Translations under genes and position numbers: made by a program
DNA from: Squalus acanthias
Taxonomy: Eukaryota
NCBI GenBank assembly: GCA_030390025.1
Contig: CM059432.1
Location: 91,018,001 to 91,082,000 of the forward strand
Reading direction: 5' to 3'
DNA length: 64,000 nt
Notes under the pieces: generated by a model
Database searches by the model: none
What the model was told of the DNA's origin: nothing
What the model saw: only the letters and a program-made list of their open reading frames with translations
Shown here: piece after piece, positions 1 through 64,000 of the stretch
How the letters are laid out: every line of letters begins with the position of its first letter
Position numbering within the stretch: the stretch's first letter is position 1

Positions 1-100
1 CCAGAAGTGGGTGGGTAGAAGGCGGGTTCGGGTCAGGGTTCAGTTTTTTAACTTCCCACCCGACCCCAACCCACCCGTTTGTTGGGGTTAAAATCTCCCC
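1..100. mobile_element. Right end of a Harbinger-type MITE, truncated by the window edge
   Basis: GC-rich GGCGGGTT/ACCCGACCC subterminal motifs ending in AAAATCTCCCC, the same terminus type as the other Harbinger elements here. Confidence 0.6.
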
Positions 101-323
101 AATCAGTTTATGTCCCATTGCAACTTCCCACTCCCACCAGCACTACTTACTTACTGTTCCTCCTAACTTAGGATGCAGAATTTCTGGTGGGAGTCAAACA
201 GGACAGCTTTGATCTTTCCAATGTTAAGTTGGAGAAAGGTGAATGAACTGCTAGATTTTTCTCTGTGTATATAACATGAAATAGAGCAGGTAGAGAATGA
301 GATGACCAACAATGTGATATAAT

Positions 324-1086
324 GGGCCAGAAATTCGGCTTTCCGGCTTCCTGCGGGTGCAAGCATCACGCGCGTACTTGCCCACCGCGCCTGCAGTTGT
401 GCTTTGGGCCCACGAGGACTTCGGGTCCTGGGCCTCCTCCAGCTGCCGGCGCGCAGTGCTTGTGTATCCCAGGGGCGCAGTTAGTTCGAAGCGTCCCCTG
501 GGATCACGTGGGCCATGGAGAGCCAATCCTAGCAGGGCATTTTCATTCATAGATTTGACAGGAAGACCTGTCAAATCTATGAATAGAGATCGGCCCCAAA
601 ACCACACTTAAACTTCAAATAAATTGAAAAAAAAACATCACATTTTTAAAATAACTAAGTTAAATAAATTAACTACTTTAAACAAAAATTTAAATTTTTG
701 AAAAAATTATTTATACTTTTTAACGGTGCTAAAAATAAACTTACCTTTCTTTAAAGTATCTAAAAAAGATAAACCTGTTGAAAAAATGTTTAAATTGTAA
801 TTAATTAACCACTTACCTTGTTAAAAACAGGCCTTGCGCCTCCTTTTTAAAAGTGCAGCTTCTTCATACTTACCTTCCTGGAGAAAACTGAAAAAAACAT
901 CGAAGTTCGCTGCGTGCGCGCAGCCTCTCCCGCGCACGCGTTCGACTTCTGAACCCCTCCCTTCAGGGGAACGGAAGTTCCGGTTTCCCGTGCATGCGCA
1001 GTGCATGCAGGAAACCGGCACTTCAGGTGGTCTTACGGGTGAGTACACAGCGCGTACTCACCCAACAACAGCCGAATTTCTGGCCC
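324..1086. mobile_element. Harbinger-type MITE, family A (763 bp)
   Basis: Perfect TIR GGGCCAGAAATTCGGC ... GCCGAATTTCTGGCCC; GC-rich arms around an AT-rich core; homologous to 8932-9663 (shared CCCTGGGATCACGTGGGCCA and GAAACCGGCACTT); flanks AAT/ATT. Confidence 0.9.
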
Positions 1087-1484
1087 ATTAATAAGTATCT
1101 CTCCATGTTAGGTTGACTTGACAACATAAAATGTAGCATGGTTATCCTCAAAAGTGGAAATATTTATTGTATCACAGTTTTGATCATGATACAGTTTTTT
1201 TCTAAAGTAAATAAATATCGAGTAAAATTTCAAGTGAAAATAATCAACTTACCAACAATGTTTTAGGTGCTTTCTGATGTCACTTTATCACTATTCCGTT
1301 CTTACCATTGGAAATATGATATTACTGTATGTACCATTGCTATTTGTGTACAAATGTTACATTTATTTATTTGTTTATTTATATATATATTTACAGGGTT
1401 ATAATTCTCTTACACTACTTGTGCATAAACACAAATAAAAAAGCTCAATTTACTATGTATACCTTTTTTGTTGAATTGTAACAG

Positions 1485-1946
1485 TTAAATACACTCAACA
1501 GAGAAAACCTAAAACAAAAAAGACAACTGGAAAAAGAACAGACCCACCGTCATCAGCTTGAACTGCAGTCAGAAACCTTTGGTCAGACCATCCTATCTCT
1601 TAGGACCCAACTGAAGGATCAAAGAGACCTGGAGCATCTATCTAGTCAGCCAGTATCTTTACTTGAAGGGGCTATGGCTTCTGATCCAACAACCCTTTTA
1701 AACTGCTACTTCGGACTCAAACAAAAGTCAGTCAGAGTTTCCGAAAAGGAGAGAGTTGAAGATTTAACCAGCGAAGATCTAGAAAAATCAGAGATAACTG
1801 ATCCAGTGGTACCAGACAAATCTTACTGGATCCAGCGAGTTGGAGAGCTTTCTGCTCAGCTGCAAGAAAGCACTGAATACTGGACAGACAAAATGAATGA
1901 ACTAACCAAGGAAATTGAGCATGTTAATTCACCTTCCAAAAAATAA
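1485..1946 (+). CDS. Terminal coding exon of an unidentified coiled-coil host gene (LNTLNRENLKQKRQLEKEQ...SYWIQRVGELSAQLQESTEYWTDKMNELTKEIEHVNSPSKK*)
   Basis: Acceptor ...ttttttgttgaattgtaacag| at 1484; 153 open codons in frame with ORF 1674-1946; E/K/Q/L-rich helical composition; stop followed by AATAAA near 2049 and ATTAAA signals; no TE similarity seen. Confidence 0.75.
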   Translation, partial: LNTLNRENLKQKRQLEKEQTHRHQLELQSETFGQTILSLRTQLKDQRDLEHLSSQPVSLLEGAMASDPTTLLNCYFGLKQKSVRVSEKERVEDLTSEDLEKSEITDPVVPDKSYWIQRVGELSAQLQESTEYWTDKMNELTKEIEHVNSPSKK

Positions 1947-3281
1947 TGGGTTCTGAATTAGTAAGTTCAGAAAACACTTGAGAAAAGAATTAAAGGTCAC
2001 CTCCTGGAATATGAGAGGTTTTCATGTTCATAACAAACTGTTAATAGGAATAAAATAATACTGATGAGCTCACATAAAAACCATTATTAATGTAAAATTT
2101 GCATTAAATATTTATTGATTGCAAGTTTACAACAAAATTTGTGCAAGTCCAATGGGAAAAATTAATGAAAATTGGTAAACAACTGTATCTGGACTACTGA
2201 AAAAGCAGACTACAAAAGGAAGTCAAATAAATATTATGTATTCTGAATAATTAAAACTCTTTAAGCAGCATTGGTATATAAACAATCAGAAAATTGGCTA
2301 CATTTTTGTTATTATTTTACAAGTCTAACGAGTGGACTTCTGTGTGTATATGACTATCACAGAGCAGTTGGAAATGGATTCACAACCACGCTTCTGCACA
2401 TTTAGAGTTCTCAGTCTTAGCCTGGTCATCATGGATAGGGTCTTTGCTGACACTAAGGGGGATTCATTTCTCAGTTGCTCACAAACAGCTCCGAGCAGTT
2501 GGTTTCTAAGTGGCATTAAAGGAGGTCTGAAAACACGTTGGCTACCTCTTGGCTTGGAAATAATGCAATGACACATTGGTTTCTTTTGATACAGAGCTAT
2601 GAATATTAAAAGAGAGCTCAATAATATAGGCAAATACCTGTTCTATAGCCTTTTCATGAAGTATTCCTTCCAAGGACAAGTCACAGTTCAACACCATGAA
2701 TCATTTATCTTTTCCTCAGTTTAGCAAGACAGTACATATCACTTTATTGCTGTTCAATCTAAGAGTATGTTTACATCTTTTTATTAATTTCTATGTTTTG
2801 GAATTGTTATCAGTTATTGAGCTGTTTAAACATTTCCTATGTTGATTCATTAATGTATTCACACAATTCTTACTGACTATGATCAAGACAAACCACTACT
2901 TCTGAAAATTGCTGGGGCAGCTACAGTATCATGTAATATGGCAGAGTAAATATTTTGGAAAAGAATCAACATTCTTACTGCGTGAGAAAAGCTCTTTTTG
3001 AATTTTTTAGAAAAAAACGTAAATTAAAGCACAAAATAATTTTTAGTGATGATGGGAGTTAAAAGTAAATATTATTCATAAATGTTTTCACCCCACTTGA
3101 ATTTGTGAAATAAGATTGTTTTGAACACTGATATTTTTGAAAATCTATTTATTCTTGCCCATAAAATGTTATTATAAGCATGCAGCTGGCCTACCATATT
3201 AAGCTGCCCTGCATATTGTTACACTCCTCAGTCATTGTTTAAGGAAGCAACAGAGTCAGTGAGATGGAAAATAAAAGATTA

Positions 3282-3716
3282 AGGGGGAAAATTAGTTAGC
3301 GACCATTTTTCGCCAGCAGCCCGGCACTGGAGGAGTACTGGGCTGCCAGATCGCGGCACGGACCCCATGTTGAAAGACGCAACGGGCCGCGACAAATAAG
3401 TCAGCCAATTTATTTTCCCACGCCCGCCACCTTCCCTTTACTTACCGCTCCGTGAGCCTCCAGCCGCTCCTTTGCCGTCCACTGACTCAGTCGCTGTCAT
3501 CGCCCGGCGCAGATTCAGTGGGCGCGGGTCAATTTTGCAGGAGAGGCGAAAACTTCATCATCGCCTGCGCAGCGGAGTAGGGCGCTACCGGTTACCGCCG
3601 CCGCTAAACTCCCGCTGTATTTAGCGGGAGTCATTAGCGGCGCCGTGCCCGGGTGAAAAGTCGTTTACATCCCATTAGTGCCCCCGGGAGGCACAAATGC
3701 ACTGAATTTCTAGCCC
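3282..3716. mobile_element. GC/CpG-rich Harbinger-type MITE, family C
   Basis: Termini AGGGGGAAAATTAG ... CTGAATTTCTAGCCC; right arm similar to 53550-53676; flanks TTA/ATA. Confidence 0.8.
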
Positions 3717-4217
3717 ATAATCTTTGACATCACAACATTGTTACAACATCATAGCATACTGACAAGGGAACTTCAATTGTTGCTAAGTGGACTTTATATC
3801 CTACAGCTAGTGAATGATTATCTACTTACTCAGGTGTTATTGAGTAACAGACATAAAAATATTTTTTCTATACTAGCAGATGTCCCATGGCATTGCTCGC
3901 AGTACATTAAATAATGGACTATTTTATAAGCACAGAAGCATTAAACCATCTGACGCACAATATAATCTGCTGCTGAAGTACACGTTACATAATATCTATG
4001 TCCCTTTAAGGCCACAGGGTCCAATTGCATGCTCTAAGGTCATGTAGAAGTTTATTATTTCTCTAATGATTCTCTTGAGGTCATTTAAAGGTTGATTAAT
4101 TGTCAGCAGGAAATGACTGACTTTGTTTTTTTTAATAATTTTTTTTTTAAGACTAGTCAATTTCCCATGACATTACACAGCAGGAAGTGTAGTCTTCAAA
4201 TGAATAATACAATCAGT

Positions 4218-5333
4218 GACCGCGATTTTGCCAGCCGTGGCGAGTCTGGTGCGGACAGCAGCCTCAAACTCCGCACCCACCTTCATCCCGCCTCCTCCAA
4301 GTGATTTTGCCCTGATTGGGCTTGTTAAGCCCGCCCTGTGAGGTTCCCGGCCAATTAAAAGGAAGCAGGTCTGATGACGTCATCTGATGACATGTCATCA
4401 GCCGGTTTCCTTAAAGGGGCCACGTGAATGGTGAGACATAACGTCCCCTCCCCCCCCCCCCCCCCAATGGTGATGCGTGTGAAAGGAATGGCTTGGACAT
4501 TGTAGGGATGCTTTATGGCGCTGGTCTGGGGTGGTGCCAACCTGGTGCATCATGTGGCAGCCAGGGTGTACAGTGTTAAATGAAGCAAATCTGGACATGG
4601 TGAGGCCATCGCTGGCGACCCGGGCAGTAATGTGCATGGGTGATGATGCCCTGTGTCCAGTGCAGCATCAATTGATTGCGGAGAAGGTTGGTGTGGATGC
4701 TGGTGTGCCCGGTGATGCTGGTGTTGGGGCTGATCGTGGTGGGATTCTGAGGACCAAGGTGAGATTTTTTCAAGGGCACCGATGCTGATGGAATAGATGG
4801 CAGGTGAGGTTGAGATGACAGAAGTAATCTGTCAATGTTGAGATAGGTTGTTCCAAGGAGGTGACAGTGGATAGAGAGATTACTCCAAACACTTCAAAAG
4901 TGCATAAAGCTCAAAAGTGGGTTTGAAATCATTAATGCTCCAGCTTCTGAGATTGGAAAGTGACCAGCTGTAAAATGGTAGCTTTTATACCACTTTTGCA
5001 GCTGTCACCTATTGAAAGAAATGGAGAGTTGTTCCGAACCCGACATACTTACCTTGTGTGATCCCCGAGCATCGGGAACCTCATGGAAAACTTGGCAAAA
5101 TGCTTTGGAACTGGGAAAATGGGGATTAAATTGCTTTAAACACTCTCTTAACTAGCACAATTGCATGACCCGCCGCTTAGTGCCGGGTCTGCAAAGCGCA
5201 GGCAGAGCCGGCACTAGGGAAACTTACAAGGAGGCGGGTTCAGAGTGGGATACTGCCTCGCTGTCAATCTTTTTGATTTTGACAGCGGACCCGCCTCCGA
5301 ACCCGCCCTCTGAGCGCCAGCAAAATTCAGCCC
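4218..5333 (-). mobile_element. Non-autonomous Harbinger deletion derivative carrying N- and C-terminal transposase scraps on the minus strand
   Basis: Termini GACCGCGATTTTGC ... GCAAAATTCAGCCC; flanks AGT/TGT; left arm homologous to 54554-54780; minus-strand HITARVASDGLTMSRFA resembles the transposase C-terminus at about 13760-13813. Confidence 0.8.
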
Positions 5334-5926
5334 TGTGTGTGTCGACATAATTCAGTTCCCATTTTAAATTCAGACATTCTAACCTTATTTTTATATAATG
5401 TATATTTTGTTATTTATAGTTAAATACCAAAATCTATGTCAATTTTGAAGCAGAGAAGTACAGTTGGCAGATCATAGCTTCTCTGCAGTAACGGCTGAGG
5501 AGCTGGTAACTAGTACAGCGCCACCACTAGTGGGAGGCTGTAATTACAGCATGATAAGCTTATATTGGCGGTTTCCATTATAAATGTGAACATAGGAATT
5601 TATGATGGGAAACATTGACAGGGAGTGAATGTAGATGTAATATTTTAAATATTTTATACGGAGATATAAATGTATAATTTCCAAAGATATATTTCCTTCA
5701 TATGTGTAAGCTATCTGAGTTCACAAATTTTTAGTTTGTATATATAATAACACATTTTCCAGTTGTATGCTCCCAGTGCAAAGTGTTGTCCACCAGGAAA
5801 TTATATCAAGAAATTGCACAGATGGATGCTGTCAGAAAATTTACCCTATTGTGCTATGCTGTAAAGATACATGACACTGATAGGTTGAGAAATAGTTCAG
5901 ATTTTAATTTTGCTTTGAAACTATTT

Positions 5927-6119
5927 ACATAGAAATTACAGCACAGAAACAGGCCACAGAAATATGCTCCACACGAGCCTCCTCCCACTCTATTTGCTTC
6001 ATCTCACACTATCAATATATCCTTCTATTCCTTTCTGCCTCAAGTACTTATCTAGCTTCCACTTAAATACATCTATGCTATTGTTCTTAATCACTCCATG
6101 TGGTAGCGAGCTCCACATT
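5927..6119 (-). mobile_element. Short CR1 LINE 3' fragment
   Basis: Reverse complement resembles the CR1 end-of-ORF2/3'UTR (tggagctcgctaccacatggagtg...ctagataagtacttgagg). Confidence 0.6.
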
Positions 6120-6290
6120 ATCAAATTTAAGCACAGGGTTCACCTCTGGTAAAATTATTTGTGTGTAAAAGTTATAAGCTAATTGTTTAAGAAATTAAAA
6201 TCCTCAGTCTCTGTGAGCCATTTTGGTGATTACATTTTCAACGATTTAGCAAACGATATTGGTACACTTCAAGTTATTGGTCAAACTATT

Positions 6291-8125
6291 AGAGCTTCTA
6301 CAAGTATATAAAACGGAAGAGAGTAGCTAAAGTAAATGTTGGTCCCTTAGAGGATGAGACTGGGGAATTAATAATGGGAAACAAAGAAATGGCAGAGACT
6401 CTGAACAAATATTTTGTATTTGTCTTCACGATAGAAGACACTAAAAGCATCCTAATAATAGTGGAAAATCAAGGGGCAAAAGGGAGGGAGGAACTTAAAA
6501 CAATCACCATCACTAGAGAAAAAGTACTAGGCAAACTAATGGGACTAAAGGCTGACAAGTCCCCTGGACCTGATGGCCTGCATCCTAGGGTCTCAAAAGA
6601 AGTGGCTGCAGAGATGGATGCATTGGTTGTAATCTTCCAAAATTCCCTAGATTCTGAAAAGGTCCCAGCAGATTGGAAAACCACAAATGTAATGCCCCTA
6701 TTCGAGAAAGGAGGGAGACAGAAAGCAGGAAACTATAGGCCAGTTAGCCTAACATCTGTCATTAGGAAAATGCTGGAATCCATTATTAAGGAAGTAGTAG
6801 CAGGACATTTAGAAAATCATAATACAATCAAGCAGAGTCAACATGGTTTCATGAAAGGGAAATCGATTTTGACAAATTTATTAGGGCGAGTTCTTTGAGG
6901 ATGTAACGAACAGGGTGGATAAAGGGGAACCAGTAGATGTAGTGTATTTGGATTTCCAAAAGGCATTCGATAAGGTGCCACATAAAAGTTACTGCACAAG
7001 ATAAGAGCTCATGGTGTTGGGGTAATGTATTAGCATGGATAGAGGATTGGCTAACTAACAGAAAACAGAGAGTCGGGATAAATGGGTCATTTTCAGGTTG
7101 GCAAACTAAGTAGTGGGGTGCCACAGGGATCAGTGCTAGGGCCTCAACTATTTACAATCTATATTAATGACTCAGATGAAGGGACCAAATGTACCATAGC
7201 CAAATTTGCTGACGATACAAAGATAGGTGGGAAAGCAAGTTGTGAGGAGGACACAAAGAGTCTGCAAAGGTATATAGTTATGTTAAGTGAGTTGGAAAAA
7301 AATTGGCAGATGGAGTATAATGTGGGAAAATGTGAGGTTATCCACTTTGGTAGGAAGAATAGAAAAGCAAAATATTATTTAAATGGAGAGAGACTACAGA
7401 ATGCTGCGGTACAGAGGGATCTGGGTGTCCTCGTACATGAAACACAAAAAGTTAGCATGCAGGTACAGTAAGTAATTAGGAAGGCAAATGGAATGTTGGC
7501 CTTTATTGCAAGGGGAATGGAATATAAAAGTAGGGAAGTCTTGCTACAACTGTACAGGGAATTGGTGAGACCACACCTAGAGTACTGTGTACAGTTTTGG
7601 TCTCCTTATTTAAGGAGGGATATACTTGCATTGGAGGCAGTTCAGAGAAGGTTCACTAGGTTGATTCCTGAGTTGAAGGGGTTGTCTTATGAGGAAAGGT
7701 TGAGCAGGTTGGGCCTATACTCATTGGAGTTTAGAAGAATGAGAGGTGATCTTATTGAAACATAAGATTCTGAGGGGGCTTGACAGGGTAGATGCTGAGA
7801 GAATGTTTCCCCTCATGGGGGAATCTAGAACTAGGGGGCATAGTATCAGAATAAGGGGTCGCCCAGTTAAGATGGAGATGAGGAGGAATTTCTTCTCAGA
7901 GGGTCGTGAATCTTTGGAATTCTCTACCCCAGAGAGCTGTGGAGGCTGAGTCATTGAATATATTCAAGGCTGAGATAGACATATTTTTGAACTACAGGGG
8001 AGTCAAGGGTTATGGGGAGCGGGCAGAAAAGTGGAGTTGAGGCCAAGATCAGATCAACCATGATCTTATTGAATGGCGGCAGGGGCCGAATGGCCTACTC
8101 CTGCTCCTATTTCTTATGTTCTTAT
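6291..8125 (+). mobile_element. 5'-truncated CR1 LINE (ORF2 RT pseudogene plus 3' tail)
   Basis: Motifs [49 protein letters not shown] spread over frameshifted ORFs; tail ctcctatttcttatgttcttat. Confidence 0.97.
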
Positions 8126-8931
8126 AGATAATTCTTTAAAAATGTCTCCAGTATGATAGTTTTGTGACCTCTTGATACCATTATGTAGAGTTAGTTCCTA
8201 CTCGAACTTTGATTCCACTTATGGTATATTTTTTGTTTCATAAATATAGAAGAGCTAGTCTAGTTCTGACTATGGTTTAATCTGAAAGCCTGGCAAGATT
8301 TTTTTTTGCTACTAAAGGAGTTAGCAACTATTTCACTGATTGTATTCACAGCACTTGAAATGTATTTGATGAAAAATGTCATCGCTATCTCCGGTGATAT
8401 TCTACTTCCATTTGATTGGTCGATTGCCAAGAGATGTAAAATTATAAAACGTATGTCAGAGTCTTTATGCCAGTCATCTCTCCCTATTCCTAATTTGTGA
8501 TTTGTTGACAATTACATCATGTTGTATAATAATGTATTTGGACAAGCTCTGTGTATAACATTTCTCTTCGCCTTAGAACAATTGTGGTGTCAAATAGGGT
8601 TACATAGGTTTTTGTATATTCTGGCTGACTTGAGAGTAAAGTTGCTTATGATTGGATATGATGAGAATTGAGCATGTTAAGAAAAAATAAGAAAACCCTA
8701 ATATACTAAGAGTAGCATTATTTTCAGAGCTCTGATACTGTTGCATTATGTAGCAACAACTCAGACAGCTGATGATAATGCCTGATACTACTGTAAATTA
8801 TGAACTCAGCAGAATACATGCAAGTGCCTACCAATAACCAATTTTCTACTACAACTATTTTTTTCCTAAAGATACACTGTTTTGATATGTCTTGACAGAA
8901 AAACATTAAAAAATGTTTAATAGAAAACAAT

Positions 8932-9663
8932 GGCCCGTATTTTCCGATCAGAGGCTTCCTGCGTGCGGATGCCTCCTATCGGAAAAAAATCTACGCCCTT
9001 ATCTGAGGGCTCCTGAGGTCCGGACACTTCCGATCCTGGGCCTCTCCACAGTCGAAATGTGCAGGGCCCACGTATCCCAGAGGTGTATGTGGTTCGCAAG
9101 CATCCCTGGGATCACGTGGGCCAGGCAAGCCAATGAAAGAAGGGAATCCCCCTTCATACTTGTCACCCCAAAAAGACACTAAAACATTAAATACATTTTT
9201 AAACAACCATCACGTTTTTAAAATGAGTTAAAATTACATTAAATTAAATATTTTAAACAAAAATTTAATTTTTTGAAAAAAATAATTACAGTTTTTTACA
9301 GGGCTAAAAATAAACTTAACTTTTTTTAAAGTATTTTTACATTATAAATGAGTGAAAAAAAATTTTTTTTTTTTTACTTTTTTTAATCTCTTATGCTGGT
9401 AAAAGTAGGCCTTACGCCTGCTTTTACCAAGCGTAAGATTTCTAAGGGATTTCAGCAGGCAGAGGTTCTGCAGAAAGCGGAACTATCCGCCCGCAGAGGC
9501 CCTTCTCCAGGGCAGGCGTGCGATCTGTCAGGAGGATTCGTGACAGATCGGAAATGCCAGTTTTCAGTGCATGCGCTTCGCATGTCTGAAACCGGCACTT
9601 GCGAGGTCCCTACGGGTGTGTACACAGCTCGTACACACCCGTAGGCATCGGAAAATACGGGCC
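8932..9663. mobile_element. Harbinger-type MITE, family A (732 bp)
   Basis: Perfect TIR GGCCCGTATTTTCCGAT ... ATCGGAAAATACGGGCC; colinear with 324-1086; flanks AAT/ATT. Confidence 0.9.
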
Positions 9664-9757
9664 ATTGAAAAATAATAAACATGATTTGTGGCAAGATGCG
9701 TTATTTTATTATTATTGATGTGGTTACTTTCTAAATAAAAGTCTTACTTAAAATAAT

Positions 9758-10343
9758 GGCCCGGATTATACGGTGCTTCCGACAGCATATGTCGGTAGCC
9801 TTCAGAATGGCCCCGCAAGTTCTGGGTTTCCGCATGCGCAAAAACCCAGAACTTGCGATCTGTCAAGTTTTGCAAAAAAAATGTAAGTGATTTAAACATT
9901 CACTTATATTTAAAATTAGTTTAGGTAAATTTTGTCCCATTTAAAAATGTTTACATTTATTTTTCAAAAAATTTTATTTTTATTTTAATTAAAGGGTATT
10001 TTAATTCATTTTGAACCTGTGATCATTTATTTTTATTTAAGTGGTGTGAAATTTTATTTATTGGGTGATTTCTATTATGCTTATGGGGATTCAGTACATA
10101 AATGGAATCCCCATAAGCATCAAAGAAAGCCGCCTTTTTGAATGTTTGGCCTGGCCCATGTGATCCCAGGGACGCTTGCAAACCACATGCACCCCTGGAA
10201 TCCATGGGCCTTTACGCATGTGTATGCCTGCAGGCCCAGGACTGGAATAGTCAAAACCTCCAGGGACACCAGGTAAGTTCGTAGTTTTCTTTCGGTTCAG
10301 AGGCGTACACGGGCGGCAAGCCTCCGACGGCAATTTCCAGGCA
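9758..10343. mobile_element. Family-A-related MITE, inverted relative to 8932-9663
   Basis: 10150-10212 is a diverged reverse complement of 9065-9125; termini GGCCCGGATT ... CAATTTCCAGGC. Confidence 0.75.
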
Positions 10344-11310
10344 TATGGAGTTGTGCACAGTAGTTATTAGTTCTAATATATTGCAGCACACCACCAAAAT
10401 TAAATGTCTAAACTATCTGCAAATGTTCTTACCAATAAGATCTGAATGTTCTTAACATCATAATCTGTAAACAAATTTAATGAAGAATAATAATCAGATA
10501 TTTACCTTTTTCATCTTAGGTACTTGTTGAAATAGTTTCATGTATAATCATAAAGTGCTAAATTTGGAATGTGCAGCTTACAATTTTTAGTATAACATTC
10601 TTTTAATTCTCCATTAGCTATTTTAAAGATGATTTATATCTCCTTTCTATAATATGAATGCAGTTTTTAAAAGAAAACACATTTATTGATGTATAATTTG
10701 GTTGGATTGGTTTCTGAGGACATTAAAAGGTATCAACATATACCTCAGGGCACATGAATACAATACTACAGAAAATTAGCTGTCACCATAGCAAATGATC
10801 CCTTATTCAAATAAACATGGTGAGTCACTTTTTATCTTGTCTATAAATGTTTATCATACTGTAAGGACTTACTACTACCATGCCCTGTCTTTGTATTCTG
10901 TAATGGAAATTGAAAACTGCTATAATGTCTCATCTAAATGGATGAAATACTGGGAATTGATGTATGCATATCAACCAAATTCTGTTTTGATTTCAAAACA
11001 TTCTATAAAAATCAAAATTCGGTTTTATTATGCACATTACAGCACTTCCTCGTCATCTCTTCGGTAACAACCATAGCAACTTCAAAGAGGGTGAATTTAG
11101 AGTCTTATCAGATTAATCATAAGAAATAATTTATTATGGCATAATATAGCAACAGGAAATTAACGATTATGGTAGTGCCAGTATGGAAACAGACCTTGCC
11201 GTGGTCTAGTGCTAGTCTGGTTTGTTTTAACATTGTTATCTTGAACGTATATGCAGTACCAGTAAATGGTCATATGATTATAGTAAAATAGCATTCTAAA
11301 GAATATTCTA

Positions 11311-11677
11311 TTCATTCTCAGGATGTTGGCATCACTGGCAAGTCCGGCATTTATTGCCCATCCTTAGTGCAAATGAGTGACTTGATTGACCAGTTTAGAG
11401 GGCAGTTAATAGTCAACCATGCTGGTGTGGGACTGGTGTCACATTAGCCGAGACGGGTAAAGGACGGAGGGTTTCTTTTACTACAGGACTGTGAAGCAGT
11501 TGGGGTTTTACGACAATCCTACAGCTTCATGATCACTTACTGATACCAGCTTTTTATTTCCAGATTTTTTTAACTGAATTCTAATTCTGAAATTGCCAAG
11601 GTGGGTTAACTCAATTATTAGTCGAGGCTTCTAAATTACTAGTCTACTAACAAAACCACTACAGTACCATATCTCCC
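11311..11677 (-). mobile_element. tRNA-derived SINE with a 3' tail matching the CR1-Zenon-like LINE
   Basis: Minus strand starts with a tRNA-like head; its tail (11311-11368) matches the LINE tail at 32616-32672. Confidence 0.7.
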
Positions 11678-13586
11678 TAATAACTGGAATGGTATTTAAA
11701 TAGTGTATCAATGTTGACACAGCATGGATGCTTTGTACTGTATGCTGATGGATGTTATTTTGTTAACATTAAACTGGTTCAGATACTGCATTGTATTGTT
11801 TCATTTCTGCATTATAAACTTGTACAAAAACTGTTAATTTGTTCAAAAAGACAATGATTGTTGTGTTGTTTTTCCCTTGATCTTTATATTGTAAAACTTA
11901 CGATGTTTAGACTTGATATATGATTCTTTTATATGAATCTGTGTTTTATATATATGAAATTGTTTTTATGCATTAAAAATGTAAAGGTTTAGATTTTAAT
12001 TTTTGTGAAGCATGTGTGCTTTTTTAGATGGCTGGTTCTTCTTTCTGGTCATGTTCAATGTGTTCATATAGGGAACATTCTGTGAGTATTTTAAATGAAA
12101 ATATAAGCAATATTCCCTTATACCTTTTCATGGTATGTATTATTCCCAGACTGAAAGGAAAGACAGCTATATGTTCCCAGGCCTCAGAACCAGACACAAT
12201 AGTGTGTTACAATGTGATGTGAATTGACAAACCCTCCAATTTCCCCTCCCTCATTCTGGGAGAGCACGAGAAAGTCAGGGCTGTCCTCAGAAGATAGCTA
12301 AAATCAGACAGAATTTGAGAGAAAAGAAAAAGAAAGAACCTGCATTCAAAAATCTATGCCCTGCAACTCCATGGCAGTAAATATTTTACACCAGTGGGCT
12401 AAACATACCAGTTAAGCCAATTATTAGGAGGGAGGTCAGGTGCTTATCGTGACACTGCATACTTTCAACTCGTTCCATGCTTCATCAGCACTCTAAGTCA
12501 CACTTGGACCACCCTTTAACAATTCCCACAGTGTAAACAGTGCTGTTTTGGAATTGACAGTGTGGCTCCTGCATTGATTGCAGCAGTTGTAATATTCTCA
12601 TGTTTAGTAAGAAGAAAGGGAAATGTTGCCATACAGGGTGAAGAACAACATGGATAAGCCTTGCATGTCTAGGCCTATTAAAGCAGCTGTGAATATGGGG
12701 ATTCAGACTTTCAAGGAGGTAATGACATATCTAAGTCTGGTGATCATATATTAACTAACAAAAGCTTCCTATGTGCCTCAGTAAGCAAATGCACCCTGGA
12801 GTTTGGTACTAAGTGAAATAAACCAAGAAGCTCCCAGGTTTAATCAGCCAAAGTTCAACAGGACTGTGGGTGAATGCTGGGATTTCTCCCTAAATGCTCA
12901 TTTGCATAAGGAAGCGCTATGAGCAGAAGGTGAAGGCAAGTAAGTGACCCTTTTTTGTGCTCAAGTCCTCATCCCTCTCCTAACCAATATATTAAAATGT
13001 GCCTGCTTAAAGGAGTTTTGGCTAAAATTCAGAATTCAGTACTGAAGAAACATTTGGGGCTCAATTTTGCCAGGCCCGAGGAGGTGGGATTGGAGCCATG
13101 GGAGATGTTAAAATCGCAAAAAATGGCAGGCAGCTCCAATCCCACCTCCAGGCCGCCTCTGAGCTATTTTCCCAGAATCGGAGTTTCAGACCCCATTTCC
13201 ATTCCGCCTCCAAGAGGCGGGATAGGCCCTTAAGGCCCTTAACAACCAGTTACTTGCCTCTATAATCCCATTTTGAGAGGCCTTTCTGATTTTAACACAT
13301 TTCCCACGTCCTGCACATCTCCTCTGGAACACGCCAGTTAATCCTGGCGGCCTCACAAGTGGATTGCTTACTAACAGCTGAAGCTCTACCATTACAAAGG
13401 AGTTTTCACCAATGATCATTTGCAGGTGGCAGAACTTTGTTGTCTCAGGTCTGGGGGAACTTTTAGCAGGCATACTCCTTGTTGTGGAAGTTTGGAGCCT
13501 GACACCCATCTCCAGTGTGACCTCCTGGGAAACCCCTCTCCCCACCTTGACTGAGCGCTTCCTCAACTGAGGCATATATCAGAAGC

Positions 13587-13813
13587 ATGGGAACCATTTA
13601 TTTCCTTTCCTTCTGGACATCAGATTCGGATGAAGACCAGCCGTGGCAGCAGCAGAACCATGAACAACAGCAGCACCAACAGCAGCAGCAACAACAGGAG
13701 CGCCAAGCTGCTGCTCACCCACCTGAAGCTGCACAGGCCAGAAGGCGCCAGCGCGCAACCACATTGCTGCCCGGGATGCAAGGGACGCACTCATGTTGGC
13801 CAGATTTGCTTAG
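13587..13813 (+). pseudogene. Harbinger transposase remnant (Q-rich N-terminus joined out of frame to the C-terminal HIAARDARDALMLARFA*)
   Basis: Position and orientation match the transposase slot in the other Harbingers; no DDE motifs remain. Confidence 0.6.
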
Positions 13814-14071
13814 CCTGCACAATCAAACACTTTTGCCTCGCACCTTCTTACCAGAGCATCGACAATGGACAAGAACCTGCGGATTCCTATCACTCTGACC
13901 ACCATACTGACAATTGCAAGTCACTCTAAGCCCTCAATGTGGAAGTCCCATTTGCGAAATGACACAGGCCACAACTTCAACAGTTTGCCATCAGAATTTT
14001 TTATCACAGCAAGTAACTGATGGCATTTCAAAAATAAACACAACATAACACCCAAGTGACTACCCTTGTGA

Positions 14072-16001
14072 CTACTTGTGCATTATCTTCCTCTTATGCG
14101 TGCTCCTACATGGTGCTTCCCCTGTGGCTTCAGCAGATGTGGAGGCCCCTTGCTCACTTTCTTGCTGCTCCTGTCTCGACACCTTTGGCGGCCGTCCTCT
14201 GGGGTTGCGAACCTTTGAGGGCTCGGCAACAATCTGCTGCTCCTGCGGCTGTGCAGGGGATGAGATGCCCATCTCATTTGGGTGAGGACTCTGGTGGGGC
14301 TCTGACCAAGGGCTTTGCAGTGGCATGGTCGTGTGAGCGCTTGGAGAGGAGCCCCCACTTCCTTCTCTGCCACCAACATCCCTCTCATGGGTCAGCCCCA
14401 CTTCAGAGCTAGCAAGTGGCTTGACAGCACCTTGCTGCACTTCAGGGGGGCCATGAGGACCCGTTTCTGCACTGGAAGTCCTACTCCAGAGGACTTTCAT
14501 GAAGGTCTGGTTTATATGCTCAATAGCTGACCATCGCTCCTCAAGAGATGCCAGTCTATTCTGAACAATGACCATGTTTTCAACACTCTGATGACTTAGC
14601 TCCTCCATGGCCGTAGCCATCCTCTCCTCTACCGTAGCCATCCTTTCCACGGAGGTTGTCATCCTTTCCGTGGTGATGCGTTCATGTGCCAATGCTTCCA
14701 CAAAGGCTCTGCTTATGTTCGTGATGGACTCCTCCATTCGCTCCACACTCGCAGTGACCCTGGAGACAAAACCTGCCAGAGACTCCTGCACCTGTTCCTG
14801 GAGTTCCAGCACCGCTCTCCTTCTGGATGGACCCGGAGGCACAGGGTCGACATGCAGCTGAGCCGAGCTGGGAGAGTCCTGCACCCTCCGATGAGGACTC
14901 TCCACTGCTGTCCCTGTCTCCACCATCTGCCGATGCTCACTTGTGAGCTGTGATACACCAGTTGACACTATCTCGCAAAGGTCCCACCGAGGTGTGAGTG
15001 TCTGCGCTGATGCTGGGTGCGCTGAATTCTGCTGACGCTACGCCCGCAGAGGTTGCAGCTTCCTCTGAGGAATCTTGAAGCTCAGGCTGTTCCTCCTGGA
15101 CAGTGGGGACAGGGCCTGTCGATGGTCTTGTGGAGGAGTAAAGGAAAGAGTTAGAGATGTGAGGTAAATGTTGCATGCACATTGAATTGTGCAGATGATC
15201 ATAAGTCAATCTGTTAGAGCATCAGATTCATTATCAGTCACTCATGCAATGTCAATGAGAGAGATGCCAAACTATTCTGTCACCAGCTTGCTGTGATGCG
15301 CCCGTCTGTCCGTCCCCACTTGCGAATCTTCCTCGACACTGGCGATTTCCAGGGCCGCCTCCTCCCAGGCGGTGAGCTGGGCTACTGAGGGTGGCCCTCC
15401 TCCTGTCCTCGCTCTTTCCCTCTTATTGTGGGCTCTCTTTTCCTGCAATGAGGGACACAAGTGGAGTTTGAGTGAGAATGAAGGAGTGAGTGTAGAGAAT
15501 CCATAGCATAGATGCTTAGAAGGAGACAAAGGGCCCTCCCTGTGTGTTGTAAGTTGTTGTCATGGGATCACAGTGATAGGGAGTGTGAGGGCTGCATAGT
15601 CGAATAGTTAAGTGAATGTGACCATAGAGAGAGAGGGAATTGGTAAGGATGCAGGGATGTAAGTGTCAAGTGGGATGTGGAGGAAGAGGTTGGCAAAGCT
15701 GAGTGCTGGTGAGGAGAGGTGATGGGGATCAGATTGAGGGTGATGAGAAAGTCATACTCACTTTTCCTGTGCGGAGAAGGTCATGAAACCTCTTCCTGCA
15801 CTGCAGCCAGGTTCTGCGGCACATAGAGATTGAGTTGACCTCCTGGGCCACTTGCATCCACACAGCTTTAGTCTGCTGGGGAGGCTTTTTCCTCCCTGAG
15901 GAAGGGAAGAGCACCTCCTTATTTGATCTTGCTCCCTCCACCAGAGCTTGGAGGGAGGCTTCATCGAACCTTGGAGCACACTTTGGCCTACTGCTGGACA
16001 T
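14072..16001 (-). pseudogene. Three-exon Harbinger Myb/SANT-like (NAIF1/MSANTD-like trihelix) DNA-binding protein, frameshifted
   Basis: Exon 1 16001-15762 (APRFDEASLQALV...W..VA.EVN...RTWLQCRKRFHDL, donor gtgagt); exon 2 15442-about 15284 (EKRAHNKRERARTGGGPP, acceptor ttgcag); exon 3 about 15130-14072 with coiled coil and basic C-terminus; frameshift near 14975. Confidence 0.88.
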
Positions 16002-16738
16002 AGTTGCTGAATGAAGCGATTACAACAATGGGCATAAAGTTTAAAGTCTTCAGAAGAAGCAAGGCTGCTTGCAGGCCTTAAATCCTGCAGCATTGATGAC
16101 ATCATCGGAGGCGACTTTCTGTATGAAAAGACTCATTCGGCCAGGGGTTTCCACTCGCTGGAAATCAAGTGCCCAATTAGGGCAAAATCGCACTTTTTTC
16201 CCACTTCACATCAGAGTCGGGGTCCTGACACGAAAACCACCTGAAACGCCCCAGCCCGCCCCCAATGGCAAAATCGAGCCCTTGCTCTGAAGCTACATTG
16301 AAAGACGGGTAAGTACAAGACTTATAATTAATGCTTGTGTGTAGTATAGCAGTTGATGTGTGTAAGTATGCTGTCTGAACTGTATAAAAGTGCCGTAAAC
16401 CAGTGGAAGCAGAGCAGGTAGAGAAATTGTGGAGGGAATTTGCTGTAAATGGGAATAAATCATGGTGTTGTATACAGTTAAAGTCACCATTTAGACTTAT
16501 ACCATGTATTAGCTGTAATATATTAAAGCGAGTTCATCAGTCACGTGTTCCATTTAAAAATCCTATGTAAACATTTCATGTTAATAGTCTTTAGCTAAAC
16601 CTAGTCCCCTTGATGCCAGTAGGTGGTGCTACAACAGGATTTCCAGTGTTAATCTGATCACTGACCTGTAACACTCCCTGTAATACCAGAAATCATTGAA
16701 AGCAAGTATTGTAGGCGTCCTACCACTGGTGACACTGT

Positions 16739-16862
16739 GGGGGTCATTTTTACCTAAGTCACCAGGCGGGAAACCCACGGGATCGGGTGGATCGCTGGTT
16801 TTATACCCACCCAATATTACTCTCCATTGAACTGACAGACAGGTTAGGTTAAAATTGTTCCC
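16739..16862. mobile_element. Small MITE
   Basis: GGGGGTCATTTT ... AAAATTGTTCCC termini; left end identical in type to 44932. Confidence 0.5.
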
Positions 16863-17234
16863 AAATGAGTCACCCGGGCCGACTTGTCATTTTGTTTCCA
16901 GTTCCCCATTTATTTGTTTTTGCAAACATTGGCAAGCAGCCGATGTTAGTCCGACAGGTTTACCTGAAAAGAGTTCCACACCTAGTGATGATCCAAGGTA
17001 TATATTTGCCTGGCCCAAAGTAATAATAGAATTCAGAAGTATTTTTGTTTACCACCCCGTGCAGCTTAGTTCTGGAGTATCATTTAAGGCCGACAAAAGT
17101 TTTTAAGTGTGCAAATGGAACTTAGCTGTTTTGGCTTTCATACTTAACTGAGAAGAAGCCATTATTTTGTTCAGTCTGTTTGGCTCATGGAAAAACTAAC
17201 AAATGGTTTCCACAGTGAAATGCAATTCTTGAAG

Positions 17235-17410
17235 GATGGTAGGGCTGGCGGAGGTTACAGAGATGGCGAGGGCAATGGAGGGATTTGAACACAAAGATGA
17301 GAATTTTTAAATCGAGGCGTTGGTGAACTGGGAGCCAGAGTAGGTCAGTGAGTACAGGGGTGATGGATGAATGGGACTTGGGTTTTGGATGAGTTCAAGT
17401 GCATGGAGGA
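17235..17410 (-). mobile_element. L2 LINE fragment
   Basis: Reverse complement matches the PITPVL..L.W......FKIL-coding region at 61030-61170. Confidence 0.75.
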
Positions 17411-18216
17411 GTTTTTCTTCAATTTCTTATACTTTTGCCTGTATTCTTAGCAACTGGATTTATCTAATTCCTTCTTAAGCTCTCACTCGGGTCTTCAAAA
17501 GTGGCAGAGCATCACAGCATACCCAGTTTTGTGATTGAAATATCAACCCATTTACTTTACAAAAGATGAACAAACATGTAAGTAATAGTCAGATATACTA
17601 TAATTATATATTTACATTAGACATCCTTTCACCTAACTCAAATGGACAAAATAACAAAAAGATTGCAACTTGAAGCTAATCCTTTGTAAATAACTTTTAA
17701 GTAATACTGTATTTCTTTTTCTAGAATTTCTTGTAACTGTGATATACCTAATTAATCCAAACGATTTCTTGGAAATTCAAACCAATTTTTCTTTTTTTCA
17801 GGAATTTCTTATTTGAGATTTTCAAGCTGATTCTTCGATTTGAATAGAACAACTATTTTCATAACCCAGAAAAACGTTACCAAGATGTCATGAATTTTGA
17901 ATATCTCACCTCTCAGATTTAAAAAGGAACTGTGTTAATATACAAGACAAGCTAATCACACAGCATTGATTAGGTTTGAATTATTCTTCTCTTCAGCTTA
18001 TAACTGCCAGAACTTGCAACATTGTTTTGAAATAAGCTTGGTTCATGAACTTCAGTCATTTTTTTAAACAACTGTAACTGAATTTAAAGGTACAACCACT
18101 ACATCAAAATTAGATTAAAATACCTCGGCCGCAAAATTCGACTCCTTAGTGCCGGTAGTTAAGGCTGGTTTCGAAAAAAATGGCGACTGCCTTGCTTCCT
18201 CCAACTTCCGGCGCAT

Positions 18217-19249
18217 AGAGGGAGGGGAGGAGGGCTCTCAGCAGGAGGCCTTACCCACCTAGGGTCTTCAGGAAGCACCTCTCCTACCTGCACCTAAGCC
18301 AGGAGCAGTGTGTTCGGTGGCTCCGCTTCACCAAGGAGGTGGTCACAGAACTCTGCCACTTCTTGGAACCAAACCTGCAGCCTCAGAGCAGGGCAATGAC
18401 AGCTCTGCCAATGGCCCTCAAGTTGACCATAGCCCTGAATGTTTTCACCAGCGGATCCTTCCAGGCTGAAACAGGTGACATAGCAAACATCCTGCAGTTC
18501 GCCGTCCATCGTTGCATTTGGGAGGTCACAGAGGCTCTCTACTCCAGGAGAAGGGACTTCATTGTCTTCTCTCTGAACAGAGAGAAGCAGGAGGAGCGCA
18601 CATATGGCTTTGCCAGGATATTGGCCTTCTCCATGATGCATGGCACCATCAATTGCACACACGTGGCTTTGTGAGCACCGCATATCAATGGTGAGATGTA
18701 CCGTAACCGCAAAAGGTACCGCTCACTTAATGTGCAGTTAGTGTGTGACCACGCCCAGCACATCATGATGGTGAATGCCCGGTACCCTGGCAGCGGTCAC
18801 GATGCCTTCACCCTGCGCCAGTCCATTGTGCCAGCAATCTTCCAGCCTCCACGTTAAACCTGTGGCTGCCAGGCGATGAGGGCTATCCGCTCTACACCTG
18901 GCTGATGACTACCCTCCGCAACCCCACCAATCGTGGCCAGCAATCATATAATGACAGCCATGCTGCCACGAGGAACCTCATCAAGCAGACCATCGGGGTA
19001 CTCAAGCAACGGTTCTGCTGCCTTGAGCGCTTGGGAGGAGCCCTCCAGTACACGCTGGGGCGGGTGTCCCAATTCGTGGTGGTCTGCTGCATCCTCCACA
19101 ACTTGGCCATCATGAGGTCGCAGTCCTTGCCACGACGGGTTCCGCAACCTCCTTGGGAGGAGGAGGAAGAGGAAGAGAGGGGGCAGCCTGCAAATACCTG
19201 TTCCGGACGGTCTGTCTGTGAGTGCATCATCAGATGCCGTTTCCCCTGA
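18217..19249 (+). pseudogene. Harbinger (HARBI1-like) DDE transposase pseudogene
   Basis: RRPYPPRVFR, SGSFQ, GTINCTHV (canonical D replaced by N), NRK.Y.SLNVQLVCD, YPGSGHDA, GDEGY, YNDSH..TR..IKQTIG.LKQRF (E replaced by K), CCILHN; stop at 18672 and a frameshift near 18860. Confidence 0.93.
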
Positions 19250-19418
19250 ATGCAACCCTAGATCCCCGTTGCTCAACACTTCCCCACCTTTCCATCTGTC
19301 TATCACGGAACATCATTGCGTTCTCTTGGTGACAATGCTGAAATGAAAGCCACCACAAAACAAACATTCCAAACATAATTTATGAATGATTGATTCCAAA
19401 ACTATATAGCAAAGTCAA

Positions 19419-21324
19419 CTAATCACCCTTGTGCATTCCCTTAGTGCCTGTCTGTCGTGTTCCTTTGACTGTCCTAGTGCTCCTATGAAGTGCTACCCCA
19501 GTGGCTGCAGCATGGTTGGTGGAAGGCTGCTGACTTTCAGAGGGAGAGACGGGAAATGGCCTTGGAGGATGACCATGAGCAGCTCTAGGCCAAGAAGGCC
19601 TGGCTCTAGACTGCACCATCTTGGCAAGGGCGGCCGCAGTCTGGACTGGCTTGCTGACGGGCAATAGCAAGGGCACTGGCAGAGTGGCAGTGGTGGAAGT
19701 ATGAATGCTGTCATCCTGAGAGAGGAAAGAAGGTTCGTGACCCACAGGGCCACTGTCACTCCCCCGGGGTGGTGCCTCAGCAACCCTAGTAATCTGTTGG
19801 AGGACAGATTGCTGGACTACTGCAAGACCCTGCAAGCCCCTTTCCACACTTGTAAACGCAGCCATGATGGCAGCAGTCTGAACTTGCGTGGCAGATAGCT
19901 GAGCCTGCATGACAGAAATCTGAACTTCCACTGCAGCACTCAGACATTGGGTCGCTTCCGCTTGTGCTGCAATGGAAGCTGAGACATTGCCCATCAGAAC
20001 CTGCATCATGGTTGGGTCCACAAGTGCTCTAATGGAGTTGTCCTGGAAATCATGGGCTCCAAGTTCTGCACAAAGCCCCGTGCAAAGTTGGAGCCGTACT
20101 CCTCCATGCTCCTTGACAATGATAACAGGCACCCTGCCAGGCCTGCCAATGCACCAAGCATTTCTGTGTGCATGGCCATCACCCTTCTTCTGAAGGTCGC
20201 CCCATGAAAGTCCTCATCTGTGTCCTCTGCAGCAGAACTCGTGTGCGACCTCACCTCACCCTCCGAGGAGCTGGTATTTGCGCTACCCTTTCCCCTTGCC
20301 CTGGCTTCAGGCCACTCCTGCCCGGTTACTCACCACTTGCAGATCCCGCCTCTATACTACCTTCTAAAGTACGCACAGTGCCTTTTCTGAACTGGTGCCT
20401 GGGAGTGTCAGATCGAGTGATGGTGTCTCTTCTTCTTCTTCAACACTCTCCTCCTCTTGCACAGGCTGGGCCAGTTGGAGTTCTTGGTTCTCTGAAAGGA
20501 GAAAGGTGCAAGGGTAGGGTTGTGGTGAGGGGAGGGGGGGAAAGCAAGATGTGCATGCTTACACCATCAGCAGCTTGTAAGTGAGAAGAGATTGTAGGAT
20601 GAGGGGGAAATGGGATGAGAGAAGGAGGATTTGGTATGAGCATACTGTCATCATCAATGCTTTCAGCCTCGCCGATCACCATGGCCTCAGTGACGGCCCC
20701 ACCAATGATATCCAGCACTGTCTCCTCCAGCTGGTTCAGGTTCTGTAGCCATGCCTGCCCCCCCCCCCGTCAGTTAGCTGCTGCTAGCCCCGGTTATGCG
20801 CCGCCTCGGCTGGCAAGAGAAATGGAAGTGTGTCAGTGAGTGTGCTGCTATGTGCCTGTCATGGTTGAATAGCCGGCATTGTGTGCAAGGTATGAGATGT
20901 TGGTGTGAGGCTTGCAGCAGTGGTAAGTGTGTGTGGGTGATGTAAAGCTATGATTGTGAGGTATGAGTCATGATGATTGACAGAGATTGTTGGTAGGTGA
21001 GTGATGGGGCTGTGGTGCATTGAGCAGTGTGTGAGGCTAGTGATGCAGTTGGTGGGATACGGCATTTGATGCTGCATTCACTGACCTTGACCACTCATGT
21101 GAGGTCATTAAACTTCTGGCGGCACTGCATCCAGGTCTTGGGGAAAGACTGCTGACACTGACCGCTCCAGCAATCTGCTCCCACTGCCTTCTTACAGTCA
21201 GTCTGGAGGACCTCCTGGCTCCCTGCGGGTAGAGGGCCTGTCTACTCATTTCAACCCCCTACACTAAGGCCTTCAGTGCTGCACTGGAGAACAAAGGTGC
21301 CCTTTCTCTGCCCTGTTTAACCAT
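19419..21324 (-). pseudogene. Harbinger Myb/SANT-like partner gene, multi-exon, disabled
   Basis: MVKQGRERAPLFSSAALKALV*; W.QIA.AV; donor gtcagt at 21085; last exon ending RSTRTVKGTRQTGTKGMHKGD. Confidence 0.85.
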
Positions 21325-21916
21325 AGGTACCTTCCACTTTCCTTTGCTACACTATCAATGAGGTGCTTCTTTCAGAAAGCACCTCCCCTTTAAGAAGTGC
21401 AGACTGCGTTTCACACTGCAGGCTACCTTTAAATAGAGAACACACTTCCCACGAAATTGGATCCCCTGCTGAGCGCTGAGCCAACCAGCAGTGTGTTCAG
21501 CGCTGGGCTTAGCTCTTCAATCATGTTAATTAGCAGGCAGCACGAAATCCCCATGCTGCCTGCATTACTTTCAATGGGCGTGGGCAAATTGCGCATCGTG
21601 ATCCCCGCGCCTGTTTTCGGGCCTTATCGAATTTAGTCCCCCTCATTTTTGTCACACCGACCCGTTAGAATTCTTTGAAGAAATGACAGGGAGGATCAAT
21701 AAAGGAAACACCGCAAATGTGGTTTACACGGAATTTCAAACAGCATTTGATATGGTACCACACAAGAGTCGTATGACAAGTATAAATAAATTATGGATAA
21801 TGTGGCCACATGAATAAAGCAAGGGTAGGGGTAAAAGAAAGTTTCTCCGACTGGAAAGATGTGGTGAGTGGTATTCCACAGAGCCACTCTTATTTACTAC
21901 ATACATAAAAGATATG

Positions 21917-24103
21917 GGGGGAGAAATTCGTGTTCGCCAGGAAAGTGAGTTAACAGCCGCTGAAAATGGCCACAACGCTAATGGGACAAAATTCATCTAG
22001 AGGGGCTGGAGATTGGTGGTGCAGTGCTTACCTTGCATGCAATGCCGCCCTGGTGGCATTAGTGGAGGCATCCGACCCGAAGTTCCCGTCCAGGAGCGAC
22101 ATTGCAGCTTCTCACAGCCTCTGGAAGCGAGGCTGTGGAGCTCACAAGGAATTGTGGGCAATGAAAAGGCCTGTGAATTAAAGGGGCCATGCACTCAGAA
22201 GTAATACAAATTAAAATCCAGTGAAACAATGCAGTTTTCAGCCCTTTCTGCTTTTCAAAAGAAAAGTTAACATTAAAACGAAGTACCAAATGTGAATATT
22301 CAGCTCTTAAAGCTGAATTCCCTTCCTAACCTCAAAAAGTGGGAAAAGTGTTTCAGCACTAACACAAATGGCTCAACAAGCCAGGGAAGGGGCACCCAGG
22401 GTCTCGCACACAGTACTCCAGCTTTGTGCAGGGGGTCAACACTGCAAGAGAGGTCCTCTACCTACAGGGGCCAGGAGGCCCTCCAGAAAGAAGGATGTGG
22501 GACTACATCACTGAGGCCGTCACTGCCAGCAGTGTCACCCCCAGGACCTGGCTCCAGTGCCCAAAGAAGCTTCATGACCTTCAACCACTGGTCAAGATCA
22601 GTGAATGCAACTTCAAAAGCCATCTCCTACCAACTGCACCACTAGCCTCACAGACTGCTCAATGTCTGACCCCCAATCACTCACCTACCAACAATCTACA
22701 CCAATCACGAGGCACATCTCCCATTCCTAGCCTCACCTCACCTGCCTTGGAGGAGATGGTGCAGGCCATTCTTGGCAGGGGCATGGCTGAGCCCTTGGCC
22801 AGCAGCTGAAAGGATACAAGATGCTGGTATTCTCATGCATTATCCTCCTTCTGGCATGCACCTCATGCTTTCCCACCCTCCCATCAACACAACTCCACCC
22901 TTGTGCCTTCCTCATTTCACACACCCAAGAAATGCAACCTACCCACCCAGTGGGTGATCAAGAAGAGGGAGAGGAGAGTGAAGAAGAACTAGAAGAAGAT
23001 TGATTTGACCCTCCCAGCCACCAGCTCCTCAAGGTCAACCAGCAAGGCCATTTGCAGTGTCCCCCACTGAAAGTCAGCAGCCTTCCACCAGCCATGCTGC
23101 AGCCACTGGGGTAGTACTGTGTGACATCAGTAGGATAGGCAAAGGCACACACAAGACAGTCACTAAGAGAATGCAAAAGGGCGAGGAGTTGATTTGTTGA
23201 TGTCATATTAGATGGATAGATGTATAAAGTTGGATTGGAAAGTTTGCTTTGTGGTGACTTTTATTTCAGCATCATGGCCAAGATGACGCTGTGATGGTCA
23301 GTAACAGAGGGAAGGTAAGGTGTGGAACTAATGTTGAAAGGGGAATTGGGGTTGTGGTCACTGGGACCGCAGGCGGATGATTCGATCCCGGATATCCCGG
23401 CCACAAAGGGGCTGTCTGGGTAGTATCCTTCCTTCTGCTTCCTCTTCTTCTGCTTCCTCCTCTTCTACTTCTTCCTCTATGGCTTCCTCCTTTTCTGTAT
23501 CTTATTCTTCCCTCTGCTGTAAATCTGAAATGACAGCATAAAATGCTGGAAATACTCAGCTGGTCAGGCAGCATCTCGACCTGAGACATGAACTCTGTTA
23601 TTCCCTCCACGGATGTTGCCTGACCTTCTGTCTTCTCAAAGGCCTTTATTTACCATCCAAGCCCTTGCAAGCATCCAACAGCACTCCCTACACACTTAAA
23701 AACTTCTCACATCTATTGCAGCAAGCCACTACAATTACATTTAAAAAGTAAAAAGTGCAAAAGCTTAAATACAAACTTACCTGAAAGATGTGTGTGTCCC
23801 TTTAAGAGGTGCTGACATCGCCACTGTCAGCCTGCTTGCACGCTGGGTTAACCTGGCATGCTTAGGACCCAGCGCTGAATTCAGCGCTAGAGTCGAAGTT
23901 TGCGTTTGTGACGTCAAGTGTTGCACACCGATTGACCTCACAAAGCCGCATTTTGTCCAGCATGGCGCTGCCAGTTACCGGCAGCGCAAAGGTAAGGACC
24001 AAAACGGCGGCCAGCGCGGGATCCATCAGCAGCTGGCGGAAAAGCGGCAGCCAGCGTTTTAGTGACGCTACAGAGTGGCGCTCAGGCCACGAATTTCTAG
24101 CCC
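21917..24103. mobile_element. Non-autonomous Harbinger, family D (multiply deleted Myb gene on + from 22368)
   Basis: Termini GGGGGAGAAATTCG ... CGAATTTCTAGCCC; flanks ATG/AAG; MAQQAREGAPRVSH, RTWLQCPKKLHDL; paralogous to 59097-60611. Confidence 0.9.
23525..23630. mobile_element. Penelope-like (pLTR-derived) inverted fragment inside the Harbinger
   Basis: aaatgctggaaatactcagctggtcaggcagcatc ... gatgttgcctgacc; same repeat as 34714-34797. Confidence 0.55.
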
Positions 24104-26632
24104 AAGGACTTAGGAATTGAGGGAACACAATGAGGTTAGCTAATGATACCGAACTGGGGATACAGATAATTGTGCTGAGGATTGTAAAAATCTGCAGGGG
24201 GGTATAGATAGGCTAGGAGGAGTGTCAGATAGTGCAGTTCAGTGTAGAAAAAATTGCAGTAGTACATTTTGAAGCTTAAAGAAACGAAAGGAATGCATTT
24301 TAAATTATAATCTTTTAAATAGAGTAGAGAGAGCTTGATTTGCAGATACCTATTAAAGCTAGATAAGACCATAATAAAATTTGTATCTGAAGGCCTAGGA
24401 TACAAAAACACAAAGGTATTGTTGAACTTGTTCAGGATCTTAGTTATTTCACAGTTGCATCATTGCGTTAAATTTTGGCCACCCCATTGTAGGAAGGATA
24501 TAAAAGAAATGGAAAAGGTGTAACAGATTCAACAGCATGTTGCCAGAGCTGAGAGATTGCAGTTATGAAGAGAGACGCAAGTTGCGAGGTCTTATTTTCA
24601 CGAGAGCGGAAGAGATTAGGCAACCCTAATATAGGTATTCAAGATTATGAAGGGTTATGGGCATATAACTAGGAATAGAATGTTTCCATTGGTTGACGAG
24701 AAAGTAACAAGAATTTAAGACAATCACAAAAAAAATTTAAGGGAAAGTTGGAAAAAAAATCTTTACACAGAGGGTGGTTAGAATGGAATTCTCTGTCACG
24801 AACTGTTACTGAAGCAGGGTCCATAAATTCCATAAATTCTCGGAAAAGGGAATAAAAAAAGAAAATACTTGAAAAAGAAAAATATTAACAGATTTTTAGG
24901 GGTGGCTGCATTTGTGAGATGAGACTGGCTGGTTCATGTGGAGAAAAACACCAGCGTAGACTTGATGGGATAAATGGCCAGTTTCTGTGTTTTAACATTC
25001 TTCTGGTTACTGCTCCTATTCAAAATGATTGTCTATATTTACTTCATGACCAAAGTATTTCATGGTATCCTTAGATCCAAAATTACTTTTCTAAGGACAG
25101 ACAACACACTGTTACAAAGTGCTTGTTCCCACTTTACAGAGGTCAAACTAGAATGACCAGGGGTAGCGGAGGGGGGATACGTTAACTCATAATCTCAAAG
25201 CAGCAAAGATTTTGGACCTGCTCCTGCAGTACATTGCACTAGGAATGTCTGACATTTTTGCATGCCTGCCTTAGTTTGGTGAGCTTTTTCATTATTGAGC
25301 AGGCTGCTAGATGGAATACCAGATTGAAAAAAGGTGTTTAATTCCTCAGTTGGATAGAACTGAAACTCAATTCAGTTGAATTACACATTCATCCTGCCAA
25401 TTATGAAGTAGCATTAATTGTAGTTAGAGAGAAGGCTGTAGTACAAGATAGCAAACAGCCTGGAAAAGGAAGATGGGAAAGAAAAAATGAAACAATTGCT
25501 CAACATTATTTACAGTAGGCTCAATGTTATTCAAAAAAAGAAAAGAATGATCGAATGGGAATTAATTTAATTAATAAAATTATACTAGAAGATAAACATA
25601 AGTTGATCTTAAGAACAAAGCAAATTTATCAAAGATAATGTTACACAGATTTTGAAAGGCATCTTTCTTAGCTGCTGTGGAATCCTTTTATAACTAGGGC
25701 CCTATTCAATTTGTAAAATTAAAATAGAAAAATCAAAGGATAATAAGTAAAGGCAGGTTTTTAGAACTTGCTGTGAAAAGAATAAAGCTTACTATGTGCA
25801 GCTTAAACAATCTGCAATTGTCAGAGTTGAAGATGGTCACCTTCTGAAAACAAATTCCAACGGTATAACATTTTTCTTTTGCAATAACAAAGAAACTCAA
25901 GTGACTCATCCTCGTGTATATTAATAATGATATTTAAAACTAATTTGCCATTCCTACTCAATCAAAAACAAAGGTGTCAATCAGTTGATATTATATAAAC
26001 AATATGGGCTAGAAATTTGACTCCGTAGCACCCGCTTTTTTCGGCGCTACTGATGCTGTTTTGTGATGAAAATAGTGTCCGTGCCATGTGCGCACACTTC
26101 TGGTGTGGGGCGTGCCAGACGTCATCTTGGTGAGGGCGGTAGAGTGGGCATTAGGAGCATGCGCCAGAAGTATGTTGAGTAGGCAAATTGTGATGTTAAT
26201 CAGCGCGCAACACTGATTTGACGCCAGCGCTGCCATTTTCGTCCTCAGCGCTGGAACTAACACTGAACATGCGCTTAGCAGCAGCACAGACCTCCCACCA
26301 GCAATATTTAAAGGGATCAGCAACCACTCTAAGGTTAGTTGCTAATTCATTTCTACTGGCTCTATGTAAGTTTGTGGAAGTGTTTGGAGCTTTCTAGAGT
26401 TGTTTAAACATGGTGAGGTGACAGGGAGTGGTGCTGCACGTGGAAAAGGCCTTGGTTCTGACTTCAAGGGTTCTGGTCAGACCACTTGCTCCCAGTCATG
26501 GGTGCTCCAGTTGTCATCCCCCTTGGCCTGCAACATGACAAGGAGATGGAGCAGAGGCTGCAAAGAAGAGAACAAGCTGCTCGCAGAGGGAGGAGGAGGA
26601 GGGGGGGAAAGGCTCTCAGCAGGAGACCTTAC

Positions 26633-29257
26633 TAGGGTTGCAAAGGGGTGGAAATTTTCCGGTAAATTTCCGGAAATTTTCCATGGGAAATTTAGCTTGG
26701 GAATTTTGCCCAAAAAAGCATATGCTAGTTTTTTTTTGTCTTTCTTTTTTTTTCACAGGTCCTCTCTTAAAATTACTAACAGAGATGGAATCTTAATTAT
26801 TAAGGAATTTCTTAATCAATATATGTTTATCTTCTTACTTGGCTTGTTTTAATAATTACAAGTTTTGTGTGTGACTGTGAACAAATGTGTCCTGATTGGT
26901 TGGATGAGTGGATGAGCGATTAGCTCCCTCTATTGGTGATGTAGTGTCGTGCGTGCACAGGTCATGCTTCCATCACATGGAGCATCAGGCAAAATTTACT
27001 CACCCTGGCCTGTTGCAATCGTGCTGATCGACCGCAGTTCGACACAGAGACGAATGCCCTTTATTTCTCTGCATAGAACAATGCCACATTTACCATCGGA
27101 TGTGTGGAAGCATTTTACCCCAGGCATTAAAGATGGAAAGACTGTGTACATGTGCAAACACTGTACAAAGCCATATGTAAAGAATGCCACAAAGATGCAG
27201 CAGCATTTATCCAAATGCAACAACTTCACTCAAAGCTCACAGCAGTCAGCCCAGAGTTCCTCTGCTTCCATTCAAGAAGATGATGGTTCACATTCAGCAT
27301 CAGGCTCCTTATCATCAGCAACTCCTGGCCCACTTGGAAGGTTCTTTGATACAATGGATAACCATAGCCAGAAGAATGCAGATGAGTGCCTTGCTCGAGC
27401 TGTGTATGCGACAGGCTCACCCCTCATGGTCACAGCCAATGTGTACTGGAAGAGATTTTTCAATGTTATTCGTCCTGCATACTGTCCTCCCACCAGACAT
27501 GCTTTGTCTACTTATTTGCTGGAGGCTGAGTATAACAGAGTCCAAGGAAAGCTCAGAGAAACAATAGAGATGGCAGACTGTGTTGCAGTTATCTCAGATG
27601 GGTGGTCAAATGTACGAGGGGAGGGCATCATAAACTACATCGTCTCCACTCCTCTCCCAGTGTTCTTCAAGAGCACAGACACGAAGGACAACAGACACAC
27701 AGGCACATACATTGCTGATGAGCTGAAAGCGGTCTTTAACGATCTTGGATCACAAAAGGTCTTTGCAGTAGTTACTGACAATGCTGCGAATATAAAGGCT
27801 GCTTGGGCTCAAGTGGAGGAGGCCTACCCTCATATTACATCTATTGGGTGCGCAGCTCATGGGCTCAACCTGCTCCTCAAGGACATCATGGGTTTGAGAA
27901 CCATGGAAACACTGTACAAGAGAACCAAGCAAGTTGTTAAGTATGTCAGGGGAAAACAGGTAGTTGCAGCAACCTACAACTCCAAGCAAACAACAAAGAA
28001 CAAGAACACCACACTGAAGCTGCCCAGCAACACTAGATGGGGTGGCATTGTCATAATGTACAACAGCCTTCTGGAGGGTAAGGAGTCGCCGCAAGAAATG
28101 GTAATATCCCAGTCTGGGGATATGGAAACCACCATCAAGAAAATACTGCTGGATGATGTGTTTTGGGAGAGAGTGGTTAGCAGCCTTAAACTACTCTCAC
28201 CAGTAGCATCTGCAATTGCTCAGATTGAAGGAGATGACGCTGTCTTGTCAGATGTTCTCAGGCTTTTTGCTGATTTAAAAGAACAAATCAGCATTGCCCT
28301 ACCCACATCCCTACTGCTCAAAGCAGAGGAGAAGGCAATTGTTCAATTCATACAGACGCGTCAAGAATTTTGTGTCAAGCCGATTCATGCTGCAGCATAC
28401 ATGCTGGACCCAAAGCATGTTGGGAGACCAATACTTTCTGGAGAACAGATCAACAGCGCTTACAATGTGATTTCTACCCTCTCACGCCACCTCAATCTGG
28501 ACGTGGGCAAAGTTCTGGGAAGTCTGGCAAAGTTCTCTACCAAGCAAGGTCTTTGGAATGGGGACGGGATATGGGAATCATGCAAGCATATCAGTGCACA
28601 TACCTGGTGGAAGGGACTTTGTGCATCTGAGGCCCTGTCACCCATTGCATCGGTGATACTCCAAATCCCACCTTCATCAGCGGCCTCTGAACGAAACTGG
28701 TCACTTTTTGGGAATACGCATACAAAGGTGCGCAACAGGTTGACTAACAAGAGAGTGGAGAAACTGGTGGCTATCCGGGCGAACCTACAACTTATTGAGC
28801 CAGATACAGAAGTGTCCACCACACAGCTAGACAGTGACACAGAGGAGGAAATGGACACGTCAGATCCAGAGTCAGGGAATCAGGAGGAGCAATGATGAGT
28901 AGAAGACTCAGAAGACTCATGAGTAGAAGACTCAAAGGGACAAAATAAGAACAAATTACAGGCTAAATAAGCTGACGCTCTTTTTATTTTATTTTAGATG
29001 GGTCTTTTTTGTGGGGGTTCAATAAAGTTCAAAATTATAACCTAAATAAAGTTTTGAAAGCCTGTTTTTATTTGTATGGAACAGTATGTCTATTTTGATG
29101 ACAAAGATAATATAAGGGTCAGAGACAAAAACCATCAGTGTGCAAAAAAACTCTAAATTCCCATAAATTCCCATAAATTCCCAAAATTCATATAAATTCC
29201 CGAAAATTCCCATGGAAAGTTTCCTCTTTTAAAAATTCCCAGAATTTTGCAACCATA
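26633..29257 (+). mobile_element. Full-length hAT DNA transposon (2625 bp)
   Basis: TIR TAGGGTTGCAAA / TTTGCAACCATA (1 mismatch); perfect 8-bp TSD GACCTTAC (26625-32, 29258-65); subterminal AAATT(T)CC repeats at both ends. Confidence 0.97.
27081..28895 (+). CDS. hAT transposase, 604 aa, uninterrupted (BED zinc finger, DUF659-type DDE core, C-terminal dimerisation domain)
   Basis: DVWKHF...CKHC...KMQQHLSKC; ISDGWS, VTDNAAN, CAAH, TRW, WW, SAASERNWS; AATAAA at 29021; no stop or frameshift. Confidence 0.93.
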   Translation: MPHLPSDVWKHFTPGIKDGKTVYMCKHCTKPYVKNATKMQQHLSKCNNFTQSSQQSAQSSSASIQEDDGSHSASGSLSSATPGPLGRFFDTMDNHSQKNADECLARAVYATGSPLMVTANVYWKRFFNVIRPAYCPPTRHALSTYLLEAEYNRVQGKLRETIEMADCVAVISDGWSNVRGEGIINYIVSTPLPVFFKSTDTKDNRHTGTYIADELKAVFNDLGSQKVFAVVTDNAANIKAAWAQVEEAYPHITSIGCAAHGLNLLLKDIMGLRTMETLYKRTKQVVKYVRGKQVVAATYNSKQTTKNKNTTLKLPSNTRWGGIVIMYNSLLEGKESPQEMVISQSGDMETTIKKILLDDVFWERVVSSLKLLSPVASAIAQIEGDDAVLSDVLRLFADLKEQISIALPTSLLLKAEEKAIVQFIQTRQEFCVKPIHAAAYMLDPKHVGRPILSGEQINSAYNVISTLSRHLNLDVGKVLGSLAKFSTKQGLWNGDGIWESCKHISAHTWWKGLCASEALSPIASVILQIPPSSAASERNWSLFGNTHTKVRNRLTNKRVEKLVAIRANLQLIEPDTEVSTTQLDSDTEEEMDTSDPESGNQEEQ

Positions 29258-29599
29258 GACCTTACCCACCTAGGATTTTCCGAGAGCAATTCTCTTACCT
29301 CAGTCTGAGCCAGGAGCAGTGTCAGAGGCATCTGTGCTTTATGAAGGAGGTGCTCACAGAACTCTGCCACCTCTTGCAACCAGACCTGCAGCCTCACACC
29401 AGGGCAAGGACAGTGCTGCCAATGGCTGTGAAGGTGACTGTGGCCCTGAATTTCCTCATGTCGGGATCCTTCCGGTCTGGAGCAGTGACATCTGTAACAT
29501 CGCCCAGTTCACCATCCACTGCTGCGTAAGAGAGGTGACAGACTCTCTTTATGTCAGGAGAGGGGACTTCATTGTCTTCTCTCTGACCAGAGAGAAGAC

Positions 29600-31251
29600 A
29601 TGGGCGGCAGCAGTCTGGGCTGGCTGGTTGACAGGCAACAGCAAGGGAACTGGCAGAGTGGCATTGGTGGGAGGATGAACGCTGTCATCCTGAGAGAGGA
29701 TTCGTGCTCCATGGAGCCACTGCCACTCCCCTGGAGCGGTGCCCAGCATTCCTAGCCATCTGTTGGAGGACAGATTCCTGGACTGCTGTGATAACCTGCA
29801 AGCCCCTTTCCACACTGGTAAATGCAGCCACAATGGCAGCAGTCTGAGCTTGCATGATAGAAGTCTGAGCTTCCACTGCAGCCCTCAGACGTTGGGTGGC
29901 TTCTGCTTGTGCTACAATGGAAGCTGAGATATCAGCCATCAGACACTGCATTATGGATGAGTTCACAAGTGCGCTAATGGTGGAAGTCCTGGGCTCCAAT
30001 CTCTTCACAAAGCCCTGTGCAAGGTTGGTGCCGGACTCCTCCATGCTCCTTGACATTGCACTCAGACTTTCTGGCAGGCCTGCCAATGCACCAAGCATTT
30101 CGTTGTGCATACCCATCAGCATTCTTCTGTAGGCCGCCCCATCGAAGTCCTCATCTGAGTCCTCTACCACAGAACTCGTGTGTGACCTCGCCCTCCAGAG
30201 AACTGGCATCAGTACTACCCTTTTCCCCTGCCCTGGCTGCAGCCCACTCGTGCCAGTGACTCACCACATGCAGATCCCGCGTCTAAGCAAGCCTCTAAAC
30301 TCCCGCATTGCCAGTATCTGAGCTGGTGGCTGCGAGAGTCAGATCAAGCGACGGTGTTTCTTCTTCATAATCACTCTCCTCTCCCTCATCTTCTTGCACC
30401 ACTGGCTGGGCAGGTTGGATTTCTTGGGTCTCTGAAATGAGAAAGGCACAAGGGTAGGCTTGTGGTGAGGGGAAGGGGGGAAAGCAAGAGGTGCATGCTT
30501 TCACAACGAGCAGCTTGTAAATCAGAGGAGATTGTGTGAAGCAGGGGGGATGTGGGATGTGAGAAGGAAGATACCGGCATCTTTTATTCTTTCAGCCCTG
30601 CTGCTGACCACGGGCTCAGCGATGTCCCTCCAAGAATGGCCAGCACCATCTCCTTCATGGAGGTCAGGTTATGCAGGCACGCCTGTCCCTCGCTGGTTAG
30701 GTCCTGCTGGCGCCGGTTGTGAACCACCTTTTCCTGCAAGAGAAAGGGAAGTGTGTCAGTGACTATGGTGCAATGTGTTTGGGTGATATGCCTGTCATGG
30801 TTGAATAGCTGGCAGTCTGTGCAAGCTATGAGTTGTGGATGTGAGGCTTGCAGCAGTGATGAGTGTGTGAGGGTGAGGTGAAGCTATGATTGTGAGGAAT
30901 GAGTCATGTTTGGTAGAGACTGTTGGTGGGTGAGTGATAGGAATGTGGTGCATTGAACAGTGTGTGAGGCTAGTGGTGCAGATACTGGGATATGGCTTTT
31001 TAAGATGAATTTATTGATATTGACCACTCGTGTGAGATCATTAAACTTCTTCCTGCACTGTGTCCAGGTCCTCGGGACTAAACTTGCTGGCATTCACCAC
31101 AGCAGCCATCTGCTCCCATTGGACTTTATACTATTGGCTGGAGGGCCTCCTGTCCCCCTGTGGAAACAGCACCTTTCTCCTCAAGTTGATCTCCTGCACC
31201 AAGGCCTCCAGTGCAATACCTAGGTGCACGCTCTCTCCCCTGTTATGACAT
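29600..31251 (-). pseudogene. Harbinger Myb/SANT-like partner gene, disabled and 3'-truncated
   Basis: MS*QGRERAPR; PRTWTQCRKKFNDLTRVV; last exon EDSDEDFDGAAYRR...AQAEATQRL homologous to 19419-20254. Confidence 0.85.
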
Positions 31252-31544
31252 AATTTTTCTTTTCAACTCCTCTCACTCTCTTCCCCAGCTGCTGCAGGCA
31301 GAATGCATGTCCCCTTTAAGAGGTGCAGACTGCCTTTAAGTAGTACAGGCTAGCTTTAATTGGTGCCAGATCTGCACGAACTCGAGCCCCCTGCTGAGCG
31401 TTCAGCCACTCAGCAGCGCGAAGTTTGCATGCTGCCTGCATTCCTTTGAATGGGTGCAGGGTGATCGCGCATCACGATTCCCGTGCCTGTTTTCGGGGGC
31501 TAACGAATTTCTAGACCTATCTGTTTTACCATTTTGCTCTCCAT

Positions 31545-31915
31545 TTCCTATCTGGAAGCCAGTAAGCCTGGGCGCAGTTCTGCAGCAGCAGTAGCCCTCT
31601 GCTACTTTGTCCTACTGGCCATTCTCACATATGAGCCTCAGCAATAAATATTAGTGCGCTATTTGTCATAGGAATATACCTGCTCATTTCATCTGCAATC
31701 AATATATGTGAACTACTAGCAGCGTTACTGGATTGCAGCCGGAAATAGAATGACTAACCATTTCTTCCCTCCATAGCCCTATGGTAGAACTGCACTACTG
31801 CCTTGGGTAAGGTCAGCTAACTCAGCACAGGGCAGGTAAAAAACCTGCAGCCTTGCTGGTCAGGTCAGTAAGCTGTAGTTCACACCAAACAGTCCATTTA
31901 CCTAATTAGCCATTG
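31545..31915 (-). mobile_element. Old degraded SINE-like repeat
   Basis: Minus-strand ctgtgctgagttagctgacc and gaggctcatatgtgagaatggcca; a related fragment lies at about 49190-49275. Confidence 0.45.
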
Positions 31916-32611
31916 GTTAGTTAAGACAATGGAGATTATTTTCGTTCAACCCGGACACTAGTCAGGTAGTCTGCACTTTGGGTGCTCTCTGCCTGGCATG
32001 ACCTGAACCTGCCTGTATTTCTGGGGTCAGATCATTTACATAGGCCAGGCATTCACCAGCCCAGGTCTGCCACCTAGCAAGGACTAGCACCTAGAAGCAG
32101 GGAAGGAAAGGCTCTGCTTCTGCAGGCCTAAGAGGCCTTTCAGCAAAGGTAATGACTGCCGGTTCTGGATCCTTCTGACTGTTGTCAAAAATGTTGTCCG
32201 ATTTTTTTTTATAACTCTACCTTCTTGCTGCCTGCCCTTCTCAGATCTTACAATCGAAGCAGGACTGGGGACAGCTTCTAAGCTCGAGTTGTCCTGAGCA
32301 CTGCTGGGAAAGAGCAACTGTCCAACAAAGTGGGAGCAAAATGAGACTGTAAAACACTGTTGCCTCATTTGCATTGGATTACCATGCTTACATCTGATGT
32401 AGGTGCAAGCACTTCACCTCAGGGAAATCCCAGGGTAATGCAAAAAGCACAAAGATCCAGCATCACAGGACTGTCCTTTTTTCCTCCACTTTGCAGAAAT
32501 GAACTGAGTGTTCCCCAGGCACAAACCAGAGGAATAGCCCCCACAATAACTTTAAATCCATTATCAGAACACCTTAGCAGCCGTACTGAGGTGAATTGTT
32601 TTATATTTTTT

Positions 32612-33385
32612 TTATTCATTCATGGGATGTGGGCGTCGCTGGCAAGGCCAGCATTTATTGCCCATCCCTAGTTGCCCTTGAGAAGGTGGTGGTGAGCTGC
32701 CTTCTTGAACCGCTGCAGTCCATGTGGTGAAGGTACTCCCACAGTGCTGTTAGGGAGGGAGTTCCAGGATTTTGACCCAGCGACGATGAAGGAACGGCGA
32801 TATACTTCCAAGTCAGGATGCTGTGTGACTTGGAGGGGAACTTGGAGGTGGTGGTGTTCCCATGCGCCTGCTGCCCTTGTCCTTCTAGGTGGTAGAGGTC
32901 GCGGGTTTGGGAGGTGCTGCCGAAGAAGCCTTGGCGAGTTGCTGCAGTGCATCTTGTAGATGGTACACACTGCAGCCACGGTACGCCGGTGGTGGAGGGA
33001 GTGAATGTTTAAGGTGGTGGATGGGGTGCCAATCAAGCGGGCTGCTTTGTCTTGGATGGTGTCGAGCTTCTTGAGTGTTGATGGAGCTGCACTCATCCAG
33101 GCAAGTGGAGAGTATTCCATCACACTCCTGACTTGTGCCTTGTAGATGGTGGAAAGGCTTTGGGGAGTCAGGAGGTGAGACACTCGCTGCAGAATACCTA
33201 GCCTCTGACCTGCTCTTGTTGCCACAGTATTTATGTGGCTGGTCCAGTTAAGTTTCTGGTCAATGGTGACCCCCAGGATGTTGATGGTGGGGGATTCGGC
33301 GATGATAATGCCGTTGAATGTCAAGGGGCGGTGGTGCCACACTCGGTCAAATGCTGCCTTGATGTCAAGGGCAGTCACTCTCAAC
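32612..33385 (-). mobile_element. CR1-Zenon-like LINE 3' end with an internal deletion
   Basis: ALDIKAAFDRVWH fused directly to PLTFNG; LGVTIDQKLNW..HI; YKAQVRSVMEY..LAW; SLHHRR; WNSLP; intact 3' tail. Confidence 0.88.
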
Positions 33386-34194
33386 ACATTAATAATGTAA
33401 ACTTCATAATACAAAGAAGTACAATCCACATTTGTGACAAAGTATGGACAATATTATAGTTCAGATAAATTTTCTTAACCTTTGATTTTTATATAATATT
33501 GGTCTTTTTTTTAAAAACAAAAGCACTTTCAGATCTGAATTCAGATCATCAGTTATAGGCTGCAATATAAAATGATCATTACAGCTCGCCCCAGTATGGA
33601 GGAACAATAGGGGTCCTTTACTCCAGTTGGAGTAAATATTCTGTATATATGCGCATATATTGCAGAGGATGTGCATCTACATTTTAAAATGCACCGCACG
33701 CATACAGTAACCTTGGTAACAAACTGTCAGCTGGAATAATACACTTGGGGGAGGGGGAGTTTTGTAAAAGGTAACAATTTAAGAATTGTGAGATTTCATA
33801 TCAAATTTTAAAACATTGGCTCTCAAAAGTCCCCCCTATTCAAGTACATTAGTTGTATAACAACAGCTGGAGGTACTTAACTCCATGTATATTGTGTAAT
33901 GTGATCTGTCTGACTCCCTCCTACGTACTATAGATCTGCTTGGCTGATGCCTCAGTTCTGTTGTGCTGGAACAAGTGTGCACCATATATTTTATACGTGG
34001 AAATCAGTACTTTCAACTGACATTATAAAGTTATTGTCACTTTGCAAGCAACTTTTCCTGCAACACCTTATTTTTGGTTGCTGGTGCAACAGTTTAAGGT
34101 TTTTACTACCATCTTCTCTTTCAAAAATCTAGCATTCATTCCATCAGCAGACCTTTATCCCCATATAGATCTAGAATATGTACCCTTTCCACCC

Positions 34195-34655
34195 ATTCCC
34201 TTTACCCATCATCCTGTGCTCATTGACGTACAGTGGCTCCTGGTCCGGCAAGGCCTCGATTTTAAAATTCTCATCCTTGTTTTCAAATCCGTCCATGGCC
34301 TCACCCCTCCCTATCTCTGTAACCTTCACCAGCCCTACAACCCTCCAAGATCTCTGTGTTTTTCCAATTCTGGCCTCTTGCGCAGCTCCGATTTTCATCG
34401 CTCCACCATTGGTGGCCGTGCCTTCAGCTGTCTAAGCCCTAAGCTTTGGAATTCCCTCAGTTAACCTCTCTGCCTCTCTACCTCTCTCTCGTCCTTTAAG
34501 ACGCTACTTAAAACCTACCTCTTTGACCAAGTCCTAATATCTCCATAATTATGTGGCTTGGTGTAAAGTTTGTTTGATAACACTCCTGTTAACGCCTTGG
34601 GATGTTTTACTATGATGAAGGCACTATACAAATGCAATTTTTTATTGTTGTTGTT
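34195..34655 (+). mobile_element. L2 LINE 3' end
   Basis: WL.VRQ.LDFKIL, GGRAFS..PKLWNSL, FKTLLKTYLF; tail gccttggga...ctatacaaatgcaa. Confidence 0.9.
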
Positions 34656-34713
34656 CCATACACTATCCATGTGTTATGAGGGATAGCGATTACTCATTGC
34701 AGTAATCTCTTTA

Positions 34714-34797
34714 ATAAAAACAGAAAATGCTGGAAACACGCAGCAGGTCAGGCAGCATTGGAGGAAAGAAAAACAGTGTTCACGTTTCAGGTTGATG
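34714..34797 (-). mobile_element. Penelope-like fragment
   Basis: aaaaacagaaaatgctggaaacacgcagcaggtcaggcagcat...cgtttcagg; matches 23525-23630. Confidence 0.55.
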
Positions 34798-35018
34798 ACT
34801 CCAGGAATTAATCTGGCCACTGCTGTGAGCAACCCAGGAGAAAAATCATGATGCTATTAAAAAAGTTGTGTATTGTTTTTCATTTTCTTTGCACACTATT
34901 GTTTATTAGTTGTAAAAAATATTGGAGATGGGGAAAAAGGCCGTTTGACTGGGCGGGGAGATGGGAGGTCATGCGATAAAAAATTCTTGAAAACATCCAA
35001 CCAGAGTTGGCAACCCTC
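34798..35018. mobile_element. Non-autonomous hAT-like element, one end only
   Basis: Ends in GAGTTGGCAACCCT (reverse complement AGGGTTGCCAAC), similar to the TAGGGTTGC terminus of the full-length hAT. Confidence 0.55.
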
Positions 35019-35360
35019 ACTTTGGTAAGCAAAGCTTCTGATTTAGGTTAAGTATCTCTCCCATATTGATTAACAGAGCTCTTATTACTGAACTGTGAAT
35101 TCAGTCTCTATTTTGATCTCTGGTATAATTGTCTCCAACAAATAATTTCAAGACTTCTGCAAACAGCTTTCGCAATGATTAACTTCCAAAAGATCTATTT
35201 TTAACTCCAGTGTAAACCAACTATTTAGGAATCTCAATAGTTGCTTTTACCAGAATAATGATTCAAGCAACTTTCGAGTTAACATAAAAGATTGTTGTAG
35301 CTTGTTTCCTGAATAAATTAAACAGTATTTCATCCATTAATCCTTCTAAAGAGAGTCCAC

Positions 35361-36086
35361 GGGGCGATCTTGACCTTTGGGCAGCCGACTGACAGAGTGC
35401 GCCAGGCGGCTGTTCATACCGGCGGCGAAGAGGCAGCTGCAAATTGGAGGCCCCGGCCTCATCTGAATTTGACAGGCGAGTTGTGGATGCCAATGCAGCT
35501 CGCTGGTCCTTGACTTCAGGAATCTCAGCTGATGCCACCAGATGCCTGCAGATAGGTCCTCGGAGGGGGGCGGAATAAGACGGCGAGATGGGGCAAGCCT
35601 GGGCCCAAAGAATTTTTGTGGAGCCAGGATAACTCCTGATCCTTCCTACTCCACAAAAAGCCAATTTAAAAAAATGTTTCTGTCCACAGGAACAGGAGTA
35701 GGTCATTCAGCCCCTAGAGCCTGTTAAGCCATTCAATTAGATCATGGCTGATCTGTACCTTAACTCCATCTACCCACCTTGGTTCCATGTCCCTTAATAC
35801 CCTTGCCTAACAAAAGTCTATCATTCTCAGGTTTCAAACTTCCCTTTGCCAATATGTTCCTTAAATTTGCAATCCGGATCCAAAATACGTCATCAGGCCC
35901 CTGATTTATATGGGAAAGAGGCCTACCACTAGTTTCAGGCACGAGCTTCAGCCACCCAGTGGTAGGCCCTTGTGAAAGTCGTAGTAAGACGATCGTTTGG
36001 GTTAACAGGGCAGTAAAGCCTCCAACAACATTTTTAGGCCCTTACTGCCCCATCACTGCTGATTTTCCCAAGTGAAAATTGGCCCC
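35361..36086. mobile_element. Degraded Harbinger-type MITE containing a CR1 3' fragment
   Basis: GGGGCGATCTT ... AAAATTGGCCCC termini, flanks CAC/TAC, GC-rich interior. Confidence 0.5.
35688..35840 (-). mobile_element. CR1 3' fragment
   Basis: aggaacaggagtaggtcattcagccc...gatcatggctgatc, as in the tails at 57828 and 62438. Confidence 0.85.
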
Positions 36087-39000
36087 TACAGGTGTAGAAA
36101 TTCCCATTAAAATAGTCGATACTGTAGTTCTTGCCATACATAACGAGGAATATTCACGTCTGTCTAGTGAGCGACAAAAGCAGTTTGCATGTGCAAGACA
36201 AATGGATTTGTTAATTAATTGCCTCAGTGCCTTCAATATTGAATAAACTAATTCTTTGTGTTACGGGAAGCCTCCAGCTAATTAAATCATGAAGTCATCT
36301 GCTATTTAGATCACAGATACTATTTGAATATTACAATCAAGGAGACAAACAATTCAGACTCTGTCACAAAGTTGCAACATCACACAAGCTTATTGTCTGT
36401 CTCCTTCCATTCCAGTGAAATAATCAGCTCACATATTTTGATTTCTAGTGTGGAGGAGAAAACCTCAAAGAACACATTTGTATCTCTCCAACCTACTTTG
36501 GAGATTTATTTTAATTCAGGAAGAATTATACACATATGTTTAATTGAATGATGACAAGTAAGGCTTGATTCTCCTTCTCAGGGAGGAGTCACAGCAGAGC
36601 GGGACTTCCGCCTGCCCCTCTAACTCACCACAACACAACCTGGGTTGGGGGTCATTAAATATGCACAGCAGGATTCCCACCACTGAGGGAGCCTTCCACT
36701 GCCTGGCCACAAATCCTTGATGGTGCTGCAGCAGTACCACCGCACCAGAAGAGGGGGCTGAGCACTTAAAGGGGCAGAGGAGCCCCAAAGATCAAGGAAA
36801 CAGCAGCTTTGCAGGCTTCAGCAAAGATTGAACCCTACACAGTTAAATGAGTAGGGACTATATGGAGAGAAAGGAGGACTCTACTAGGCCCTCTCCCTCC
36901 ATTCCCTGACCTAAGGGCCACCACCACTGACTATCCCGGGCCAACTGCTCGCTTCCACATGGCCATCCCGGGAAAGCGGCACTAAATGGAGTGAACGGGA
37001 GAGAAATGGGCTGGGAACCCAAACCAACTGGGGCCTGGGTTGGAAGGATGACAGCAGCAGGGTGTGATCTGGAAGGGAATGGTGAATCTGGTTGATGTTG
37101 CAGTGGGTCTGGGGTATCAGTGTTGCTCACTGCTCCTATGGCTGAGAACTGTTGGAAGTTCTTGGAACCTGTACAGATGAGAGAGAAACTGGGAACATGG
37201 GCCTTCATGGGGAGCGAGGGAGTGGGACCAAAAGCTGGAGCAAGTGGGAGCATCTTGGGCCATGAGGCTGGAACTGGAGAAGGAGAGCAGTGGGGCCCAA
37301 AGTTTGAATCTGGAGCAAGAATAGAGTGCAGTAGGGCCTGAGACCTGAAGCTAAAATAGTAAGGAAGTAGAATGGAGCTTAAGGGCCAGAGGAAGAAAGG
37401 GGTGGGACAGATAGCTTTGTGGTGCTGGCCTTTGGCGTTTGGAAGTCAGGGGAGCATCGCCATCATTTGAGTCAGGTGCACAGGCGGGGTGCTGCTGTGG
37501 GAGGGAAGCAGTGGAGCCACAGCTGGAACAATCATAGCAGGAGAGGGGGACAAAGTACCATCAAAAGGGCCAAAACTGGGGTGCCATTTTTTTATTCCTA
37601 CGATCTGATTGGTCTGTTATGTCACCTGCCAATTAGCAACTTTACAAGTCCATTATAGTTTTACAATATTACAAATAGATAGATGCTCCTCTAGTAGAAA
37701 CTGTTTAGGGAAGATGTTTGGACATTGTCCATTTTGAGCCTCACTGCATACTGTCACCCAGTAATTCAGATTACTGGGTGGCTACAAAGGCAAACTGTTT
37801 CTATTATTAGACCCGCATAATTTTAGAGTTTCTGACTAAATGAAACGAAACCAACACCCAACATGTCATTATCCAATCATATATAAATAAGGCCTTCCTT
37901 TGTGGAGTTTAGACACTCGGGCTCCTGTTCACAAAGCTTTTGCTGATTTGCTAAGATGTATTTTCTTCGTTTTTTTCACAAGTGATAGCTCTTGTTTGCC
38001 CCAAGCAATTTTTTTTCGCAGTGGCATTTGCAGAGTAATTGTGGAGAAACACATTAGCAATAGCTTTATGAATACTGGCCTTAATTATGCAAGTAAACAC
38101 TGGTTTCATAATACCATCAGTAATTGGTTAACATAACTGTAAAATAGCTGTAAAACCTACAGCCATTGCTATTTAATTGTCAGACAGGAAGCTATAGAGT
38201 GTCTTTGTCCCCATTCAAATTCACATGAGGGAAACGGATTTTTTTTGTCCATATTGAAATTCACATGACATTGCTTTGTCCTGTAATAACTAGGCTGTCA
38301 TCATGGATGCTGCTGCTCAAAATGCATTTCAGCATCAGTTTGTATCCTCTTACCCAAAGGATTGATGTTCTAATTGAGATTATAACCCCTGACAAGAAAT
38401 GTGAACAACCAAGAGCCGGTAACATAATTTCATGGTGTAATTCACAGAATTTAAATCCATTTCAGCAAGACAATTAAGACCCCAACTACAACAAATGGTT
38501 TGAAGTTCACAGGAATTTTCTTTCTGACTATTTTGCACTGTTTCAGTGTCAAAGAAAAATAGCCTTAATGGACAGAAGTTTTTTTTGTCGAGCAATTGTT
38601 CATTGTCCTCTTTGTCTGATACCAAGACCTTTAATTTTCTGTTTCATTGCACAAATGTGTAAGTAGTTCATGAAAGTGGTAATTTCAACATTGTAATGAA
38701 CTGGGGCGCAGCATAAGACTTTCATCCCATACCAGGTAGCATTTTGAACTTTAAGCCTAGCAGGGAGGTGACCTTTATCCCTATATGCTCAGTCATTTTT
38801 ATCAAGCCTCTCCAAAGGGACTCATCATATGCAGGGCTGTGTGAAGAAGAAGAAGAGTATTGTCCTTATCACCTCCTTCCAGAAAGTGGCAGAGTAATAG
38901 GACTTTGTAAGTAAAAATGAAGCTCAGTCTGATGGCTGCTGATTAAAAATTGACTGTGCCACATCAAAGAAGAGTTGAAGGTGAAAATGATGATCACTTC

Positions 39001-41363
39001 CTTCTCCCTGGGACCTTGCACCATTTCTTTTATTCAACCTTGAAAGGTTCTTTCTGAATAAGATAATATCCCATGAGTCTATCCAGCTTGGCAGTATGAA
39101 AATGTAGATCAGTATATCTGTTCTTTATGGAAAATAATATGCCACTTTGTTAATGACATGGCACTTTAAAGCTTTCACTGTCTGTCCTAAATGCAATGAA
39201 ATTAATTCTAGGCTTGCAGTGCAACTTGAAATTGAAGGCCACCTTAATTACTGACTTTTGTGTAGTCAGAGATTTAATAAGCTGGCAATCGGTCAATAAA
39301 TCCATTAATTTCTCAAAATCAAAATATTAAGAGTGGAACTATTTATTTAGATTAAAAGCTCTACCAAAAGCTGGAATTCTATTTAACACTTCGGCACAGG
39401 ATTGTCATTTATGATGGTTTTAATGACAAATGATGCAGAATTGAGCTGAGATACTTGTGCTGTCTTACCTTATCATTACTGCTTTGATTTGGTTGTGCTG
39501 TGGACAGACATAATCACAACTTTGCCCAAACTTGCCTGCATTTAGTTTCCAGCTTAACAGCACAGTCCCACATTTTCAGTTAGCTATGTGCTGAACAGTG
39601 TGTATTCATTTAATTACAACCTAGCATGTTGATTCCCGAGTACCAAAAGGCTCTGAACTCTAGGTGATGATTAACTGCACTGTCAGATAATTGCAAAAAC
39701 GATTGCTTATGAAGTGCTACATTATCTTTTTGAACAGTATGATCATTAGCTCTTTAAGGAAAAATAAAATGGTGCAAGTGCAGTTTGAGCTTTTTTTTCC
39801 TTCCAAATATATCAAGGCATATACGATTACTTAAAAGACACCCCAACATTCTTAAGTTCAGTTATAATTTAAGTATGATTATCTTGAAATAAAAAAGATG
39901 ATAAAATATATTCAACAATCTATTGTAAAATGCTTAATAAGACAGGATAGTATTATTCTGCCCGGAACATTTAACAGTTACACATAATATTCATATCTTG
40001 CCAATATCTCATATCCTTTGATATATTTATAAGCTGTAAGATTTACTTTTAATTTTCTAATGCTCCTCATTAGCAATGCAGTAATAGAATCATTTATAAT
40101 ACAAATGCAATTTTCTTTTCATAGAATAGCAAAATTGATTCTGACTACTAATGTACTTAAAATATGCAATGCTGGGGGTATAAAATATGTATGAAATTAT
40201 GCAAATCTAGTGGAAAATGACTTCTGGCAACTTGTGTCTACCAGATTTCAGAAGGTTTGCCAAATAGAAATAAAAGGAGCATTCAGTAGAATGTTTGGAC
40301 ATCTGGTTACTTTTCCTGTTAATTTAAGGAAAATATTCTTTATGCATTCAGTTGGAAGAACTGGTACCAAGGTTGCTATTCCATTAGCATTTAAAGGAGC
40401 TACACATTCTTTGCGAATTACTGCTCTGTTTATTGTAGCTCCCTTTTATAGTTCATTAACGGAATTCAGAAAAATGTCTTGCTCTTCCTCATTTTACTTC
40501 ACTTGTTTTAAGATTCAAGAGCTTGCCTTTAAAGCCTTTTGCAAATTTGTACCGAACACCCACCCAAGAGTTCAATCAGGAGATGGTTGAGATGTGCCCA
40601 CAGACAACATTCTCACTTCTGGTTTTACATAATCTGGGAATGAGCAAACCACTTGGCAAACATCTGGTTCCATTTAGGAAAAATGAAGTCAGAATCATTA
40701 TGAATCCATTACATCAAGAATTGTCGAAGCCACTGATGTATCCATACAGCTGTGGCTGCCAGTTTCCTGGTCTGAATTCACATATATTGCTTTAAAAAAT
40801 TTTCTTTTTCAAATTTTAATTTGGTTCAATAATTTCTTACTGAAAATCTTATTAGATTGATGGCATATTGAATTGCATTCTATATCAGTGGCTTTAAAAT
40901 CTCATAATGATTGTGTGAGATTTCTGATGAGGCTGTCCTGTAGGTAGAACAATAATCTCATAATAACCTCTAGAAAAATGTTTAATTAACAGTATAGATT
41001 AAATAGGCTTCTAAATAAAGTACAAGATATTCTGATATCCCTTATGTCTTATAATTCTATTCACTTAGAACTAGTAGAATTAATCCTACAGCTCCCCCAA
41101 ATGTATCATTCAATAGCTACACAACTGAGCATTAAGATATCAGTTACTTCAGTTGTTATCATGCACCTACAAATGTGAAGCTTTTAAATACATTGGAACA
41201 AATTCCAGCAACTTTTCAGTCAGCCAGTTTGAAGAATTCAGGAGATGCCAAAAAAGCATATTTTGAAATGAGTCAGCATGCAGTGACATTATCCTAAGAC
41301 ATATTGAATTAAAATTTGTGTTTATAACAAATTTAACTAGTCTATTGGAAAAGAAATGAATAT

Positions 41364-41800
41364 GTGTCAGCCGTGGCTCAGTTGGTAGTACCCTGAGTCA
41401 GAAGGTTGTGGGTTCACAGTCCCACTCCAGAGACTTGAGCACATAAAATCTAGGCTGACACTCCCGTGCAGTACTGAAGGAGTGCTGCACTGTCAGAGGT
41501 GTGTCTTTCGGATGAAACGTTAAACGTCTGCTCTATCGGGTGGACGTAAAAGATCCCATGGCACTATTTCAAAAAAGAGCAGGAGCGTTATCCCCGGTGT
41601 CCTGGCCAATATGCAACACCACTGTAACAGATTGTCTGGCCATTATCACATTGCTGTTTGTGGGAACTTGCTGTGTGCAAATTGGCTACTTTATTTCCTA
41701 CATTATAACAGGGACTACACTTCAAAAAGTACTTCATTGGCTGTAAAGCACTTTGGGACATCTGGTGGTCATGAAAGGTGCCACATAAATACAAGTCTTT
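41364..41800 (+). mobile_element. DeuSINE (SacSINE1-like), near full length
   Basis: tRNA head with A box tggctcagttgg and B-box-like gggttcacagtccc; Deu domain gaggtg..tctttcggatga...aaagatcccatggcact; L2-type tail. Confidence 0.9.
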
Positions 41801-42444
41801 ATGTGAAATGGGTCTCTATTGTGATAAAGACCTTCTTTGTGTAAATGTAACTGAATGTTTATATAATGCTGCATTTATTCTGCAACTGCCAGCCTAAGAT
41901 CAGCAGTTGTAGTATGGGTCCAAGCCAGGCAGTAGCCCTTTTACATTGTCTGGCTGGACCTGCAAATCTCCTGCCCAGGAGAGAGTTCTGTGCATGTGTG
42001 GTTGCACGCAGCAGCAGAATTCGTCTTCCAGGAATTACAATTTAAATCTTTAGAGAGTGCAGGTGGCACTCTGCAAACATTTTAATTAACTGCAGGTGGA
42101 CTTAAAAATGTCCAAGAGGTTGAAGGGGCCCTCTGTGCACTTTAAAAATTTGGTTTGACAAAATACTGGATTTACACCCCATGTGGTATCAAATCCAAGG
42201 TGTGTGAGATTACCTCGTCCAGGGAGTCCCACCGCTTCTCAGTTTAGCATCTCACTGTAGTTTTACACTGCAAATTTAATGTTGCTGCTTTTTAGTTCAA
42301 AAATGTGTTTGTTACCATCTATATATCAGAAGGAGAGATTTTGGTAGATGTTGCTGTCCTCCCAATGATTTTTATCCATAGATGTTTTTCCCATTGGAAA
42401 AGGAAGGAAGAGTAGAGTATATTTCCACAATAAGTATATTCTAT

Positions 42445-43273
42445 GGGGGCGATTTTGCCAGCCCTGGAGAGGCGGATTTGGAGGCGGGACTGCCGGGAAA
42501 ATGGCAGAAACTGGGGGCGGGTACCCATCCAGCCCCCAACCCGCCTCCGTGCCATCTTCCCAGGAGGCGGGTACTTGACCCGCGCCGGGTCCCGTCTCCT
42601 CGAGGCAGGAAGGGGATTACAGCCACTTAACTGCCTGTTAACAGGTAGTTAACAGGCAGTTAAGAGGATTATCCCCATTTTTCCAACAGAGGTGCGGGCT
42701 TCCTGACGTTGGGAAACCCCCACCAGGGTCAGCGAGGTGAGCAGTGGCTCTGCGGGAGTGAGAGGGTTCGAAAAGTGCGCTGTGGAGGTGAGTGATGGGT
42801 GCAAGTGTGGAGAGGTAAGTATGTGAGGTGAGTGAAAAGTGTTAGAAAAAGTTTACTTACCGTTGTTTCTTCCTGCAGGCTTCAACCCTTGGGGATCCGG
42901 AGGTTCCGGCATCTCCACGGCACAGATGACAGAATGGCTGCTGCATTCTCCGATGCAACAGCTATCTGCATTCTGCACAGGAAATAGGTTTGGTGAGCCT
43001 TGAGTACAAGAACTCACCAAACAACAGAGAATGTCAGTGTTTGACAGCTTTGACAATTCATCTGTCAAAAATTTTTGACTGATGAAACGTCATACGCTGA
43101 CGTTCTCTGTCACCGGCTTTCCCTTAATTGGCCTGCTAAGCCCACTGGGCGGGCTTAACAAAGTCAATCAAGGGAAAGTAGTGTGGGTTGGCCACAAGTC
43201 GATGGAGGCAGGACTAAAACCCGACCAGCAGCAGTCCCACCTGCAACGCGCCCCCATTGGCAAAATTACCCCC
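42445..43273. mobile_element. Harbinger-type MITE, family B (829 bp)
   Basis: TIR GGGGGCGATTTTGCCA ... TGGCAAAATTACCCCC; reverse-complement paralog of 51734-52577. Confidence 0.9.
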
Positions 43274-44089
43274 ATGTGTCTGGTTTCCTATTTACATTCA
43301 TTGAATAGTTTTATGATTCAGAGTATTGGAAAGTATGGCTCTCGCATATCCAACATTTGAAACAAAAGTGTTATTGTTATATTTCTGTTGAATAGAGATG
43401 AAATTTATGCATTATCAGGCACTTTATTTTGCAAAAAAGTTATCTTATCATGTTGTAGAAGAGTGCATTTCCTACCCTTCAGATATTTGCCTTACAGAGT
43501 TTCAGAGATTCCTCTTATCTCTAGACCAGCACTTAAAACCTCAGGGATTGTAACTATGTCAGTTATTTCTTTGCTCAGAACTCGTATCCATTAATTACTC
43601 CTCGCTGCCATGTAGCTGTTGATAATTCATATCAAGCAATATTGTTTCAAGTTAACTATCCTGTATCAAGAATTTTTTTCATCATGTGAGCATGTTTATC
43701 AATCAGATATAATTAAAACATACACAAATATACGTTATACTATGCATAGAATATTCCCTTTTTGTAAGACCACTCTCAGGAACTGTTGCCCTTACTACTT
43801 CAGGGCATCTGCTTTATGCAAATCAGAATACAATCAATGAGAACTTTTTATTCTGCTTCATTACTACTCATAGTTTCTCAGTATTCTCTCATTTAAATGA
43901 TATAATTGGGTTTGTTGCTTTGAAAAATTGCATGTTTTATATTATATGATAATTGAAAAGTGAATTCCGTACATTTTGGAAATAGAATTAATATGTCAAG
44001 AGCCATCTTTTTTATTTGAGGTAAATTAGGTTCCTGCAAAATAATAGTTCTTAAAGAGCTGTCTGTTATTAATTTATCAACGAGAGTAC

Positions 44090-44750
44090 CGACGCCCGCA
44101 AAATTCCCATCAAGGTTTGCGGCGGCAGTGACTCCTAGCACCACGATTTCCTGCGCCCAGAGATCGTGACTCATCGTGCTGCGCATCGCCCCAGTAGTGC
44201 CCTGGACCCGAACTACGGTTCCACCCCCTGCAGCATCGCCGGGCGACAACACCGACAGCTGCAGGAGGCGTTGTCAGGGAGGCCGGCCACTTGGAGAGCG
44301 CTATTTAAAGGGGATGATGATTGCGTCAATGAAAAACCTTTCTGAATGCGATACTTCAATTTTTCAGCATTTTCCTCGGCCGTGATCGATAAGCCCTGCA
44401 CTCTGCTAGAGTGCTGGGGGCTGATCGTTGCGGATCACGGCTGCCGTCGGTTATGAGGGACCTCCTTTCCATGAAGAGCCTGCAGTGATTGCCCTTCCCT
44501 TTAAGGGAGGGAAGGAGCCTCTGTTCCCGGCAGCACTGTCCTCGACATTGGGCAGCGCTGCACTGTTACCGCCCCTCTTGCCGGTTTTAGCGTGCCAAGG
44601 GAAGTGGTAGCGCTTGATTTAGCGCTCCACTTCCTTCCTGGAGCGCTAAACCGAAGTTCGGGTCGGAGTCCCTCGCATAGCGCCCGGTGATACTTTTGCG
44701 CTACCGCAAAAGTTATCGCCCCAAACGGGGCGCTACGCAATTTCTCCCCC
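44090..44750. mobile_element. CpG-rich MITE, family C, left end lost
   Basis: Right end CAATTTCTCCCCC; its reverse complement aligns with the start of 53049-53676. Confidence 0.8.
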
Positions 44751-44931
44751 CAAGTTTCTTCCTTGGCCACTAGAAAGGCTAGGATTATGGTCACACCCAC
44801 ACTGTCATACAGAGAACGGGCACTAATGCCCAAAAGGCTCCTTAGCCTGCAGGACTAGTTGATTCAGAGACGTTTGATTCCTTCACAACCATTGCTTTGC
44901 ACCATAACAATAGTTGAGTTACAGACATAAT

Positions 44932-45096
44932 GGGGGTCATTTTGACTTTGGGCAATAGTCTAAAATGAGCAATATCAGATCAGCTGCTTGTTATGCATCT
45001 CTCCCGATTTTCATTTCAAATCTGGGGAGGTGTATAATGGGCGGTTGATCTGATATTGTTTATTTTATACCGTTGCCTAAAGTCAAAATTACCCCT
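44932..45096. mobile_element. Fold-back (fully palindromic) mini-MITE, about 165 bp
   Basis: GGGGGTCATTTTGACTTTGGGCAA... pairs with ...TTGCCTAAAGTCAAAATTACCCCT along about 78-bp arms with a short loop. Confidence 0.85.
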
Positions 45097-46796
45097 CGAG
45101 AGCTTCACACATTAGTGTGGAATATGCACTAAATACAGGTTTACCACTAAAGTACACTATCTAATTTCAGTGTTTGAGGTGATGTACCATTAAGTTGATA
45201 ATAATGGATCCTAATAAATGAATGGTTAAAGTAACCATTTTGCTTGCTACATGGTATCCTGACAAAGCTGCTTCTATTGTGCGAATAACCTCCTTCTTTG
45301 TAGCATTCACCTAAATCGTACTAATTAAGCTATATTGTTGATGAAGGTATTCCTTACTGAAACATATATGAAAATGACACCATGATTCATAAGTTTGTGA
45401 TCAGGAACATTAAATGTTAATGAACTGAAATAAAATATAGATTTATATATGTCAATATACTAATACCTTTATACATACTTATTAATATCCAATTCCACAT
45501 GATGAATTCTAAAAATGTACTTTAAAGGGTTGACATTGTCTTCTTGTGATTGTTCTACCCAGGCTGGATTTTAAAGCCAGGATTTTTAAAGTCCTTTATG
45601 GTTCTGCAGGAATCTATTGCTGTGCTATTAGCCTGTTCAAAATTACAACACAGCATTCAAATTGAATTTTAACACAAGCTACACCATACTTTTTCCCAGG
45701 CACAATTTTAATAAGGTATGTGAAGATTTGATTTTGTCTGTTTTGAATTACAGCCTTAGGTAGGCCAAGTAGATGGAATACTTAATCTTTCGAGTATTGG
45801 ATTTCCATTTGTCCCCAAACACCAGGTATTGTTCTGCATTTTTCATATGTAAGAAATTTTGTAAACATTTTACCAATGAATATTGGAAAAATAAAATATA
45901 CCTTGCAATGCAAATAATATTTCCTCAGCCATATTCTTTCAAATTCTAACCTGAAAATTTTAATCTTGCCCTTTTTGAAATTATGCAAAAATGATGTGAA
46001 CATTTTCAAAGGGTTGGTACTGAAGAATGTTGGCGATTGATATTCCATCTGCCTTACAGGTAGGTGAAAAAGTGCATAATCCAACATTTGATATTTATTG
46101 GCGGTGTTCAGTTGAGATGACAGCGAATAGACAGACCAAAGCAATACCAGGGTTTGTGTTGCAAAGTGTCCAGATCAGTTAAGTAATGCTTAATCCTATT
46201 AAAAATGTATTGGTTAGGGATTTGCTAACCTCTATGGATGAAATGATTTCAGAAACTGTCCTCAGCTCATTAGTTAATCAGTATTATCTCAATTAAGCTT
46301 CAGGTGCAAGTTTATTAGCATGGAATATTCTTTATGATACAGCAAACTGTTAAGCTCTGAAAAGATAAGTGTAAGATAATTTAACTTACTTATTTCTTTG
46401 AGTGAAGTAACTCACATTTCTAAACGTAATAGAACTTGTACTTTAGAATGCAACCCTAATTCATGTCAAAGAATGTTAACCTTAAGTAACACAGCCAAGT
46501 GATCGATAAAAACACCTTGTAAATAAATGAAGAAACAGTTTAATTGCTTTTATTAACTTTTAATTTTGGCATGGCTGATGGCTAATTTTAGTAGGCAGTC
46601 ATTGAGGGTTCTGTAATTTCTACAAGAAGTATTACTTGTACAACTATGAGAATCAACAGTTTAAAATAGAATGAAATCATGTGTTTTTATTTGGCAGAAA
46701 TGTAATTGTATAATTCCAGGAAAACCACAAAATTAAATTCCCAATAGAAAACAAATATTCAGTCTGTAAACATTATAGACAGAACTTTCAACTTCA

Positions 46797-47072
46797 ACAA
46801 CAACAACTTGTATTTATACAGCACCTTTAATGTAGTAAAATGTCCCAAGGTGCTTCACAGGACTGTTATAAAATAAAATTTGACACTGAGCCACATAAGG
46901 AGAAATGAGGGCAGAGAAGTAGGTTTTATGGAGCGTCTTAAAGGAGGAAAGAGAGGTAGAGAGGCGGAGTGGTTTAGGGAGGGAATTCCAGAGCTTAGGG
47001 CCTTGGCAGCTGAAGGCACAGCCACCAATGGTTGAGTGATTAAAATCAGGGGTGCTCAAGAGACCAGAATTA
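46797..47072 (-). mobile_element. L2 LINE 3' end
   Basis: STIGGCAFSCQGPKLWNSLPKPLRLSTSLSSFKT; (caa)n tail. Confidence 0.9.
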
Positions 47073-47374
47073 GACTTCGGCAGTTGAACGTTGAAAGCTC
47101 CGGTCAACATATTTTGCATAACATTTTATTTTGCCCAGAATCCACATTTTTTAATATAAAAATGTCAGAAAGTTTGGAGGTTAAAAATAATCCCAAAGCT
47201 GCTGATTATGTGGCGAATTTATTTTTATTCTAAGACTCAACTTTTAATTCTCTATTAGTTTTCATACAGAGCCATTTTCTTTATGTGAAAAAGCTGTTAG
47301 TTCTAGAAAGTTTAAGTAAAGCAATCAAAATATTATTAAGATAATAACAAGGTGTGGATAGCAAGACTGAAATT

Positions 47375-47710
47375 AAATTTATATAGGGCTTTATAATGTC
47401 TCTCAAAAATGTCCCAAAGAGCTAGAATAAATTACTTTGAAGTGCAGTCAATATAGTTCTACAGGCAAACATGGCAGCCATTTTGCACACAACAAAGCCC
47501 CACAACCAGCAATGAAATGAATAATCAATAAATGTGATTTGTTGGTGTTGACTGAGGCAGGACCATTGGTCAGAACACTGTGAGAATGCTGCTCTTCGAA
47601 TAGTGCCATGGGGCCTTTAATGTCTACCTGAACCACTGGAAGAGGCAGGTGGGACGTTTTATATGTACTATGGCCCCTTTGCAATGCAGCACTTAGCATT
47701 GCACTGATAC
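47375..47710 (-). mobile_element. Degraded DeuSINE
   Basis: Reverse complement contains ccatggcactattcgaagagcag and ttgtgtgcaaaatggctgcc, as in 41364-41800. Confidence 0.7.
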
Positions 47711-50030
47711 TAAAGAAAAGCATAGATTAATCACCAGTGCTTAATTTCCTAGTACTTTGATCAAAGTATTTAACTACCTTGCAGCTTTAAATATCAATTT
47801 TATTTTAGTTGTCACCATCAACTATACAGAAGAGCTATTGCAGTTGTCACTCTGACCACCCCAAGGATTCATTCTAATTTGCTGTGTTCAAAAATGCCTA
47901 GATCTTATCCTTTTCTGACAAAGATCACACAGCTGACATGAGATCCCGTCTCTGCTGCTATGCTGCTCATATTAGGCCCTTGCTTCTGGCAATCATGCCA
48001 ATCATTTCAAACCACACAGCTAGTTCTTAGAATTCACCTGGCATATCATGTATTGAAAGTGTACTAAAACTTGATCTCTTCAACATCTTGATTTAAAACT
48101 ATGTGTCATCCAGATTTTCTGATTTGCAAGCCAGAATTTTCTGACAATGTATGGCTCTAAATCTTTGATTTATGCACTTTGAGTTTTCCCTCCTGTAATG
48201 CTAGTATTCATCTTGACATAGAGTCTGCAGATTTACAATGAACTTCCACTGGGGCGCAAAATGGAAAGCTTCTCTGCCAGTTTATCATACATTGTGCCAG
48301 AGTATTGTACACAAACTAAACAAAAGGAACATCAATGAATTGCATATGCAAAGGAATAAGAGGCAAATTATGCACAAAAATAGATATAATGATATGCTAT
48401 AACGAGCCATCCTGGATGCAAAATTGCAAAGGTGCTTCAGAGAAGGCAAACCCACGAAAAAAGAGAATTGTAAAGTATCCTTTATGTCTCAGTAGGTTGA
48501 TCATCGCACTGAAGAGGTGGTGAAGATTTTAAATCAAAAACAAACTTTAGAGGACAAGATTTCCTATCCAATATGAGCGACACGGGAAAATAGCTGCTAA
48601 AATGATGATCTATTCTCTTGGGGAAGAATATTATAGTGGTTTACTGGTATTACAGACGCAGTTATTCACCACAAAAGGGGCATGATGGACTCAAGCCTCA
48701 TCCCAGAAAAGGAAAGCAGCTAGGAGTAACCGGAAGAAGGGAATTTGGAAGTGAATAAGCAATTTTAAATTTACTTAATTAAAAATTATATATATTCCAA
48801 GACATCTGTAGCTGTGCTCCTATTTTTAAATATGCAATATAAAATCTAGTCTGATATGAGCTAGGAGGCACATAGGATCTAGGTCTGTCAAAAATCTTTA
48901 CAAGTGAATACATTGGTAAGTTATACATGACTCCTTCAACCTTATGGGTCAGAATGTGTCCTCAGCATAATGGGTACTGGTGAATGTGACATGTGGTGAA
49001 TCAGCTAAGATTTCCTTCCTCCGACCTAATCTTCATATGCCACCTTCTCCTGATGAAATGGCTAAGATCAAGAATGCACTATGTGGGGAGCTGCACATAT
49101 AAACCTGTGAGCTATCAGTCTATGACATTATTGCTGAAGCATGATTACAATGAATTATTTCATTTTTTTCTTTGCCAATTTTCTAGCCTCCTGCTCTACT
49201 GAAGGCACTAACTTATGGTTACCCTCTTGCACCTCAGACAAGTGGCCATTCCTCATGTGTGAGCCTTGACTAGTATTAGAATGCTCAGTTACACATTCCC
49301 TTTACAAATGTGCATCAAAACAACTTTTGTCTTAATTTTTAAGCTTTTACTATAATTTTTCTTCATGTGTATTCATCTCCTACTCTGTCTCCTCATTTTC
49401 ATCAGGATTTCTCTGCCTGTTGAATTATCCCATGCTCTTTTACAGCAGCTGTTAAGCCCGTTGAAGCTATTGTTTAATTAGCTCCATTGAACCATTGATT
49501 GGTTCTGAATGATTAAGGCTAAAAATCCTTGTACAAACCTATTAACAATATGACCCTTAATTAAATTATTCCTTGTCAAATCTAATAGTCTAAGTTACTG
49601 CCCCTGAAATTTTTACAGAGCAAATCTGATCAAATGTAAACTGTAAACTGGATTGAGCACAAAGCTTGGAGACAGAGCTGGGAGAATGCAAACGGAGTGA
49701 ATCGCAAGCAGAGTGGAGGAATTTGGTGAGCGCAGGAATTCGGTGGAGAGGAGGAAGGCGGGTGAGACGTCTGATTGAAAAGGAGGAGTGGAGCCACAGA
49801 ACCCAAGGTCTCTAAGTTAATAGACACGAGGGCAGACCAGCGGGAGAGTGAGAGGAGCGACCGCAGATAAAGGTAGGCCCAAGAGCCCAGAGGGAGCGTG
49901 AACAGTCAGAGAGCGAGGTAAGTGACGTCAGCACAAGGGAAGGAGCTGATTGGTGAGTCGCTGGTGATTGGGTTTTTTTAAGTCTTAAGTTTATTTCTGT
50001 TAAGTTACTTAATAGTTTATTAAGTAGAGG

Positions 50031-50990
50031 CATGGCAGGGCACCTCGGTCCTGTGGAATGCACATCTAGTGCCATGTGGGGACTCCATGATGCTTCCCGT
50101 GTCCTGGACAACCACATGTGCAGGAAGTGTCGTCAGCTGGAGGAGCTCAAGCTCTAGGTTTTGGAGCTTGAGCAGCAGCTGGTGTCACTGCGGTGTATCC
50201 GTGAGGCTGAGAGCTACGTGGATAGCATGTTTCAGGAGGTGGTCACCCCACAACATAAGAGTGTGCAGGCAGAGAGGGAATGGGTGACTGCCAGACAGAC
50301 AAGAAGGACCAGGCAGGTAGTGCAGGAGTCCCCATGAGTACATCTCCCTCTCTAACCAGTATTCAGGACTGAATACTGGTGAGGGTGATGGTTCCTCTGG
50401 CAAGTACAGCCAGAGCCAAGCCCACGGCACCACAGGTGGCTCAGCTGTACGGGGGGGGGGGGGGGGGGGGGAGAGGAAGATCGGGAAAGCAATAGTGATA
50501 GGAGATTAGAAAGTTAGAGGAACAGACAGGCGTTTCTGTGGCCACAGACGTGATTCCAGGATGGTAAGTTGCCTCCCTGGTGCCAGGGTAAAGGATGTCA
50601 CTGAGTGGCTGCAGAACATTCTGAGGGGGGAGGGTGAACAGCCAGAGGTTGTGGTCCATATCGGTATCAACGACATAGGTAGAAAGAGAGATGAGGTCCT
50701 GCAGGCAGATTTTAGGGAGCTAGGAAAGAGATTAAAAAGCAGGACCTCAAATGTAGTAATCGCTGGAATACTCCTGTTGCCACGAGGTAGTGAGTATAGA
50801 AATAGGAGGATAGAACAATAAACACGTGGCTGGAGAGATGGTGCAGGAGGGAGGGCTTTAGATTCCTGTGACATGAAGACCGCTTCTGGGGGAGGTAAGA
50901 CCTATACAGGCTGGGCGGGCTGCACCTCAAAAGAGCTGGGACCAAGTGTCCTTGTAGGGGGTTTGCTAGTGCTGTTGGGGAGGGTTTAAA
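50031..50990 (+). pseudogene. CR1 ORF1 (zinc-finger-like/coiled coil plus SGNH esterase)
   Basis: MAGHLGPVECTS...CRKC; VIGD*; CLPGARVKDV; VVVHIGIND; GLHL; internal stops. Confidence 0.85.
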
Positions 50991-51733
50991 CTAATTTGGC
51001 AAGGGGATGGGCACCAGGATGTAGTATTAGATAGGAGAAACAAGGTGCACAAAGATTGAGAAAGACAGATAGCACTAGAGTAAGAAATAGTACGGTATTA
51101 GGTGGGGTCAGACTAAGAGAGAATTCAAGAAGGTCTAAGATAGGTTTACATTGCACGTGTGTGAATGCACGATGTGTGGTAAATAAGGTTGGTGAGCTGC
51201 AGGCGCAAATAGACACATGGGAATATGATGTCGTGGCGATAACGGAGACCTGGCTCAAAAAAGGGCAGGATCGGGTACTAAATATTCCTGGATATAAGGT
51301 GTTCAGGAAAGATAGGAAAGGAAAGAAGGGAGGTGGGGTGGCAGTATTGATTAAGGAAAATATTACAGTGCTGGAGAGAGAGGATGTCCTGGAGGGGTCA
51401 AGGACAGAATCTATTTGGTTAGAGTTGAGAAAAATTAGAGGTGCCATTACACTACTAGGTGTATTCTATAGGCCGCCAACTAGTGGGAAGGATATAGAGG
51501 AGCAAATTTGTAGGGAAATTACAGAGAGGTACAAGAACTATAGAGTAGTGATAATGGGGGACTTCAACTATCCTAATATAGACTGGGACAGTAATAGTGT
51601 AAACGGCAGAGAGGGGGGAAGAATTTCTGAAGTGTGTTCAGGAGAACTTTCTTGATCAGTATGTTTCCAGCCCAACGAGGAAGGAGGCATTGCTGGATCT
51701 GGTTCTGGGAATGAGGTGGGTCAAGTAGAGTAA

Positions 51734-52577
51734 GGACTGGATTTTGTCAATGGGGACGTGATGGATGCAGGACTCCCACTTTTTGGGTTGTAGTCCCGCC
51801 TCCATTGACTTGTGGCCAACCCACTGTATTTTCCCTTGATTGACCTTGTTAAGCCCGCCCAGTGGGCTTAGCAGGCCAATCAAGGGTCCCTTGGATACAG
51901 GTGATGTCAGCCATTGAAATTTCATCTGTCAAGAGCTTTTGACAGATGAAATTTCAGCATTTGACAGCTCTGTGAAGCTGTCAAACACTGACAATATGAT
52001 TTCTAACTTGAGTCCCTGTACTTAGACTCAGTTAGAAATCAATCCAGCACAGAAAGCAGAGACTGCAGCTTTTGACAGCTCCGCGGCCATTCTGCTTTCT
52101 GTGCCGTGGATGTGAGGGACTCCTGACACCTTAAGGAAGCTAGCCTGCAGGACGAAGTTAAGGTAAGTAAAAGTTCTTAAAACACTTTACACACACCAAA
52201 CACACTTACCTCTGCACTCATGCACCCATCACTCACCTGCACATCGGACATCTTGACCCCTCCAAGCCCTCCAGACCGATGGTCCGCCTCGCTAAATCGG
52301 CGTGGTTCGGACCTGTCGGGAAGCCCACACTTCAGGGCTAAAAATAGGGATTAGGCAAAAAACTGCCTGTTAACTACCTGTTAACAGGCAGTTTATTGGC
52401 ACTAATCCCCTTCCTGCCTCAGGGAGGCGGGTCCCAGCACAGGTCGGGTACCCGCCTCCTGGGAAACTGGCATGGAGGCGGGTTGGGGGCGGGATGGGTT
52501 CGGGACCCCCGAATCTGCTATTTTCACACCACTCCCGCCTCCAAACCCGCCTCCACGGGCCGGTGAAAATTTAGCCC
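51734..52577. mobile_element. Harbinger-type MITE, family B (844 bp), inside CR1 ORF2
   Basis: GGACTGGATTTT ... AAAATTTAGCCC; flanks TAA/GAA; CR1 reads GQVE-VSVGEH across the site. Confidence 0.92.
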
Positions 52578-53048
52578 GAAGTGTCAGTAGGGGAACATTT
52601 AAGGAACAGTGATCACAGTATCATAAGGTTTAGATTAGCTATGGAAAAGGAGAGGGAACAATCTAGAGTAAAAATAGTTAAATGGAAGAAGGCCAATTTC
52701 AGTGGGTTGAGAATGGATCTGGCCCGGGTAAATTGGAATCAAAGATTGGCAGGCAAAACTGTAATCGAACAATGGGCTGCCTTTAAAGAAGAGATGGTTC
52801 GGGTACAGTCGAAGTACATTCCCACGAGGGGGAAAGGTAGGGCAACCAAAGCCAGAGCTCCTTCGATGACGAAAGAGATAGAGAGTAAGATGAAGCAGAA
52901 AAAGACGCATATGACAGATGTCAGGTTGAGAATACAAGTGAGAATCAGGCTGAATATAGAACGTTCAGAGGGGAAGTGCAAAAGGAAATAAGAGGGGCAA
53001 AAAGAGAGTATGAGAATAGACTGGCAGCTAACATAAAATGGAAACCAA

Positions 53049-53676
53049 GGGGAAAAAATTGAGTCGCGCCCCCTTTGGGGCGCTAACTTCGCCGGGGCGC
53101 TACCTTTAGCGCCCTGGAGAAATTAGCAACCCGCGGCCAAAATTGAGTGGTAGCGCCCTAGGAGGAAAGCGGGGCACCGCGGTACTGCAGGCCTTCGTCC
53201 CCTTCTTAAAGGGGAGGGGCCTTGCACAGCGCGACCCAGGGCTCAGCTGGGCCACCGGGGATCGGAGTGCCGGCAAAAGAGCCCAGCACTCAAGAGAAGT
53301 GCCGGGCTCATGGAGCACAGCAGGCACTCCGCGGGGGTCGGGTCAGGAGGCCGGGGACGGCAACGGAGGCAGGTGCTGGCAGGCGGCCAGCAACACAAAT
53401 GGCCGCCTGGCACCTCACCTTTAAATAGCGCTGCCCCGGCCGCAGGTAGGCCCCCCTGACCCCGTTGGACATAGCATCCGGCGGTAAGTCGGGCGCACTA
53501 CCGAAGATCACAGCCGGGGCGCGAGCGGGGCGCTGCGCACGGCGATGACGGTTACCAGCGCCGCTAACCTCCAACTGAATTTCGCAGGAGGCGGCGGTGC
53601 CCCCGGGCGCTAGTTGCTTTGCGCCCCGTTAGCGCCCTCTTTAACGGGAGGCGCAAAGCAACCGAATTTTTCCCAG
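53049..53676. mobile_element. CpG-rich MITE, family C (628 bp), inside CR1 ORF2
   Basis: GGGGAAAAAATT ... AATTTTTCCCAG; TSD CAA; removal restores NIKWKPKVFYRHIN. Confidence 0.92.
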
Positions 53677-54553
53677 CAAAGGTCTTCTATAGGCATATAA
53701 ATAGAAAAAGGGTAGTAAGAGGAGGGGTGGGGTCGATTAGGGACCAAAATGGAGACCTACGCATGAAGGCAGAGGGCGTGACTGAGGTACTAAATGAGTA
53801 CTTTGCATCTGTCTTTACCAAGGAAGAAGGTACTGCCAAAGTCATGGTGAAAGTGGAGGTAGTTGAGATACTTAATGGGATAAAAATTGATAAAGAGGAG
53901 GTACTAGAAAGGCTGGCTGTACTTAAAGTAGATAAGTCACCAGAACTGGATCTGATGCATCCTAGGATGCTGATGGAAGTAAAGGTAGAAATTGTGGAGG
54001 TACTGGCCATAATCTTTCAATCCTCCTTGGATACGGGGGTGGTGCCAGAGGACTGGAGAATTGCAAATGTTACACCCTTGTTCAAAAAAGGGTGTAAGAA
54101 TAAACCCAGCAACTACAGGCCAGTCAATTTAACCTTGGTAATGGGGAAGCTTTTGAAACGATAATCCGGGACAAAATTAACAGTCACTTGGACAAGTGTG
54201 GAGTAATTAAGGAAAGCCAGCACAGATTTGTTAAAGGCAAATTGTGTTTAACTAGCTTGATTGAGTTTTTTGATGAGGTAACAGAGAGGGTTGATGAGGG
54301 CAATGCGGTTGTTATGGTGCACATGGACTTCCAAATGGCATTTGATAAAGTGCCAAATAATAGGCTTGCCAGCAAAGTTGAAGCCCATGGAATAAAAGGG
54401 ACAGTGACAGCATGGATACAAAATTGGCTAAGTGATAGGAAACAGAGAGTAGTGGTGAATGGTTGTTTATCGGACTGGAGAAAGGTACACAGTGGGGTTC
54501 CCCAGGGGTCAGTACTAGGACCACTGCTTTTCTTGATATATATTAATGATTGA

Positions 54554-55000
54554 GGCCACGATTTTATCAATGGAGGCGGGTTGGGTGCGGGTCAGGTGGT
54601 TTCCGGCTTCCAGTCCCGCCCCCAGCTGCATCCGACCCACAGAAGTGATTTTACATTGATTGACCTTGTTAAGACCGCCCTGCGGGCTTGCCAGCTAATT
54701 AAGAGAAAGTCGGTCAGATGACATCATTTGATGACGCGTCATCTGCTGGTTTTCTTAAAGGGACTACGCACAATTTTTTTTTGACAGTTAATTTCTCAGT
54801 GTTTGACAGCAGAGGTGCTGCAAACACTGACAATCACTGCACAAAGGTCACCTCTTGCACCCAGGCGCTCCAATGACTCCCTCCATAGGCTGGAATTGAT
54901 GGTAGCTGCAGGTGAGGTGACAGAAGCGATCTGTCACTGGTGAGAGAGGTTCTCCCAATGAGGTGGCACTGGACATGGATTTCAAAACTTGTAACCTAAA
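54554..55000. mobile_element. Truncated Harbinger derivative (same family as 4218-5333) inside the CR1 RT; a deletion removed its right end and the CR1 FADD region
   Basis: GGCCACGATTTT terminus directly after LIYIND; homology to 4300-4420 and 4820-4900; CR1 resumes at about 55020. Confidence 0.8.
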
Positions 55001-56014
55001 GAAATGTGTAAATGTATTAAAAAGAGGCAATATAAACTAAAGGGTACAATTCTAAAGCAGGTGTATGAGCAGAGAGACCTGGGGGTATATGTGAACAAAT
55101 TGTTGAAGGTGGCAGGGCAGGTTGAGAAAGCAGTTAAAAAAGCATATGGGATCCTGGGCTTCATAAATAGAGGCACAGAGTACAAAAGCAAGGAAGTTAT
55201 GATGAACCTTTACGAAACACTGGTTCGGCCTCAACTGGAGTATTGTGTCCAATTCTGGGCACCACACATTAAGAAGGATGTGAAGGCCTTAGAGAGGGTG
55301 CAGAAAAGATTTACAAGAATGGTTCCAGGGATGCGGGACTTCAGTTACGTGGATAGACTGGAGAAGCTGGGGTTGTTCTCCTTAGAGCAGAGAAGATTGA
55401 GAAGAGATTTGATAGAAGAGTTCAAAACCATGAGTGGTCTAGGCAGAGTAGATAGAGATAGTTCCCATTGGCGGAAGAATCGAGAACCAGAGGACACAGA
55501 TTTAAGGTGATTGGCAGAAGAACCAAAGGTGACATGAGGAAAAACTTTTTTACGCAGCGAGTGGTTAAGATCTGGAATGCACTGCCTGAAAGGGTGGTGG
55601 AGGCAGACTCAATCGTGGCTTTCAAAAGGGAATTGGATAAGTACCTGAAGGAAAAAATTTGCAGGGCTACAGGGAAAGGGCGGGGGAGTGGGACTGGCTG
55701 AAGTGCTCTTGCAGAGAGCCGGCACGGGCTCGACAGTCCGAATGGCCTCCTTCTGTGCTGTAACCATTCTATTTTTCTATGATTCTATGTAGTGTAAACA
55801 CAATAGAACCAATTTTACAAAGCCGCACTAGTGGCAGGTAACAGCTGATAAATTGACGTGCCCGATTTGTTGCCCACCACATTTTGCAGTGACAAAATGC
55901 AACCGTTCGACAGGCATATGCAGGCCTCATTCAAATGGATGAAATATTTAAGTCAGGTCCCACACTGAATTTTGTGACTTCGGATGAGGTTCCATCCACA
56001 GTTTGCCTATCACC

Positions 56015-57002
56015 CATATAAAATAAGTAAAGACGTCTTACTGCAATTACATAGGACCCTAATGAGACCACACCTGGAGTATTGTGTACAGTTTTGGTCT
56101 CCTTACCTAATGAAGGATATACTTGCCATAAAAAAGAAAGACTTGCATTTATATAGCGCCTTTCATGACCACCGGACGTCTCAAAGCGCTTCACAGCCAA
56201 TTAAGTACTTTTGGATTGTAGTCACTGTTGTAATGTGGGAAATGCGGCAGCCAATTTGCGCACAAGGTCCCACAAACAGCAATGTGATAATTACCAGATA
56301 ATGTTTTTTTTGTTGTGTTGGTTCAGGGATAAATATTGGCCAGGACACCGGGGATAACTCCCCTGCTCTTCTTCGAAATAGTGCCATGGGATCTTTTACG
56401 TCCGCCTAAGAGAGCAGACGGGACCTCGGTTTAACATCTCATCCGAAAACAGCACCTCCGACAGTGCAGCACTCCCTCAGCACTGCGCTGGAGTGTCAGC
56501 CTAGCTTTATGTGCTCAAGTCCCTGGAGTGGGACTTGAACCCACAACCTTCTGACTAAGAGGCGAGTGTGCTACCATAGAGGGAGTGCAACGAAAGTTCA
56601 CCAGAATGAGAAGCAATCTCATTGAAACAGACAAAATTCTTACAGGGCTTGACAGGGTAAATGCAGGGAGGATGTTTCCCCTGGCTGGGGAGTCCAGAAC
56701 TAGGGGTCACAGTCTCAGAATAAGGGGTCGGCCATTTAGGACTGAGATGAGGAGAAATTTCTTCACTCAGAGGGTGGTGAATCTTTGGAATTCTCTACCC
56801 TAGAGGGCCGTGGAGGCTCAGTCGCTGAGTATATTTAAGATAGAGATCGATATATTTTTGGATATTAAGGGAATCAAGGGATATGGGGATAGTTCAGGAA
56901 AGTGGAGATGGGGTAGAAGATCAGCCATGATCTTATTGAATGGCGGAGCAGGCTCGAAGGGCCAGATGGCCTACTCCTGCTCCTATTTCTTATGTTCTTA
57001 TG
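56015..57002 (+). mobile_element. CR1 3' fragment, internally deleted and split by a SINE
   Basis: RPHLEYCVQFWSP; RRNFFTQRVVNLWNSLP; tail tttcttatgttcttatg. Confidence 0.92.
56131..56573 (-). mobile_element. DeuSINE (SacSINE1-like) inserted in CR1
   Basis: Reverse-complement paralog of 41364-41800; CCATA duplicated at 56126-30 and 56574-78. Confidence 0.92.
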
Positions 57003-57731
57003 TACTCAAGGAAGCTTGCTAAAGGGTAGTTATGGTTTCAGTTTCTGGTCAAAAAAATCTTTATTTTTGCATGCATCTTGCTCCATGCGTTAATTGATTT
57101 TACTGGGTAGTATACCATTTTTGTGTTTTTGGAGGTGGGGATGTTTCATGCAAACAGTTCCCTTCATTATGTTTGGTAATTGCTGCTTTAAATTTGCACC
57201 ATGCAGGATGTTGAGAATGGGTATTTCTTTGGGGATTATAAAGTAAATTAAAGGCTAAAACCACTCTAGAGGTTTATTGACATTATGCAGACAAACCTGA
57301 CTGATGCTAACTCTGGAATTAAGAAAAGAAATGCAACAAGTAATATAACAATGGCTACCTCTATGAAAGTCAATTAAATCCTCACATGGAAACAAAGCTG
57401 AGAAGAAATCACAGAAGGAAGAATTGGTATCAGAATCAAGTTCAGATTCATCCTCAAAGATGGCAGCTTGTTATACGATCCTTGGTAGTAATTAGAGGAT
57501 GTGGATCCTGACTACAAAACAGGTAATAGTTTCAGTTCAACGACAAACAGCACAGAATAGATACTGCTTTTTTTGACTGCCCAGTTAATTGAGAGAAAGC
57601 AAAATCTAACCATTGATAATACAATGGAAGGCTGACTGTGAAACTTATGCATCCAATTAATCGGAGTTGCCCTGAAATAAACAGTGAAAAGTACAGAGAT
57701 GGAATGCCCATTTTACTTGGGCAAAAACAAT

Positions 57732-60611
57732 GGCCCAGAAATTGGGCTACTTACCGCCACCTGTTAGCGCTGGAATCCTGGCGGAAAATGACGGCTGCCA
57801 CTCAAACCTCCCTTCTCTGGCAGAAGAAGCATAGAAGCATAGAAGATAGGAGCAGGAGTAGGCCATTTGGCCCCTCGAGCCTGCTCTGCCATTTAATGAG
57901 ATCATGGCTGATCATCCAAATTCAGTACCCTGTCCCTGCTTTCTCCCCATATCCCTTGATCCCTTTAGCCTTAAGAAATATATCTAACTCCTTCTTGAAT
58001 ATATTTAATGAATTGGCCTCAACTGCCTTCTGTGGTAGAGAATTCCACAGGTTCACCACTCTCTGGGTGAAGAAATTCCTCCTCATCTCAGTCCTAAATG
58101 GCTTACCCCTTATCCTTAGACTGTGACCCCTGGTTCTGGACTCCCCTGCCATCGGGAACATCCTTCCTGCATCTAGTCTGTCTAGTCCTGTTAGAATTTT
58201 ATAAGTTTCAATGAGATCCCCTCTCATTCTTCTAAACTCTAGCGAATATAAGCCTAATCGACCCAATCTCTCTTCATATGTCATTCCTGCCATCCCAGGT
58301 ATCAGTCTGGTAAATTTTCGCTGCACTCCCTCCATGGCAAGAACATCCTTCCTCAGATAAGGCGACCAAAACTGCACATAATACTCAAGGTGTGGTCTCA
58401 CCAAGGCCTTGTACAACTGCAGCAAGACATCCTTGTTCCTGTACTCGAATCCTCTCGCTATGAAGGCCAACATACCATTTGCCTTCTTAACCGCCTGCTG
58501 CACCTGCATGCTTACCTTCAGCGACTGGTGCACAAGGACTCCCAGATCTCGTTGCACTTCCCCTTTTCCCAATCTATTGCCGTTCAGATAATAATCTGTC
58601 TTCCTGTTTTTGCCACCAAAGTGGATAACCTCGCATTTATCCACATTATACTACATCTGCCATGCATCTGCCCAATCACCCAACCTGTCCAAATCATACT
58701 GGAGTTTCTCTGCATCCTCCTCACAGCACACACGCCCACCCAGCTTTGTGTCGTCTGCAAACTTAAAGATATTACATCTAGTTCCCTCGTCTAGATCATT
58801 TATATATATTGTGAATAGCTGGGGTCCTAGCACCGATCCCTGCGGTACCCCACTAGTCACTGCCTGCCACTCGGAAAAAGACCCGTTTATTCCAACTCTT
58901 TGCTTCCTGTCTGCCAACCAGTTCTCTATCCAAATCAGTACCTTACCCCCAATCCCATGTGCTTTAACTTTGCATGTAAATTTCTTATGCGGGACCTTAT
59001 CGAAAGCCTTCTGAAAGTCCAAATACACCACATCCACTGCTTCTCCCTTATCTATTCTACCAGTTACATCCTCAAAGAATTCCAGTAGATTAGTCAGAGG
59101 AGGAAGCAGAAGGAAGACAGCCTCTTTCTGGCTGGGATATCCGGGATGGAATCATCCGTCTGCGGTCCCAGTGACCACAACCCTAATTCCCCTTTCAACA
59201 TTAGTCCCACACCTTACCGTCCCTCTGTTACTGACCATCACAGCGACCTCTTGGCCACAATGCTGAAATAAAAGCCACCACAAAGCAAATTTTCCAATCC
59301 AACTTTATACATCTATCCATCCAATATGACATTAATAAATCAACTAATCACCCTTATGAATTCCTTTAGTGACTGTCTTGTGTGTGCCTTTCCCTATCCT
59401 ACTGATGTCACACAGTGCTACCCCAGCGGCTGCAGCATGGCTGGTGGAAGGCTGCTGACTTTCAGTGGGGGACACTGCAGATGGCCTTGCTGGCTGAACT
59501 TGAGGAGCTGGTGGCTGGGAATGTGAAATTGAGTGAAGGTGTTTCTTCTTCTTCTTCTTCACTCTCCTCTCCCTCTTCTTGGTCAACCACTGGCTGAGTA
59601 GGCTGCATTTCTTGGGTGTGTGGAATGAGGAAGGCACAAGGCTGTAGTTGTGGTGAGGGGAGGGCGGGAAAGCAAGAGGAAGATAAAGTATGAGGATACC
59701 CGCATCTTGTATCCTTTCAGCCCCACCGCTGGCCAAGGGCTCAGCCATGCCCCTGCCAAGAATGGCCAGCACCGTCTCCTCCAAGGGGGTGAGGTGAAGC
59801 TAGGAATGGGAGGTGTGCCTCGTATTTGCTACAGATTGTTGGTAGGTGAGTGATTGTGGAGGGTCATGCAATGAGCAGTGTGTGAGGCTAGTGGTGCAGT
59901 TGGTAGGAGACGGCTTTTGAAGATGCATTCACTGACCTTGACCAGTGGTCTGAGGTCATGAAGCTTTTTTGGGCACTGGAGCCAGGTCGTGGGGGTGACA
60001 CTGCTGGCAGTGATCTGATCCACATCGTTCTTTCTGGAGGCCTCCTGGCCCTTGTGGGTAGAGGACCTCTCTTGCAGTGTTGACCTCCTGCACAAAGCTG
60101 GAGTGCTGCGTGTGAGACCCTGGGTGCCCCCTCCCTGGCTTGCTGAGCCATTTGTGTTAGTGCTGAAGCACTTTTAGCATTTTGCTTTAGGTGCGGAAGG
60201 CAATTTAGCTTTAAGAGCTGAAGACTCCCATTTGGGAATTCTTTTTAATGTTAATTTTTTTCAGAAGGCAGTTGAACTGTAAGGGTAAAAACGGCCTATT
60301 TTTACATGATTTTTTTTTCATTTCCGAAGGCAGTTCCCCTTTAAGGGACTGAACTGCTTTCTGAAAGGACAGCCTTGCTTTAAGAGAAGGCTGTTCTTGC
60401 TGCAATGACTCTACAGCCACGCTAGATTGGGGCCTCCTGCTGGGATTAATGCCACCAGAACAGCGTTACACAGTAAGCTTAGCGCTGGGCTGATGTTAAT
60501 TAGCCACCAGCGCCAATTTACCGGTCCTGCCAGCGACATCATTTTCGGCGGCCATTAACTCCGGCCTGTGGTGGCACCAGCAGGTTTTTACCGATATTGA
60601 ATTTCTAGGCC
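57732..60611. mobile_element. Non-autonomous Harbinger, family D (Myb remnant on -, 60151-59344), interrupted by CR1
   Basis: GGCCCAGAAATT ... AATTTCTAGGCC; flanks AAT/ATT; 59097-60250 is the reverse complement of about 22300-23450. Confidence 0.85.
57828..59096 (-). mobile_element. 5'-truncated CR1 LINE
   Basis: [29 protein letters not shown]; one stop near 58651; (tctatgct)n tail. Confidence 0.97.
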
Positions 60612-61014
60612 ATTTCATTTACATCAACACCAAGTGCAGTTGTGTGACTGCCAAGATCTGGTCAACTGTATTAGGTCAGTAAATGAACCGTAGCTCATTG
60701 AGATGTATGAAAATTGAGAGGACAGTAATCATCCTGAGGCAATACAGGACTGATCATTGGTGAGGAAGGGGTAGAGGTGGTGAGTGAAAAAGAACTGTGT
60801 GGAGGTACAGCGTGGCCACGGGTCCTGCCCAGTTTTTTTGTCACTCTACATCATTGAGCCACCAATGAAATCGAGGATCGTTCAGAATCATGCAATAGTG
60901 AAGAAGCAACAGGTTGATGGAAGCTGCTCTGTGTGGAGTTGCGGATTTTACATCTGGTTGGGTTCTGTCATGACCAAGGCTGATGACACCTCAGGCAAGC
61001 AGGAGCGAGCATCA

Positions 61015-61502
61015 ACTCGCACCAAGTCCCGTTCGCCCATCACCCCTGTGCTCGCTGACCTATATTGGCGCCAGGTTAAGCAGCGCCTTGATTTCAAAAT
61101 TCTCATCCTTGTTTTCAATTCCCTCCATGGCCTCACTCCTTTCTATCTGTGTAAACTCCTTCAGCCCCACAACCCCCTGAGATATCTGCGCTCCTCTAAT
61201 TCTGCCCTCTTGAGCATCCCTGATTATAATCACTCAACCTTTGGTGGCCGTGCCTTCTGTTGCCTAGGCCCTAAGCTCTGGAATTCCTTGCCTAAACCTC
61301 TCCGCCTCACTACCTCTCTTTCCTCCTTTAAGACGCTCCTTAAAACCTACCTCTTTGGCCAAGCTTTTGGTCACCTGCCCTAATTTATCCTTATGTGGAT
61401 CAGTCTCCAATTTTTTGTCTTAAAATACTCCTGTGCAGCGCCTTGGGACGTTTTACTACGTTAAAGGTGCTATATAAATACAAGCTGTTGTTGTTGTTGT
61501 TG
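61015..61502 (+). mobile_element. L2 LINE 3' end
   Basis: SPITPVLADLYW...DFKIL...GGRAF...PKLWNSLP...FKTLLKTYLF; (gtt)n tail. Confidence 0.92.
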
Positions 61503-61809
61503 ATAATGTTGAGGCATTGAGATTCATAGTCTAAGACACATTTGGGTACAATCTTCAACTTCAAAATCTTCAAAAAGAGCTTCTATTGGGGTAATTGTGC
61601 GCCTGGGCAGTAAACTGGCGATTTCAATTTTCCATTGATTTTAGAGCGGGTTCTCTAACAGATGGGCGATCTGCTCCACCAGGTTCCCACCCGGCCATCG
61701 TGGGGTGTGGTGGGGGTGGGGGTGGCGGGGGCGGGGGGGGGCGAATTAATATATAAAGGTCCATGCCTTCGGATAATGTCACTGAGGGGGCAACATCTAC
61801 ATCAGAAAT

Positions 61810-61985
61810 AGGAGGGGTCCTTTGCAGTTCCACTCAGCTGGACAATGGAAGAGAGGCGTTGGAGGGGGGTGGTGTAGTCTACCATGTCAAAGGCTGCAGA
61901 AAAATTGAGAAGGATGAGGAGGGATAGTGCACCATGGTCACGACTACAGAGGATGTAATTTGTCACTTTGATTAGGGCCATTCCT
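61810..61985 (-). mobile_element. L2 RT fragment
   Basis: ALIKVTN.IL...LSLLILLNFSAAFDMVD. Confidence 0.75.
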
Positions 61986-62437
61986 ACAGCTTCAATAGGA
62001 CAAGCTTTCTTAGTGCACATGTAAGACCTCCTGGTTCTGTAGTATATAGAGGCAGGCAGCCAGCAGAATCACAAAAGACCACTCAGCACTCTTGCACCCA
62101 TATCCCTTTCAGTAGAGCATGACTTAGGAGTAGTACATGAGAAAGAATACAGTGCACCAGTACATGAAGCACAAGGGGCACGTCCCCGGAGCTAGTGTGC
62201 TAGGAGGTAGGTGAATAGTGTATGAGGTTGCACCATTAACTGGAAGGCAGATTTGATGAACCTAATGACCCTTTCTCATTTTTTCCATAAGTTTGCCCAT
62301 TTTTCACACAGTTACTTATAAAAGCAGATCTTTTGACACCATAACGATTGCAATCACCTATTTATTCAGGATAAATTAAAAAAATTATACATGGCATGGT
62401 GACAAAAAAGCACTGGAGTAGAATTTCTGCTGGGGTC

Positions 62438-64000
62438 ATAAGAACATAAGAAATAGGAGCAGGAGTAGGCCATTCAGCCCTTCGAGCCTGCTCCACCATT
62501 CAATGAGATCATGGCTGATCTTCTGCCTCAACTCCATTCACCGGCCCTATCGCCATATCCCTTGATGCCCTTACTAGTCAGAAATCTATCGACTTCTCTT
62601 TTGAATATACCCAATGACTGAGGCTCCACAGCCCTCTGGGGTAGAGAATTCCAAAGATTCACCACCCTCTGTGTGAAGAAGTTTCTTCTCATCTCAGTCC
62701 TGAATGGCCTACCCTTTATCCTGAGGCTGTGGCCCCTGATTCTAGACTCCCCAGCCAAGGGAAACATTCTCCCAGCATCCACCCTATCAAGCCCTGTAAT
62801 AATTTTGTATGCTTCAATGAGATCCCCTCTCATTCTTCTGAATTCAAGAGAATACAGGCCTAGTTTACTCAATCTCTTCTCATACGACAGTCCCGCCATC
62901 CCAGGAATCAATCTCGTGAAGCTTTGTTGCATTCCCTCTATGGCAAGTATATCCTTCCTTAGGTAAGGAGACCAAAATTGTACACAGTACTCCAGGTGTG
63001 GTCTCACCAAGGCCCTATATAATTGGAGTAAGAGTTCTTTACTCCTGTCCTCAAATCCTCTTGTAATGAAGGCCAGCATACCATTTGCCTTCCTAATGGC
63101 TTGCTGCACCTGGACATTCACTTTCAGTGACTCATGTACAAGGACACCCAGGTCCCTTTGAGCATCTGCATTCCCCAATCTTTCACCATTTAGGAAATAC
63201 TCTGCCTTTCTGTTTTTTTTACCAAAGTGGATAACTTCACATTTATCCACATTATATTCCATCTGCCATGTTCTCGCCCACTCACTGAGCTTGTCGAGAT
63301 CCCCTTGAAGCCTCTTCACATCCTCTTCACAACTGCCACTGCCACCTAGCTTTGTATCATCAGCAAATGTGGAAATATTACATTTAGTCCCCTCATCCAA
63401 ATCATTGATATAGATTGTGAATAGCTGGGGCCCGAGCACCGATCCTTGCAGTACCCCACTAGTTACAGCCTGCCATCCTGAAAAAGACCCGTTTATCCCT
63501 ACTCTTTGTTTTCTGTCTGTTAACCAATTCTCAATCCATGCTAATATATTACCCCCAGTTCCATGTGCCCTAATTTTGTTCACCAACCTCTTATGTGGGA
63601 CCTTATCGAAGGCCTTCTGAAAATCCAAATACACCACATCTACCAGTTCCCCTTTGTCTACTCCACTAGTTACATCCTCAAAGAACTCCAATAGGTTTGT
63701 CAAACAGGATTTCCCTTTCATAAATCCATGTTGACTCTGCCCAATCTTACTATTAGTTTCTAAGTGCCCAGTTATTACATCCTTTATAATAGATTCCAGC
63801 ATTTTCCCAACTACTGATGTGAGGGTAACAGGTCTGTAGTTCCCCGTTTTCCCTCTCCCTCCTTTCTTAAATAGCGGGGTTACATTTGCTATCCTCCAAT
63901 CTGCAGGAACCGTTCCAGAATCTATAGAATTTTGGAAGATGACAACCAATGCATCCACTATCCCAATGGCCACCTCTTTCAAAACCCTAGGATGTAGGTC
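62438..64000 (-). mobile_element. Young CR1 LINE running off the window edge
   Basis: 3' tail at 62438-62527; ORF2 open from the window edge to its stop. Confidence 0.97.
62528..64000 (-). CDS. CR1 ORF2 reverse transcriptase, C-terminal 490 codons uninterrupted (partial)
   Basis: [51 protein letters not shown] in a single frame. Confidence 0.8.
   Translation of the reverse strand, partial: DLHPRVLKEVAIGIVDALVVIFQNSIDSGTVPADWRIANVTPLFKKGGRGKTGNYRPVTLTSVVGKMLESIIKDVITGHLETNSKIGQSQHGFMKGKSCLTNLLEFFEDVTSGVDKGELVDVVYLDFQKAFDKVPHKRLVNKIRAHGTGGNILAWIENWLTDRKQRVGINGSFSGWQAVTSGVLQGSVLGPQLFTIYINDLDEGTKCNISTFADDTKLGGSGSCEEDVKRLQGDLDKLSEWARTWQMEYNVDKCEVIHFGKKNRKAEYFLNGERLGNADAQRDLGVLVHESLKVNVQVQQAIRKANGMLAFITRGFEDRSKELLLQLYRALVRPHLEYCVQFWSPYLRKDILAIEGMQQSFTRLIPGMAGLSYEKRLSKLGLYSLEFRRMRGDLIEAYKIITGLDRVDAGRMFPLAGESRIRGHSLRIKGRPFRTEMRRNFFTQRVVNLWNSLPQRAVEPQSLGIFKREVDRFLTSKGIKGYGDRAGEWS

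Follow-up and report, generated by a model that had tools for sequence, protein, structure and literature searches.

Does an uninterrupted transposase frame mean that a transposon can still move? The question is raised by a hAT element at positions 26633–29257 of the 64-kb stretch of shark DNA analyzed here (the window), which an earlier note had described as structurally complete and possibly active, with an intact transposase. Our results make it very probable that this is a young, full-length hAT copy of a recently amplified family, likely crippled, and that the family consensus is the likely active form.

The element and its insertion site

The element is full length, 2,625 bp with both ends present, and lies within an older Harbinger element. 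The features are as follows.

26006..31517: internally deleted Harbinger with 12-bp terminal inverted repeats (TIRs) and TAT on both sides, host of the hAT insertion
26625..26632: left target-site duplication (TSD), 8 bp, GACCTTAC, single at the empty paralogous site near 18246
26633..26644, + strand: left TIR, 12 bp
26650..26707: left subterminal repeats of the GGAAATTT type, partly palindromic
26895..26936, − strand: two inverted CCAAT boxes (26895 and 26932), possible promoter
27057..27076, + strand: pyrimidine tract with a terminal AG, 4 bases 5′ of the ATG
27081..28895, + strand: transposase ORF, 604 aa, with zf-BED (residues 6–45), DUF659, the RNase H core (137–284), and the hAT dimerisation region (506–569)
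29021..29050, + strand: two AATAAA polyadenylation signals (29021 and 29045)
29155..29243: right subterminal repeats, 10-bp units of the AAATTCCCAT type
29246..29257, − strand: right TIR, mismatched at TIR position 3 (29255)
29258..29265: right TSD, 8 bp

In the 64 kb, GACCTTAC occurs just twice on the + strand, at the two flanks of the element, and once on the − strand, at 31807; identity of two 8-mers by chance has a probability of 1.5e-5. The flanks, minus the element and one TSD, align to a paralog at 18221–18587 with 78% identity over 369 bp (E 5e-77), which provides the empty site. The hAT element disrupts a Harbinger transposase ORF on the + strand, the other Harbinger ORF lying on the − strand, and a paralog ORF (18749–19246) matches DDE_Tnp_4 at E 2e-13. 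The left junction of the Harbinger is present also in contigs of the public runs X12 and X16. The hAT element entered this dead Harbinger by cut-and-paste transposition, duplicating 8 bp of the target. Excision of hAT elements proceeds via hairpins on the flanking DNA. The Harbinger ORFs of the window are broken and no second hAT was found in the 64 kb, in keeping with the earlier claim that this is its sole unbroken DNA-transposon ORF; Rfam gave no match in 23000–36000.

The size, the 12-bp TIRs, the 8-bp TSD, the empty paralogous site and the subterminal repeats at both ends all agree with the hAT superfamily, for which the available part of PMC3942097 gives 2.5–5 kb, TIRs of 10–25 bp and an 8-bp TSD. 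The two TIRs agree at 11 of 12 bases, as the earlier note had counted, and its perfect TSD, subterminal arrays and polyadenylation signal are likewise in place. The mismatched base at 29255 is probably private to the window copy, because the X1 contig ceases to fit at 29254 and continues with 38 different letters; we infer the family letter there, the position being absent from the difference rows listed. The right-array unit at 29155 is missing from the X1 and X2 contigs. The left subterminal repeats are putative binding sites of the BED finger, by analogy with Hermes as described in part of PMC10368747. The CCAAT-like boxes reported near 26892 do exist, as two inverted boxes, but do not exceed chance significantly (2 observed versus about 0.6 expected per 300 bp). 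The AG at 27076 is a possible splice acceptor for a 5′ UTR intron; no donor of 7/9 or better was found in 26760–27076.

An upstream in-frame ATG at 26964 would give a protein of 643 aa, a form that we rejected because the homologues begin at the 27081 ATG. The 604-codon ORF holds every motif that had been read in it: a BED finger (C25, C28, H42, C46; PF02892 at 20.7 bits against a cut-off of 20.6), the triad D173 (27597), D233 (27777) and E537 (28689), C257xxH260, and R319-W320. In hAT transposases an RNase H triad of this kind is divided by an insertion domain. PF04937 matches at E 2e-29 and PF05699, in the C-terminal dimerisation region, at 2.4e-9. The predicted model has a pLDDT of 77, and each of the 11 Foldseek matches listed among ranks 1–12 is a Hermes chain, with E from 2e-12 to 1e-10 and TM about 0.5; ESM Atlas returned DUF659/hAT clusters only. 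The element is a genuine hAT DNA transposon of the BED plus DUF659 type with the Hermes fold, and membership of a multi-copy hAT family is likewise supported. DUF659 may be linked with hAT19 or Tag1. None of the terms DUF659, hAT19 and Tag1 occurs in PMC8097297.

Hermes of the housefly (PDB 4d1q, 8sjd, 8edg; best E 2e-12) resembles the shark transposase in its BED finger, DDE triad, CxxH, RW and length of about 610 aa, and, from the part of PMC10368747 available, in short imperfect TIRs, asymmetric subterminal repeats and the 8-bp TSD. The two differ in that identity is 16–18%, alignable from D233 onward, the shark core is of the DUF659 type, its TIRs are 12 bp versus 17 bp, and its target GACCTTAC falls outside the nTnnnnAn preference of Hermes. 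Based on fold and motifs, BED fingers would engage the subterminal repeats, an RNase H DDE core would cut at the TIR tips, and integration would proceed with an 8-bp stagger, as in Hermes.

Condition of the window copy

The window copy differs from the family in public runs at 23 of 2,388 bases, about 1%, in agreement with the recent insertion proposed earlier. This comparison was made base by base for 4 of the 24 listed runs (X1, X2, X12 and X16), X1 covering 28951–29254 of the element only, with a gap at 28458–28525. Among the difference rows listed (40 of 271), 26 lie within the element, and in 19 of these X2, X12 and X16 stand jointly against the window; two of the eight differences of X2 contig 29 fall outside the rows listed. 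Fourteen of the 19 private changes are coding, 10 non-synonymous and 4 synonymous against 77% non-synonymous sites (p = 0.53 for neutrality; dN/dS 0.73), a test of low power at n = 14. Between species the changes number 1 non-synonymous and 3 synonymous, and the contrast with the private changes is not significant (p 0.25). The private changes are consistent with neutral decay. Nor does the open frame point to selection, because in 59% of simulations an ORF of this length withstands 14 random substitutions without closing.

Ten amino-acid changes are private to this copy: R3H, L117V, I219F, M238I, A282T, V323I, L337P, A341V, E595D and E599G. In an alignment of 100 homologues the family residue is the commonest at all eight changed positions in the folded protein: R3 in 73/73, L117 in 93/98, I219 in 96/98, M238 in 95/100, A282 in 89/100, V323 in 84/98, L337 in 98/99 and A341 in 87/98. 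At 28090, for instance, X2, X12 and X16 all have T, which gives L337 in the family. The earlier note had named private substitutions at conserved residues (e.g. in KESPQEM) as a sign against its own reading, and L337P is such a substitution. Its ORF "without lesions" is accordingly free of stops and frameshifts, but not of amino-acid changes, and its intact, active transposase finds no support in this copy, given the private substitutions and the neutral ratio.

After landing, the copy would have mutated free of selection with its frame open by chance, and the loss of near-invariant residues and probably of one TIR base would leave a weakened or dead source of transposase. Against the crippled reading, every catalytic residue is retained, and V323I, L117V and M238I are conservative; at position 238 isoleucine occurs in 3 of 100 homologues and Hermes has V. 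L337P lies near the start of helix 335–343 in the predicted model. Proline is tolerable near a helix start. The TIRs of Hermes, too, are imperfect by nature (PMC10368747, in part).

That the window copy is itself autonomous and currently active is improbable. It has an open ORF, the complete DDE, CxxH, RW and BED set, a perfect TSD and both ends, as an autonomous element should, but its conserved residues depart from the family (L337P, I219F, M238I and R3H among the ten changes), and 19 private base changes at a neutral ratio speak against it. Moreover, an active master would leave near-identical daughters, and no run listed carries more than 73% of its words, a view limited by contigs that drop rare variants. 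That the private differences arose in assembly, the true copy being identical to the consensus, we consider very improbable: the 19 differences were read from the assembled sequence, but the X2 flank contig is identical to the window at 171/171 bases, and the differences are all substitutions, 4/19 of CpG type, with no frameshift. A domesticated host gene with its ORF maintained by selection can practically be dismissed; the ORF is open and a sister clade appears domesticated, but TIRs and TSD are intact rather than lost, there are many copies in relatives rather than one, the ratio is neutral (dN/dS 0.73) rather than purifying, and the location is inside another transposon.

The very probable reading, a crippled copy of a recent family, bears on the use of the transposase as a vertebrate tool, which had been proposed for this ORF. 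Because the window copy is probably crippled, the family consensus, likely the form once active, rather than the window ORF is the tool candidate. Buster candidates were mined from genomes in like manner, and five were chosen with 7–22 intact, highly similar copies of ages near zero (PMC12637253 and PMC4890040, in the parts available); unlike these, the shark copy is 1% diverged and mutated. Tol2, Tgf2, TcBuster and the newer Buster tools belong to the same superfamily and are set against the shark element by description only.

Age, abundance and origin of the family

Eighteen of the 24 runs listed carry 65–73% of 266 sampled words and none carries more, which corresponds to 1.0–1.4% divergence. 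The flank distance between the window and X12 is 59/1,046, or 5.6%, from one 1,046-bp contig; that to X16 is 66/2,625. Against half of these distances, 23/2,388 gives Poisson p 4e-10 for X12 and p 0.11 for X16. On these few loci, the insertion postdates the split from organism F and is of about the same age as that from organism H. In X12 and X16 the summed depth of the element is about 10,000-fold that of the single-copy flank, compared with about 50-fold in X2; such depth is not copy number, and short contigs inflate it several-fold. On the best reading, the family underwent strong and recent amplification in related sharks, with copies numbering roughly in the thousands in two species. A burst specific to F and H versus B is not claimed, as contig size and low coverage distort depth ratios. 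Older copies exist in X12 and X16, because their longest pieces in the element are 6–10% from the window, long contig pieces being biased toward diverged copies. No contig joint across the element was found among the 15 of 572 joints listed, and none of the contig pieces listed bridges a junction of the element.

Among the protein homologues listed (120 of 165 plus 120 of 274 matches), none exceeds 78% identity. Teleost hATs of Paramormyrops (XP_072564792), Oreochromis (XP_025754532), Trematomus (XP_033988379), cyprinids and Silurus are 65–74% identical to the shark transposase and share its domains and length; they differ in forming a separate clade (100/100), multi-copy in teleosts and known here from proteins alone. 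The sister group of the shark transposase is instead a euteleost protein (support 92/94), a 571-aa salmonid form (XP_013988342) and forms of about 597 aa in Centroberyx, gadiforms and percomorphs. Its salmonid forms are 73–75% identical to the shark protein, the BED finger is kept, and the percomorph gene L001 likewise has an AG 4 bases before the ATG. The first catalytic D, however, is replaced in every named member aligned, CxxH, RW or E is eroded, there are one or two genes per species among the matches listed, and no terminal repeats were found in L001. Judged from its sequence, this gene is apparently domesticated and catalytically eroded.

How the family came to sharks has two answers. 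That it entered them, and crossed between shark lineages, by horizontal transfer as a recent invader has about an even chance of being right. The X2 and X12/X16 versions differ at about 5 sites listed, some 0.25% (word shares 0.71 versus 0.65–0.66), where by hand arithmetic neutral descent would predict about 44 changes, whereas window and X12 flank stand 5.6% apart; the relationships of the runs' organisms are known from flank distance alone, and the X12 distance from its single contig. The transposase is 70–75% identical to teleost proteins and branches within them. The AU test rejects a clade made up of teleosts alone (p 0.012), the group having been chosen after the first tree, with 4 rows assumed teleost; the careful tree has 22 rows, and the first, of 61 rows, is a quick version only. 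A host exon in the window is only 40–46% identical to full-length teleost matches, far below the transposase, as a control that is a single, fast-evolving exon. Four-fold sites against L001 are unsaturated (61/145 identical, K2P 1.13), and the sister lineage is 97% identical between Paramormyrops and Oreochromis. Cartilaginous-fish and tetrapod names are absent among the 240 matches listed, with the reservation that repeats are frequently masked from annotation. The 6–10% diverged pieces and slow shark evolution (PMC5381603, in part) count against transfer.

Alternatively, the family may descend vertically from the jawed-vertebrate ancestor through repeated bursts, with the mobile and domesticated teleost clades as ancient paralogues; we hold this possible, yet unlikely. 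The diverged copies in X12 and X16 support it, and the shark branch, short in the 22-row tree (0.12), is consistent with slow host evolution. Near-identical families in sharks 5.6% apart are left unexplained by it. Vertical persistence would span some 400 million years or more. Within genomes DNA transposons evolve neutrally, which makes persistence at 70–75% identity unlikely (PMC7070016, in part).

Scanning metagenomes with the transposase protein gave no relative in 64 stretches, and with the alignment relatives in 24 of 242; no full element with ends was found among three of these relatives checked for inverted repeats, and 0 of 66 viral contigs carried a relative. Tentatively, the whole may be drawn together as an aquatic hAT lineage that reached several shark lineages in one recent horizontal wave, made thousands of full-length copies in some of them, has a competent consensus, and is the nearest mobile kin of the euteleost gene, domesticated early in those fishes and retained ever since.

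Significance of the family

The copy itself is ordinary, young decaying hATs being abundant in vertebrate genomes, and the family, which belongs to the well-known hAT superfamily, is of modest importance. No description of the family or of the euteleost gene was found in the open literature, Repbase, Dfam, subscription journals and supplements lying outside the search. A 2017 review, for which the elephant shark genome was the sole source, describes few elements there beyond non-LTR retrotransposons (PMC5381603, in part), whereas here a full-length DNA transposon is seemingly abundant in certain shark species. Vertebrate hATs that are active have been called rare (PMC4890040, in part). Ray-finned fishes are involved in 93.7% of inferred vertebrate transfers (PMC7070016, in part), and a link to sharks would therefore widen the known pattern. 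The sister relation makes the origin of the domesticated fish gene testable. If the horizontal wave is true, the family would show the states before and after domestication side by side, a rare pairing, would document a transfer in which sharks took part, and would supply a transposase of the DUF659 type as a vector candidate.

A hAT insertion in an older transposon

The window carries a hAT transposon lodged within an older Harbinger-type element, among the following features.

26633-29257: hAT element, 2,625 bp, bounded by two GACCTTAC copies (8-bp TSD)
12-bp TIRs of the hAT element: 11 of 12 bases agree, the sole mismatch being TIR position 3 (29255)
26650-26707 and 29155-29243: subterminal repeat arrays
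27081-28895: transposase ORF, 604 aa, with zf-BED, DUF659 and hAT dimerisation region
26006-31517: host Harbinger-type element, with 12-bp TIRs and TAT at either side
18000-21641, 21917-24103, 26006-31517 and about 59096-60259: Harbinger-type copies related to one another (69-86% alike), at least four in number
1482-2056: last coding exon, with its AATAAA, of a host gene for a conserved, long coiled-coil protein
6293-8125, 51035-57002, 57833-59096 and 62437-63998: LINE retrotransposon fragments with endonuclease and RT matches, 69-86% alike

All testable hAT features, under a definition taken from the available text of PMC3942097, are found in the element. The BED ligands, D173, D233, C257xxH260, R319-W320 and E537 claimed in the earlier note are all in place; the CCAAT boxes it reported are present too, at a frequency not above chance. 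The AlphaFold model of the transposase (pLDDT 77) matches Hermes chains (E 2e-12 to 1e-10); ISCth4 follows in the structure comparison as the next family, at E 6e-3. When the element and one TSD are excised in silico, the flanks align over the junction with a paralog at 18221-18587 (78% over 369 bp), and the rejoined flanks form a single reading frame. The arrangement is that of a single insertion with an 8-bp duplication, and the encoded protein is Hermes-like.

We take the interrupted element to be a Harbinger from the DDE_Tnp_4 Pfam match, found in the paralog's downstream ORF, and the 3-bp duplication. Compared with the paralog it has lost about 1 kb, which is still present there at 18588-19624. 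Since its left junction is present in single-copy contigs of the sequencing runs X12 and X16, the host element predates the splits from both organisms. The Harbinger-type copies of the window lie in both orientations, some internally deleted, and a frame at 29685-30260 (-) is still open over 191 codons.

At 27057-27076 a pyrimidine tract with AG lies exactly 4 bases 5′ of the ATG, as it does in the percomorph gene locus L001 (805-844). The shared spacing hints at a 5′ UTR intron conserved in the two; a search for its splice donor found none. In the proteins P0009, P0037 and P0060, read-through extensions rich in F/L/S occur at the place matching this tract. A T-rich tract with terminal CAG at 26726-26758, 125 bp inside the element's left end, resembles another splice acceptor, one that could capture host transcripts. 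Similar CCGGAAAATTT subterminal repeats occur at L010:2290-2360, in a frameshifted distant relative (37% aa), which suggests that the motif is conserved in this hAT lineage.

As for the coiled-coil gene, exon 1482-1946 is 92% identical in Heptranchias, 69-86% in other sharks and 40-46% in full-length teleost matches, which identifies the genome around the element as that of a shark. Its product has 1,600-1,900 aa in sharks, gar-like and eel-like fishes and axolotl, under inconsistent database names.

Age, abundance and origin of the family

The family was sampled through 24 listed public runs with 266 words from the element. Twenty runs hold the element, words being found under nine organism labels and in one run without label; 18 of the 24 hold 65-73% of the words, and none more, a share equivalent to 1.0-1.4% divergence from this copy. 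Contigs of four runs were compared with window 24600-32600. Those of X2 match the flank at 171/171 bases, and its long element contigs differ at 23 of 2,388 bases and by one 10-bp unit, so that this copy stands 0.96% (95% interval 0.61-1.44) from the X2 version; the earlier note's view of a real hAT, recently inserted, is borne out. Orthologous flanks are 5.6% (59/1,046) distant in X12 and 2.5% (66/2,625) in X16. A comparison of flank with element distances therefore makes the insertion more recent than the divergence from the X12 organism (p 4e-10); its age is indistinguishable from that of the divergence from the X16 organism (p 0.11).

Summed contig depth, which is not a copy number and is read as an order of magnitude only, is 8e4-1.3e5 for the element versus 8.7 for the flank in X12, 1.5-2.2e5 versus 16-18 in X16, and 76-146 versus about 2 in X2. 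The rise spans the entire element, not its ends alone. On that reading the family would number on the order of thousands in the species of X12 and X16, and at least tens in X2. Joints in X16 contigs skip 27228-27829, 27556-27677 and 27567-27671, marking putative internally deleted derivatives in that organism.

Among the matches listed, the closest proteins are teleost (65-75% identity), and the 240 listed protein matches include no cartilaginous-fish names. A careful tree built on 22 proteins places the shark protein as sister (92/94) to a group of salmonid, Centroberyx, gadiform and percomorph proteins; next to these two stands a clade of mobile teleost transposases, and a tree with 61 rows has the same topology. 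The AU test rejects an all-teleost clade (p 0.012), the group being one defined after the first tree and including 4 unnamed rows. The sister clade (P0006, P0013, P0022, P0024-P0050 and others; L001:845-2611) is BED-finger and hAT-derived. All its named members have lost the first catalytic D, and CxxH, RW or E is eroded; lengths are 571 aa in salmonids and about 597 aa in Centroberyx, gadiforms and percomorphs. Judged by sequence, the clade is probably one domesticated gene. NCBI calls two members (Solea, Anabas) angiopoietin-1, a hint of a shared locus.

There is about an even chance that the family moved horizontally, involving sharks. The shark-teleost relation argues for it through the tree, the AU test and four-fold sites (K2P 1.13 against L001, a figure for the element alone). 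So do the family versions of X2 and X12/X16, which differ at about 5 listed sites where neutral master descent since the X12 split predicts about 44 (2,388 x (2.82% - 0.96%), hand arithmetic). However, the X12 distance is carried by one flank contig, the site count covers 40 of 271 difference rows, and X12 and X16 also contain older copies (6-10% diverged). Evolution in sharks is slow as well, according to the available text of PMC5381603. Among the teleost transposases of the sister lineage, those of Paramormyrops (P0004) and Oreochromis (P0133) are 97.4% identical over 613 residues, with Trematomus at 91%; recent horizontal transfer between distant teleosts is probable there.

Probable decay of this copy

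Forty of 271 difference rows are visible, 26 of them within the element, and they cover 13/13, 2/2 and, for the third contig, 6/8 of the X2 contigs' differences. The window differs from X2, X12 and X16 jointly in 19 of the 26, from X12 and X16 alone in 4 and from X2 alone in 1, 2 being mixed. The X1 contig agrees up to 29254 and then has 38 non-matching letters, suggesting a TIR mismatch (29255) private to this copy, as well as further insertion sites.

Ten of the 14 private coding changes are non-synonymous and 4 synonymous, a ratio that fits no selection (77% N sites, p 0.53, dN/dS 0.73). Eight of the changes fall in the folded part, and at each of these positions the family letter gives the residue that is commonest among 100 homologues; conservation is high at L337 (98/99), I219 (96/98), M238 (95/100) and R3 (73/73). 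In simulation, an ORF of equal length stayed stop-free after 14 random substitutions in 59% of 4,000 trials. The transposase called intact in the earlier note does not deserve the word, with private non-synonymous changes at conserved residues and an N:S expected without selection. The counter-view that it still works can cite complete catalytic residues, several conservative changes and a V at the position of M238 in Hermes; nevertheless, this is probably not a working copy.

By analogy with Hermes, in the available text of PMC10368747, BED fingers would bind the subterminal repeats, arranged differently at each end, the TIR tips would be taken into the DDE active sites of a single dimer, and the TSD would result from integration with a stagger. 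Because transposase acts in trans, the landed copy would be unselected and decay, as its neutrality implies; the available text of PMC7070016 describes action in trans and landed copies free of selection.

Active vertebrate hATs are called rare in the available text of PMC4890040. The tool candidates of PMC12637253 were selected for having 7-22 intact, highly similar copies, and consensus sequences were the basis of their construction; taken by itself, this copy would fall short of that standard. hAT19 is mentioned, without defining features, in the available text of PMC9004415. Searches of open-access literature listed no description of the shark family or the candidate domesticated fish gene; the family may already be named elsewhere (e.g. 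Repbase, Dfam). Its sister relation to the candidate domesticated gene is a worthwhile lead, as are its abundance and near-identity across sharks.
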